The notes below the pieces were generated by a model that was not told the origin of the DNA, ran no database searches, and saw nothing but the letters and a program-made list of their open reading frames with translations. The translations under genes were made by a program, and so were the position numbers. Shown one piece after another: positions 1-64,000 of a stretch of DNA of 64,000 nucleotides. Origin of the DNA: Paraspadella gotoi (taxonomy: Eukaryota; Animalia; Chaetognatha); the NCBI GenBank assembly GCA_051294375.1, contig JBJCIZ010000824.1, positions 1-64,000 of the forward strand. The letters are read 5' to 3'. Within the stretch, counting starts at the first letter, position 1. The number at the start of each line of letters is the position of its first letter.

Positions 1-3000
1 GTAGACGAGTTGGAGACCGTTGAAGTCGGCGCTCTGGGGCGGAAGGGGGAAACTGTTGTCAGTGGTATCTCCTGAATGGAACTGGCCGAATTGAAAAAAG
101 TGAGAATACGCATTCTGCCCTAAAGGTCTTGGGTTCTAAGCGTGACAGTCGGTTAATTAACTAATTAGTAAACCTATCATCCGATGCGAAGATAACTATC
201 AGGCACTCATTGGGCGCACCTCCAAATCCAAATGGGACACATGAAAATTCAAACATTATTTCTCTTTTAGCTTTAGTTTTTTAAAATACTAAGGGCTCCG
301 CGTACGATCGATGTCTTTTAGACAACGAAATCTGAACTTCAATAATTACCATCTTCTTGATCTCACTAGTTAGTATGAAGCTTACTTCATTTAAAAAAAC
401 GGTAGTCTCAAGTTATCTCCTTCTTATCACTTAGAACTTCCCAGGTAAATTTCTATGAGTTAAAAATACGGTAAGACATGATTTCTTCAATGATTGTTTA
501 TCTAATCCCATTAACTGCATAATTTTAGATATAAGTATGTTCGAATTTTTATGGTATAGATCATTTTTAAAGATCGAATTCCTCATAAGAATCTTCACGT
601 CTTTTACTTACATAAAAGTTTTAGGTTAGACGCCACATTATCTGATACAATTTTTTTTTCTTAATACGCTTTCCCGGATTCTTTTTCTTCACTTCTTTTC
701 TTCTCTTTCTTTATATTTTCCTCTTCCTCTTTCCTCCCTTACTTCTCACTCTGTCACTTACCATTTTTTGGCCCCTACCTTTTTCTGCCACTCATGCATT
801 TTCCTCACATTTTTTCTCTCCTTCTCTCTTTCCTTTCTTTTCCCCTCTTTTTCTTTCCAATTTTCCCCTCATTTCCTACCTTTTATTTGTCTCACTATTT
901 TTTCTCCCCATTTGCCTTCTTTTTTTTGCCTTTCGCCCTGTCTTTTATTCTCTCCTCTTCTCTTTTCTTGTTTTCCATTTCGTCTTCCCTCTCACAACGT
1001 TTACATTGAGCAAATCAAAGAAAATATTTAAAATGCATTATAAGAAAGAAAATCAACGGTAGCGCGTGATTTTTCTTTCAATTTTGGTTGCCTAGCAAAT
1101 TTAGTAAATCGACAGATTTTGCGGAAAAATTTTCCGCAAAATCTGTCGATTTTGAGAAAAAAACAAGTCCTGATGCTTTCCAGTGGATTAAAAGGAAGCG
1201 GTTTTTTTTGATTAATCAAGGTCAGTATGTACCTCAACTTTTAAAACTAATAAATGAGTTGAAAATATTCTCTTTATCAAAATAAATGCAAGTCACAAAA
1301 AGTCACAAATTAAAAGACGTCTTTAAAAATTATTTGTGGCTAAACCAGAAAAGTTTTTTTGATAATTTTATAGGTGTTAAAAGCTTATTCAATAGGCTAT
1401 ATTTTCTGTTAATTTCAACCAATTTGATTTATTTTTGTTTAACAAATTATGATTAAAGACTGAAACTCCAACTTTTTGACTTGTTAACTTTAAAATTAAT
1501 TCATAGGCAAACTATAAATGATTTAAGCTAATAAATTTACCCAGAGGTAAAGAAGATGAGAAAGAACGGATTTCCAAAGTAAAAAATTTTTCTCAACTTT
1601 CCTTGGCATTCAAATCAGAAGTCGTAAGTAAAAATGGACAAAAATGGACATAATTTTTTTGGCTAAAAGTTGCCAAAATGGTACTATTTTATCATTAAAA
1701 ACGGGTGGAGATGTTTTTAACCAATCCTTCGTTCGACCTAATTTGTGTTGGGGTACAAAGTTAATCAACATTGTAAGTAACAACTGAACAATAGTGGAAA
1801 GAGTCTTTTTTTTCCTTAATGCAACGTTTGTACGCGGACCTAAGCGAATGTTGCGGACTCAGATTTTGTTAAAAGAATCAAGTTTCAAGATTTGTTTTCG
1901 GTTGTTGTTGTTGTTGATGTTATTTGGTTCAGTTCAAATGTTTATTGTCGTTGATTGAACCTCATATGAGGAAGTGTCCCTCCGGGTAGGAAGCGTGACA
2001 AGCGGTCGGGCAGTTGATTTGAAATTCGTGAAGAAAATTAAACCTGTAGAGACGTTGAAGGTTTGAGGTTTGTTGAAAACAAGCTTGTAAAAAATAAGCC
2101 TCAACAGCAACAGCAACAGCTCTGCGAGACCTGGTACAAACGTAAGCTGAGTACTTTCCCATGGCCTCCCAGTTCGGAAATCCCTTCGGCCAGGAATCCG
2201 TACAGTTGTCGAGGTAAGTATTCGACGAGTAATGATGAAGAAGGACGATGAGGCCGTGATTGGTTTTTGTTCTTCGAAAAAGGTGAGGTCTCTCGCTTGC
2301 TGTATGCAGGGCGTACCTGACAATTAGTATTGAAGTAGAATTGGTGAGAAAAAATTTAAAATAAAGCAAATGATAATATGCTATTTATATTTGTGATATG
2401 CGTTTAATTATGCATATAGGAAAGAGTTGATGCTCCTAAGATGCAATTCTCACGTGCAATTCTCATTGCCAACCAAAAAAATCTAAGTCTCGAGAACTTT
2501 AAATAGTGGACAAGTCAGTTTATTCTTCTTTACCACAGATGATCGCATTCTTTGGGAACAACACATTTATCCACGAAAGACTTGACAAACTCGATGAAGA
2601 TAAAGGGGACGCCGTTGACGAAGACTCTCAATGATCCGTTCGCGTTGAAGGTCAGGCCGCCAGTTTCGTTCTCCTCAGAGAATGGCTCTGCGCCTGCGCG
2701 GGAAAGTCAAAATTCTTGACTGTAATTTTCAAAATACTAGCTTTGATATAATATCAAATAACTTATAAACATTTTAATATTTCAATCAAATAGCGCACCG
2801 AGTAAAAACGACTCATCCTGAAAGCGAAACCGTTCGTCCACTTCGAAGCAAAGCCTTTTGACGTCGACGTCTTCGAACTCAAGAGATCGAAAATCGGAAT
2901 CATTTCGTTCACGAGATCGAAAAAGGTCAGAGGGTGAGGCTGCCGATTCGGGCGCCAAGATTGGCGACAAGTTGCCGAAGCCAAAGGACCGGCCTCAATT

Positions 3001-3734
3001 TTGTGAAGACACAAAATAATTTTTGGTAACATTCACATGTTAAAATTCACTTAACTTAATCTGACTTTGATATGGCACCGAGCTGATCATTTCTTTCCTA
3101 ACCTCTCTCCGAAGCAGTTCCGTTCCGGATTCGCCATCCTTTCCACATCTCGTCTATCTTCTTCCGATATTTCAGGCACACCCTTCTCGCGGCCGGCGGC
3201 TTCAATTCATCGCATCGTCTCAACAACCTCGTCAGGGCCTCTCGTCGGTGCGACCGGGGATTCCGCACCGTGAGAGCAGGCGCGGGAAGAGGCTCCACTC
3301 GTTCCGTGACAACGGTAGCGACGGAGAAGAGGAGGTACTGGAAGAGAGTGAATGAATGAATGAATGAATGAATGAATAGAATTGCCTCAACTAATTGATT
3401 TCATTTCATTTTTTTCCTTTTATTTTCAAATAAATTGACTGATTTTTATATGAAATTGGTACAACCAATGTAACCAATGTAACTTGATGGATCTATATTG
3501 ATTTTCTAATTAACATGATATTGATCTGAAGGATTTATTGAATGATTCGTAGATGCATAATGTATGATTTGAATGATGTACCTGCTGGACAGTAGCGGTG
3601 ATCTGATAGGTCATAATGCAGAAGGACGCCGCACTGATTATGAACCAGAAGAGGCGACGCCCGATGGCCGCGTCGGCGTCGGCGGCGCGGGCGACGCCGT
3701 GGATCGAGGTCACGCTGAAGAACGACTTCACCAT
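1..3734 (-). CDS. Divergent DEG/ENaC (ASIC/pickpocket-family) channel gene, multi-exon, 3' end runs out of the window
   Basis: Exons read by hand: 3734-3582 (gccATGG; MVKSFFSVTSIHG...RRLFWFII, the pre-TM1 HG motif plus TM1), 3337-3103 (YLLFSVATVV..LPAPALTVRN, like FPAVTxCN), 2993-2799, 2693-2534 (GGLTFNANG, like CYTFN), 2316-~2130 (ALHTASERP; YLDNC..KYSAYVC, thumb-like). Splice phases 0,1,1,2 are mutually compatible with GT/AG ends. Later exons (~2044-1962 and 82-1) are tentative. Confidence 0.75.
640..1000. repeat. Pyrimidine-rich low-complexity tract
   Basis: Almost pure C/T on the + strand; source of the spurious F/L/S-rich ORFs. Confidence 0.8.
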
Positions 3735-3756
3735 GGCCGACGCGATAAATGGAGAG

Positions 3757-3935
3757 GTGGTTGATGGACAAATGAATGGGATAGTTGATGGAAAAATAAA
3801 GTGGTTGATGGACAAATGAATGGATAGTTGATGGAAAAATAAAGTGGTTGAATGGACAAATGATTGGGATAGTTGATGGAAAAATAAAGTGGTAGTGGAA
3901 AAATGAATGGGATAGTTGATGGAAAAATTTGGGAT
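3757..3935. repeat. ~44-bp minisatellite, about 4 copies
   Basis: Unit gatggacaaatgaatgggatagttgatggaaaaataaagtggtt, ending where the LTR starts. Confidence 0.85.
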
Positions 3936-4319
3936 TGTCGGTAGCGTGACCCTTTACCCTCAGATGTTGATAGAGAGCTATTTCATATTCGATCGATCTG
4001 ACTATGTTTGTAATCGGATTTACCTGAATTAGTAGAGAGTTGAGTTTTAAATTATTCTATTTGGATAATACGTCTTAACTTTACGGAGCTAAAATATGAA
4101 GTGATTTACAATTCTTGCCTCTCTCTCTCGTCGCTACTTTGTTTTGTTACATTTAAATCTTTGAACTACAAATATCATTATATGTAATACATTGAGAGAA
4201 AATAAGAGAGAGACCTAACCTTTACAATTTAAACAAATTACGTGAAACTAAAAATATGAAGGAGGGACAAAATTCTTAGTAAAAATAAAATAGGTTACGT
4301 AAACGAAACATTTCTGACA
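3936..4319 (-). repeat. 3' LTR of family A (384 bp)
   Basis: TGTC...GACA termini; same sequence at 10451-10837 and, diverged and inverted, at 45316-45693. Confidence 0.95.
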
Positions 4320-4330
4320 TTCCCCCCTTT
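4320..4330 (-). promoter_or_regulatory. Polypurine tract
   Basis: Minus strand reads AAAGGGGGGAA directly before TGTCAG; also at 10838-10849. Confidence 0.9.
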
Positions 4331-4830
4331 AAAGAAAATTTTGTCTATGACGCAGTTAACAAAATAGTAACAGACAGTAAATATCACAGAAAGCAATGTA
4401 AAATATCACAGTGATTACAAATGATCACGATCAGGCACAGAATAATAATAAAAAAAAACAAAGCAAAGCGAAAAACAGAGAAATATTTAAACGGCGAGGC
4501 ATCAAAGTAAAATTTAGGTTTCGAGTACAAAAATAGACATTAGAAAGTAAAAGAACGAGTAGATGGCCAGTCCACAAGTCCGAAAAAAATGTAAGCAAAA
4601 TTTTAATAGAGCCTCTATCGTGCCAAGTCGTAAAATTTATTCGCAAACAAAAAAAAAAAATACTTCCCACGCAAACATCAAATTCGACTTATATCCAAAC
4701 CAATTCGAACATTCGCTCAAAAACGCAAATCGCTTCGAAAAACCTATCATCGCACCAATCAAAACGCACAGATATCACAAATAAATTCGTCCAATCAGAA
4801 AGCGCCGCGCCTTCTCCACCAAACCCTAAC

Positions 4831-5992
4831 ATGGTAAGTAAAAATATCACAAAATTCACATCTCCTTCGAAAGTGCGCAATTATATACATAAGACTCTTT
4901 CTTATTTCAAATAGTAATCCAAATCTAAACTCAAATCAAAATTCAAAATGATTTCCGTATTTCTCACAATGATTTTTATCGGCCTTTCGAAGGCGAGCGA
5001 CAACGCGTTGAGCCAAGCGGATGGGCTCGCACTGCTGTGCCAGCAGCCTCAATTTTCTGAGGCTACTGAGTGCCGTAGTGCAGTCACTCCGACTGGTCAC
5101 GCAAACCTCCTAACGGCGGCGTCCGAGACAACGTCGGCTCTGAGCCCGCTTCGAGTTCGACGGCGCCCTCGGTCGCACGTGCGTACGCAATGACGGCCCT
5201 GGAGAAGGTGTTAGTGTCTATCGGCGGCTGCATAGGAACCTATTTCATAATCGTTTTCGTTTTGCGTTTCGCGGCAAAGATGAGTTGGATCGATGCCCTC
5301 ACCCTGGCGGCCAGTAGGGGAAGGGGCCAGGTGCCAGGTGTGTGTGGCATGTGTATCACAACCCAGAGGTGCCCGAGACCTTAGAAATGCAGTCGAGAAG
5401 CGTAAGAGATTCAGAAGTTTAAGTGACAGAAAACTTCGACAGAGCCAGAGCGAATTATTTTAAATATTTTGTTTAAATAAGAATTCTATTTCCATAAAAT
5501 TTAAATAAAAATTTATTTCAGTCTGCCGCTCCATTTTACAACTTACTCGCCAAACTCGGATGGACTTACGGACGAAGCTGCTCCATCCCCGTGAACAAGC
5601 AAGGTACCTTCGGACTCTGCACTCCTGATCAAACCACTCTGTATTTGATCGTCATCGCGTCGTTGACGTTCGTGTGCGTCGCACTCATATTGGGAATTGC
5701 AATACTGCAATGCCGTCTATGCATTGGTAAGTAAAATAAAATAAAGCAATAAAAGCAACATAAAGCTACATGCAAACATAAGGAACATGCAATATAAAAT
5801 TTAACATGCAAATCATTTATAAATATCGTGCTGCAATAACAATAAAAATAAATCTATTCAGGAAACAAAAACTCCAAATNNNNNNNNNNCGTTCCGTGCA
5901 CCCTTTTAAACCATCGCTCGAAAGGGAAAACGGCACCGAAACGAAAATCGAAGTCACAAACCATCGAAATCGAAGAAATGCCCGAGGTCTGA
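4831..5992 (+). CDS. Spliced antisense gene: ~112-aa single-pass membrane protein with FAST-fusogen-like architecture
   Basis: Exons 4831-4833 (ATG|gtaagt), 5522-5726 (tttcag|...attg|gtaagt) and 5862-5992 (ttcag|...TGA); phases 0 and 1 join in frame. Translation: MSAAPFYNLLAKLGWTYGRSCSIPVNKQGTFGLCTPDQTTLYLIVIASLTFVCVALILGIAILQCRLCIGNKNSKYRLPVPCTLLNHRSKGKTAPKRKSKSQTIEIEEMPEV (10 Ns filled from copy 2). The function is inference. Confidence 0.72.
4948..5193 (+). CDS. Antisense ORF-A, 81 aa, signal peptide, two Cys, RVRR furin-like site
   Basis: caaaATG context, TATATA at 4882, N-terminal MISVFLTMIFIGLSKA; identical protein at 11468-11713. Confidence 0.6.
   Translation: MISVFLTMIFIGLSKASDNALSQADGLALLCQQPQFSEATECRSAVTPTGHANLLTAASETTSALSPLRVRRRPRSHVRTQ
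5190..5422 (+). CDS. Antisense ORF-B, small TM protein (frameshifted here; 77 aa intact at 11710-11943)
   Basis: VLVSIGGCIGTYFIIVFVL hydrophobic segment; ATGA overlap with the ORF-A stop; AATAAA near 5504. Confidence 0.55.
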
Positions 5993-6281
5993 GGTAAGTT
6001 CATCTATTACTCATGTGCATAAGTAAACAATTCATTTCGTTCGAATCTGCAAACTATTCAATTCGTTCAACAGCATTCGGTCGGATATTCATCACAATTC
6101 GAAAGCAACATGCATGTAAAAACTATTGTATGAAATTCAATCGTATAAATATAAGTATAAAGAATCGGCACAAATTAATATCGTTCAAAAATAAGATAAA
6201 AATAAAANNNNNNNNNNACATTTCGTTTCTTTTGTATTAACTCCATCGAAGGTGAGTTAATGTCGTGAAAAGTCAAATTCT

Positions 6282-6955
6282 CTATCGATTAGACGGTCTC
6301 GGCTGCTGCGGCCACTCCAATCCCTTCCAAGAGACTGTCCGTGTCGTTCCCAAAACCCAAATAGGTTTGTCCTTCAGCTGCTGCTCATCTTCACAAAATA
6401 GTATTCGGTCTAAAACGTCAAAAAGGNNNNNNNNNNCTTGAGCATTTAGGTGAGTTCGATCGTTTTCGTACAAGTTGTTATCTAATATCATTCTACCATA
6501 CCTTTTGGTACGGAAACAATTTTGCAAGGCATGGAAATGCAAAGCACTCATCTTGAACATTCTGCTATCAATCTCCGCTGCAGCATGATTGAACGTCTGT
6601 CGACCTGTTTTAAAGTCACGACTAATTAGAGTCATCGTCACTACTCTCATTGCCGGGAACCGACTGCACGCCTCCCTCACAAATGCAGACAACTGATCCA
6701 GATACACATCGGCATTCAACTTGGGAGCTAACTCGTTTCCACCTCCTATAAACACCATCGTATGATAGTATACATCATTCCTGGCAATTGCTTCGTGAAA
6801 ATGCGGGAACCGTCCACCGCTGATCGCCGTAGTCGTCGTCCAAGGAATGACGCCATGAAGACGCGAGTACGTGGACGTGTTCGCGAGACCCCAAGAATTT
6901 CGTTGTGCAAGGGTTCTGATGTCGACTCGTTACTTTCCGCTGTCCCGCCCACATT
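6282..6955 (-). CDS. SGNH hydrolase ORF, copy 1 (5' part noisy)
   Basis: GGGNEL and DRTHLN blocks; same protein as 12803-13456. Confidence 0.8.
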
Positions 6956-7064
6956 GTGGGTATGTCGCTTGTAAAGGTAAATAAATAACAATGGTAATTA
7001 GAAATTAACACCTCAATTAATTCCATCTTAAATTATTTTGTTTTCACCGATTCGAAATAAGTTA

Positions 7065-8673
7065 TCAATCCTGATTAATTTTAATGATAACATCAATCGC
7101 TTGATTCTTAGTTAAATGAGAACGAATCAATTGGCAAACAGGAAGAAGTATTATAGTGTTATCTATAACATTTCTTACTTTGTACATTCCTGTACCCACT
7201 CTTTCGATTACTTCAAAGGCTGCAATAATTTTCTTTTGCAATTTCTTATTCATATTAGTTGCAAATGCCATTCTCTTTCGAAATACCACATCACCTTTCC
7301 TCAACGTTTCGTTCGATCGCGAGGGTTGAGATGTTGCTGATAAGTTAACAAATTTGTGTATGCAGCAAGTCGGATGTTTTTTGAGTCTCCAATAACAGGT
7401 TGAACTCTCTTCTATTGCAGTGCTTCCTTCAAAGGGATCCATCTCTGGAGTCAATGCTTTCATTGCATGTCGTCGAGTTACCTGGAACGGACTCTTTCCT
7501 CCCAGAGAAATCGAAGGACACATGTTTATCGAAAACTCAACCTTCTTTAAAATTTTCGCCCATTTACGTAAGTCAGGTTCGTTCTCTAACCATTTTAATA
7601 TACGTATTAGACATATTTGGTTTAATCGTTCAGAATAGGCTTGGTGTCGACTAACATATGTACTCTGTTGCACCTTTACACCCAACTTTTTCAAAATTAT
7701 TCGATCTATTTTACGTTGTGTAACACACTTACCGTCAATGGAAACGCAGTCCCATAACCCATGAGATTCAAATATCTTCATAAAAGCCTGGGCTACGTCT
7801 TCGGCAGAAGTCGATTTAATTGCAATTAGAAAAGACTCTCTACTATATGAATCTCTAATGGCAGAGAAAATAAACCTAAACCCTTGAGAATTTACCAGAG
7901 GTCCCAATATATCGCAAGATAAGATCTGTCTGGGACCCATCGGCATCATCGTAGAAGGTTTCTCTTTTATCGTCGGTTTAATATTGTAACTGATACATAT
8001 ATGACATATTCTAATATTATTAATAATAATGCGTCTCATACCTGGTGCATAATATTTATTCGCAATTAGTTTAAAACAGTATTTGCGTTGCAGTGTCCAT
8101 AGTCGTCATGTACCTTTTCAGTTATCTCAGTCAAATATTTGGTATCAATTAAAATAAGTTTATCTATGTCGCCATTTTCTTTAGGGAAAAGTCGAATGAT
8201 AACGCCTTGATCATTAATCCGAAACAAGGATATATGTCGTAATATCGTTAGGTCCAGGGATTCTAATAGTAACGTATCGCTTTTGTTTGGATGCGAGTCT
8301 TTGTCGTCAATCCATTTTCTCCATTTAGATATCTGGGATGAATCGCTTTGTAATTTCAGTATTTTATCTTTATCGTCCTCCTTCAAAGTCGGAAGTTGTA
8401 TATCATCAAAATCTTTATTTGTTTCTAATACAGGTTTATTAGAGAGCAAATCATTAGTACTTGTCACTTTAATATAATCGGTACTCGTATTTGTCCTTTG
8501 TTTCAAAAGATTTATACAATTACAACAACAAGAACAATGTTCGATAGGCATTTCGCTTAGTCCTTTACAATTACATTTGGTACATGGTTCCGATAAAACA
8601 TCTTTCACCTCCGTTTTCCTTACCTTACCTTTTGCTTCATGTCGTTGCCCCGTTGCAGGCTGCTCGATCTGTT
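7065..8673 (-). CDS. pol 3' part (Cys-rich linker and integrase), frameshifted
   Basis: HDDYGH...CHIC zinc finger; SCDIL, SIDG and YSERLN D-D-E core; GDVVF..AAFEVIER GPY/F-like C-terminus. Confidence 0.9.
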
Positions 8674-11348
8674 NNNNNNNNNNNNNNNNNNNNNNNNNGG
8701 TCTCGATTTTTTAGTTTGATTTGTGTCCTTCGAATAAGTCGGGCGGAACAAGGTAAAAAGCGGCATATTTAGATTTAAGAGTGTTATTTTACAGTTCAGT
8801 AATTAGCGGGGCTTCGTCTCTCGTCGAGAAGCCGAGACTGAGAGGCTAGTGGTCCTCTCCCCGGTCAGTGGGATCTCTCTGCTGGTCAGGGTTACGGTCG
8901 ATGTGACTGCTCTTCATCTCTGCACTCAATCTCAGGAAGGAAAGGTTCCACTTGTCTGCTCCCAGCACACGATTCACTCAGCTCACTCTACTCAAAGATT
9001 TCTTCCCAAAAAAAATTTTCTTCATCCTAAGACGTTCATGCTCTCCCAACCCAACACTCCACTTGTCAATCCAATTCCTACTGTTTTTTTTTTAATTTTT
9101 GCGATATTATAGTTGGTGAGTTTTGTTCTAGTAAAGTGTAAAAAAAAATAATTCCTATTTCAATTCTTTTTTAATACTTTTCGAACTTGAAGTTCGGTTA
9201 TGTTAAAGAGAAAAAAAATTTAATTTTCAGGAAACATCAGGCCGATGCCAGCTGACTTGACCCCGGGAGATAGGGCGTGCGCTTGTGGCGCGGCATGGCG
9301 GCGGGACGTCTCTATACGAGGCGTCCTCGCGTTCTGGCCACGTTGGTCGGCGCGCAAGGCGCGGCGGCCGTCCAACATGGTCTTGTTGCTTCGTCTGGTG
9401 AGGCGGAGTTATTTGGAAATATTACGGATAAGGGGTAGGCGCCCTACTTGGCATGGGGGGCCCTGGTAATGGGCTTGAGGAGCGCCTTCCTCAACTCACA
9501 GTCCGATTCGGGCGGTATATCACCGGCTGTCGTTGCTTTGGCTGGAGTCATATGGTTTCAGGTGGTGTTCATTTAATTTGTTATTATTCCGACTATTGTG
9601 TGAATATTAATATGTGTAAATATGGAGTTAATGTAATGTGGAGTATGTAATAAAGTATGTAAATATGGAGTATGTACATGTTTGTAAAATATGGAATTTT
9701 TCTTTTACTTATTTTCCATGCATCAATATGTGTAGTTTAATGCTGTTTATTTTTTGCTCGTTTATGTTTAATTTTGTAAAATATGGATAAATGTGGCTTA
9801 AGCGACAGATCTAACTTAGTGTTACTGGTTGTTTTGTACTAAAACATTAACTTGTAATAGAAAGGAATGAAATGTTTTGAATTCTTTATTCTTTTCAGTC
9901 GCGAAAAAGGAGGGCTAGCGCCGGAACGTCTCATACTGGACCGCGGCGACCGCCCGTTGCTGATGGGAAGTGGCCGCGTGGGCTCGATGTCCCTATCTCC
10001 GGGTTGTGGCGCGCCCGGGAGGTTCATCGTGGTGGAGGAGGACGGCAGGCAGTGGAGCGAGTGGCGGCTCCGGTTTGTCGGAGGCAACTGTGAGGAATCG
10101 CCTTCTAACCTATGGGGAGTTTTCCAAATGGAATGGTTCCATTGCGTCGTGGAGACGGGCTTCGCCCTGGCAGCGTCTCTGTGAGTATATTTAGGGCTGC
10201 AGTGAATGCTATGTCTTTCTAATTGTGTGGTGTAAGAGACGAGAGAGGAAAGAAAGAAGGAATAAAAAAAACTGAAGGAAAGAAAAATTTAAAAAAGTTC
10301 AACACAGGTTCTTTCACTTTTCTTATTTTTTTGTTAAAAAGAGCTAATGTTTTTCTCTTTTGTTTTTTTTTTTTTTTTGTTTCATTTCATAAGATTATTC
10401 TTTTTTTTTTTTCTCTCTCTTTTTTTGTTTTATCATCTTTTTTTTTCAATTGTCGGTAGCGTGACCCTTTACCCTCAGATGTTGATAGAGAGCTTATTTC
10501 ATATTCGATCGATCTGACTATGTTTGTATATCGGATTTACCTGAATTAGTAGAGAGTTGAGTTTTAAATTATTCTATTTGGATAATACGTCTTAACTTTA
10601 CGGAGCTAAAATATGAAGTGATTTAACATTCTTGCCTCTCTTCTCTCGTCGCTACTTTGTTTTGTTACATTTAAATCTTTGAACTACAAATATCATTATA
10701 TGTAATACATTGAGAGAAAATAAGAGAGAGACCTAACCTTTACAATTTAAACAAATTACGTGAAAACTAAAAATATGAAGGAGGGACAAAATTCTTAGTA
10801 AAAAAAAATAGGTTACGTAAACGAAACATTTCTGACATTCCCCCCCTTTAAAGAAAATTTGTCTATGACGCAGTTAACAAAATAGTAACAGACAGTAAAT
10901 ATCACAGAAAGCAATGTAAAATATCACAGTGATTACAAATGATCCACGATCAGGCAAGAATAATAATAAAAAAAAAACAAAGCAAAGCGGAAAAACAGAG
11001 AAATATTTAAACGGCGAGGCATCAAAGTAAAATTTAGGTTTCGAGTACAAAAATAGACATTAGAAAGTAAAAGAACGAGTAGATGGCCAGTCCACAAGTC
11101 CGAAAAAAATGTAAGCAAAATTTTAATAGAGCCTCTATCGTGCCAAGTCGTAAAATTTATTCGCAAACAAAAAAAAATACTTCTCCACGCAAACATCAAA
11201 ATTCGACTTATATCCAAACCAATTCGAACATTCGCTCAAAACGCAAATCGCTTCGAAAAACCTATCATCGCACCAATCAAAACGCACAGATATCACAAAT
11301 AAATTCGTCCAATCAGAAAGCGCCGCGCCTTCTCCACCAAACCCTAAC

Positions 11349-12514
11349 ATGGTAAGTAAAAATATCACAAAATTCACATCTCCTTCGAAAGTGCGCAATT
11401 ATATACATAAAGACTCTTTCTTATTTCAAATAGTAAATCCAAATCTAAACTCAAATCAAAATTCAAAATGATTTCCGTATTTCTCACAATGATTTTTATC
11501 GGCCTTTCGAAGGCGAGCGACAACGCGTTGAGCCAAGCGGATGGGCTCGCACTGCTGTGCCAGCAGCCTCAATTTTCTGAGGCTACTGAGTGCCGTAGTG
11601 CAGTCACTCCGACTGGTCACGCAAACCTCCTAACGGCGGCGTCCGAGACAACGTCGGCTCTGAGCCCGCTTCGAGTTCGACGGCGCCCTCGGTCGCACGT
11701 GCGTACGCAATGACGGCCCTGGAGAAGGTGTTAGTGTCTATCGGCGGCTGCATAGGAACCTATTTCATAATCGTTTTCGTTTTGCGTTTCGCGGCAAAGA
11801 TGAGTTGGATCGATGCCCTCACCCTGGCGGCCAGTAGGGGAAGGGGGCCAGGTGCCAGGTGTGTGTGGCATGTGTATCACAACCCAGAGGTGCCCGAGAC
11901 CTTAGAAATGCAGTCGAGAAGCGTAAGAGATTCAGAAGTTTAAGTGACAGAAAACTTCGACAGAGCCAGAGCGAATATTTTAAATATTTTGTTTAATTAA
12001 GAATTCTATTTCCATAAAATTAAAAATAAAAATTTATTTTCAGTCTGCCGCCTCCATTTTACAACTTACTCGCCAAACTCGGATGGACTTACGGACGAAG
12101 CTGCTCCATCCCCGTGAACAAGCAAGGTACCTTCGGACTCTGCACTCCTGATCAAACCACTCTGTATTTGATCGTCATCGCGTCGTTGACGTTCGTGTGC
12201 GTCGGCACTCATATTGGGAATTGCAATACTGCAATGCCGTCTATGCATTGGTAAGTAAAATAAAATAAAGCAATAAAAGCAACATAAAGCTACATGCAAA
12301 CATAAGGAACATGCAATAATAAAATTTAACATGCAAATCATTTATAAATATCGTGCTGCAATAACAAAAAAATAAATCTATTCAGGAAACAAAAACTCCA
12401 AATACCGTTTGCCCGTTCCGTGCACCCTTTAAACCATCGCTCGAAAGGGAAAACGGCACCGAAACGAAAATCGAAGTCACAAACCATCGAAATCGAAGAA
12501 TGCCCGAGGTCTGA
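11349..12514 (+). CDS. Copy 2 of the spliced antisense TM gene (single-base indels)
   Basis: Same sites: ATG 11349-11351|gtaagt, exon 12044-12250, exon from 12386. An extra C and an extra G in exon 2 break the frame. Confidence 0.55.
11468..11713 (+). CDS. Antisense ORF-A, copy 2
   Basis: Identical 81-aa translation to 4948-5193. Confidence 0.6.
   Translation: MISVFLTMIFIGLSKASDNALSQADGLALLCQQPQFSEATECRSAVTPTGHANLLTAASETTSALSPLRVRRRPRSHVRTQ
11710..11943 (+). CDS. Antisense ORF-B, copy 2 (77 aa, one TM)
   Basis: Open frame MTALEKVLVSIGGCIGTYFIIVFVLRFAAK...RDSEV. Confidence 0.6.
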   Translation: MTALEKVLVSIGGCIGTYFIIVFVLRFAAKMSWIDALTLAASRGRGPGARCVWHVYHNPEVPETLEMQSRSVRDSEV

Positions 12515-12802
12515 GGTAAGTTCATCTATTACTCATGTGCATAAGTAAACAATTCATTTCGTTCGAATCTGCAAACTATTCAATTCGTTCAACAGCATTC
12601 GGTCGGATATTCATCACAATTCGAAAGCAACATGCATGTAAAAACTATTGTATGAAATTCAATCGTATAAATATAAGTAAAAGAATCGGCACAAATTAAT
12701 ATCGTTCAAAAATAAGATAAAAATAAAATCGATTTACTACATTTCGTTTCTTTTGTATTAACTCCATCGAAGGTGAGTTAATGTCGTGAAAAGTCAAATT
12801 CT

Positions 12803-13456
12803 CTATCGATTAGACGGTCTCGGCTGCTGCGGCCACTCCAATCCCTTCCAAGAGACTGTCCGTGTCGTTCCCAAAACCCAAATAGGTTTGTCCTTCAGCT
12901 GCTGCTCATCTTCACAAAATAGTATTCGGTCTAAAACGTCAAAAAGGATCCTCGTCCCTTGAGCATTTAGGTGAGTTCGATCGTTTTCGTACAAGTTGTT
13001 ATCTAATATCATTCTACCATACCTTTTGGTACGGAAACAATTTTGCAAGGCATGGAAATGCAAAGCACTCATCTTGAACATTCTGCTATCAATCTCCGCT
13101 GCAGCATGATTGAACGTCTGTCGACCTGTTTTAAAGTCACGACTAATTAGAGTCATCGTCACTACTCTCATTGCCGGGAACCGACTGCACGCCTCCCTCA
13201 CAAATGCAGACAACTGATCCAGATACACATCGGCATTCAACTTGGGAGCTAACTCGTTTCCACCTCCTATAAACACCATCGTATGATAGTATACATCATT
13301 CCTGGCAATTGCTTCGTGAAAATGCGGGAACCGTCCACCGCTGATCGCCGTAGTCGTCGTCCAAGGAATGACGCCATGAAGACGCGAGACGTGGCTGTCG
13401 CCGAGGACCCAAAATTTGTCGGCAGCGTTCTTATCGACCGTTACTTTCCGCCCCAT
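12803..13456 (-). CDS. SGNH/GDSL hydrolase (217 aa from the ATG), intact, in the env position
   Basis: Block I VLGDSH (S21), block II ISGG, block III GGGN (N67), block V DRTH (D159/H162). Confidence 0.92.
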   Translation of the reverse strand: MGRKVTVDKNAADKFWVLGDSHVSRLHGVIPWTTTTAISGGRFPHFHEAIARNDVYYHTMVFIGGGNELAPKLNADVYLDQLSAFVREACSRFPAMRVVTMTLISRDFKTGRQTFNHAAAEIDSRMFKMSALHFHALQNCFRTKRYGRMILDNNLYENDRTHLNAQGTRILFDVLDRILFCEDEQQLKDKPIWVLGTTRTVSWKGLEWPQQPRPSNR

Positions 13457-15389
13457 CAATTGGTAGTCGCTGTAAAGTAAATAAATAACAATGGTAATTA
13501 GAAATTAACACCTCAATTAATTCCATCTTAATTATTTTGTTTTCACCGATTCGAAATAAGTTATCAATCCTGATTAATTTTAATGATAACATCAATCGCT
13601 TGATTCTTAGTTAAATGAGAACGAATCAATTGGCAAACAGGAAGAAGTATTATAGTGTTATCTATAACATTTTTTACTTTGTACATTCCTGTACCCACTC
13701 TTTCGATTACTTCAAAGGCTGCAATAATTTTCTTTTGCAATTTCTTATTCATATTAGTTGCAAATGCCATTCTCTTTCGAAATACCACATCACCTTTCCT
13801 CAACGCTTCCGTTCGATCGCGAGGGTTGAGATGTTGCTGATAAGTTAACAAATTGTGTATGCAGCAAGTCGGATGTTTTTGTGAGTCTCCAATAACAGGT
13901 TGAACTCTTCTTCTATTGCAGTGCTTCCTTCAAAGGGATCCATCTCTGGAGTCAATGCTTTCATTGCATGTCGTCGAGTTACCTGGAACGGACTCTTTCC
14001 TCCCAGAGAAATCGAAGGACACATGTTTATCGAAAACTCAACCTTCTTTAAAATTTTCGCCCATTTACGTAAGTCAGGTTCGTTCTCTAACCATTTTAAT
14101 ATACGTATTAGACATATTTGGTTTAATCGTTCAGAATAGGCTTGGTGTCGACTAACATATGTACTCTGTTGCACCTTTACACCCAACTTTTTCAAAATTA
14201 TTCGATCTATTTTACGTTGTGTAACACACTTACCGTCAATGGAAACGCAGTCCCATAACCCATGAGATTCAAATATCTTCATAAAAGCCTGGGCTACGTC
14301 TTCGGCAGAAGTCGATTTAATTGCAATTAGAAAAGACTCTCTACTATATGAATCTCTGGCAGAGAAAATAAACCTAAACCCTTGAGAATTTACCAGAGGT
14401 CCCAATATATCGCACAGATAAGATCTGTCTGGGACCCATCGGCATCATCGTAGAAGGTTTCTCTTTATCGTCGGTTTAATATTGTAACTGATACATATAT
14501 GACATATTCTAATATTATTAATAATAATGCGTCTCATACCTGGTGCATAATATTTATTCGCAATTAGTTTAAAAACAGTATTTGCGTTGCAGTGTCCATA
14601 GTCGTCATGTACCTTTTCAGTTATCTCAGTCAAATATTGGTATCAATTAAAATAAGTTTATCTATGTCGCCATTTTCTTAGGGAAAAGTCGAATGATAAC
14701 GCCTTGATCATTAATCCGAAACAAGGATATATGTCGTAATATCGTTAGGTCCAGGGATTCTAATAGTAACGTATCGCTTTTGTTTGGATGCGAGTCTTTG
14801 TCGTCAATCCATTTTCTCCATTTAGATATCTGGATGAATCGCTTTGTAATTTCAGTATTTTATCTTTATCGTCCTCCTTCAAAGTCGGAAGTTGTATATC
14901 ATCAAATCTTTATTTGTTTCTAATACAGGTTTATTAGAGAGCAAATCATTAGTACTTGTCACTTTAATATAATCGGTACTCGTATTTGTCCTTTGTTTCA
15001 AAAATTTATACAATTACAACAACAAGAACAATGTTCGATAGGCATTTCGCTTAGTCCTTTACAATTACATTTGGTACATGGTTCCGATAAAACATCTTTC
15101 ACCTCCGTTTTCCTTACCTTACCTTTTGCTTCATGTCGTTGCCCCGTTGCAGGCTGCTCGATCTGTTTTTCAACTGCGCCGGCCCCTGACGTGCAACGGA
15201 CTCCAATTCCAGCTCCGTTTCCCAAAACCAGTTTAACGGGTAAACATCTGTCTCTTGCGAATTTATTTTGTTTATCTTAGCTAAGGGCCCTCTTTTCCCC
15301 CCTTTGAAAAATAAATTCAATTCATTACGTTTCTCCTCAGAGAAAACATTATCGTTGGGGATCTNNNNNNNNNNNNNNNNNNNNNNNNN

Positions 15390-18300
15390 ATCCCGTGAAC
15401 AAGCAAGGTACCTTCGGACTCTGCACTCCTGATCAAACCACTCTGTATTTGATCGTCATCGCGTCGTTGACGTTCGTGTGCGTCGCACTCATATTGGGAA
15501 TTGCAATACTGCAATGCCGTCTATGCATTGGTAAGTAAAATAAAATAAAGCAATAAAAGCAACATAAAGCTACATGCAAACATAAGGAACATGCAATATA
15601 AAATTTAACATGCAAATCATTTATAATATCGTGCTGCAATAACAAAAAAATAAATCTATTCAGGAAACAAAAACTCCAAATACCGTTTGCCCGTTCCGTG
15701 CACCCTTTAAACCATCGCTCGAAAGGGAAAACGCACCGAAACGAAAATCGAAGTCACAAACCATCGAAATCGAAGAAATGCCCGAGGTCTGAGGTAAGTT
15801 CATCTATTACTCATGTGCATAAGTAAACAATTCATTTCGTTCGAATCTGCAAACTATTCAATTCGTTCAACAGCATTCGGTCGGATATTCATCACAATTC
15901 GAAAGCAACATGCATTAAAAACTATTGTATGAAATTCAATCGTATAAATATAAGTATAAAGAATCGGCACAAATTAATATCGTTCAAAAATAAGATAAAA
16001 ATAAAATCGATTTACTACATTTCGTTTCTTTTGTATTAACTCCACGAAGGTGAGTTAATGTCGTGAAAAGTCAAATTCTCTATCGATTAGACGCGTCTCG
16101 GCTGCTGCGGCCACTCCAATCCCTTCCAAGAGACTGTCCGTGTCGTTCCCAAAACCCAAATAGGTTTGTCCTTCAGCTGCTGCTCATCTTCACAAAATAG
16201 TATTCGGTCTAAAACGTCAAAAAGGATCCTCGTCCCTTGAGCATTTAGGTGAGTTCGATCGTTTTCGTACAAGTTGTTATCTAATATCATTCTACCATAC
16301 CTTTTGGTACGGAAACAATTTTGCAAGGCATGGAAATGCAAAGCACTCATCTTGAACATTCTGCTATCAATCTCCGCTGCAGCATGATTGAACGTCTGTC
16401 GACCTGTTTTAAAGTCACGACTAATTAGAGTCATCGTCACTACTCCTCATTGCAGGGAAACGACTGCACGCCTCCCTCACAAATGCAGACAACTGATCCA
16501 GATACACATCGGCATTCAACTTGGAGCTAACTCGTTTCCACCTCCTATAAACACCATCGTATGATAGTATACATCATTCCTGGCAATTGCTTCGTGAAAA
16601 TGCGGGAACGTCCACCGCTGATCGCCGTAGTCGTCGTCCAAGGAATGACGCCATGAAGACGCGAGACGTGGCTGTCGCCGAGGACCCAAAATTTGTCGGC
16701 AGCGTTCTTATCGACCGTTACTTTCCGCCCCATCAATTGGTATGTCGCTGTAAAGTAAATAAATAACAATGGTAATTAGAAATTAACACCTCAATTAATT
16801 CCATCTTAAATTATTTTGTTTTCACCGATTCGAAATAAGTTATCAATCCTGATTAATTTTAATGATAACATCAATCGCTTGATTCTTAGTTAAATGAGAA
16901 CGAATCAATTGGCAAACAGGAAGAAGTATTATAGTGTTATCTATAACATTTCTTACTTTGTACATTCCTGTACCCACTCTTTCGATTACTTCAAAGGCTG
17001 CAATAATTTTCTTTTGCAATTTCTTATTCATATTAGTTGCAAATGCCATTCTCTTTCGAAATACCACATCACCTTTCCTCAACGCTTCCGTTCGATCGCG
17101 AGTTGAGATGTTGCTGATAAGTTAACAAATTTGTGTATGCAGCAAGTCGGATGTTTTTATGAGTCTCCAATAACAGGTTGAACTCTTCTTCTATTGCAGT
17201 GCTTCCTTCAAAGGGATCCATCTCTGGAGTCAATGCTTTCATTGCATGTCGTCGAGTTACCTGGAACGGACTCTTTCCTCCCAGAGAAATCGAAGGACAC
17301 ATGTTTATCGAAAACTCAACCTTCTTTAAAATTTTCGCCCATTTACGTAAGTCAGGTTCGTTCTCTAACCATTTTAATATACGTATTAACATATTTGGTT
17401 TAATCGTTCAGAATAGGCTTGGTGTCGACTAACATATGTACTCTGTTGCACCTTTACACCCAACTTTTTCAAAATTATTCGATCTATTTTACGTTGTGTA
17501 ACACACTTACCGTCAATGGAAACGCAGTCCCATAACCCAAGATTCAAATATCTTCATAAAAGCCTGGGCTACGTCTTCGGCAGAAGTCGATTTAATTGCA
17601 ATTAGAAAAGACTCTCTACTATATGAATCTCTGGCAGAGAAAATAAACCTAAACCCTTGAGAATTTACCAGAGGTCCCAATATATCGCAAGATAAGATCT
17701 GTCTGGGACCCATCGGCATCATCGTAGAAGGTTTTCTTTTATCGTCGGTTTAATATTGTAACTGATACATATATGACATATTCTAATATTATTAATAATA
17801 ATGCGTCTCATACCTGGTGCATAATATTTATTCGCAATTAGTTTAAAAACAGTATTTGCGTTGCAGTGTCCATAGTCGTCATGTACCTTTTCAGTTATCT
17901 CAGTCAAATATTTGGTATCAATTAAAATAAGTTTATCTATGTCGCCATTTTCTTTAGGGAAAAGTCGAATGATAACGCCTTGATCATTAATCCGAAACAA
18001 GGATATATGTCGTAATATCGTTAGGTCCAGGGATTCTAATAGTAACGTATCGCTTTTGTTTGGATGCGAGTCTTTGTCGTCAATCCATTTTCTCCATTTA
18101 GATATCTGGGATGAATCGCTTTGTAATTTCAGTATTTTATCTTTATCGTCCTCCTTCAAAGTCGGAAGTTGTATATCATCAAAATCTTTATTTGTTTCTA
18201 ATACAGGTTTATTAGAGAGCAAATCATTAGTACTTGTCACTTTAATATAATCGGTACTCGTATTTGTCCTTTGTTTCAAAGATTTATACAATTACAACAA

Positions 18301-19083
18301 CAAGACAATGTTCGATAGGCATTTCGCTTAGTCCTTTACAATTACATTTGGTACATGGTTCCGATAAAACATCTTTCACCTCCGTTTTCCTTACCTTACC
18401 TTTTGCTTCATGTCGTTGCCCCGTTGCAGGCTGCTCGATCTGTTTTTCAACTGCGGCGGCCCCTGACGTGCAACGGACTCCAATTCCAGCTCCGTTTCCC
18501 AAAACCAGTTAACGGGTAAACATCTGTCTCTTGCGAATTTATTTTGTTTATCTTAGCTAAGGGCCCTCTTTTCCCCCCTTTGAAAAATAAATTCAATTCA
18601 TTAGTTTCTCCTCAGAGAAAACATTATCGTTGGGGATCTGTTCCCCAAGTGAGTTTCGTATTATAACATTCTGAAAAACATTCTTAGCTTCAGGCACTTT
18701 TAAGTTATTTTCACTCGATTCTAAATTCCTTGTAATTGATCGCAGCATTAAGAGTCAAGGTATAAAACGCACCGTTATATCATATTCTTGAATATAATTC
18801 AAAGCCCTCGCCACTCTTTCACTCACACTCACTATATCCATACTTAACCAATACGAAACGACTCTAGAGTCAACAAAAACATGGGTTCGGCACCCAAGTA
18901 AATAATGTTTAAAATGCTTAAGAGACTCGGACAATGAAAATAATTCTTTCAGGCAAATAGGAAGCAAAAGATCNNNNNNNNNNAAAGATTTAGAATAATA
19001 TTGAATCAAATATAACCTTTTCTCATCAGGATCGGCACCCTGCAGTACTTCGATATCAGAAGGTCGCTGCAGCTGACACAGCA
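15390..19083 (-). mobile_element. Family A segment 3 (antisense exon 2 to RNase H), between 25-N gaps
   Basis: Same order SGNH-IN-linker-RH; probably redundant gap-fill. Confidence 0.85.
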
Positions 19084-20562
19084 NNNNNNNNNNNNNNNNN
19101 NNNNNNNNATCCCGTGAACAAGCAAGGTACCTTCGGACTCTGCACTCCTGATCAAACCACTCTGTATTTGATCGTCATCGCGTCGTTGACGTTCGTGTGC
19201 GTCGCACTCATATTGGGAATTGCAATACTGCAATGCCGTCTATGCATTGGTAAGTAAAATAAAATAAAGCAATAAAAGCAACATAAAGCTACATGCAAAC
19301 ATAAGGAACATGCAATATAAAATTTAACATGCAAATCATTTATAAATATCGTGCTGCAATAACAATAAAAATAAATCTATTCAGGAAACAAAAACTCCAA
19401 ATACCGTTTGCCCGTTCCGTGCACCCTTTAAACCATCGCTCGAAAGGGAAAACGCACCGAAACGAAAATCGAAGTCACAAACCATCGAAATCGAAGAAAT
19501 GCCCGAGGTCTGAGGTAAGTTCATCTATTACTCATGTGCATAAGTAAACAAATTCATTTCGTTCGAATCTGCAAACTATTCAATTCGTTCAACAGCATTC
19601 GGTCGGATATTCATCACAATTCGAAAGCAACATGCATTAAAAACTATTGTATGAAATTCAATCGTATAAATATAAGATAAAGAATCGGCACAAATTAATA
19701 TCGTTCAAAAATAAGATAAAAATAAAATCGATTTACTACATTTCGTTTCTTTTGTATTAACTCCACGAAGGTGAGTTAATGTCGTGAAAAGTCAAATTCT
19801 CTATCGATTAGACGGTCTCGGCTGCTGCGGCCACTCCAATCCCTTCCAAGAGACTGTCCGTGTCGTTCCCAAAACCCAAATAGGTTTGTCCTTCAGCTGC
19901 TGCTCATCTTCACAAAATAGTATTCGGTCTAAAACGTCAAAAAGGATCCTCGTCCCTTGAGCATTTAGGTGAGTTCGATCGTTTTCGTACAAGTTGTTAT
20001 CTTATATTCATTCTACCATACCTTTTGGTACGGAAACAATTTTGCAAGGCATGGAAATGCAAAGCACTCATCTTGAACATTCTGCTATCAATCTCCGCTG
20101 CAGCATGATTGAACGTCTGTCGACCTGTTTTAAAGTCACGACTAATTAGAGTCATCGTCACTACCCTCATTGCAGGGAAACGACTGCACGCCTCCCTCAC
20201 AAATGCAGACAACTGATCCAGATACACATCGGCATTCAACTTGGAGCTAACTCGTTTCCACCTCCTATAAACACCATCGTATGATAGTATACATCATTCC
20301 TGGCAATTGCTTCGTGAAAATGCGGGAACGTCCACCGCTGATCGCCGTAGTCGTCGTCCAAGGAATGACGCCATGAAGACGCGAGACGTGGCTGTCGCCG
20401 AGGACCCAAAATTTGTCGGCAGCGTTCTTATCGACCGTTACTTTCCGCCCCATCAATTGGTATGTCGCTGTAAAGTAAATAAATAACAATGGTAATTAGA
20501 AATTAACACCTCAATTAATTCCATCTTAAATTATTTTGTTTTCACCGATTCGAAATAAGTTA

Positions 20563-23500
20563 TCAATCCTGATTAATTTTAATGATAACATCAATCGCTT
20601 GATTCTTAGTTAAATGAGAACGAATCAATTGGCAAACAGGAAGAAGTATTATAGTGTTATCTATAACATTTCTTACTTTGTACATTCCTGTACCCACTCT
20701 TTCGATTACTTCAAAGGCTGCAATAATTTTCTTTTGCAATTTCTTATTCATATTAGTTGCAAATGCCATTCTCTTTCGAAATACCACATCACCTTTCCTC
20801 AACGCTTCCGTTCGATCGCGAGGTTGAGATGTTGCTGATAAGTTAACAAATTTGTGTATGCAGCAAGTCGGATGTTTTTATGAGTCTCCAATAACAGGTT
20901 GAACTCTTCTTCTATTGCAGTGCTTCCTTCAAAGGGATCCATCTCTGGAGTCAATGCTTTCATTGCATGTCGTCGAGTTACCTGGAACGGACTCTTTCCT
21001 CCCAGAGAAATCGAAGGACACATGTTTATCGAAAACTCAACCTTCTTTAAAATTTTCGCCCATTTACGTAAGTCAGGTTCGTTCTCTAACCATTTTAATA
21101 TACGTATTAACATATTTGGTTTAATCGTTCAGAATAGGCTTGGTGTCGACTAACATATGTACTCTGTTGCACCTTTACACCCAACTTTTTCAAAATTATT
21201 CGATCTATTTTACGTTGTGTAACACACTTACCGTCAATGGAAACGCAGTCCCATAACCCAAGATTCAAATATCTTCATAAAAGCCTGGGCTACGTCTTCG
21301 GCAGAAGTCGATTTAATTGCAATTAGAAAAGACTCTCTACTATATGAATCTCTGGCAGAGAAAATAAACCTAAACCCTTGAGAATTTACCAGAGGTCCCA
21401 ATATATCGCAAGATAAGATCTGTCTGGGACCCATCGGCATCATCGTAGAAGGTTTTCTTTTATCGTCGGTTTAATATTGTAACTGATACATATATGACAT
21501 ATTCTAATATTATTAATAATAATGCGTCTCATACCTGGTGCATAATATTTATTCGCAATTAGTTTAAAAACAGTATTTGCGTTGCAGTGTCCATAGTCGT
21601 CATGTACCTTTTCAGTTATCTCAGTCAAATATTTGGTATCAATTAAAATAAGTTTATCTATGTCGCCATTTTCTTTAGGGAAAAGTCGAATGATAACGCC
21701 TTGATCATTAATCCGAAACAAGGATATATGTCGTAATATCGTTAGGTCCAGGGATTCTAATAGTAACGTATCGCTTTTGTTTGGATGCGAGTCTTTGTCG
21801 TCAATCCATTTTCTCCATTTAGATATCTGGGATGAATCGCTTTGTAATTTCAGTATTTTATCTTTATCGTCCTCCTTCAAAGTCGGAAGTTGTATATCAT
21901 CAAAATCTTTATTTGTTTCTAATACAGGTTTATTAGAGAGCAAATCATTAGTACTTGTCACTTTAATATAATCGGTACTCGTATTTGTCCTTTGTTTCAA
22001 AGATTTATACAATTACAACAACAAGACAATGTTCGATAGGCATTTCGCTTAGTCCTTTACAATTACATTTGGTACATGGTTCCGATAAAACATCTTTCAC
22101 CTCCGTTTTCCTTACCTTACCTTTTGCTTCATGTCGTTGCCCCGTTGCAGGCTGCTCGATCTGTTTTTTCAACTGCGGCGGCCCCTGACGTGCAACGGAC
22201 TCCAATTCCAGCTCCGTTTCCCAAAACCAGTTAACGGGTAAACATCTGTCTCTTGCGAATTTATTTTGTTTATCTTAGCTAAGGGCCCTCTTTTCCCCCC
22301 TTTGAAAAATAAATTCAATTCATTAGTTTCTCCTCAGAGAAAACATTATCGTTGGGGATCTGTTCCCCAAGTGAGTTTCGTATTATAACATTCTGAAAAA
22401 CATTCTTAGCTTCAGGCTTTTAAGTTATTTTCACTCGATTCTAAATTCCTTGAGTAATTGATCGCAGCATTAAGAGTCGAAGGTATAAAAGCACCGTTAT
22501 ATCATATTCTTGAATATAATTCAAAGCCCTCGCCACTCTCTTCACTCACTATATCCATACTTAACCAATACGAAACGACTCTAGAGTCAACAAAAACATG
22601 GTTCGGCACCCAAGTAAATAATGTTTTAAATGCTTAAGAGACTCGGACAATGAAAATAATTCTTTCAGGCAAATAGGAAGCAAAAGATCGCCGCCCGCAA
22701 AAGATTTAGAATAATATTGAATCAAATATAACCTTTTCTCATCAGGATCGGCACCCTGCAGTACTTCGATATCAGAAGGTCGCTGCAGCTGACACAGCAC
22801 GCTACCCAAAGCAGTGCGGCTTGCATCCGTGAAAGAACGAATTCCTCAATCCTCTTCCTCCACAGCAGATCGTAGAACTCCCGTTCGATCGTCTAACAGA
22901 ATTTTCACACATCGGTGGAATGCTTTCTCCTCTTCCTCGCCCCATTTGAATCGAACGCTACTCTTCGCCATCGCTCTCAGCGGCAGAGCAGCGTCCCTGA
23001 GTAACGCAGTACCTGAAAACCACGCAAGTAGTCCCAAGAAACTCTTCAGTTGCTCTTTCGACGACGGAGGCTTCAACTGTTGCAAAGACGTCGTCTTATG
23101 GGAAGGAAGTCGATGAATACTTTTGAACGAAACACAATAGCCCANNNNNNNNNNNTTCTTAAGTCCAAGCGAAACTTTGGCGGCCTTGAACTTCAGATTG
23201 AAATAACTCATAGTCGCAAAAAACTGATCCATATGCAATAGATGCAAGTCGTGAGTCATGCTGTAGATGATGAAATCATCGACGAAAACGCGGCAAAAAT
23301 CAACCATTTTCGNNNNNNNNNNATCGGAAACCTTCTGCGCATCTTGTGGAGCCGACTTCAAGCCCATGGCGACCACACAGAAACGATAAATCTCGTTGTC
23401 GGCGTAAAAACAGGTGAGGTCGCGACTCGCAGGCGCAAGAGCAATCTGCCAGAAATAATCTGTGGCGTCACAGCAAGAAAACAGCTTCTTGCAACTCGCA

Positions 23501-24900
23501 GCAGCCAGAATATCATCCATCAATTTCATTCTATACGCACGCGTCTCAATCAATTTGTTTACCAAACGATAATCGATAGTCAGACGATTCTTCAATCTTG
23601 TTTCTCCAGTCGCAGGGTTCGTAACATGTCGGCTGACGATATGAGGATTCGAAATGAATTTAGAATCTAACGTTTTCTCAATTATACCGGCTTTCAAAAG
23701 TTTTTGTACATAATCTTTTAATATTTCAAGTTTGGCAGGAGNNNNNNNNNNATATCTATCAATCGTCGGTGGAGGATCATTAATTATGGGAAGTTCAACA
23801 GGGGGAAGATTCACCTTTTCTATCATTTGTCTCCATTTACCTGCCCAAAACACTCCTCTATAATTCCAAACAATATCTTTATATTTTTCAAGATAGTAAT
23901 TAGCCTTTTCAGAGCCTAATTCCCACAATTCTTTCTCTAAATCTTTCCAATCAAACTGAGACAAAAATTCATTTCGGTCAGGCCAATATTCATTCGAACT
24001 ATTTTTCTTCAATTCAGCCTCCCTATTTATCTCAAAATCCGGGAAAACAAGATCCGGCGCAGAAGACTTCGGCGGTGGTGAAAACTTCACTCCATTCTCC
24101 ATCACATCATCCGCTTGATGGGAAGTCAACTTTGAACCCTTGGGTAAGTCATCCACGTCAATCGGAGATGTCGAACTTACGTTTGAATCTATCACCTTGT
24201 GAATTATTGTTACATCTTTTGATTCATCCGTTTCCTCAAAAACCACTTCTCCAATAACCTGCCTAGCTCTCAGAGACCTTTCTGTTTTATTCTTGTTCAT
24301 AANNNNNNNNNNGTAAACCTTTTCTTTTCTCTCATAGGTAACGCCCAAGACATGAACCCCATCCTTCGGCTCTATACCCACTAAAGAATGAAGACAATCA
24401 TCAAAGTTGTGATCGCTAATCTCCACTTCAACCGGAGTGAGGCAAGCTGGTTCGAGTGTTTTCGACGTAAGTGGGAAGAATGTGATGTTTTGTTTCCCAT
24501 CTCGATCATTCGTAACTTCACCTTTGGCTTCCCGTTCCAAACTAATTCATTCGTTCGCCTTTATTTCCAAAACACGAGTCCACGTCTCAATATTACAATC
24601 ATTATTATCCCATCACATCACTTCCCAACAAAGTTGGACTTTCATATCCCATAACATAAGCGAAAACATTCAATTCCATTTTGTTTAATTTTAATGTTAT
24701 CATAACATATTCGGAACAGGATATTTCACCTCCTATGCCAACTAAAATCTTCGGCGTAGTTAATCTTAATATGTTTAATTTTAATCTAAGGCATTATTGT
24801 TTAGAAATCACAGTTCGATCGCTGCCCGTATCGACCTCAAAACAAATAACACGAAAACCGTTTCTATTGTTTATATTTCTATCTCACATTTCAAACACAG
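20563..24900 (-). CDS. pol (PR-RT-RNase H-IN), broken by indels
   Basis: PR EVDTGS; RT RLTIDYRLVN, CCDATDYFWQI, MGLKSAP, FVDD; RH TDAS..LGSVL, KELFS; IN as above. RT-RH-IN order indicates Ty3/Gypsy. Confidence 0.92.
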
Positions 24901-25086
24901 GCAAGATTAACAGATTTCCTTGACGACGTACTTTACTCTTTCGTCATACCTCACCAGAACCCTTTAACCCTATGTACCCGTTCTAGTCAATCGAGTCAGA
25001 TTTCAGTGACAATAGTCCTCAAAATCGTCTGCTATAAATGTCCATCCTTTACGCTTTATTTTCCCTTCCTCCCGCCTCCTTCTCTT

Positions 25087-26108
25087 TTAATTCTCGTTTC
25101 GTTTCTTTTCGCTTTCAAAAGAGAGTAAAATTATTCGAGCCATTCTACAGCCTAAAGAGAAATGTTTCGCTTTCTGCACATCTTTCTTACAAAACAAGCA
25201 TCGTTTCTTAGGACATTTCATGGCCATGTGATCTTCGTCAAAACAATTCCAGCACACATTTCTTCCGATGTTTTTCTTTTCAGCCAATTCGATATACCGC
25301 GATTTCTTTTGAACCATCGCAAAAGATTTCGATTTACATTCCTCATCCTCACTTCCCTCGCTTTCGAAAAGAAAACCATCATCCTGGTCCGCAACGGAAA
25401 AAAAACCTTCGGTCGGTCAGTCCGCATCCAAAACGCGAACGATCATTCACAGAATTTCTAAGGCCACATGCATAACCCACGAGCTCCCTAAACGTATAAC
25501 TAGTATAATTCGAACGTACTAAAGCGGCGCCAATCATTCGATCAGTCAGATAAACTTCAAAGACTGAGAATCAACATCCCGCTCCAGTTTCAGACAGAAA
25601 ATACGAAAACGTCTAGCATATTCCATAATTGTATCGCTACCCTGCTTCAGACGACGAAAACCCTGCTCGAGCTCCGTCTGGGGACTAGGGAAAGTAAGGC
25701 GGAAAACCTCAGCAAAGAAATTTTCCAAATCAAAATCATCAGATTGGGACATCCATTCAAACGTCGCATCAGCATTCGCACGCACATGATTACGACAATG
25801 CAAACTAGCAACCAAGCATCGAACCTGTTCGCTTTCATCACCAAAATATTTCTTAATGTCGCCTTTCAAAATAGATTCATTCGTAATATACTCAATAATA
25901 TCTTTAGAACTGGATAAAGTAGTTTTTATAATTTTATACGAATCGGTCAAAACGCCTCTAATTCCTTTTCCTCTCGTTGCAGATGACGACTCACCAGGGC
26001 GAGGAGCCCTCGAAGGCGCAGACCCCGAAGTCGTCGGCGCCCAACCAGGTGCAGCATCCCCGCAAGATGGCGGCGGCGGCGGAGCGGAACCGACTCGTCC
26101 CCACGCCG
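25087..26108 (-). CDS. gag (capsid-like region and two zinc knuckles), frameshifted
   Basis: LKQGSDTIMEYARRF (major-homology-like); CWNCFDEDHMAMKC (CX2CX4HX4C) and CLFC-X8-H-X4-C. Confidence 0.85.
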
Positions 26109-26471
26109 NNNNNNNNNNNNNNNNNNNNNNNNNNNNNNNNNNNNNNNNNNNNNNNNNNNNNNNNNNNNNNNNNNNNNNNNNNNNNNNNNNNNNNNNNNNN
26201 NNNNNNNNGATCTCTTAAATACTACTTTTGACCAATAAGAAGCTAGAATTGAGGTTAGGAAAAATAAGAAAACTTTAAACCAATAGGAAAGCAGGAATTA
26301 TTAAGTTACGATTCTGACTCTAAATATAGGTTCGTTTCCTCGATTCGAACGGACACAGTTAAACTCAGATAAAATCATTAAATATCTCTAACAGTATCCT
26401 TTCGTTTCGTTGTGTTATGAGATTAGCAAAATATTTGTTTTGTTACAACAACAATTTTATTTGACATAAAA

Positions 26472-26514
26472 AACAGACGTGTTTTCGACTCTGTTTCAAG
26501 TCTTTATCAGTGCA
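26472..26514 (-). ncRNA. Degenerate Penelope-type minimal hammerhead motif
   Basis: Minus strand gca CTGATAA a gact-tgaaacag-agtc GAAAACACGTC tgt, then AATAAA. The core has CUGAUAA instead of CUGAUGA. Confidence 0.45.
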
Positions 26515-27159
26515 TTCAAGAGCCAGAGTTAAAGAAAAAATACCATTAAATACTTTAGTTTGTTTTAAACCTTAATATTTTAAATTTAAAGTTAAATTAT
26601 AAAATTAACCGATCTTAACGGTTAACCGTTAAAAATTTTAGTTTTAACGGTTAAGCAAATTTCCTAAAAAATTAATGGTTATCGGAACTCTACTTTTGAT
26701 TTCTTTCTTTTTTTCTGGGTGCCTCTGCTGCTGCCGCTGCTGATTCATCCGAAAACGATTTAGATTCTCTCTCTCTTTCTCTTTCTTTTTTTTTCTCAGG
26801 GGCTGCATCTGCTGATCAGTTTATTTTTTTACAATGAAAATTTGTTTTTCTTCTTTTTTTTTCAGAAACTAACTTTAATTTTCCTCAGTACTTTATTATT
26901 TTTTTTTCTCTCTCTCTTTTTTTCTCTCTCTTTCTCTTTTTTCTCTCTTTCTTTTTTTTTCTCAGGGGCTGCGTCTGCTGATCAGTTTATTTGACAATGA
27001 AAAAGTTCTCTCTTGCTGCTTCTGCTAATTCGTCCGAAAATGATTTGGCTTCTCTCTCTCTCTGCGTTTCTATTTAAAAAAAAAAGAATTAGGATTGAAC
27101 TCGTAAAATTAAGCATGGCATTCGTGAATGTTATCATTTTGCTATCGCAACATCGGATT

Positions 27160-27640
27160 TTTTTATTCTTTTTTCTCGTCACTCTCTCTTTTTTTTCTTT
27201 CCTTTTTGTTTTTTTTTCTATTCTTTCTTTCCTTTTTATTCTTTCTTTCCTTTTTATTCTTTTTTCCTTTATATTCTCTCTTTCCTTTCTATTCTCTCTT
27301 TCTATTCTATTCTTTCTTTCCTTTATATTCTTTCTTTCCTTCTATTCTTTCTTTTCTTTCTTTTCTTTTTTACCTTTTTATTCTTTTTTTTTCTATTCTT
27401 TCTTTCCTTTCTATTCTTTCTTTCCTTTCTATTCTTTCTTTCCTTTTTATTCTTTCTTTCTTTTTTATTCTTTCTTTCTTTTCTTTCTTTCCTTTATATT
27501 TTTTCTTACCTTTCTATTCTTTCTTTCCTTTCTATTTTTTCTTACCTTTCTATTCTTTCTTTCCTTTCTATTCTTTTTTATATTTATTCTTTTCTTTTTT
27601 TTTTCTGTTTTTAAATTTTTTTTTCTCAAATTTGATTTTT
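27160..27640. repeat. (TTTC/TTCT)-rich low-complexity array
   Basis: Repeating ttctattctttctttcct-like units. Confidence 0.85.
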
Positions 27641-27714
27641 TTAGTATCAAAATTTGTCATCAATCCAGATTTTTCTCATGCGATTGCAACGATCCTTATG
27701 CTTTTAAGATTTTT

Positions 27715-28400
27715 TAGTCTGATCTGTTTATCTGCAGATCCCGACTCTATAATTCACTTTGTTGCTCCGTCGGTCCGTCCCCTAAATCTTATCGGGCATT
27801 CACTTATATCATGTCAGAACATCGAATTATGATAAATTATGCAAAAAAAATGATGTCCATCTGTCTTTCCGTCCATCTGTTCATCCCACCTTAGCAAAAA
27901 ACACTAATTACTCGTGATTTGATGGATGGAATGAAATTTTTTGTGAGGGTAGGGAAGTGTGTGATTGAGCTGGATATGAAGTTTTGATAGAAACGTCCTA
28001 GTGGAAATGAGTTTAAATGGAAAAAACAAAAAAATATATTTCACTATTTGAACGCCAATTAAATGGAAAAACCTAAAAAACCTGTTTCACTATTTGATTA
28101 TGCTTATTTTCTTTTTGTATTAAATGTAAATGCAAGATGTATTAATTAATCAAATAACTAATCAGTTAATTAATCAATTAGTCAATTAATTAATAATTAA
28201 ATAATCAGTCAATCAATTAAGTCAATCATTATCGGCATTATTCTCATCGTCGTCATTGCTTTTGTCATGGTTAGTGACGAAAAGACCTAAAAACAAACAT
28301 TTGGGATCAAATTAAATAATTAATTGCCTAATTAATTATTTAATTATTAATTAATTACCGATAATGATCGTGGGCAGATCCGACATTGTTTGCTCAAACT
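27715..28400 (+). mobile_element. DINE-1/HINE-like non-autonomous Helentron-type element, copy A
   Basis: 5' inverted repeat agtc(t)gatctg..cagatcc, degenerate GTCC tract, 3' GCAGATCCGAC plus GTTTG-ct-CAAAC hairpin and TT. Confidence 0.65.
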
Positions 28401-29027
28401 TATTTCATTGTATATAAAAGTAAAAAGCCCAAAAAAACTTTTTCAACTCATTTTATTATTGTGTATCAAATCGTTCAGACAGGACAGGACATTAACCTTT
28501 GTCTTGATATAGGGTCCCCCCCTGTATTGAGGCGTAGTGAATGTTACATACAAAAATTCTAAAAGTCAATTATGAACAACATACAATCAGTAAACATTAA
28601 TTTGAAAAAAAAGGTATGTTTTTTTAATTTTTGCAGTAGGCTATATTTATATATAGTACTGTTTTTATAAAATTGTAAAAAATTCAAAATAGGCTTTTCT
28701 TAATTTTGATTGCAGATTTGAATTCCTCGTCAAAAGTTGATAAAAGAAAATATAAATTATTTCATTAAGTGTGTTTAAAATTAAAAAAACTATTTAATAT
28801 ATAAAAAGTTAATTTTCAGCTTAAAATATAGCTTTTTCTAATTTTTGACCCACTTAATGAAGGAATTTTTCAAAAAGAGTTATATTTCTCTTCATCAACT
28901 TTTTATGACGAATCCAAATCTGCAAAAAAATCTTAGAAAAAACTGTTTTGAAATTTTAACATTTATTGGTTTAGTACTAGTATAAATATGGCCTACTGCG
29001 TAAATTGTAAAATTTATTATAAATTTT

Positions 29028-30024
29028 TAGTCGGATCTGCTTATCAGCAGATCCAGACTCTATAATTCACTTTGGTGGTCCGTCGATCCGCCCCCTCAAA
29101 ATTGTCGGGCACTAACTTATATCATGTCAGAACATCAAATTATGATAAATTATACCAAAAAAAATGATGTCCGTCCGTCCGTCCGTCCGTCCGTCCGTCC
29201 CACCTTAGCAAAGAACTCCAATTACTCGTGATTTGATGGATGGATTGGTATGAAATCTCGTGTGTGGATAGGAAACTGTGTGATTGAGATGGATATAAAG
29301 TTTCGAGGGAATCGTGCGAGTGGAAATCAGTTTAAATGGAAAAAACAAAAAAATATATTTCACTATTTGAACGCCAATTGCTCATGAGTGGATAGGGCAA
29401 TTGACTTGAAATTTTGTAAGATGGTAGGAAAGTGTGTGATTGAGCTGGATATAAAGTTTACTTGAAGTATTTTTACTTTAATTTACTCATAATTATTATG
29501 TTTATTAAAAATTGGATATATAAATCGAAATTGAATTTTGTGTGTGGGTAGGAAAGTATGTGATAAAGCTGGATATAAATTGTTTGATGGAATCGTAGGA
29601 GTGGAAAAGAGTTCAAATTAGAAAATCAAAAGACACATTTATTGGAATATTTTAAAGTTTCTCTCTCTCTATCTCTCTCTGAATGATTGATTGATTGATT
29701 GACCAAATTATGCCAATTGACAAAAATATGGCAGTTGACCAAATTCTTAAAGTTTACCAAATTATGCCTATTGACCAAATTATGCCAGTTGACCAAATTA
29801 GGCCAGTTGATAAAATTATGCCAGTTGACCAAATTATGCCGGTTGATCAAATTATCTTAATTGATCAAATTATGTCAGTTGACCAAATTATGTAAGTTGA
29901 CCAAATTATGTCAGTAGACCAAATTAAGTCAGTTAACCAAATTATGTCAAATTATGCAAGTTGACCAAGTTAGCTTATTACCACTTAATTATCGTAGGCA
30001 GATCCGACATGTTTGCTCAAACTT
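29028..30024 (+). mobile_element. DINE-1/HINE-like element, copy B
   Basis: AGTCGGATCTGC-ttatca-GCAGATCC 5' inverted repeat, (GTCC)n, 18-bp tandem array, 3' subterminal repeat and hairpin, inserted in a T-run. Confidence 0.75.
29698..29970. repeat. 18-bp tandem array (gttgaccaaattatgcca)
   Basis: Head-to-tail units with no spacers; second array at 31787-32210. Confidence 0.9.
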
Positions 30025-30812
30025 GTTTTATTACATAAATGTCATTAGTATAATGTTGTTTGTTCTTCAATTTTAGAATTTTAATTAAAGTTAAATTTAG
30101 AAATTTTACTATGCCTTACCCTGTAAGTTTAAATAAAAAAGAAAAAGACTCGTTTTACTATTTGATTTTCTTTTTTTTATATGAAATGAAAATAGTAGTT
30201 ATAAAAACGAATAAATACATAAATTCTTTAAAAAAATAATTAAATAATAATTGAATCAAATAATGAATTAATTTTGCACAGTAGTTAGGGTTGATAATAC
30301 TTGTTGCTTATCATTACTTACTGCTTACTGTTATTTAAATAATAAATATATTAATTAAATAATTAATTAGTTCGCTAATTGAATAATTATATAATTTTTT
30401 TATTATCTGCCTATCATTACTTATTGCTTAATAATTAATCAAATCAATGTATGAAATAAATAATTGATTAGTTAATCATCTGATTCGATTCTTTGATCGT
30501 CGCTTCATCGTCGCTCTCGCCATCGCAACTGCTTCCTCATCGCATCTGCTTCCTCATCGTTTGTTCATCCCGATCCTGACCGAGGCTTAATTTTTTCTTT
30601 AGACAGTAAACTACCATACAAAAACGCTGAGGGGATTCGCCTCCTGTTTCTTCTTCATCCCTTTTCTTCATCCTTTTCGTTACAGGGCTCATTGATTTTC
30701 GTGATTTTCTTTCCTTATTATTCCTATTCTTGCATTTTGCTTATAACTCGACGTCGCTTTCTCAATATACGCTTTACCTTTTATTTTTTGTTCTATTATT
30801 TCTCAAGGATAC

Positions 30813-30830
30813 TTATTATTATTATTATTA

Positions 30831-30908
<78 letters not shown>
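30813..30908. repeat. (TAT)n microsatellite
   Basis: About 32 triplets. Confidence 0.95.
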
Positions 30909-30909
<1 letters not shown>

Positions 30910-30987
30910 ATTTGCGCAAATAAATAAAATTAATAAAATATTTGACTGTCCTTTCTCTCTTTCTGGCAAAAAGAATCGGCGAATTTT

Positions 30988-33008
30988 TAGTCGGATCTGC
31001 CCTATATCAGCCAGACTCCCGACTCTATAACTCACTTTTTCGGTCGTCGGTCCGCCCCCTCAATATTTGCGGGCACACACTTATATCATGTCAGAACATC
31101 GAATTAGATAAATTATGCAAAAAAAACGATGTCCGTCCGTCCGTCTGTCTGTCCGTCCGTCCGTCGTCGTCCGTCCGTCCGTCCGTCCGTCCGTCCGTCC
31201 GTCCGTCCGTCCGTCCGTCCGCTCGTCCGTCCGTCCGTCCCACCTTAGCAAAAAACTCCAATTACTCGTGATTGGATGGTAAGGTATTGTATGAAATTTT
31301 GTGTGTGGGTAGGAAACAGTGTGATTGAGATGGATATGAGTTTTGAGGAATCGTGCGAGTGGAAATTGGTGTTTAAATGGAAAAAACAAAAAAATATATT
31401 TCACTATTTGAACGCAATTGCTCATGAGTATAGGGCAATTGACTTGAAATTTTGCTATGATGGGTAGAGAGGGAAGTGTGAGATTGAGCTGGATATAAAG
31501 TTTCGATGGAAATCGTGCGAGTGGAAATGATTAAAATGGAAAAAACAAAAGTCATATTACTTAAAGCTATTATTTACTTAAATTTACTCATAATTATTAT
31601 GTTTATTAAAAATTGGATAGATAAATCGAAATGGAATTTTGTGTGTGAGTATGTGATGATAAAGCTGGATATAAATTTTTTGATGGAATCGTAGGAGTGG
31701 AAAAGAGTTCAAATTAGAAAACCAAATTTATTTGAATTTTTTAAAGTTTCTCTCTCTCTCTCTCTGATTGTTGATTGATTGATTGATTGACCAAATTATG
31801 CCGATTGACCAAATTATGCCAACTGACAAAAATATGCCAGTTGACCAAATTCTTAAAGTTCACCAAATTATGCCAGTTGACCAAATTCTGCAAATTGATC
31901 AAGTCTTGCAAGTTGACCAAATTATGCCTGTTGACCAAATTTATGCCTGTTGACCAAATCATGCCAGTTGACCAAATTATGCCAGATGACCAATATATGC
32001 TAGTTGACCAAATTAGGCAAGTTGATAAAATTATGCCGGTTGACCAAATATATTAATTGTATCAATTATGTCATTGATCCAAATTATGTCAGTTGACCAA
32101 ATCTATGTCAGTTGACCAAATTATGTCAGTTGACCAAATTATAGTCATGTGTGTGACCAATTATGCAGTTGACCAAATTATGCAAGTTGATTAAATTATG
32201 CAAGTTGAACAAGTTAGCTTATAACCACTTAATTATCGATTGACCTGGAATTTTGATATGTGAGTAGAAAATGTGTGTGTGATTGAACAGGAAACCAAGT
32301 TTCGATGGAATCTTTTGAGTGGAAATGAGTTAAATGGAAAAAAACAAAAAACCTGTTTTCACTAATTGATTATGCATCTTTTTCCTTTTATATTAAATGT
32401 ATATGCAGGATGTATTATAAATCAAATAATTAATCAGTTAATTAATCAATTAGTTAATTAATTAATCAATAATTAATTAATCAGTCAATCAATCCGTCCA
32501 TCCGTCCCACCTTAGCAAAAAGCTCCAATAACTCGTGATTGGCTGGTTGGATTGAAAAGAAATTTTGTGTGTGGGTAGGAAAGTGTGTGATAAAGCTGGA
32601 TATAAAGTTTCGACGGAATCGTGTGAGTTTAAGAGGAAACAACATAAGTCGCATTTATAAAATATATTTTAATTATTTTAACCAATAAGTACTCGAATTA
32701 ATCATAATTGGATGGATAGATTGAGTTCAAATTTTTTGTGTGGGTAGAAAAAATTGTAACGATGCTTGATATTAAAGTTTCGGTGGAAACGTACGAGTGG
32801 AAATGAGTTTAAATGAAAAAAATATGAGTCACATTTACTTGAATCTTTTTACTTATTTTAACCCATAATAGATTGAGATGAAATTTTGTGAGCGGGGTAG
32901 GAAAGTGTGTGAAGAAGCTAGAATAAAGTTTTGACGGAATTGTGCCAGTGGAAATGAGTTTAAATGGAAAAAACATAAGTTACATTTACTTGAATCTTTA
33001 TTATTTAT

Positions 33009-33054
<46 letters not shown>

Positions 33055-34508
33055 CAGAAAAATGAGCATAGGATCGTCGCAATTGCAAAGAGAGAGAAGA
33101 GAGCAGAAAAATGAGCATAAGGATCGTTGCAATTGCAAAGAGAGAGAGAGAAGGAGAGAGAGAGAGAGAGAGAGAGTCCGAAATAATGTCCGAAGTAATT
33201 ACATTGTTAATCAACCAAATGTAGAAGCAATTGAGATACAAACGGCATTGAACGGCATTGAAAGGCATTGAACGACATAGAAACGCATGGAACGGCATTG
33301 AACGCTGGACTATAAAAAGATAATATAAACGAATTAATAAAAACCTTAATATAGAATTAAATCAAGTAAAGAAACATTAAAACAAACCTGCTTCACGTTC
33401 TTAAAGCTTGAGAACTACTAATATAATTCTTATTTCTCTCACAAAGGTAAGTTTCTTCACTTAGATATATAGTAAACATTTTAGGCAAAAAGAGCAACGA
33501 TTTTTGGGAAACTTGCAACACGGAAATATTTAACAGGGTTTTTGTAGAGCTTAAGAAGTTAAATGAAAGTTAGTACTATAAATTTTTCAAATTTTGTCAA
33601 TAAATTAGTTAAAAATAGAAAAAAACCTTAAAAAATTATCATCTCATCATCATTATTGGCGGAATTTTTTTTTTTTAATTTTTCATAAATAAAACCAAAA
33701 AAAAGTTGTATTAATAACCTTTATCTAACTTTTAAAGCTCTATCAGAATCTATAAAAAAAATGATAAGCAAAATTTTAAAAATTATTTTCATTTTCATAT
33801 TATTTAATAGTTGCTTAACCATTAACCATTATCCATTTGAGAGAACTTCAAGTTTTCAACCTGTTCCGGTGCAATATCTAGTAAGGCGGGCCAAAATTGA
33901 ACACTTTTTCTAACTCCTAGTTCTCTTTAAATTTTTTTTTCCTTTTACTACTTAATCGATTTTCAATGTAACTTTTTGATTTAGTTCATTGGGTTGTTGC
34001 ACTGAAGCTTTTAAATATTTATTAATATATAATAATTATATAAAGTTTTGACGGAATTGTGCCAGTGGAAATGAGTTTAGATGGAAAAAACATAAGTCAC
34101 ATATACTTGAATCTTTAATATTAATGATTACTAATAAATGTTTTAATTAATTAATTAGTAAATTAATTAATTAATTAATGTGAAAAAATGAGTGCAAGTC
34201 TAAAAAAATCTTAAAAGCATAAAGATCGTCGCAATTTCATAAAGAGAAAGAGAGAGAGAGAGAGAGAGTGAGAGTGAGAGAGACAAGGAGACATAAAATA
34301 AAATAAAGGATATTTGTTTGTTTTGATAAAATGCAAACAAAACATATTTAATAACTGTCCTAACCCAATTTTAAGGACATCGATGATGATAAGTTGAATA
34401 TAAATTTAAAATTAATTATTACATATTAAAATTAATTAATTAATTAATTAATCGATTAATTAATTAATTAATTATCGTAGGCAGATCCGACATTGTTTGC
34501 TCAAACTT
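30988..34508 (+). mobile_element. DINE-1/HINE-like element, copy C (long, composite)
   Basis: Same termini, long (GTCC)n at 31131-31240, 18-bp array, repeated ~60-bp core subunits. Confidence 0.6.
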
Positions 34509-34785
34509 GTTTATTAATCACGCGCTCGATTCTCCGCTCGATTAATTAAGAACTCGCAATCCGAATTCTAAGAGTTTCTAAGCGGTAGTCAGATTCAGCA
34601 AAAATCTTGAATGGAGAAAGTCTTCCGTCGAAGGGGCAAAATTTTGAATGTTTTTTTTAGATTTCTCCTAAATGCGTGGTCCAATTTACATGAAACTTGA
34701 TATTTACAATATTCCCGTTATTCTACGTCGGGAGGTATAAAAATATATTAAAAATTCATCTGGGTTCTCGGGAGACATTTATTCC

Positions 34786-35340
34786 TAACATTATACTAAT
34801 GAACATTTATGTAATAAAATAATTTATATTAAATTTTAAAATTTACGCAGTAGGCCATATTTATACTTATATTTATCCAATAATTGTTAAAATTTAAAAA
34901 TTATTTTTTGTAAGATTTTTTTTGCAGATTTGGATTTGTCATGAAAAGTTGATATAAAGAAATATAACTCTTTTTTAAAAATTCCTTCATTAAGTGGGTC
35001 AAAAATTAGAAAAAGTTATATTTTAAGCTGAAAATTAACTTTTTATATTTTAAATATAGTTTTTTTAATTTTTAACCCACTTAATGAAAGAATTTTTAAA
35101 AATGATTTAAATTTTTTTATATCAACTTTTGACGAGGAATTCAAATCTGCAATCAAAATTAAGAAAAGCCTATTTTGAAATTTTTACGATTTTATAAGGA
35201 TAATACTATATATAAATATAGCCTACTGCGAAAATTAAAAAAACACAAAATTACTTTTTTTTACAAATTAATGTTCAATGATAGTATGTTGTTCATAATT
35301 GACTTTTAGAATTTTCATATGTAACTTTCACTACGCCTTA
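34786..35340 (-). mobile_element. Palindromic MITE-like repeat, uninterrupted copy
   Basis: Reverse complement of 28530-29025 plus 30025-30057. Confidence 0.65.
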
Positions 35341-35646
35341 AGGAACAGATTCTGGTCACAAAAAAGGGGTACCACATTTTATAATATGAAGCCTTCTGTA
35401 TATACTTATTACTATATATAAATATTGCTTACTGGTGCTCACTAATGTATAAAATAAAAAAATCAATTTACCAAAGTTTTTATTTTCATGTTTTATATGC
35501 TAAATTTTAATTTTCTAAAATTTTATCATTTTCACATCACTCTATTGTATAGCCGGAATCTGATATAAGCTGATCCAGCTAAAAAACAAAAATGTTAAAA
35601 ATTGTAGACTAACAAACTATATATTAAAATCCGAATTTTATTTCAG

Positions 35647-36293
35647 TTTTATGATCTTCTCCATCCTTCCAAGTGTACTAACTGTCATCGTGGAGAATAT
35701 CAAGACATCATTGGAGGTTCAGTCTGCTTATCCTGTCCAATTGGAACATATCAGGAAAAGGTACGCAGCTCCCAGTGCTCTAAAACCTGTAAAAGAGGAA
35801 CAATGACTAATAAACCAGTTCGAGCAACTTCTTGCATGAATTGTCCTCCAGGTTCATTTAAAGATAAAGATACAAGCCCTACATGTTATGCTTGTGAACC
35901 TGGAACGAGAGCATTAAAGAGTGGGTCCACCAGATGTGAACTATGCCCTAATGATTGGTTTATGAATTTAGCGGGACAAAAGCACTGTGCAGCTTGTGGA
36001 TATGGTTGTACAAGTACAAAAGGTTCTACCAGATGTTATTCAAAAGAAAGGAAAACAGTAAAAAATAAGATTCTTCCATGTACTGTAAGATACATTGATG
36101 TAAATGATTCTGAATCTCATGGTGATCAAAATCAAAATATGTGTTTTTCAATTTCAGTAATTAAAAAATTAGCAGAAGTAAAAAATTATAATATAAATAA
36201 CCCAGCTTCACTTTGGGATGCCCTAAAAAAGACTGGTGAAAATTTGCTAAAGGTAGCTCAGGAGTTTATATTGAAAATGCAACCAAAAGCTCG
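35647..36293 (+). CDS. Host exon with tandem Cys-rich GCC2/GCC3 (ephrin-receptor-like) repeats
   Basis: tttcag| acceptor and cg|gtaagt donor; open frame CTNCHRGEYQ..CLSCPIGTYQ..CMNCPPGSFK..CYACEPGT..CELCPND. Confidence 0.8.
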
Positions 36294-36784
36294 GTAAGTA
36301 TTATCTGCTTAGTGCAATAATTCACTTTGTTGGTTTCATGGTCCACCAAAAATTTATTAAAATAACAATTAAAAAGTTTCAGTTAACAATTTGGAATCTG
36401 CCCATATATTTTAATGGTAACTCATGATAAGTTTTACAATATTGTGGATGCAACAAGTTTCAGACTAAGAATTAATTTATTCTTCAACAAGGTTAATGAC
36501 AATAACAGTCAAAAGACACAGATGCTAATTTTATAGCAATTGGTATTTATAAGATCAAAGTTTGACCATAAACAGAATGAGAGAAAACGGTTGAGGTTAA
36601 GGTTGGTAAATTCAGTTTTAACAGAGGTTCTAGTTGGTTGGCGACTTCGCCATGGCGAATCGCAGGGCTTTGGCGATGTTCGCCTGTCCCCCCACTGGCG
36701 ACCTCGCCCAGTGATAAAAGTAGGTGAATTATAATGAAAGCGCAGCTAACAGGGGGATGAACATCACCTACAGGCTCCTCTCCC

Positions 36785-37259
36785 AACCCCTTAAACCAAC
36801 CCGTACTGCGTTCACTCTGTGCCTCTCCCCATAACCCTAACCCGGGCCTGGCGCCTCCCGTACATCTCCATGCTCGCAACCCTAACCCTAACCACCTTGA
36901 TGCATCAACCATGCGGCCCCCTCCCCAACCCTACCCTAAACCAAGCCTCTAGTTCAACTCTGGTGCCATCTCCCCTAAACCCCTAACCCAGGCCGGGGCC
37001 ATCCCGACATCTCCATGCCTCAACCCTAACTTAACCGCCTTTGATGCCATCAACCAGGGCCCTCCAACCCTAAACCCAAACTAAGCCTTCTCGCCTGTCA
37101 GCTCCATGCCTCTCCCCCTAACCCAACCCAGGCCCAGCCTGCCCGTACATCTCTCTGCCTCAACCTAACCCTAACCACCTTAATGCATGCAACCATGGGT
37201 CCCTCCCCAACCCCTAACCCTAAACCAAGCCTTCCTCGTTCAACCCATGCCTCTCCCCT
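36785..37259. repeat. ~140-bp degenerate satellite with CCCTAA telomere-type hexamers
   Basis: About 3.5 units, each with aaccctaaccctaacc and ccgtacatctccatgc motifs. Confidence 0.7.
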
Positions 37260-37916
37260 TGTTAGGTTTTCCTACTAAACCTAGGTGCGGGCTATTCACT
37301 TTGTATGACTTTAAGCATTGAAGACGTGTTTTACAGTTTAGCATCATATATTGTTGTAATATAAACATAACATAACGAAGTATAAACGTTCAAAATAAGC
37401 AAATATCCAATTGTATAGAACCATAATGAATTCGAGTAATTAAATCGTAAGGGCAGCCGTAATGCATCGGAAAAAGCATTGGAAAAAGCGTCGGAAAGGG
37501 ATCCGAGAAAGCAGCCGTAAAGCATCAGAAAAAGCGTCGGAATGGGATCCGAGAAAGCAGCCGCTGGACTGTGAAACAGATTATACGATTTAATATAAAA
37601 TGTTCGAATTATAAACGCATTAAAAACTTATTAAAAACGAGTTAAGAACCATTTAGACGGACCTGGTATACATGTTGAACTTTATAGAAATTTGGCGATT
37701 ACATAAGCATAAAAATATACATTTTAACTTTCGAAATAAACAGCGTTGAATAAGCAGAGAATTTGGCATTAAATTCGAAGCAGCAAAAAACTGTAACGTG
37801 CAGGATATCGTCTGTGAACCGAATTAAAAATAGGACGAGAGAGAAAAGACTAGTTTCTCGCGAATGCGGGGCAAACAAAAGATCAGTTTTCGAAACGAAG
37901 TAAAAAATATTCTACA
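37260..37916 (-). repeat. Probable 3' LTR of the BEL element
   Basis: TGT...ACA ends; PPT GAGGCGGGAAAA (minus strand, 37917-37928) abuts it. No second copy in the window. Confidence 0.6.
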
Positions 37917-40900
37917 TTTTCCCGCCTCTAAATTTAAAACTTTAAATTTAAATAAAAAATTTTTACGAGAATGAGAAGGTATAGCAAAATTAGCTGGTAA
38001 ACACATAATTGGTTGTACCAATTTCATATAACTTAACATATAACAGAAAACATAAGAGATAAAACCTTAAACTTAGGTTAAACGAATTAAGATGCAGGAT
38101 TATCTTCAGCGATAGAATTGTCGGCTTCGAGAACAATTTTACGACAATCACGGTCGTACTCTTTGATGGCGGTGCGGACCTTTACGCGCCGGACGCGGCC
38201 GTCAGATCCGGGATAAACATTTGAGATAATCGTGATAATCGCCAGTCGCCGCGATGATGGCGATCGTCGACAACGAGAACAAGATCGCCAACACGAAGAT
38301 TTCGCGAAGGAGAATTCCACTTTTGCCTTTCTTGGAGAGTAGATAAATATTCGCGCACCCAGCGGCGCCAGATTGTGTCCGCGAGTTGCTGAGAAAGAAG
38401 CCATGTACATCGCAGAGCAGCGCCCTCTCCGCCGTTGCTGGGAGGGACTATGGATGCCGGATTGAAGGGAGGGGAGCCAGGCGACAAAATTCGCACAGGG
38501 CTGAGGGGTTCGAGATCGCGAGGATCGTCGGAGGCATGGGTGAGGGGACGTTGATTCAGGATTCCTTGGACCACAACAACGACCGTGTTGAGGATATCGT
38601 CAGTGATAGTAGCGGGAGTTCCGTTGCAGACGTTCGTGAGGATTCTTTTGGTTGAGCGGACGAGACGCTCAAAGACGCCGCCCCAATGCGACGCTGCAGG
38701 CGGATTGAAGGACCATTGGATACCTTTGATGCGCAGATGGAAGTTGATGTCGGCGTTCCACTCTTTGAGGCTTTTACCAAGCTCTTTGATAGACCCAGTA
38801 AAATTCGTGCCTCAATCTGAAATCATTTTCTCGAGGCCAGGTCGGTGGGAAATAAAGCGAAACAAACAGTTTATAAAAGCAGTGGCAGATAAATCAGCAG
38901 CAATCTCTAAATGTACAGCACACATTTTTAAACAAGTAAATAAACAAATCCATCTTTTTTGTAATGCACGGCCCCTTTTTACCTCAAAAGGTCCCATAAA
39001 ATTGACACCAGTTTCTTGAAACGGAACAATACCTTCTTGAACACGGAATGCAGGGAGAGGAGCCATCTTTTGTGAGCAGGGTTTGGCATGAAGTCGTAAG
39101 CATAATAGACATTTACCCATTTCCTTTTTTACCATTTGGCGACCTTTGAGGATCCAAACCTTAAAGTCTTAAAGTACAATGAACATGTTCAACTCCGGCA
39201 TGACCTTGTTGTTCATGCTCATGCCTAATGAGCAAAGTAACTACATGAGATTGGGAAGGCAAATCTGGTGTTTGGCATCTTGAGATATGGCAGCATTGTT
39301 GAGGCGTCCACCAACCCGGATAATATCATCTTGGAGAAATGGATCAAGGGTTCTGAGCCGACTTGAACTTGAGCAAAGAAATCTTTGTTTTCCCAAATTT
39401 CTATATTTAGTATCTGTATCAAGACTTTGTAATAAATTGTACTCAGATGAGAAATGTTCTTTTTGTGTCAAATGAAAGACACTGGATTGGGCATGCTTGA
39501 GCTCATCTGACCGTGTCGGACCGGATGAGGGGGGAGAAGGGTTTTTACTTTTGGAATAATTTATGAGCAATATACTGAGTAAATCGTACCAACCAACTGA
39601 CATGAATATAAAGCTTGTTCCATGAGGAAACACGTTCTGCAATTTTGGTAATCAGAGATGAATTGGAAGGTGCAGTGGGTGAAACAATTTCTTGAGCAGC
39701 AATGTCAATTTTGTCTTCAGTTTCAACATCTTTGTCTAATGGATTTGCTGGCCATTCCTCTTCTGGTTTGAGAATAAAACCTCCTTTGAGAAAGAACTTC
39801 CATGAAGTATCATCGTCAGCAGAGAATCCACGACTACATAAGTCAGCAGGGTTCTGATCAGTAGGGCAATAATTCCATTGAGAAACATCTGTTTTAGACA
39901 AAATCTTTGAAACGCGATTGAATACAAATGGAGGATAGCGAGCAGAGCGATTTCTTAATTGGCGCAACACACATGTAGCATCTACCCAAAAGAATGTCTT
40001 ATAATTTTTTTGAGTCAGCTCATGATGGAGGAATTCAAAAATGTCGACAGAAACAACTGCAGTACATAATTCCAAGCGGGGAATAGAACCATGAATTTGA
40101 GCTTCATGCTGATACTTGAGAGGGGCAACGCGAGATTTTGCAGTAACCAAAGCTGTGTGGATTAAGCCCGCCTCGTCAACTTTCCTAATGTATACAACAC
40201 TTCCATATCCTGTTTTGGATGCATCAGAGAAAAAATTCAACTGTGTCAAAATGACATCAGATAGCAAAGGGGAGCCAAACCAACGGGGAATTTTCACTTT
40301 TTCCAATTGAAAAAGGGATTTGGACCAATTATGAAATTTGGTAATGAACTCATCAGATATGGGTTCATCCCATCCAATGTGGAGGGAACATAATTCTTGC
40401 AGAATGCGTCTTCCACTCAACAGTACAGGTGAGAGGAATCCAATGGGGTCATAAATGGAAGCAATCAGGGATAGAATTTGGCGACGAGTTTCTTTCTCTT
40501 TATCGATCTTTAATTGGCTTGGGGAAAACGTGAAGGAATCGTCATCAACATCGAATTTGACACCTAGAGCTCTTTCAACAGGCAGTGAGTCTTCGTCAAA
40601 GTTCTTGACTCCAGCAGCAAGATCTTTAGGAGGAATGGAAGCTAAAACTTCGTGGCGGTTAGAAATGAATTTTGTGAGTCTAAACCCACCCTTTTTGAGC
40701 AAAGGAACCAAATTTTGGATCAGCTGAATGCATCATCTACTGTGTGGCATGATTTGAGCAAATCATCAATATACAAATTCCTAATAATAGCCAAGAGAAC
40801 TTCTTCAGAATAATCATCCTTAAACAATTCGGCAAGCTTCCTAATCGCATTAGCAATAGTGGGGGAAGGGGATGCTCCGTACAAATGGACAAGCATCTGC

Positions 40901-43900
40901 ATAGGTTTCACCATTTCACCATTTTCCCAGAAATAAAATCGAAGTGCATGAGTGTCAGGAGCTGCTCCCTTGACTCTATGAAAGAAATATTCTATATCAG
41001 CCATGTCAACAACTGGATGCTCACGAAATCGCGTCAAACAACCAAGCAGAGAATTTGCAAGATCAGGCCCTTGCAAAATGAGAGTTGAGGGACACGCCTT
41101 TGGCCATTGCCTTGGCGTCATGACACAACCTGACCTTTCCAGGTTTGTTTGGATTGGTGACTGCAAAGCACCGGAAGATAAAAGATTGGAACATCAGACC
41201 TATTAATCTCAAAATCAGGGACAGGTCTTGCATAGTTGTTGTCAAGTAAAGCTTGCATTTGAGTCTTGACCATTTCCAACTTTTCAGGGTCTCTCTTTAA
41301 TCTTTGACCCAATTTTTGAGTGCGAGACTTGGCCATTTCAGCACTTGCGGCTGTCGGGAGATTTTTGATAGCAGCATCCCGCCCTCCACGCCAAGGGAGA
41401 GCAACCTCAATCCGTCCATTGACTAAGGCACAGGATTCTTCAATAACTTGCATAGCTTCTTGATCTTCAATAGACAGACCAATCTTGCCAAACTTGGGAT
41501 CATTAAAATCATGGGAATACATCATTTTCAACTGTTCATGGATTATATCTTTGTCTGAGAAATAAAGGCACAAGTGACAGACCTACATGATTTCCCACCA
41601 TCAGGGCCTATAATCGCCCATCCCCACGGTGTCTGGATAGCAGATGGAGTGACAAGGGTTCCGCGACGGATTCCATTGTCAGAGGGGAGGAGACTTATTC
41701 CTAAATCTGTACCAATAAGCATGTTTACTTGTCTCTTATCTGGGGGTAGTTCTGTGAGAGATACATCTTTCAAATGGGCAAATCTATGCACAAGGTCGTT
41801 TGTGGGAATAGAAGATGAGGCACTAGGGATGTTGATTGCAACCATAGTGTGGGGGCTGGGTAACAGGAATTCAGAACTTAGAGAATGGAGGTTCAATGAA
41901 CAAAATTACGACTTTTCTTGGAACTATTTTCAATGGTAGACAATTCAATAACCTCAGGGTCAGGGCTTATTCCCAGAGCACTAGGTATAAATTCGAGCAG
42001 CAAGTAATGTTAGATCCTGGATCCAACAAAGCATAAGTATCAACAAATTTACCATTGTCAGGATTTGATACGCGAAGTGCCACGACTGGCCTGTAAACAT
42101 TTCCAACACATTCATTGGAATTCACTTGGAGAGTTGCAGTGGTAACTGACTGAGCAACTTGAGGAGTATTAACAGGATTAGATGGCGCATAATTATTCTC
42201 AGTAAAATCTCGATGCAGCATAGTGTGATGTGAAGCTTTGTTGCATTTTTTGCAAGCCCCAGTAGACTTAAAATCACCAATTTTGTGTGGGGAAAGGCAT
42301 CGTAAACACAAGCCAGTTTTCTTAACATGGAAAAATCGATCTTTGACAGAAGTGGCGATAAATTTATCACAGCGGTAAATGGCATGATCATTTGACTCAC
42401 AGAACAAACAATTTTTTTTGGCATCTTTGGATTCAACAGCGGCCATCATTGCAGGCTTGTTGAAAGGCTTACCAGCCACGCCTTTGACAGCGCGAGGCTT
42501 CTGGTCAGTGAAATCTGTTTTGTCCATAATGGCAGCACCAAAATTAGCACCAAGGCATTTGCCTTGACATTGCAAGAAATCAATAAGATCTTCAAAAGTA
42601 ACTTCCCGTTCTTGAATAAATTCCAACTTATAAGCATGTGAACCAAATTTTTCAATGAAGAATGGAACCTTCGCTTTTATGATTCTTCTCATGCTCTCGG
42701 TAGAAGTAAGTTGAGAAGTGTCACCCGCCTCTTGAGCGACTCCAAGTGCATTTCTCAGTTGAGAAACCAAATTCCAAATCGCAGCATGATCCTTATATTT
42801 AATAGGGGGACCTTTAAGGACCTTCTTAAGCAATTCCTGGGATGTACGCTTTTGCAAACCTCATATCTGTTTAAAGATAGTTTTAGCCTCTGCAATCGCG
42901 GCAGCAGCATCTCCTTTTTTGTCTAAATATTGAATAGCATCAAGGGCTGGGCCGTCAACCCATTTGAACAATTCATTCAACTTGACCCGATCACTCACAC
43001 CAGCAATAGACCCAACATCGGCTTCAAAGCTATTAAGAAACTTATGCAACTTAAGAGAATCGCCTCTCCACTTATCACCTGGAGCAGGGCGCGCTTGAGC
43101 AATGCTTTGTAAACCAACAAGACTTTCCAAAGTGGCATGGGGATTGGAAACAGATTGCAAAGCAGGAGTTACTTTGGTTACAATAGGGGGTGGAACTGGA
43201 AATGCTGGAGGAAGAAAGGGAGGAAGATTTAATGTGGGAGGCTGAAGAGAAACGGTAGGAATAACTTGGGGTGCAAAGGATTGTGGACGAAGATTAGGTC
43301 CAAAGAATAAATTTGGAGGACGCAGTGGCATCTGAGGAGGTGGAGGGAGAACTTGAGAAGTTATGGGAGCAGGTTGGGAGGAGGATGGCTGTTGAGAGTC
43401 AATGTGTTCTTTAGTGCGCAAATAACTTTCAATCTTTTCTTGGGAAGTCATCCCTCCAGAAGCAGTAAGTTGTTTAACTTCAGGATCATCATGTAAAGAC
43501 TGTAAGGAAGCCTTTTCTGCCTCAAACTCATACTTAGCAGATAAAACCTTAAGCTTCTCTTCCCTCTCCATATCGAGCAACTCTTGGTTCAATTTGACCC
43601 TTTTCATTTCAAGCTTCTGTTTCATCAACTCTTCAGCAGCTATCATACGAACTTCAGCTGCTGCAGCCGCAGCACATGACTTACGACGTAAGGATGTGGT
43701 GGATCTACTGGAAGAATTTGAACCAACATCTGAAGCACTAGATCCATGTGCAGCATTAATTGTAACTTCGGGAATAGTAAGAGATCGCCTGGAAGAAGCC
43801 AGAGTTCCATTGGAAGCCTGAGGCATATTGGGAGGTTCATGTTGGGGAATGGGCGCAGTTGCCAAGTTAGCAGCTGCCATCGTAGTGGAAACATTGGAAG

Positions 43901-44175
43901 TGGGTACACTTTCAGTATCAGGGTTTGATGCTGCAGAACTTACAATAGGCAGGGGAGTCAAAGGGCGTGTGGGATGGAACCTTTGATAAACAGAATAAAC
44001 TTCGAGCTTCTCTTTATGATAACAATTAATTTGTTCCACCAAGACAGTTTGTGCCTCATTTGTAAAAGCAGAGTTATTGTGATAAAAAAGCAACCTTTTG
44101 TATGCGGCAGAAAACTGTTGGTATAATGCAGAGAAATTTGTGGCATAAAAATTGGGATCTTCAGCAAAAAAATCG
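37260..44175 (-). mobile_element. BEL/Pao LTR retrotransposon, degenerate, 5'-truncated
   Basis: gag with three knuckles (CLFC..H..C, CLRC, CKKCNKASHHTMLH); PR ALLDPGS; RT NLYIDD; Pao-type RH FSDAS..AKSRVAP..IPRLEL; IN C-terminus WRRWVREYL..GDLVLV..DGRVR. Confidence 0.93.
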
Positions 44176-45315
44176 AATTCGGCATCTTCACTAAATCAAG
44201 ATTGATATGCTGGAATCTTTTAGGCGGGATCTTAAATTCACCTATTTCTGGTATCGTATGTCTCGTGGTCTTAGCTCTCTGGCAATTGAGGCAATCTCTA
44301 GCCCATCTGGCGATATCTTGTTTCATGTTTGTCCAGACAAATTTCGAAGTTATGGCCTTGCGAGTAGCCTTGATGCCTGGATGGCCGAGTCCATGGATGA
44401 TATCGAAAACCTTTCGTCGCCAAGACGCTGGCACAAAAGGTCGAGCAGGTCCGTTCGAAACATCTGCTAAAAGGTCCCGGTCGCCGACTTTGATTTTTCA
44501 AAACGTAAGCCCCGTTCGGGCGTCCTCCGCTATCTTTTGATAGTCTGGGTCCAACGATTGTTCACACGCCATTTGTTCGATACCAATTTCATAGCTGGTC
44601 ATCTAGGAGATCATAACCCGCGCATCCTCGAGTCGATTCGCTTTTATTTGTCGATTGGTCGAGTTATTTAGAGTTGTAGGGCCTAACGGGATCGCTGCTG
44701 CTGGCGCTGACGCTGCTGCTGCTGCTGACGCTGCTGCTGTTTTCCATAATGTTTTTGATGCTGTTAATGACGATTTTGATTGTTTCTCCGCTGTGAGAGT
44801 CGCTGTCGACGCTGCTGATGACACTGCTGCCGATGCTGCTGCTGTCAATGCTGCTGCTGTCGATTCTGCAGGTTTTTTTGCTGTCGAAGAGCTCGTCGTC
44901 GCGTTTGGCCGAGAGAGGGCGTCGGCGACGACATTTGCTTTTCCCTTCAGATAACGGATATCCGTTGTAAATTTGGCTATAACCGAGAGTTGGTAAGCTT
45001 GGCAGACCGTTTGTGGTTCCGCCTTCTTTTTGATGGCTGATACCAAACTCTGATGATCCGTGTATATGGTAAAGGAGCGGCCCTCGACCCAATGCCCTGG
45101 AATGCTTCTGCATGAAAGCTCCAAAAAGCTCTTTATCGAATGGAGGCCATAATTTCTTATTTTTGGCGAGCTTGGTCAAAAAAAATGCCACAGGCTCCCA
45201 TCCTTTTGGCCCGCGTTGCTCTAGGACGGCTCCGACCGCCTGATCGGAGGCGTCGGTCGTAATACAAAGTTGGCACCTGTCCTTGGATGATGAAGAAGCG
45301 CGGCTTGGATCAGGC
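44176..45315 (-). mobile_element. Gypsy fragment, family B (RNase H to IN N-terminus), CsRn1-like
   Basis: TTDASDQAVGAVL, FTIYTDHQSL, GKANVVADALSR, HGLGHPGIKAT..CLNCQRAK, FQHINLDLV. Confidence 0.85.
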
Positions 45316-45693
45316 TGTCAGAAATGTTTTATTTACGTAACCTATTTTATTTTACTAAGAATTTTGTCCCTTCTCCATATGTTTAGTTTTACTTAATTTG
45401 TTTAAATTGTAAAGGTTAGGTCTCTCTCATATTTTCTTTCAATGTATCACATATAATGATATTTTTAGTTCAAAGATTTAAATGTAGCAAAACAAAGTAG
45501 AGATGAGAGAGAGAGGCAAGAATTGTAATTCACTTCATATTTTAGCTTCGTAAAGTAAGGACGTTTCATCAAATAGAATAATTCAAAACTCAACTCTCTA
45601 CTAATTCAGGTAAATCCGATAACAAACATAGATCGATCGAACATGAAATAGCTCTCTATCAACATCTGAGGGTAAAGGGTCACGCTACCGACA
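45316..45693 (+). repeat. 5' LTR of older family A copy 5
   Basis: Diverged reverse complement of 3936-4319, followed at once by TGG. Confidence 0.92.
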
Positions 45694-45705
45694 TGGTGGC
45701 CAGCG
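45694..45705 (+). promoter_or_regulatory. Primer-binding site, tRNA-Leu(AAG/UAG)-like
   Basis: TGGTGGCCAGCG versus the expected TGGTGGCAGCG (one extra C). Confidence 0.65.
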
Positions 45706-46495
45706 CTGCTTCTTACCTTCTTTGCAGCCTCTTTGGGTTTTCCTGCCATGGGGTTGGTAGTTTTTGTTGGGTTTGTCAGGTTCTGGGATTTTCTTTTCTT
45801 TTCCCCCGGGGGCCGAGAGTAGGGGACAGGGTGTTGGCCGTCTCTCATCTTTCGGGCAAATTGGGTGGGTTTGGTTGGACAGGGCGTTGGCCGTCTTTCC
45901 CTTCTCACCGACATGGTTAATATGAATATATATGTACAAATAAAACGAGGGCGAGGTAGTTTTCTCATTCCTCGGTGCTTATAATAGATTTTATTGTTAT
46001 ATTTTGTTAAAATAACAAAATTTATTAATAATAAGTGTTAAACTTAGTAAACGATAAAGTAATAAAAGAAAAATAAAAGAAAATCCAATATATAGATTAA
46101 TTGATATCGGTCAAGTTGTTTCGTTGTGCTTATCACAAATATGAAAATTATTTTATTTTGGGAATTCGCGACGTACGATGGGGTGAGCGATTTATGAAAT
46201 AGTTGATACGATATAATAATTCGATTACAGTTTAACACCTCAGGTGACTGCGAAAGTTTGATACCAAAAAATGGAGAACGATAAGATCCCAGAGGAAGGC
46301 GCGAGAAATACCACGCCCGAGCCTCTGTTGGAAGATGCATCTTCTCAAAAAAAGCCAGAGGTTTTTTTAATATATTCTTTTACCGGCCAATGTAGAATGA
46401 TGGCAATATTGCTATTGTTAAGTTTTAAAAAAATTTGATCATAAATATAGAGAGAGCAAAGAATTTTGAATTTTAACAACGATTTTTATTAATAG

Positions 46496-46540
46496 TTGGA
46501 CATGTTTCGGCTTGCTTAGTTCAAGCCTTCATCAGCATAT
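46496..46540 (-). ncRNA. Minimal type I hammerhead ribozyme of a Penelope-like element
   Basis: Minus strand tg CTGATGA a ggcttg-aactaag-caagcc GAAACATGTC ca: intact core, 6-bp stem II, palindromic ACAUGU stem III, AATAAA downstream; proximal stem I is weak. Confidence 0.75.
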
Positions 46541-46769
46541 GACATTCAATAATAAATTTTGTGCAAAAGAAGAGTGTGAGAGAGAGGGTAAAAGTTTTTC
46601 CAACAAAGTGGTAAGACAGAATAGTGGTCAGATGTGAGGACAGGTTGAAGGTGAGGGCAGATTGAGTGAGTTGTGAAAAGAAGTGAAACTTGTTAAAGAG
46701 AAAGAGAGAGTGAGAGAGAGAGAGAAAAAATAAAACAACAGAGATAAATAAATAATAAAGATACATTTT

Positions 46770-47863
46770 TTGCAATGTACAACAAAGATAAAGGAGTTGG
46801 AGGACTATGAGGTGGAAGCTTTGGCCTCTTTTCGATTGTTGCATGGGGCAGAGTCAGTCCTCTTCTGGTATCGGAAAGCAGACGATACCATTCTGGCTGT
46901 GCGCAAAGACCTCATTGAGGATCTACTAAACCACCTGAACAGCATCCATGTGCGGATCAAGTGGACATGTGAGAGGGAGGTGAATGGGTCAATTCCAATG
47001 CTCGATGTGTTGATTCAACGCAAAGAGGGCGGCTCATTGGAATTCTCAGTATATTGCAAACCAACCCACACGGACAAATACATTCCCTTCATCTCACATG
47101 CTCCCCTGTCTCACAAGCTCGCCACGGTCAGATCCCTTACCAGGAGAGCTGCACTGATTCCGTCGACCCTCGAGCTTCAGGCCGCCGAGCTTGAGCACAT
47201 CAAAAGAGCCTTGGTGATCAATGGCTACCCATTGTGGGCCTTCGAGAAGGCCAGGTATCGGCCGCACCTGGCTGAGGACAGTGGCCAACCAGGGGCTGTC
47301 CAAGTAACCGCTGACGCAGGTTCTACCTCCACCCCCAGGAGGCAGAACGGGAGCTTGCTGCTGAAGAGCCGACCGCGCCCACCACAGCGCAAGTGGAAGA
47401 TAAGCAGAACGTGGGTCACTTGTCCCTCCCCTACCACCAGGGGATCACTGAAGCACTGGTGCGGGTGCTAGCAAAGCAGGGGATCTCCACTTCAGTGACG
47501 GCCCGCGGCTCCCTACGTGAGCAATTGGTGAAACCGAAAGATAAAATCCCCAGACCGAAAACATCAGGAGCCGTCTACTGGGCGGCCTGTGCAGGGGTGG
47601 GCAACCAATCCTGTGCAGCAGCATACGTGGGAGAGACAGGAAAGTCTCTGACAGATCAATTCCAACAACACAAAAAACCTTACCGTGACGCCCGAGGTCA
47701 CTATTTGTCCGCAATTGCTGAACATTCAGCAGACACAGGCCATCTGTTCAGGGAATCAGACTGTCTCGTGCTGTCCCATGACCCAAACTGGTTCTCAAGA
47801 GGTATTAGAGAGGCAATTTACATCAAAGCCCTCGAGCCCTCTTTGAACCGTGACGGAGGATGA
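46770..47863 (+). mobile_element. Penelope-like element, 5'-truncated (RT C-terminus and GIY-YIG endonuclease)
   Basis: WYRKADDT, IKWTCE, IPMLDV, VYCKPTHTD; GAVY..C..C..YVGET..H..SAIAEH..GH..REAIYI..LNRDGG; one frameshift near 47390. Confidence 0.92.
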
Positions 47864-48035
47864 TTCGATCTCCCTCCAAGCTATGATTCGCTTATCAAAA
47901 GAGTGGTGGAGGCCCCGCCGCCACCACGCCCGCACAATGACTCCCCTATCTCCACTCAACGAGACAGGCGGAGACCCTTGCGCAGGCAATGGGCAAACGA
48001 TGCCTCTCCCTCAAATGCAGCAACTCAGCCCGAGC

Positions 48036-51000
48036 AGCTCGAGCAGGGTTTTCGTCGTCTGAAACAGGGAAGCAAAACGATTATGGAATATGCTAGACGA
48101 TTTCGTATTTTCTGTCTGAAATTGGATGAAATGGGATGTTGATTCTCAGTCTTTGAAGTTTATTGAGGGTCTGACGGATCGGATGATTGGCGCCGCTTTG
48201 GTATGATCGAATTATACTAGTTATACGTTTAGGGAGCTTCGTGGTTATGTGTGTGGCCTTAGAAATTCTGTGAATGATCGTTCGCGTTTTGGGATGCGGA
48301 TTGACCGACTGAAAGTTTTTTCTGTTGTGGACCAGGATGATGGTTTTCTTTTCGAAAGTGAGGGGAGTGAGGATGATTAAAATAAATCGAAATCTTTTGT
48401 CATGGTTCAATAGAAATTGCGGTACATTGAACTGGCTGAAAAGAAAAACATCGGAAGGAATGTGTGCTGGAATTGTTTTGACGAAGATTACATGGCCATG
48501 AAATGTCCTAAGAAACGATGCTTGTTTTGAAAGAAAGATGTGCAGAAAGCGAAACATTTCTCTTTAGGCTGTAGAATGGCTCCAAATAATTTTACTTCTC
48601 TCTTGAAAGCGAAAAAGAAACCAAACGATGAAAAGAAAGAGAAAGGCGGGAGAGAAAGGAAAAATAAAAGCGGTAAAGGATGACAGTTTTAGCGACGATT
48701 TTGAGGACTACTTGTTCACTGACTCTGACTCGGATTGACTAGAACGGGTTAATAGGGTTAAAGGGGTTCTTATAGAGGATATTGAACGAAAGAGTAAAGT
48801 CCAGCTCGATCAAGGAAGATCTGTTAATCTTGTTTTGAAATGTGGAGTGAAAAATATAAACAATAGAAACGGTTTTCGTGTTATTTGTTTTGAGGTCGAT
48901 ACGGGCAGCGATCGAACTGTAATTTCTAAACAAGAATGCCTAAGATTAAAATTAAACATTCTAAGATTAACTACGCCAAAGATTTTGGTTGGCATAGGAG
49001 GTGAAATATCCTCTTCTGAATATGTTATGATAACATTACAATTAAACAAAATGGAATTGAATGTTTTTGCTTATGTTATGGGAAATGAAAGTCCAACTTT
49101 GTTGGGAAGTGATGTGATGGGATATAATGATTGTAATATTGATTACGTGACTCGTGTTTTGGAAATAAAAGGCGAACGAATGAAATTGTTTGGATCGATA
49201 CGGGAAGCCAAAGACGAAGTTACAAACGATCGAGATGGGAAACAAAACATCACATTCTTTCCACTTACGTCAAAAACACTCGACCCAGCTTGCATCACTC
49301 CGGTTGAAGTGGAGATTAGTGATCACAACTTTGGTGATTGTCTTCATTCCTAAGTGGGTATTGATCCGAAGGATGGGGTTCATGTTTTGGGCGTTACCTA
49401 TGAGAGAAAAGAAAAAGTTTACAGAGTTTTAGTAATGAACAGGAATAAAACAGAAAGGTCTCTGAGAGCTAGGAAGATTATTAGAGAAGTGGTTTTTGAG
49501 GAAACAGATGAATCGAATAGTGATAGGTGATAGATTCAAACGTAAGTTCGACAACTCCGATCAATGTGGACGACTTACCCAAAGGTTCGAAGTTGACTTC
49601 CCATCAAGCGGATGACGTAATGGAGAATGGAGTGAAGTTTTCACCGCCGCCGAAGTCGTCTGCCCCGGATCTTGTTTTCCCGGATTTCGAAATAGATAGG
49701 GAAGCTGAATTGAAGAAAAATAGTTTGAATGAATATTGGCCTGACCGAGGTGAATTTTTGACTCAGTTTGATTGGAAAGATTTGGAGAAAGAATTATGGG
49801 AATTAGGCTCTGAGAAAGCTAATTACTATCTTGAAAAATATAAAGATATCGTTTGGAATTTTAGTGGAGTGTTTTGGGCAGGTAAATGGAGACAAATGAT
49901 AGAGAAGGTGAATCTTCCCCCTGTTGAACTTCCTATAATTAATGATCCTCTACCGACGATTGATAGATATCGACGGCAATCTCCTGCCAAACTTGAAAGA
50001 TTATGTCCAAAAATTATTGAAAGCTGGTATAATTGAGAAAACATTAGATTCTAAATTTATTTTGAATCCTCACATCGTCAGCCGACAAGTTACGAACCCT
50101 GCGACTGGAGAAACACGATTGAAAAATCGTCTGACTATCGATTATCCTTTGGTAAACAGGTTGATTGAGACGCGTGCTTATAGAATGAAATTGATGGATG
50201 ACATTCTGGCTGCTGCAAGTTGCAAGAAGCTGTTTTCTTGCTGTGATGCCACAGATTATTTCTGGCAAATTGCACTTGCGCCTGCGAGTCGTGACCTCAC
50301 CTGTTTTTACGCCGACAATGAGATTTATCGTTTTTGCGTGGTCGCCATGGGCTTGAAGTCGGCTCCGCAAGATGCGCAAAAGGTTTCCGATCATATTGTT
50401 TCAAAAATGGTTGATTTTTGCCGCGTTTTTGTCGATGATTTCATCATTTACAGCATGACCAACGACTTGCATCTGCTGCACATGTAACAGATCTTCGCGA
50501 CTATGAGTTATTTTAATTTGAAGTTCAAGGCCGCCAAAGTTTCGCTTGGACTTAAGAAACAGACGATCCTGTGGTATTGTGTTTCGTTCAAGAGCATTCA
50601 TCGTCTTCCTTCCCACAAAACTATGTCTTTGCCATAATTGAAGCCTCCGGCATCGAAAGAGCAACTTTAGAGTTTCTTGGGACTGCTTGCGTGGTTTTCT
50701 GGTACTGCATTGCTCAGGGACGCTGCTCTGCCGCTGCGAGCGATGGCGAAGAGTAGCGTTTGATTCAAATGGGGCGAGGAAAAGGAGAATGCTTTCCATC
50801 GGTGTGTGAAAATTCTGTTGGACGATCGAACGGGAGTTCTACGATCTGCTGTTGAGGAAGAAGATTTCGTTCTTTTCACGGATGCAAGCCGCACTGCTCT
50901 AGGAAGTGTGCTGTGTCAGCTGCAGCGACCTTCTGATATCGAAGTACTACAGGGTGCCGATCCTGATGAGAAAAGGTTATATTTAATACAATATTATTCT

Positions 51001-52798
51001 AAATCTTTTGCGGGCGGCGATCTTTTGCTTCCTATTTGTCTGAAAGAATTATTTTCGTTGTCCGAATCACTTAAGCATTTCAAACAATATTTACTGGGAT
51101 GCCGAACACATGTTTTTGTTGACCAGAGAGTCGTTTCTTATTGATTAACTATGGATATAGTGAGTGAAAGAGTGGCGAGAGCTTTGAATTATATTCACGA
51201 ATTTGATATAACAGTACGTTTTATACCTTCGACTCTTAATGCTGCCGATCAATTATCGAGGAATCTAGAATCGAGTGAAAATACCTCTAAAATGCCAGAG
51301 GCTAAAAATGTTTTTCAAAATGTCATAATACGAAATTCTCTAGGGGAACAGATTCCCAACGATAATGTTTTCTCTGAGGAGAAACGTAAAGAATTGAATT
51401 TATTTTTCAAAGAGGGGAAAAGAGGGCCCTTAGCTAAGATAAATGAAATAAATTTACAAGAGTCAGATATTTACCCTTTAAACTGGTTTTGGGAAACGGA
51501 GCTGGAATTGGAGTCCGTTGCACGTCAGGGGCCCGCGCAATTGAAGAAACAGATCGAGCAGCCTGCAGCGGGGCAACGACATGAAACATTGGAACCATGT
51601 ACCAAATGTAATTGTAAAGGATTAAGCGAAACGCCAATTGAACATTGTTCTTGTTGTTATAACTGTATAACAAGTACTTATTTTATTAAAGTGACAAGTA
51701 CTAATGATTTACTCTCTAATAAACCTGTATTAAAAACGAATAAAGACTTTGATAATATACAACTTCCTACATTGAAAGAGGACGATAGAGATAAAATACT
51801 GAAATTACAAAGCGATTCATCCCAGATGTCTAAATGGAGAAAATGGATTGACGACAAAGACTCACAACCGAACAAAAGCGATACATTACTATTAGAATCC
51901 CTGGACCTAACGATATTACAACATATCTTTATTTCGGATTAATGATCAAGGCGTTATCTTTCGACTTTTCCCTGAAGAAAATGGCGACATTGATAAGCTC
52001 ATTTTAATTGATACCAAATATTTGACTGAGATAACTGAAAAGGTACATGACGACTATGGACACTGCAACGCGAATACAGTTTTTAAACTGATTGCGAATA
52101 AATACTATGCACCAGGTATGAGACGCCTTATTATTAATAATATTAGAAAATGTCATGTATGTATCAGTTATAATATTAAACCGACAATAAAAGAAAAACC
52201 TTCCACGATGATGCCGATGGGTCCTAGACACATCTTATCTTGCGATATTTTGGGACCTCTGGTGAATTCTCACGGGTTTAGGTTTATTTTCTCTTGCCAG
52301 AGATTCATATATGTAGTAGAGAGTCTTTTCTAATTGCAATTAATCGACTTCTGCCCGAAGACGTGCCCAGGCTTTATGAATGATATTTGAATTCTCATGG
52401 GTTGGACTGCGTTTCCATTGACGGTAAGTGTGATACTCAACATAAAATAAATTGAATAATTTTGAAAAAGTTGGGTGTACAAGTACAACAATGTACATAT
52501 GTTAGTCGACACCAAGCCTACTCTGAACGATTGAATCAAATCTGTCTAATACGTATATTAAAATGGTTAGAGAGTGAGCCTGACTTACGTAAATGGGCGA
52601 AAATTTTGAAGAAGGTTGAGTTTTTGATAAACATGTGTCCTACAATTTTTTTGGGAGGGAAGAGTNNNNNNNNNNTGCGTTTCCATTGACGATAAGTGTG
52701 TTACTCAACGTAAAATAGATTGAATAATTTTGAAAAAGTTGGGTGTAAAAGTACAACAAAGTACATACGTTAGTCGACACCAAGCCTACTCTGAACGA
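48036..52798 (+). pseudogene. Family A copy 5 gag-pol with multiple stops
   Basis: Same proteins as 20563-25700 (EVDTGS, FVDD, FTDAS, HDDYGH) with in-frame stops; gag 5' part replaced by the PLE. Confidence 0.92.
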
Positions 52799-53121
52799 GG
52801 GGCGTTTACCGCCACAGCTCTTCCCCATCCCCGTCGTCCCCTCCTCCTCATCTCCTCGTCATCCCCTCCTCCTCATCCCTCCGGCAACCCTCGGGCCGGG
52901 ACCAAGGAATTCACTCTCAGCTCAGCTCTCCGGGAGTTGGGCAGAATCGCGCTCAACCTACAAGTCGGGGCACAAGAAACCTCCCTCACTCTCTCTCTTA
53001 TTTTGTACATAACCGTCTTTACTATACTTTAGACTTATTAGACTCCATATCTTAAATTACCTCTTTTCCCTAATGAGAGACTAGTTAGTACCTACCTTTA
53101 GCTAGATACCCATCTTCCCAG
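52799..53121 (+). repeat. Putative 5' LTR of an unrelated element (X) inserted in the copy-5 integrase
   Basis: Reverse-complement copy at 56318-~56935; followed directly by TGGCGCCCAA. Confidence 0.65.
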
Positions 53122-53174
53122 TGGCGCCCAATGTGGGGCTCAAACCCACGACCCCAGGATTAAGAGTCCTGTGC
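53122..53174 (-). pseudogene. 3' two-thirds of tRNA-Lys(CTT) including CCA (extended PBS)
   Basis: Minus strand GCACAGGA-CTCTTAA-TCCTGGGGTCGTGGGTTTGAGCCCCACATTGGGCG-CCA; second degenerate piece at 53197-53246. Confidence 0.8.
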
Positions 53175-55582
53175 GCCCAATCAGGCCTCTCTCCTAGGTT
53201 CAACCTACCCCAGGATTAAGATCCCGTGCTTCCGACTTTAACCGGCACCTAACCCACCCAACCCACCCGGGGGCGTTCAAAATTCCTCTCTTTTCTTTTT
53301 TTAACCTCATCTCTTCTATCTATCCTCGACTCAAAACTAACCTGGCATTTTTTTTCGTTTTACCTCAATTTTTTTTTTAATTCCGCACTCAAAACTTTTT
53401 TTAAAACTAACTTACATTTTTTTTACTGCATTTGGTAATGTGGTTACTATTGTAATAAAAAAAATTAGATGTTTTAGCAAACAAAACCGTAACTCTTTTA
53501 CAGATTTGGCGTCTCATCCGTAATTGTGTTAATTATTTCCTTTTACAGAGGGGTACGAAGCCTGTCTCTTGTTTCTTGTTTCACAATTTTTTTAAATTAG
53601 CGAAATAAATCAAACCTTTTTCCTCAGTGACACAAAACTGAATGTAAAAACTATCTCTCCTTTTCTCCAAGTGGACGATAATCTTTAAATTTTTTTCACG
53701 TCGACGACTCCCGCCTTATTTCAACCAATAGTTAAAAACAAATTCTTTTTACAGGTCTCCACATTTTCTTTCTATTCAACTAAATTTTGATTTCACCAAA
53801 TAAATGAGTATCAAAGTAAAGCAAATAAAATTAAATNNNNNNNNNNNNNNNNNNNNNNNNNNNNNNNNNNNNNNNNNNNNNNNNNNNNNNNNNNNNNNNN
53901 NNNNNNNNNNNNNNNNNNNNNNNNNNNNNNNNNNNNNNNNNNNNNNNNNNNNNNNNNNNNNNNNNNNNNNNNNNNNNNNNNNNNNNNNNNNNNNNNNNNN
54001 NNNNNNNNNNNNNNNNNNNNNNNNNNNNNNNNNNNNNNNNNNNNNNNNNNNNNNNNNNNNNNNNNNNNNNNNNNNNNNNNNNNNNNNNNNNNNNNNNNNN
54101 NNNNNNNNNNNNNNNNNNNNNNNNNNNNNNNNNNNNNNNNNNNNNNNNNNNNNNNNNNNNNNNNNNNNNNNNNNNNNNNNNNNNNNNNNNNNNNNNNNNN
54201 NNNNNNNNNNNNNNNNNNNNNNNNNNNNNNNNNNNNNNNNNNNNNNNNNNNNNNNNNNNNNNNNNNNNNNNNNNNNNNNNNNNNNNNNNNNNNNNNNNNN
54301 NNNNNNNNNNNNNNNNNNNNNNNNNNNNNNNNNNNNNNNNNNNNNNNNNNNNNNNNNNNNNNNNNNNNNNNNNNNNNNNNNNNNNNNNNNNNNNNNNNNN
54401 NNNNNNNNNNNNNNNNNNNNNNNNNNNNNNNNNNNNNNNNNNNNNNNNNNNNNNNNNNNNNNNNNNNNNNNNNNNNNNNNNNNNNNNNNNNNNNNNNNNN
54501 NNNNNNNNNNNNNNNNNNNNNNNNNNNNNNNNNNNNNNNNNNNNNNNNNNNNNNNNNNNNNNNNNNNNNNNNNNNNNNNNNNNNNNNNNNNNNNNCCACC
54601 AAGTGGAGGATAGTATTTTTAGTAGAAAATAATTCAATGCCAAGGTGAAATTGAAGGAGAATTTATTTAGTGAAACATCGAAGGGGAAGAAATAATAATA
54701 ATGAGTGCGAGAATAAAATAACAATGACTTTTATATGAACTACTTTGTTTATCAAAGTAGGAATGTAAACGAGAATGGAATTTTAGGCCGGGAGAAATAT
54801 TATTTACATTTTTGTAATTTACTGAATTCTTTCTCCCAATCTTCACTACCTCTTCGCTACCTCGCCCTCTCTCTCATCGATGGTTTCGGATCACGCATTC
54901 TTTTACTAACCCTCCCCTCGTTGACCCGTGAGCCGATCCTCGATCTCAGGATCTCTTTCTCGCTCCTTTTTCTTCACTCGCTCTTCTTCCCGGCCTCCTC
55001 TTCCTTCTCTCCTTTACGCTGCGCCTCTCTTTCCTCATCCCTTCCTCATTCGAGAGAGCAGCTGCGCAGGGAAGAACAGCCATGCTCTGATCAAATGACG
55101 ACTCTCCCACCACTCCTTGCCCCTCACTGGGCCCCTCACTCGATGCTCACCCTCTCTCTCTCCCATTTCGACTTCCAAACCCAAAAAAAAAAGATCGTTG
55201 ATCTCTCCCTTCTCTTTCTCTCTGGATTGCATCGTCACGTGATCAGGCTTCGCTCCCTCTCCCTTCTTGAACATCTCGTCTCTCTCTCTTTCATTTTTTT
55301 TTCTCTCTCTCTTTCCACGGTCAAAAATCTCTCTCTTTGGCTCCTGGCTGGACACTTAACGTCGTCACGTGACTAGGCATCGCTAGGAAACAAAAAAAAA
55401 ACCAGATCTGACTGAGCTCCCTCTCGCCGCTGAGTTTGCCCCCCACTTCTTCTCTCTCTCTCTCTCCCTCTCTCTCTAAAGAGAAAAGGCCGAGACCGAC
55501 GGAGACGGCCATATCTGACCCATTCGACCTATTGACCGATCGACCGGACAGAGACTGACCGGACTCTTTCTCCACTCTTTTT

Positions 55583-55618
<36 letters not shown>

Positions 55619-55840
55619 AAACTTTACTTGGACGAGATCAAACAAGACAAATACAGATTCACTGGATCACTCTAGACCGACAACTACTTTCTTACAAAAT
55701 TTTACCTACGTTTTTGCTGAAGATTTTACTACGATTTCTCTACGATTTATTGGATTTCTCTTAGATTTGATCTCGATTTTGTTATGATTCTTTCTTTTCG
55801 TTGTGTTTGTAAATTNNNNNNNNNNNNNNNNNNNNNNNNN

Positions 55841-56316
55841 AAGTATTATTAGTGAGTTTATCCATAACATTTCTTACTTTTGTACATTCCTGTACCCACT
55901 CTTGATTCCCACTTCAAAGGCTGCGATAATTTACTTTTTGCAATTTCTATTCATATTTAGTTGAATGCCGATAAAATACCAACATCACCTTTCCTCAACG
56001 CTTATGGTTCGATCCGCTGAGGGTTAGAGGATGATGCTGATAAAGTTTCAACAAATTAGTGTATGCAGGGCAAGTCGGATGTTTTTGAGTCCCAATAACA
56101 TGTTTGAACATCTTACTCTATTGCGCATGCTTCCTTCAATAGGGACCATCTCTGGAGTCAATGCCTTTCATTGCATGTCATCGAGTACCTGGAACGGACT
56201 CTTCCCTCCCAAAGAAATGAAAGGACACATGTTTAAATCGAAAACTCAACCTTCTTCAAATTTTCGCCCATTTACGTAAGTCAGACTCGAGCCTCCTCTA
56301 ACCATTTTAATAACGT
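55841..56316 (-). pseudogene. Noisy continuation of the copy-5 integrase, inverted
   Basis: Covers ILKWLE to NTIIL, the part missing between 52798 and 62458. Confidence 0.85.
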
Positions 56317-56317
56317 A

Positions 56318-56935
56318 CTGGGAAGATGGGTATCTTAGCTAAAGGTAGGTACTAACTAGTCTCTCATTAGGGAAAAGAGGTAATTTAAGATATGGAGTCT
56401 AATAAGTCTTAAAGTATAGTAAAGACGGTTATGTACAAAATAAGGAGAGAGTGTGGGAGCGTTTCTTGTGCCGACTTGTAGGTTGAGCGCGATTCTGCCC
56501 AACTCCCGCGAGAGCTGGCTGAGAGTGAATTCCTTGGTCGCCGGCCCGAAGGATGGTTAACTAATTGGATCCCGAAGACGGACGAATAGGTATGGGCGAT
56601 GAATGAATGTTACAGGAGAATCGAGAGGACGACGAGGAATGATCATTCTCCGTCTCACAGATTATTATTACCGTAAATTAATAATTAATTTAATCGTCAT
56701 GGTACTTCTTGGTACATTACATTACTCTATATTCCCGCCCAGACAACTTCCAAGGCCGCCACTTCTTCTCCTCGTTCTCTACACTGTTTCTAGCGCGCGA
56801 CGAGTGGTCCAAGGTCAGGGTCATGCCCGGACAGAGATCATGTCCGCCAAAGAGTGAGAGTCGCGTCAGGGCGGCGGACCGCGTCTGAGATGAGGAGGAG
56901 ACGATGGGAAGAGCTCGTGCGTTGTAACGCTCCCT
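56318..56935 (-). repeat. Putative 3' LTR of element X
   Basis: Matches 52799-53121 with ~350 bp extra inside; purine-rich tract upstream on the minus strand. Confidence 0.55.
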
Positions 56936-59900
56936 CTATCTTGCGCCCCTCTTCTTAACCAAGACGTCCACATGGCCCACAATGCCGTAGGGGGGCTCTG
57001 TCATCTGCTGCGCTTGCGTGAAATGGCGGTCAGAGAGAGATTGGTGCAACGGTAGGTGGCCTGGATTCGAAGGATCGTGAGTTTTCTAGAAGACCAGGTG
57101 TGCGGAAGTTTTCGTGGTTCCAGGAGTAGGATCGGCTTAGCCGTTCAGTGTAAGATCTTCATAACACTTCTAAGCTTTAGACTTAACGAGAAGGGCAGTT
57201 CTTTAAACAAAGGACAAAGCGATGTAGATAGCTGCAGTCTCGGGCAGCTTCGAAGGTATGCGTTCGACGAAGCGGCGAACGCTCGGAGGACTGATAGTCT
57301 AATCCACTTCCTCGTTACTTCAGTTTGGCCTTATGACGAGAGGGGGTTATATTAATCATCTTGTGGGTGTATTATTAAGAGGATTATTGTCGTGATCTAA
57401 TCGACCTTGAATCTGCAGGGAGGTGCTGGTTTATGCGCTTCACGGTTCAGGTCGCTGCACAGTTAGTCTTTGGGACTGCACAGCTTAATCTCCGAGGTCA
57501 AGTCATATGATGAGGGCAGGGTGTTCGGGTAGTGGAGGATTTTACAATTCTCAAAAACGAAGATATCTGTTATACTATGTACATTGATCTACTATATAGC
57601 ATAGAACGGTGCGCTTCACATAATAATTAATGATGGGTAAAGACATAAGAGGACGTTAAGAATTGTGAGGACTTTTTTTTTTCTCACATTGAAATATGTT
57701 TTTTTTTTCGTGTGATAGGTATTTTATCTTGTTTTTTTGGGTAATCATCTAATGATTCACAGGTTCATATTTTATTTATATATATGTTTTTTTTTTTATT
57801 TATTTTTATTTCCTTTTTGTATTTATTTTTTTTATCTTTATGTTACTTTCTTTTTCTGTTTGTTTTATTTTTTTTTTTATGTACAAATATAGCTAGAATG
57901 GTAAATTGAAAGCCTATGACGTGATGGCATCTTTAGTTACCAAACCAAAGGGAACAAAATTACAAATGGATTAAACTTAAGCCTTTCGCAATGTAAATCG
58001 ATCTAAAGGAGAACTACCTCAAAAGTTTGGTTACCATTAATTGTGTTAACTTAGAACTTGTAATCAATGGCGTAATTTTATTTTTAAATGGAAAGCAAAA
58101 GGGAATTAGATAGGGAAAATGAGTAAGGGAAAATCGAAAAATTATAAATATTGATTAATTATGCTAAATCATTGGATTGGAGTATGAGGCAAGTTAACGG
58201 ACGACTGAAGTCCGTAGAAGAACACTAAATGGGCATGAATTTATGTCTTACGGCATATTTGGTTAGATAGTAAGCAAGAATACGTAACGAAAAATTCTCA
58301 AAAGTCTCACCATTAACGGAAATATGAGAAGAGTCAATGTTAGATTACTGTTTGCAATGACTGACAGTACATGTACAGTGCTCATTATGGTTTCATCAGT
58401 TGGAGGATAATAAACGACAAAAGGCTTAATAATGAATAGTGTCAAACGGCTGAATGCCGAGAGGACGGACATGCAAAGCTGTAGGCATTAGATTGGAGGG
58501 GAGACGCATATTCGAGGTAATTATGATGGGGTGAGCACGGCATGGGGGTTCGAAAACCTGCAATTGTGGAGCCGGAGGAATAGTCAAAGAGAGTTCTCTT
58601 GGCGGGTGGCGAGATTTGCAGGAAAGAGGTTGCTGGGTGGATTGTCCCATGGAAGGGGGCTAAGGAAGACCGGAATGTTCGGTGTATGTGACCCCGTCGG
58701 GATTTTCATAGTGTGGGTGCGTTTTCTTTCTTGCTGCCTTCACTTGCTTTGTCATGCGTTTCCATGGCCGCAGGACACCGTCGAACTGTCGCCAATGAGC
58801 TGCAATCGAACAGTCTCTCGGAGGCCAAGACCAGAGGAGTCACCACGCAGATCCTATCTATTGACTGCATTTCAGGCACATTAGTTAAGTGACAAGGAAA
58901 CTTGGGCGCCTAATTGGAAATAAATCGTGAGGCGGCACCAACGCGAAGTGTGAAGTGACAAGAGGTTACATGATAAAGTGAGGAAGGTATTAAAGTGTAT
59001 ATTTGGACCTACGCAAATACTGGCTTATCGTGGTAAGTAAGATTTTCTGATGTATGGGCAGAAGAAGAATAAAATATAATTAAAACTGGGCTTGTTTTTT
59101 ATTTGAAGTGTTTTTGTTTTATTTATTTGTTTTGTTTTTTCTTTCTGGTAAGCCTACAACCGTCATACCTGACAATCCGCAGGGCGACTGGGTTGGCTTT
59201 CTCAATTAAGAATTGATATATTTTATATAATTATTGAAAACTAGGAATTGACGAAGGAGATGCACGTGTATGTGAACTGGTGCTTGACGATTGTACATTT
59301 GCTTTGATTTGTTTTTTTGATATTTTATTCTTTAACAAACAACGATTTGTTTTGGGAAAAGGTGTACATGTTGGATCAATAATTATATTTAAATGTCTTG
59401 TTTTCGTACAGTTATTGTTGTAATCATTAAAAAATGTAATGCTTCTAATATTGACCTTCATCATGTAAATTGTTCCAGTTGTCATGGCCATAATAGAGAG
59501 GGGTCGCCGTGATCTCTGACCGATTGTTGGATAGCCCTACACTCAGTGTGCCCACTGGCCAGTACGGTCGTTCTGGGAGGTATATTCCGTCAGTTGCCTT
59601 GCTTTCCGAAATTCGGTTCCGTGTCGGTAGCCTTGCTACAGGGGTTATCCGGCAGTCAATCTTTGCAAGGTCTTTTGACCAGGGTATAACCTAGGACCAT
59701 TGAGTTCGGAGATGAGCGTTGTATCAACGGGTAGTGATATTACGTCACGACAACCCTTTACTTTTAACTAAATCTAATTGTGTATTTCCTTCACTCTCCT
59801 TCATACTGTCCTTCATGTTTTTTTGTTTTCTTCACTTTCTCTCTCTCTCTCCACAAATGTTTGGCAAAAAAAAGGAGTCGAGAACCAGTACGTTTTATCC

Positions 59901-62647
59901 CCCAATTTAAAAATATTTGTGAATGAGTTACATTTTTTTCATTCTTATGTAGATATTCTCTTGGTTTTCCTCAAATGCTAAATTTTTTCTTCTCCAGGTC
60001 ACGATTCATCGAGCTCTCCTCCGACAAATGTTCAGACCCCCGATGGTGATTTAAGCTCTCTGTGATGACCTATGGTTTACTCCCCGGTAAGTTTGTAACA
60101 TCTTTTTTAACATTTGACACTTCCATAGATTTTTGTGTTAATAAGTGCTATATATGATTTGTAAGTTGGGCTTTGCAAGCGCCTCCTCCTCATCTGGAGT
60201 CGCAAATATTCAGTCTCGGAATTCATTGCAGCGGTCAAAACGCCGTTTGACAAAAAAGCGCGCACTGGGCGGCGTGACGTAGAACGCAGTCGGCGCCTGG
60301 AGAAGCGAATCAACCCAAAGAGAGTGACGAGATATACAATTATTAATATACATTATACAATATACATTTATTATTACATGCATTCAGCGTGTATTCATTA
60401 TAGACGTTTAAAGTAAAAGTAAAACTTACGGGCACGGTGGCGTTTGCGATCTCCCAACTGACGGAGGGCTGCTCGGACCCGTCCTTTTAACATTATGATA
60501 ATGGACGCACTGTGCAGACGATGTGCTTCGCCCGCTGAGCCATGAGACAAGGCTGTGATGACGGTCCATTCGGTGTTTTTTATTCGTACCGCTATCAACT
60601 GCATTATTTAATCATATTTTTAACGTTTATTTATAATTCAGGACGGTCCCTCGCCCTTCGGAGACTGGTCAACGCCGGGGAAGTCGATCCACGCGGACAT
60701 TAACACATCGACTGGAATCTTAGCTTTGAGCATGACGAGCACGGCCTCTCCGGCGCCCGACGCTGGCGACCGCACCGGACCAGTGATTCTGAATGAGGAA
60801 CGCTCCTCACTTCTCGGTTAAAACGGTCACCCGCCTCGGAACGTCCAGTGCTAGTCTCTCGTCATCACTCACTGTTTCGTCGGACGGGGAAGAGAATCTG
60901 GCGAATTCACCTATTTGCGTATCTGTTGAGTGTCCATACCTGAGGTAGTCAGGATCTCTCACGGCGGGAAAATTGCTAAAGGGATGAAAGAGTTTGTTTT
61001 GGATCTTTAAAACATTCGATACCCGACTACACAGAACAAAAAGGTAAGACACAGGGAAATATGTTGTCCCCCTGTAATTGCGTATCTCTGCGGTATAAGT
61101 AGACGGTTTTTTTTATTTTTCGATTCGGTTCCATTCGTGTGGATTTTTTTTTTAACGCTTCGCAGTTTTACATACACCATTGAATGTTCAAGAGCATAAC
61201 ATATATATTACTGCTGGGTTTGATTTTTTTAGAAGCGGACGTTGTACGTTATTATTTATCTAAAAAATATAATGTTTCGACCCGAAGGGCGGAAAAAAAA
61301 ACTGGAGCATTGTTTAATAACACAAATAACAGATCTGATTAGTATACTTAAATAAAAATTCATGCCTGTGTTCAATCCGTTCGTGTAGAGTATACTCAGT
61401 ATTCTTCAAAAAAAAAATTGCTGGCCGTCGTATCGTAAATTTCCAGTTTTGACGTCCTGTTCACCAATATAGGGTTTTCTTTATTGTGCCTGCCTTACAT
61501 AGTATTGAAGATAAACCCCTTTTTCGATCAAATATGGAATTTTTCCGTTCCTGGACATGGGAAGAAACTGGTTTAGAAGCATCCGAAGTTTTTGCGGAGA
61601 GGATGATTTGGCGTAACCTTTTGTTTCGTTAATTAATTATCTTATTTATTTCACGGATTTTATTTTCTTTGCTACAGAATCTAAAATATTTTTTGTAAAG
61701 TTTCAAGAAAGTGGTGTTTGATACGTTAACTACTTTAGGATCTGTATATATTTAGATAAGATGAAAAGGCGCTCTTCTCCTTCAATGACTACTATGTTCG
61801 ATTTTCAGCGGATGTTGAATGATTGAGTTATTTTGCCGCCGCGTTATAAAACCGGCAACAAACACTTCAGTTCTGTTACTGTTGACTGTTTACTTGCGCC
61901 ACAATCCAAAGTAGTTGGCAAAATTGTGGGTTACTAGGAAAAAAATTCTAATTATCCGAAATATGATAAAACCTACAATTTTAAGTAAGTAAGTAAGAAT
62001 TCGGAAATTACTTTTCTACTAATAAATGATTTTCCTTATAATCTTGCAAATTTTCCAACTCTATATCTACGGTATTATGCAATTTTGCCGTGTTTGTCTA
62101 CATAAACTATGCTTTTTCTCCAATAAAGGACTTCTGCAGAGAACTGTGATATATTTAGCCAAAACGAAACATACCAAAGGGGGGTTGGTTTTTGCCATTT
62201 TCACATAATTTTAAAGAGGGTTTCGCGGTGTGACTTTTCTACTAGAACTGCAGACATCGTCTCGGAAAGTTTTTATCCAGTTTCATTCCTTCCATTACTT
62301 CTTTCAGAATAGCATCAATGTAAGCAATAAAAGAATTTTTATTTTGAATTTTCATTTTCTGGTTGCTTTATTTGTTCAATTTGCTGTTACCCGCTCTTTA
62401 GGTTTAGTGCACTTTGTTAAAAATACGTACTGCGGATGAAACATATTTACGTACAATCTTCCTGTTTGCCAATTGATCCGTTCTCATTTAACTAAGGATC
62501 AAGCAATTGATGTTATCGTTAAAATTAATCAGAATTGATAACTTATCTCAAATCGTGAAAACAATTTAACTTAGTATAAGATGGAATAATTTGATGTGTA
62601 AATTTATAATTACCATTGTTATTTTTTTTACTGCGACTTACCAATTG

Positions 62648-63301
62648 ATGGGGCGAAAAGTAACGGTCGATAAGAACGCCGCCGACAAATTTTGGGTCCT
62701 TGGCGACAGCCACATCTCGCGTCTTCATGGCGTCATCCCTTGGACGACGACGACAGCGATCAGCGGTGGACGATTTCCACATTTTCACGAAGCGATTGCC
62801 AGAAATGATGTATACTATCACACGATGGTGTTCATAGGAGGTGGAAACAAGTTGGCTCCAAAGTTAAATGCCGACATTTATCTAGATCAGTTGTCTGCGT
62901 TTGTGAGGGAGGTGTGCAGCCGGTTTCCGGTGATGAGAGTAGTGACCATGTCTCTAATTAGTCGTGATTTTAAAACAGGTCGACAGACGTTCAATCATGC
63001 TGCGACGGAGATTGATAACGGAATGTTCAGGATGAGTGCCTTGCATTCCCAAGCCTTGCAAAATTGTTTTCGTACCAAAAGGTATGGTAGAATGATATTA
63101 GACAATAACTTATACGAGAACGACCAAACTCACCTAAATGCTCAAGGGACGAGGATCCTTTTTGACGTTTTAGACCAGATACTATTTTGCGAGGATGAGC
63201 AGCAGTTGAAGGACAAACCGATTTGGGTTTTGGGCACGACACAGACAGTCTCTTGGAAGGGGCTGGTGTGGCCGCAGCAGCAAAGGCCGTCTAATCGATA
63301 G
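62648..63301 (+). CDS. SGNH hydrolase of copy 5, intact (217 aa)
   Basis: GDSH, ISGG, GGGN and DQTH retained; preceded by the IN C-terminus at 62458-62541. Confidence 0.9.
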   Translation: MGRKVTVDKNAADKFWVLGDSHISRLHGVIPWTTTTAISGGRFPHFHEAIARNDVYYHTMVFIGGGNKLAPKLNADIYLDQLSAFVREVCSRFPVMRVVTMSLISRDFKTGRQTFNHAATEIDNGMFRMSALHSQALQNCFRTKRYGRMILDNNLYENDQTHLNAQGTRILFDVLDQILFCEDEQQLKDKPIWVLGTTQTVSWKGLVWPQQQRPSNR

Positions 63302-63340
63302 ATAATTTGACTTGTCGCGACATTAACTCACCCTCGATGG

Positions 63341-64000
63341 AGAGACTTCTACAAAACTAAAAGCAGCAAACGGCTCTCACATAGCCTGCTTTGGCTACAC
63401 GGACGTACAGGTCCATCTCGGCAGCCGACGCTTCTACTTCACCATGATCATCGCCGATGTGACGCAACCAATGACTTTTTAGAGGAACATTATTTGGCCC
63501 CGAATCATTGCAATTGATTTTTATTCGACCTGCAGGACCTTAGTACTATTGTTGCCTCAAAAGCAAATATAAAACGTACAATTAGAGTAAATTTCGTCCA
63601 CCAAGCGGACGACCCATACTACAAACTACTTGAAACTTACCATGATTTGTGTACGCCCTCTTTTAAACCTACGGAACCCAAACACGGCATAAAACACTAC
63701 ATCCCTACTACTGGTCAACCCGTGCAATCACAAGCTCGTAGACTTGCGCCCGACAAACTCGCCGACGCCAAAAAAGAACTTGATAAGTTCTGCAAACTAG
63801 GAATCGCCTGCCGGGCCAAAAGTGAGTGGGCATCACTGGTTCTGGACATCAACAAGCTAGATGGAGGGTATCGATTCTGTGGCAATTTCAGACGCCTCAA
63901 CAATGCAACACTGGATGACAAGTACCCTGTGAAGACACTGAACGACTTCAACGCCAACCTTAGCGGCATGAAGGTCTTCAGCAAGATAGACCTACTAAAA
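63341..64000 (+). mobile_element. Gypsy fragment, CsRn1-like (PR end to RT start), degenerate
   Basis: AANGSHI, IIADV, KHGIKHYIPTTGQPV..RRLAPDKL, SEWAS, RFCGNFRRLN..DKYP, VFSKIDL. Confidence 0.88.

What the first reader, a model, noticed from the sequence alone, without database searches (positions are those of the whole stretch)
4320..6955. Env-less Gypsy element with a bidirectional accessory cassette: SGNH esterase plus antisense small membrane proteins
Seen: the ~2.7 kb between IN and the PPT has no env. It holds a sense SGNH hydrolase converging on an antisense unit with up to three small secreted or TM proteins, repeated in independent insertions. Known: SGNH domains occur in CR1/L2/RTEX ORF1 and, as I recall, as extra ORFs of bdelloid rotifer LTR elements; influenza C HEF and coronavirus HE pair an SGNH esterase with entry proteins. 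Inference: this may be a non-env cell-to-cell transmission module (mini-fusogen plus lipid- or glycan-modifying esterase). I do not know this combination from described elements.
Basis: partly seen in the sequence, partly recalled or inferred. Interest (0 to 1): 0.9.

Follow-up and report, generated by a model that had tools for sequence, protein, structure and literature searches.

The report
Gypsy element with backward membrane-protein gene
A jumping gene that lacks the usual envelope gene carries an esterase-fold gene in its place and, on the opposite strand, a spliced gene predicted to make two small cell-surface proteins that may help it pass between cells.

Summary
The element is a divergent Ty3/Gypsy retrotransposon on the minus strand with no env between integrase and polypurine tract.

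The sense ORF is an intact SGNH hydrolase: AlphaFold pLDDT 91, PAF-acetylhydrolase-like fold, dN/dS 0.09. It follows a splice acceptor, as in two related elements from other assemblies. SGNH in this slot is known from bdelloid Vesta elements. It has no signal peptide, so the HE/HEF analogy fails.

The antisense unit is a spliced gene. One probable RNA run shows GT-AG joints on that strand, running on into the SGNH ORF, so the units overlap. A diverged contig keeps the first membrane segment with 11 of 16 listed changes synonymous. It probably encodes two proteins, not three: a type I membrane protein of about 160 aa and a spliced single-pass protein of about 84 aa. The latter has some FAST/sORF2 traits but fails several defining ones.

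No homologue of the membrane proteins was found, and fusion is untested. Antisense accessory genes are known in plant and fungal Gypsy elements; I found no membrane-protein version described. New variant of a known kind; fusogen role about 25-30%.

The parts
3936..4319 (-). 3' LTR of copy 1 (TG...CA on the element strand)
   Evidence: Matches 10451-10837 (381 of 383 aligned columns) and the 5' LTR of the diverged copy, 45316-45693 (355 of 378)
4320..4330 (-). Polypurine tract
   Evidence: Purine run directly before the LTR on the element strand
4755..4887 (+). Candidate internal antisense promoter: two CCAAT boxes (4755, 4791) and a TATA-like run (4882)
   Evidence: Motif positions only; motif meaning recalled; no start site shown, no RNA contig covers it
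4831..4839 (+). Candidate first-exon end: ATG followed at once by a GTAAGT donor; its phase fits the acceptor of ORF C
   Evidence: Sequence only; this splice was not seen in RNA
4948..5193 (+). ORF A: predicted signal peptide, a cysteine pair, Ser/Thr/Ala/Pro-rich stalk; likely the N-terminal half of one type I membrane protein with ORF B
   Evidence: N-terminal 12-residue hydropathy 2.57. An RNA contig differs by an indel in the last third and joins the frames. Two substitutions in that contig fall on synonymous third positions of frame A (worked by hand)
5190..5422 (+). ORF B: transmembrane helix with GxxxG and a cytoplasmic tail ending in a class I PDZ-type motif (copy 2, 11710-11943; copy 1 has an indel in a G run)
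   Evidence: Hydropathy 2.45. A diverged RNA contig has 11 of 16 listed substitutions synonymous in this frame, null mean 4.5, p=0.0003. C-terminus; motif labels recalled
5522..5726 (+). ORF C exon 1: about 40-aa N-terminal part with a Cys-x12-Cys pair, transmembrane helix, Cys-x-x-Cys; no in-frame ATG, so it needs an upstream exon
   Evidence: Hydropathy 2.91; an RNA contig agrees with the copy-1 frame; no homologue
5727..5861 (+). Intron (135 nt, GT..AG)
   Evidence: RNA joint 12249>12385 in copy-2 coordinates
5862..5993 (+). ORF C exon 2: basic cluster, then stop. The tail after the membrane segment is 21 aa in copies 2-4 and the RNA contig, 49 aa in copy 1
   Evidence: Each copy translated as it stands; RNA contig 12385-12515
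5994..6073 (+). Intron (80 nt, GT..AG) in the 3' untranslated part
   Evidence: A 28-letter loose end at 12594 equals the end of exon 2; positions
6450..6583 (+). Antisense intron inside the SGNH ORF with two acceptors (79 nt to 6528, 134 nt to 6583)
   Evidence: RNA joints 12968>13048 and 12968>13103, GT..AG; donor and acceptors kept in the diverged copy
6282..6950 (-). SGNH hydrolase ORF (5' end garbled in this copy; intact at 12803-13456)
   Evidence: Ser21, Gly40/41, Asn67, Asp159/His162. 22 of 25 family members hit Lipase_GDSL_2 at E<=0.01. Model pLDDT 90.9; Foldseek TM about 0.6 to PAF-acetylhydrolase and sialate O-acetylesterase; dN/dS 0.09
6955..7064 (-). Pyrimidine-rich 3' splice acceptor between the integrase stop and the SGNH start (clean in copies 2-4)
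   Evidence: same layout in L001 and L002; AG not kept in the diverged window copy; no sense splice seen in RNA
7065..8039 (-). Integrase core and SH3-like C-terminus
   Evidence: Pfam rve E=0.0027, SH3_Tf2-1 E=0.00037, both below cut-off; 47% identical to L001 integrase
10451..15364 (-). Copy 2: second insertion with a different 3' flank, whole accessory region, intact SGNH
45316..63342 (+). Diverged copy (about 89%): 5' LTR and primer-binding site, interrupted gag, pol, then integrase end and SGNH at 62457-63342, cut before the antisense ORFs

Best explanation
This env-less Gypsy element carries two separate accessory units: an SGNH esterase in the env slot, likely made from a spliced sense RNA, and an antisense intron-containing gene predicted to encode two small single-pass membrane proteins that likely act at the cell surface to help particles leave or pass to a neighbouring cell. 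SHOWN: no env; SGNH fold with intact catalytic residues under purifying selection; an acceptor before SGNH in the window and in both related loci; antisense GT-AG splicing; synonymous bias in the first membrane ORF. INFERRED: (1) The antisense orientation lets the introns survive, because the packaged sense RNA does not present them to the spliceosome. (2) An internal promoter near 4750-4900 drives the unit. (3) A and B form one type I protein of about 160 aa (about 65-70% likely). (4) C is an N-out protein of about 84 aa whose start comes from an upstream exon. (5) C works like FAST/sORF2 proteins, with A-B as an adhesion or targeting partner. (6) The esterase works separately in the cytosol on lipids or acyl groups. 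I put the anatomy at about 0.8 and the transfer role at about 0.3-0.4.
For: SGNH. Acceptor plus SGNH behind integrase in 2 of 2 related loci found; in L002 the frame opens at the acceptor with no ATG for the first residues. Antisense splicing: three GT..AG joints and one matching loose end, all on the + strand, in run X1; one joint is on a contig with 23 differences in 207 nt, so a diverged subfamily splices too. Selection on ORF B: 11 of 16 synonymous, p=0.0003, and the only frame of six with both no stop and mostly silent changes. Exon/intron G+C contrast. ORF C has one membrane helix, 4 Lys/Arg in the first 15 residues after it, cysteines at the membrane edge and a Cys pair in a short N-terminal part. 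These resemble p10 FAST traits (PMC7412057) and fit the 63-107 aa range of sORF2-like proteins. In 500 simulated regions of the same length, 7 had one such helix and 1 had helix plus basic cluster plus Cys pair (crude first-order null, unspliced frames only).
Against: No homologue of A, B or C in Pfam, PHROGs, PDB, the exact look-up, or (C exon 1 only) the large protein search. The antisense unit could not be read in any related element: L001 and L002 end about 270 nt after SGNH. All RNA evidence is one run of contigs that is only guessed to be RNA, laid at 80-85% likeness; two of the three joints have fewer than 30 letters on the short side. ORF C has no shown start, no myristoylation motif at its candidate start, and a 21-aa tail in 3 of 4 copies, shorter than the 40-140 aa FAST endodomain. 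All 105 sORF2-like ORFs are in forward orientation. An antisense RNA overlapping SGNH would be expected to oppose, not accompany, genomic RNA. Basic residues after a membrane helix and cysteine pairs are common in single-pass proteins (established knowledge). Both window copies hold A and B in different frames.
Confidence: 0.4

Rival explanations
1. The antisense gene is a latency or regulatory unit, like plant and fungal antisense ORFs and HTLV-1 antisense genes. It would be expressed while gag-pol is silent; its overlap with SGNH would damp the element through double-stranded RNA, and the membrane proteins would block reinfection or modulate the host cell.
For: The antisense RNA runs into the SGNH ORF, and all joints listed are antisense while no sense splice was listed. 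Further introns lie behind the stop of C. Antisense ORFs with their own promoter and a possible silencing role are described (PMC7264820; PMC11963269).
Against: Described antisense products are nuclear or DNA-binding, not membrane proteins. Unstranded contigs of one run cannot show when or where either strand is expressed.
Confidence: 0.27
2. The antisense unit is a captured host-gene fragment that rides along without serving the element.
For: It has ordinary exon-intron structure. It was not seen in any related element. Both window copies appear broken between A and B.
Against: A contig about 12% diverged keeps frame B with no gap and mostly silent changes. A diverged contig uses the same splice donor. 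No host homologue was found for C exon 1. That diverged contig could, however, come from a host gene instead of a sister element.
Confidence: 0.17
3. One reading: esterase and small membrane proteins form one entry module like influenza C HEF or coronavirus HE, with the esterase trimming surface glycans or lipids.
For: Sialate O-acetylesterases are among the top fold matches. The A-B stalk is Ser/Thr-rich. Membrane penetration has been suggested for bdelloid GDSL ORFs (PMC5408684).
Against: The esterase has no signal peptide or membrane segment. Fold matches are generic (12-17% identity, cytosolic PAF-acetylhydrolase equally high). The units are on opposite, overlapping strands. The bdelloid paper itself reads GDSL ORFs as auxiliary because they lack membrane and coiled-coil segments.
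Confidence: 0.07
4. Anatomical rival, compatible with any role above: A and B are separate proteins coupled by an overlapping stop-start, giving three products.
For: Both window copies agree, and the stop of A overlaps the ATG of B.
Against: One RNA contig joins the frames. The B frame upstream of its ATG is open and continues the Ser/Thr/Ala/Pro-rich stalk, whereas the end of A is Arg-rich. Single-base indel noise is frequent in this assembly.
Confidence: 0.3

Closest known systems
Bdelloid Vesta LTR retrotransposons with GDSL/SGNH ORF3 (PMC5408684; parts 2 and 3 of 5 of the text read)
   Same: Env-less Ty3/Gypsy element with a stand-alone SGNH ORF after pol, catalytic residues intact, no membrane segment.
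   Different: Vesta elements have dUTPase between protease and RT (no Pfam match to it in the pol pieces scanned here). No antisense unit is described in the parts read. Relationship of the esterases was not tested, as no Vesta sequence was at hand.
sORF2 of Drosophila MDG1-group elements (10.1101/2025.03.14.642691; passages and sections 7 and 10 read; supplements not seen)
   Same: Env-less Gypsy element with a small single-pass protein, short N-terminal part and basic cluster after the helix; some lie downstream of pol.
   Different: sORF2-like ORFs are all forward, on unspliced transcripts in the cases read, and selected by an N-myristoylation motif. ORF C is antisense, spliced, lacks that motif at its candidate start and is accompanied by a second membrane protein.
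Reovirus p10 FAST proteins (PMC7412057, passages)
   Same: Short N-terminal part with a cysteine pair, one helix, cysteines at the inner membrane edge, basic cluster.
   Different: No sequence similarity shown. Cys-x-x-Cys instead of a di-cysteine; about 84 aa instead of 100-200; tail 21 aa in most copies with no clear amphipathic helix; no fusion data.
Antisense additional ORFs of Gypsy elements: maize Grande gene23, Retand TRP28 ORFs, Botrytis Boty brtn; HTLV antisense genes (PMC7264820, PMC11963269, 10.1101/2021.04.13.439636; passages)
   Same: Extra gene between pol and the 3' LTR on the opposite strand, with its own promoter in Grande.
   Different: Those are from plants, fungi and a retrovirus, and their characterised products are nuclear or predicted DNA-binding. 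Here the products are predicted membrane proteins in a probable animal host, and the transcript overlaps a sense enzyme gene.
SGNH esterase of LINE ORF1p, ZfL2-1 (PMC3905857, abstract; PDB 4c1b)
   Same: Same fold (profile hit E=8.1e-5), retroelement-borne, lipid-binding precedent.
   Different: There it is a domain of ORF1p in non-LTR elements; here it is a separate ORF after integrase, and other SGNH structures score higher.

Membership tests
Ty3/Gypsy LTR retrotransposon | LTRs with TG...CA ends, primer-binding site and polypurine tract | tested here: met
   LTRs 3936-4319, 10451-10837, 45316-45693; TGG-starting PBS at 45694; PPT 4320-4330
Ty3/Gypsy LTR retrotransposon | Domain order protease-RT-RNase H-integrase | tested here: met
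   Window: protease, RT, integrase in order. L001: RT, RNase H, integrase in one ORF; best solved match Ty3 RT, E=4.6e-21
Env-bearing Gypsy (errantivirus-like) | Env glycoprotein ORF between integrase and 3' LTR | tested here: not met
   The only long sense ORF is the 217-aa SGNH, without a hydrophobic segment
SGNH/GDSL hydrolase | Catalytic Ser, Gly, Asn, His in four blocks | tested here: met
   S21 and N67 invariant, G40/G41 and H162 in at least 90% of 25 sequences; D-x-x-H at 159-162
SGNH/GDSL hydrolase | SGNH alpha/beta fold | tested here: met
   pLDDT 90.9, pTM 0.87; Foldseek E=6.6e-7, TM 0.60, 47 matches at E<=0.001. Pfam alone is below the curated cut-off (18.6 against 32.9 bits)
SGNH/GDSL hydrolase | Esterase activity and substrate | not testable with these tools
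   Needs an enzyme assay
Haemagglutinin-esterase type module (HE/HEF) | Secreted or membrane-anchored esterase joined to a receptor-binding domain (definition recalled) | tested here: not met
   No signal peptide or membrane segment by hydropathy; family members are stand-alone, 135-285 aa
sORF2/FAST-like proteins (ORF C) | Small single-pass membrane protein | tested here: met
   One helix, hydropathy 2.91; about 84 aa if the start comes from an upstream exon, within 63-107 aa for sORF2-like and below 100-200 aa for FAST
sORF2/FAST-like proteins (ORF C) | At least 3 Lys/Arg within 15 residues after the helix | tested here: met
   4 such residues across the RNA-supported junction (criterion)
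sORF2/FAST-like proteins (ORF C) | Ectodomain under 40 aa (about 30 in sORF2-like) | tested here: inconclusive
   About 40 aa, and the start exon is unverified
sORF2/FAST-like proteins (ORF C) | Acylation: N-terminal MGxxxS/T, or di-cysteine after the helix | tested here: inconclusive
   No Gly after the candidate Met; Cys-x-x-Cys at the helix end is not a di-cysteine
sORF2/FAST-like proteins (ORF C) | Endodomain of about 40-140 aa with amphipathic helix (FAST) | tested here: not met
   21 aa in 3 of 4 copies and the RNA contig, 49 aa in copy 1
sORF2/FAST-like proteins (ORF C) | Forward orientation relative to gag-pol (all 105 sORF2-like) | tested here: not met
   Antisense and spliced
sORF2/FAST-like proteins (ORF C) | Cell-cell fusion or transfer activity | not testable with these tools
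   Needs cell assays
Antisense additional ORF between pol and 3' LTR (aORF-3R) | Coding unit antisense to gag-pol, between pol and 3' LTR, transcribed | tested here: met
   Position; + strand GT..AG joints in a probable RNA run; synonymous bias
Antisense additional ORF between pol and 3' LTR (aORF-3R) | Present in most copies and in related families | tested here: inconclusive
   Whole in 2 near-identical copies, partly in one diverged RNA contig; related loci too short

The most novel reading that the evidence does not exclude
A deep, undescribed Gypsy clade has replaced env with a two-strand cassette. A spliced sense esterase is shared across the clade, and this family adds an intron-bearing antisense gene for a p10-like minimal fusogen plus a PDZ-targeted adhesin. 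That would be an env-independent transfer system outside insects, expressed from its own promoter and possibly in a different cell type from gag-pol.
Probability: 0.25. Interest if true: 0.85.

Novelty: new variant of a known kind. Interest (0 to 1): 0.58.

Why it matters
Env-independent cell-to-cell spread of retrotransposons has been shown only for insect sORF2, found by a screen that required N-myristoylation motifs and canonical starts. An antisense, spliced, cysteine-type candidate would escape such screens, so the route could be more widespread than counted. Even without fusion, the element extends antisense accessory genes of Gypsy elements to membrane proteins. It also defines a family of at least 23 unnamed stand-alone SGNH proteins, two of which sit behind a Gypsy integrase and a splice acceptor, which makes the open question of what retroelement esterases do testable in a new clade.

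Tried and rejected
Genome-wide test: no whole genome is held for this window, so copy number and co-occurrence across the genome were not measured.

Searches that found nothing: the word-indexed search with SGNH (0 of 41 candidates); scans of metagenome and viral contigs with the single SGNH protein; scans of viral and prokaryotic contigs with the integrase alignment. The RT search returned 1 protein of 328 candidates, 30% identical, too little to place the clade. The ESM Atlas was unavailable.

The first fold, on 2 sequences, was unusable (pLDDT 35.6). No run on record as RNA was listed; X2 and X3 laid nothing. The first 280 nt of the second lay, holding the candidate first exon, had no cover, which proves nothing. 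Contig depths were not used to rank genes, and no silent control stretch could be laid.

Rejected ideas. N-myristoylation of the SGNH: its start fits MGxxxT, but most relatives do not. A long basic tail for ORF C: only copy 1 has it. An in-frame splice from the tail of B into C giving a two-helix protein: a donor-like site exists, but an RNA contig runs unspliced through it. Coding on the element strand opposite ORF B: that mirror frame has a stop. No complex prediction was run, since short membrane peptides without relatives would not give a verdict. No tRNA gene lies in the window.

Not-in-print claim: seven literature searches gave no listing that describes this combination. Repbase and GyDB could not be searched, and bioRxiv supplements were not seen.
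Full report
1. THE ELEMENT. The finding lies in the 3' part of an LTR retrotransposon on the minus strand: 3' LTR 3936-4319, polypurine tract 4320-4330, integrase ending at 7065. Protease, RT and integrase match Pfam in Gypsy order. A related pol in L001 has RT, RNase H and integrase in one frame, with Ty3 RT as its best solved match. The lineage is remote: the RT search returned 1 protein of 328 candidates, at 30% identity. No whole genome is held. The host is probably an animal, inferred from a neighbouring BEL/Pao element and not established.

2. COPIES. The window holds four near-identical pieces and one copy about 89% identical. Copies 1 and 2 have different flanks and so look like two insertions, but they differ at only 2 of 1552 aligned columns plus 22 internal gap positions, the pattern of noisy long-read assembly. 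Copies 3 and 4 begin at the same base after 25-N gaps and share 10 indels; I treat them as redundant. The diverged copy keeps SGNH but is cut about 40 nt after its stop, so it says nothing on the antisense ORFs.

3. NO ENV, AND A REAL SGNH. The only long sense ORF in the 2.7 kb is a 217-aa protein, intact in copy 2 and the diverged copy. Between them dN is 0.035 and dS 0.386 (ratio 0.09), like protease (0.09) and the integrase N-terminal block (0.06). A full-library search found 23 relatives at E<=0.001, all 135-285 aa; none of the members read in 20 of those clusters carries a name. Ser21 and Asn67 are invariant and His162 nearly so. 22 of 25 members hit Lipase_GDSL_2 at E<=0.01, the window protein itself below Pfam's cut-off. 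The model has pLDDT 90.9 and matches PAF-acetylhydrolases and sialate O-acetylesterases at TM about 0.6 and 12-17% identity, which fixes the fold but not the substrate. There is no signal peptide or membrane segment.

4. SGNH SITS IN THE ENV SLOT ACROSS A CLADE. Using 9 sequences from the two clusters nearest the window protein that have metagenome members, 2 loci were recovered from 443 pattern matches. In both, SGNH follows a Gypsy integrase and a pyrimidine-rich acceptor; the L001 integrase is 47% identical to the window's. Copies 2-4 have the same kind of acceptor, but the diverged copy lacks the AG. I infer an env-style spliced sense RNA; no such joint was listed in RNA, and one contig runs through the site unspliced. 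Both loci end about 270 nt after SGNH.

5. THE ANTISENSE UNIT IS A SPLICED GENE. One run, guessed to be RNA, holds half the words of the region. Its contigs show three GT..AG joints on the + strand, antisense to gag-pol: one between the exons of ORF C and two inside the SGNH ORF. A loose end matches a further intron. The antisense RNA therefore overlaps SGNH. Caveats: one run, contigs only, low likeness threshold, and two joints with under 30 letters on the short side. A gap-free contig with 23 differences in 192 nt covers the helix of ORF B. Of the 16 differences listed (those away from its ends), 11 are synonymous in frame B against 4.5 expected (p=0.0003, 20,000 draws), and no other frame is both stop-free and mostly silent.

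6. TWO PROTEINS, PROBABLY. A contig of the near-identical family differs from both window copies by an indel in the last third of ORF A and reads A and B in one frame. That gives a predicted type I protein of about 160 aa: signal peptide, cysteine pair, Ser/Thr/Ala/Pro stalk, helix with GxxxG, and a tail ending in a class I PDZ-type motif (labels recalled, no SignalP or TMHMM run). I put this at 65-70%; an overlapping stop-start is the alternative. ORF C has no in-frame ATG and needs an upstream exon. An ATG followed by a GTAAGT donor at 4831 fits in phase but is unconfirmed. C would be about 84 aa, with a 21-aa tail in 3 of 4 copies and in the RNA contig. No homologue of any of these was found.

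7. MECHANISM. LTR elements copy their sense RNA, so an intron-bearing gene can be kept only on the other strand (established knowledge). I commit to a cell-surface role in particle exit or transfer, with C working like sORF2/FAST proteins, at an overall confidence of 0.4. C meets the single-helix and basic-cluster criteria. It is inconclusive on ectodomain length and acylation, and fails on endodomain length and orientation, so it is not filed as a member. The main rival is a latency or self-silencing unit (0.27), favoured by the overlap with SGNH. Hitch-hiking capture (0.17) and an HE/HEF-like module (0.07) follow.

8. WHAT IS KNOWN. SGNH ORF3 in env-less Gypsy elements is published for bdelloid rotifers (PMC5408684, parts 2-3 of 5 read; PMC6431247, passages). 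A LINE esterase has been solved and binds lipids (PMC3905857, abstract). sORF2-mediated transfer is published (10.1101/2025.03.14.642691, passages and two sections; PMC13486581, passages; PMC12945298, passages). Antisense extra genes are published for plant and fungal Gypsy elements (PMC7264820, PMC11963269, 10.1101/2021.04.13.439636, PMC8220671; passages). A survey of env-bearing metazoan elements has no occurrence of 'antisense', 'esterase' or 'sORF2' (PMC13524379, term search). Unchecked notes of this scan report SGNH in other Gypsy elements and spliced antisense genes in fungal ones; they lowered my novelty estimate and led me to brtn. Seven literature searches listed no paper with an antisense spliced membrane-protein gene beside an SGNH ORF. 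Repbase and GyDB were not searchable.

9. VERDICT. A real feature and a new variant of known kinds. Each ingredient has precedent; the combination, the membrane nature of the antisense products and the integrase-acceptor-SGNH clade were not found in print. Interest 0.58; 0.85 if fusion or transfer activity is shown (probability about 0.25).

Noticed in passing
window 51580-51670 (+) and 8510-8600 (-); L001 about 2420-2560: A long linker between RNase H and integrase holds a cysteine-rich motif (Cys-x2-Cys-x-Cys ... His-Cys-x-Cys) in both the window element and L001, where the linker is several hundred residues long; possibly a metal-binding module typical of this clade.
   Followed up: no
window 50445-50460 (+); L001 about 585-600: The RT catalytic motif reads FVDD in the window family and YIDD in L001; only one database protein matched the RT, at 30% identity.
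   Followed up: partly
window 46390-48035: An insertion in the gag region of the diverged copy has ORFs that look like a Penelope-type RT end and GIY-YIG endonuclease; the label is recalled from motifs, Pfam gave no support.
   Followed up: no
window 38000-44200 (-): A BEL/Pao element in pieces (Peptidase_A17 E=3.3e-42); with the other repeats it suggests an animal host and a dense nest of mobile elements.
   Followed up: no
window 35608-36297 (+): An open frame with four cysteine-rich ephrin-receptor-like repeats (E=1.5e-14), probably a host exon or a passenger of another element.
   Followed up: no
window 55841-56317: An inverted piece of the same integrase lies between the two halves of the diverged copy, beside a 25-N gap; rearrangement or misassembly.
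   Followed up: no
window 13389 and 13441 (loose ends of run X1): Two loose ends translate by eye to a more diverged SGNH N-terminus with a start codon at the same position, hinting at further subfamilies in the same organism.
   Followed up: partly
L001 5200-5220: A CCAAT box and a short palindromic motif lie about 200 nt after the SGNH stop, a possible internal promoter; the contig ends soon after.
   Followed up: no
window 29650-32150: Two arrays of an 18-nt tandem repeat flanked by dispersed repeats of about 90-130 nt.
   Followed up: no
alignment A2 (P0002-P0024): The SGNH family has a conserved His-x-His motif, an invariant Arg after the third strand and often a C-terminal Trp-Lys-Phe; none of the members read carries a name.
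   Followed up: partly

Follow-up and report, generated by a model that had tools for sequence, protein, structure and literature searches.

A spliced gene antisense to gag-pol, with two putative transmembrane-coding segments, in a Ty3/gypsy element of the chaetognath Paraspadella gotoi

Results

Organization of the element and its copies

The window, that is, the whole stretch of 64,000 nucleotides analyzed here (contig JBJCIZ010000824.1 of assembly GCA_051294375.1, positions 1 to 64,000), carries gag, RVT_1, and integrase matches in that order on the minus strand, as found by a profile search of the window. They are part of a Ty3/gypsy LTR retrotransposon. Indeed, a 3' LTR of 384 bp with TG...CA ends (3936..4319, minus strand) is adjoined by a polypurine tract (4320..4345, minus strand), gag, RT, and integrase are placed as in the gag-RT-RH-integrase order of such elements, and the RT matches the Ty3 RT at an E value of 2e-21, behind an "Enzymatic polyprotein" chain at 8e-29. 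Domain matches place the integrase part of pol at 7065..8673 (minus strand), where it is interrupted by an assembly gap, and RT and gag at 22846-26108 (minus strand), within the fourth copy of the element. Further copies of the 3' LTR lie at 10451-10837 and, inverted and 92% alike, at 45316-45693.

Four copies of the element stand in tandem in the window, 97 to 99% alike and with 25-N gaps between them. Copy 2 (10449..15364, minus strand) has its own left flank, every exon of the antisense gene described below, and extra indels. Copies 3 and 4 (15390..26108, minus strand) each begin inside exon 2 of that gene, behind a 25-N gap, and neither holds exon 1; since three indels are common to both, they probably count as one. 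The gaps, at 8674-8698, 15365-15389, and 19084-19108, flank near-identical tandem copies. Together with the many single-base indels, they resemble an artifact of long-read gap filling, from which we infer that the copy number is unreliable.

An SGNH/GDSL-hydrolase-like ORF in the sense orientation (6282..6929, minus strand) lies downstream of the integrase. It carries a GDSH motif, and its Pfam match is weak (in copy 2, E 0.0034, under the cut-off). The SGNH frame is closed 32 to 34 residues upstream of the GDSH motif in the three copies checked, and this ORF could thus represent a sense ORF3 in its own right, perhaps a spliced one. SGNH-like ORFs after the integrase were also seen at 12803-13504 (minus strand) and 62570-63301 (plus strand), and those of the two sister families are 90% identical. 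The SGNH ORF aside, copies 1 and 2 contain no sense ORF of more than 100 aa between the LTR and the end of the integrase. Since the SGNH ORF is the only one of that size there, we consider the element env-less.

Other repeats occupy much of the remaining window. An inverted sister element (45316-63342, 85 to 92% alike) is split by nested insertions; in the window it comes without the antisense region, and another RT-like sequence follows position 63342. Nested in it are RT and endonuclease-like ORFs (46752-47863, plus strand), which may belong to a Penelope-like element. A BEL/Pao element with Peptidase_A17 (E 3e-42) and DUF5641 matches, indicative of an animal host, is located at 38087-44497 (minus strand). 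An AT-rich block at 27000-35300 consists of tandem repeats with units of 18 bp and 4 bp and comes with an inverted pair (28527-29028 and 34818-35341, 87%).

Exons, introns, and RNA joints of the antisense gene

A spliced gene lies in the interval from pol to the 3' LTR and is read from the opposite strand to gag-pol. Its splice sites on copy 1 are those picked out by the sequence-only reading that preceded this work: a candidate leader exon ending in ATG (4831..4833, plus strand) with a GTAAGT donor directly next to it, acceptors at 5521 and 5861, and a donor at 5727. Exon 2 (5522..5726, plus strand) contains 68 open codons and is separated by intron 2 (5727..5861, plus strand; 135 nt, GT..AG) from exon 3 (5862..5993, plus strand), which in copy 1 has a 10-N run inside. 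To this model we add intron 3 (5994..6073, plus strand; 80 nt, GT..AG), located in the 3' untranslated part, and a last exon with a predicted end (6074..6240, plus strand) and an AATAAA at 6201 as the likely poly(A) signal. The last exon lies tail to tail with the sense SGNH ORF, and the AATAAA would terminate the message just short of the SGNH stop. Between 4320 and 6282, GTRAGT donors number four on the plus strand and two on the minus strand, against 0.64 expected per strand, and the GC content is 46 to 57% in the coding segments and 24 to 33% in the introns.

RNA evidence was drawn from one public run, X1, whose type is guessed as RNA and which consists of contigs only, with all copies of the family pooled. 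X1 contains 43% of the words, and the junction at 63342, which it has in common with the window, indicates the same or a very close species. Two further runs, X2 and X3, gave no matching contigs. Its contigs join 5726 to 5862 (seen in copy-2 coordinates, 12251-12385) and 5993 to 6074, in both cases with GT..AG borders on the plus strand, opposite gag-pol, and contigs start or stop at splice sites (5727, 12385, and 6072). The first of these joints bears out a junction that had been proposed from sequence, with its 135-nt intron. We are therefore highly confident that a spliced antisense RNA exists.

The other proposed junction, from 4833 to 5522 over a 688-nt intron 1 (4834..5521, plus strand), was not recovered: X1 has no such joint, and one contig covers the acceptor without a break (5323 to 5727), which represents an unspliced form and leaves room for a spliced one. 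The X1 cover gap at 4724-4881 takes in the leader exon and makes the run uninformative on exon 1. The case that sequence makes for an ATG leader exon is fair; the donor hexamer at 4834 is identical to both used donors, the acceptor at 5521 is strong, the phase fits, and exon 2 is without an ATG of its own. Two other sites were rejected. A splice site at 4997, where a contig starts, would yield a short frame when joined to the ATG, and the fourth donor-like site, at 6252, is read straight through by an X1 contig. Between the polypurine tract and the leader exon, over 4408-4565, the summed X1 contig depth is high, at 168.

ORF A inside the proposed intron 1

The initial gene model proved incomplete, as the interval that it treated as intron 1 contains a second TM-coding segment. 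The AT-rich ends of this interval (26% and 25% GC) flank 453 nt at 57% GC, and this GC-rich core holds two overlapping frames on the plus strand (4948-5193 and 5079-5384), the second with a TM. Sequence and X1 together suggest one ORF A, or candidate exon A (4948..5401, plus strand), with its own ATG at 4948 and, in order, a Cys pair, a Ser/Thr-rich stretch, and a TM (~5208-5264). In copies 1 and 2 the ORF A frame changes near 5140-5150, with a further length difference near 5320. At both of these places, the first being the change of frame, the length of the X1 contig departs from that of copies 1 and 2, and the break is thus probably an assembly error within one ORF.

X1 also contains contigs of a sister family, 88% alike, over 5150-5340 (copy 2, 11670-11897), which is the TM part of ORF A; the contig depths of this sister family are 95 and 67, versus 8. 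No sister-family contig was found in X1 over exon 2. In comparison with the sister family, ORF A is under purifying selection. Over 45 codons of the TM part compared with the 88% sister contig, there were 11 synonymous changes at 33.0 sites and 5 replacements at 102.0 sites (dN/dS 0.11, Fisher p 8e-5). Third positions account for 11 of the 16 differences among those listed (p 0.004; 23 letters differ), and the other two plus-strand frames have two and one synonymous codons, with stops. Within the family itself, two differences lie upstream of the break, and neither alters an amino acid in the 4948 frame. ORF A is thus very likely coding.

Both ends of ORF A can be read in two ways. With the ATG at 4948, the ORF starts with a signal-peptide-like stretch; alternatively, an intron ends in this same T-rich stretch (42% T) and uses AAG at 4992 as its acceptor, in frame. 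At the other end, a candidate intron of 120 nt (5402..5521, plus strand), with a weak GTAAGA donor and phase 0 in the copy-2 ORF A frame, would join ORF A to exon 2; it is retained in the X1 contig. The form with ORF A alone fits the X1 contigs. The charge around TM A is +1 on either side, which leaves its topology unfixed.

Exon 2 and protein B

Exon 2 is present in four of four window copies. X1 shows no letter differences from it and, where copy 2 has its two exon-2 indels, gives the reading of copy 1. Its translation comprises, in order, a predicted N-terminal helix, a C-X12-C pair, a 23-residue TM (~5639-5707), and a CxxC. The earlier claim of a single TM helix with a basic C-terminal side is upheld: the net charge is 0 before and +4 after TM B, and the peak 19-residue hydropathy of the joined protein is 2.91. 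Dinucleotide shuffling of exon 2, repeated 5000 times, left the frame open in 406 cases, and no shuffle was both open and as hydrophobic as observed, in that frame or in any of the six, with the observed value serving as the threshold.

We refer to the exon-2 product as protein B. It has a predicted start of MSAAPF, no Gly2, and a QCRLC after the TM, of which the CxxC is a candidate acylation site. For a product of the candidate leader splice, the charge of 0 and +4 would predict an N-out/C-in topology. In a single-sequence AlphaFold model (mean pLDDT of 68.9), a helix spans residues 37 to 67, with a pLDDT of 83 to 93 over residues 41 to 68. The predicted helix of residues 3 to 16 has a pLDDT under 60 and a hydrophobic moment of 0.52, and the model is uninformative over residues 21 to 25 of the Cys loop (pLDDT under 50). 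This loop is polar (mean hydropathy of 0.04), and its second Cys lies 6 residues ahead of the TM. Because the X1 contig is continuous over 5323-5727, exon 2 may in X1 be just the 3' untranslated part of an ORF A message. We consider it likely that exon 2 is coding and lean slightly against protein B being made by itself.

Neither segment has relatives in the databases searched. The exon-2 peptide found no homologue among 1.84 billion sequences at E 0.001 and none in the PDB at E 10; Pfam returned no family for any of the five peptides queried, and none of the seven candidates for the ORF A piece is a homologue. Integrase, SGNH, and RT queries retrieved no related loci from viral or metagenome contigs, and the RT search gave 0 of 2305 at E 1e-30, a weak result since it covers proteins of 992 to 2830 aa.

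The exon-3 frame

The three pieces joined by the sequence-only reading give 112 codons with zero internal stops in copy 1, with Cys at positions 21, 34, 53, 65, 68, and 82 and four residues left undefined by the 10-N run in exon 3. This join stands for copy 1 and for no other source. The exon-3 frame extends over 42 codons there and stops after 14 codons in copies 2 to 4. In X1, the length near 5901 is likewise the shorter one, so that each of these four sources gives 84 aa. The caveat that copies 2 to 4 end early, raised along with the original claim, is confirmed in all three. The polybasic RSKGKTAPKRKSK tail is accordingly limited to one of the five sources. In the majority form, the 84 aa end in a 21-residue tail with 4 basic residues. 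The window copies are rich in single-base indels, and the long frame of copy 1 is likely a sequencing error. A 112-aa FAST-like protein is probably not real, and we give that form very little credence.

Discussion

The region that separates pol from the 3' LTR is best modeled as an antisense cassette of several exons, from which either single-pass proteins (one or two) or a fusion with two TMs would arise. As a tentative reading of its role, we propose a spliced antisense accessory gene with two TM-coding segments, the membrane products of which would help capsids into neighboring cells. Antisense introns survive the reverse transcription of sense RNA; here, they would be kept since it is RNA of the opposite strand that is packaged. 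The ATG-only leader exon would be spliced to exon A, or past exon A to exon 2, yielding an ORF A protein of ~145 to 160 aa and protein B of 84 aa, each presumably N-out/C-in. These small products would sit in the cell membrane and might aid the passage of capsids to neighbor cells, standing in for an envelope.

The role in cell-to-cell transfer is the least certain step of this proposal, drawn by analogy with the sORF2 proteins of insect elements and from the missing env, and we regard it as doubtful. We favor it because of the absence of env, the two TM segments (one of them under selection), the N-out/C-in charge of protein B, and the precedent of sORF2, which in env-less MDG1 elements is described at the membrane with capsids in the available text of Voichek 2025 (10.1101/2025.03.14.642691). 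In a more specific version, an independently transcribed cassette has replaced env, and its leader exon can be joined to one or the other of two small, unrelated membrane proteins, or to both as a two-TM fusion; the cassette would then be a splice-switchable device for transfer between cells that is missed by screens for FAST/sORF2 genes based on ORFs. We consider this version rather unlikely. That the gene encodes a true FAST-type fusogen appears quite unlikely.

The products could instead be intracellular or host-modulating accessory membrane proteins, and not agents of spread; they might anchor particle assembly, take part in RNA-protein traffic with the SGNH esterase, or counter host defence. 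The evidence that ORF A and exon 2 are coding applies equally to such a role, and the short tail and polar loop of protein B are in line with it, as is HIV-1 ASP, an antisense membrane protein. Moreover, SGNH esterases of retroelements have been tied to membrane-dependent localization (PMC5408684, in the text available). A separate antisense message does mean expression apart from gag-pol, but this is compatible with an accessory role as well as with transfer. We judge the purely accessory role somewhat unlikely.

Another explanation is a five-exon gene with introns of 159, 120, 135, and 80 nt. Exon A and exon 2 would then encode a two-TM protein of ~220 aa acting as a pore, a membrane anchor, or an env-like hairpin, with protein B as the exon-skipped form. 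Phase 0 is common to the acceptor AAG (4992) and the donor GTAAGA (5402), the intron sizes are consistent with those of the two confirmed introns, and ORF3 of the rotifer element Vesta4, as far as the available text of PMC5408684 describes it, has 220 to 230 aa and two TMs with cysteines between them. However, the sites at 4992 and 5402 are weaker than the confirmed ones, 5402-5521 is kept in an X1 contig, and, were the loop behind TM A cytoplasmic, a hairpin would clash with the +4 charge after TM B, which fits N-out/C-in. Such a gene is unlikely.

Alternatively, the antisense RNA may be mainly regulatory, through silencing or interference with pol, with ORF A alone or nothing translated and exon 2 a relic. 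The X1 contig, in which exon 2 has no in-frame start, is compatible with this, and micropia produces antisense non-coding RNAs (PMC7264820, in the text available). However, the predicted end of the message at ~6240 is short of the sense ORF and therefore gives zero overlap with coding sequence, X1 has an intact exon-2 frame of strongly TM-like character, and the dN/dS of ORF A is 0.11, making the regulatory reading improbable. Least probable of all is the 112-aa p10-like FAST fusogen with a polybasic tail: copy 1 is open over 112 codons, with its stop one base ahead of the intron-3 donor, and the order of a 40-residue ectodomain, Cys pair, and juxtamembrane Cys is as in p10, but four of the five sources end at 84 aa, the window copies are full of single-base indels, the loop is polar, the conserved motif of p10 is absent, and X1 shows no joint for intron 1.

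Comparison with known systems

FAST proteins have ~100 to 200 residues, with an endodomain of ~40 to 140, which carries a polybasic cluster and an amphipathic helix, and an amphiphilic ectodomain of under ~40 residues (PMC7412057, available text), and they are heterogeneous (PMC12945298, available text). Protein B is smaller, with 84 aa in four of five sources; its ectodomain has 40 residues, with a weakly predicted N-terminal helix, and its endodomain has just 21 residues, 4 of them basic, a dense cluster occurring in copy 1 only. The 84-aa form is also without a myristoylation site. The reoviral p10 FAST proteins (avian and Nelson Bay) share with protein B an N-terminal part of ~40 residues, two Cys, one TM, and two Cys after it (PMC3961370 and PMC7412057, available text). 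However, p10 has a hydrophobic loop and a 13-residue membrane-proximal region with an invariant motif, whereas protein B has a polar loop and 6 residues without the motif (PMC3961370, available text). Adjacent di-Cys residues and an endodomain of ~40 residues with a polybasic motif and an amphipathic helix, as the available descriptions of p10 give them, are replaced in protein B by a CxxC and a 21-residue tail. No sequence similarity between protein B and p10 was found. The p10-like layout initially proposed for this gene is thus not supported, given a tail found in one of five sources, a 21-residue endodomain, and a polar loop.

The Drosophila genes that the sequence-only reading cited as FAST-like do exist, as sORF2 of insect Metaviridae, but they are not antisense: all 105 insect candidates are sense-oriented and unspliced, whereas the present gene is antisense and spliced (Voichek 2025, 10.1101/2025.03.14.642691, available text). 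The likeness lies in an env-less gypsy element with a small single-TM protein (63 to 107 aa, versus 84 aa here), predicted to be N-out/C-in and with basic residues past the TM. According to the same source, the sORF2 candidates were selected for an MGxxxS/T motif, their ectodomain measures ~30 residues, and past the TM they have a conserved Tyr, none of which applies to protein B; MGxxxS/T is missing from two of the six D. melanogaster sORF2 proteins too. Since the sORF2 screen, as described in the available text, was limited to unspliced ORFs and required myristoylation, it could not find the present gene. Although protein B departs from FAST, p10, and sORF2 proteins in these respects, it may, by analogy, work like FAST or sORF2 proteins. 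Small membrane proteins are known to allow env-less retrotransposons to pass from soma to germline. If our reading is true, a membrane gene that is antisense and spliced would provide a further such route, hidden from screens for unspliced or myristoylated ORFs, and the element could express a membrane protein separately from gag-pol. Searches of open-access article text turned up no animal LTR element with a TM gene that is both antisense and spliced.

Antisense genes at the 3' end of retroelements include HTLV-1 HBZ, which is spliced, and HIV-1 ASP, the product of which is a membrane protein. Both overlap env or pX in complex retroviruses. Unlike them, the present gene occupies its own space and has AT-rich introns. 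Among bdelloid rotifer LTR elements, SGNH/GDSL ORFs follow pol, and small TM ORF3s have been proposed as env substitutes (PMC5408684, available text). An antisense ORF3 was not found in that text; in the present element, an SGNH ORF meets an antisense TM cassette tail to tail.

By position, the gene belongs with the antisense additional ORFs of plants and Botrytis. The aORF-3R of maize Grande (gene23), rice RIRE2, and Silene Retand have the same position and orientation and a separate antisense transcript (PMC7264820, available text), and brtn of Botrytis Boty is likewise an antisense ORF between pol and the 3' LTR in the text available. The gene described here is antisense, lies between pol and the 3' LTR, and is transcribed in antisense in X1, a run of guessed RNA type. 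It also shares with the aORF-3R that they have no database homologue and no assigned function (PMC7264820, available text). The aORF-3R known from that text are of plants or fungi, and those localized are nuclear; in contrast, the present gene is in an animal, with at least two splices, and both of its coding segments bear a TM. Even without a transfer role, it would extend antisense accessory ORFs from plants and fungi to membrane proteins in an animal element.
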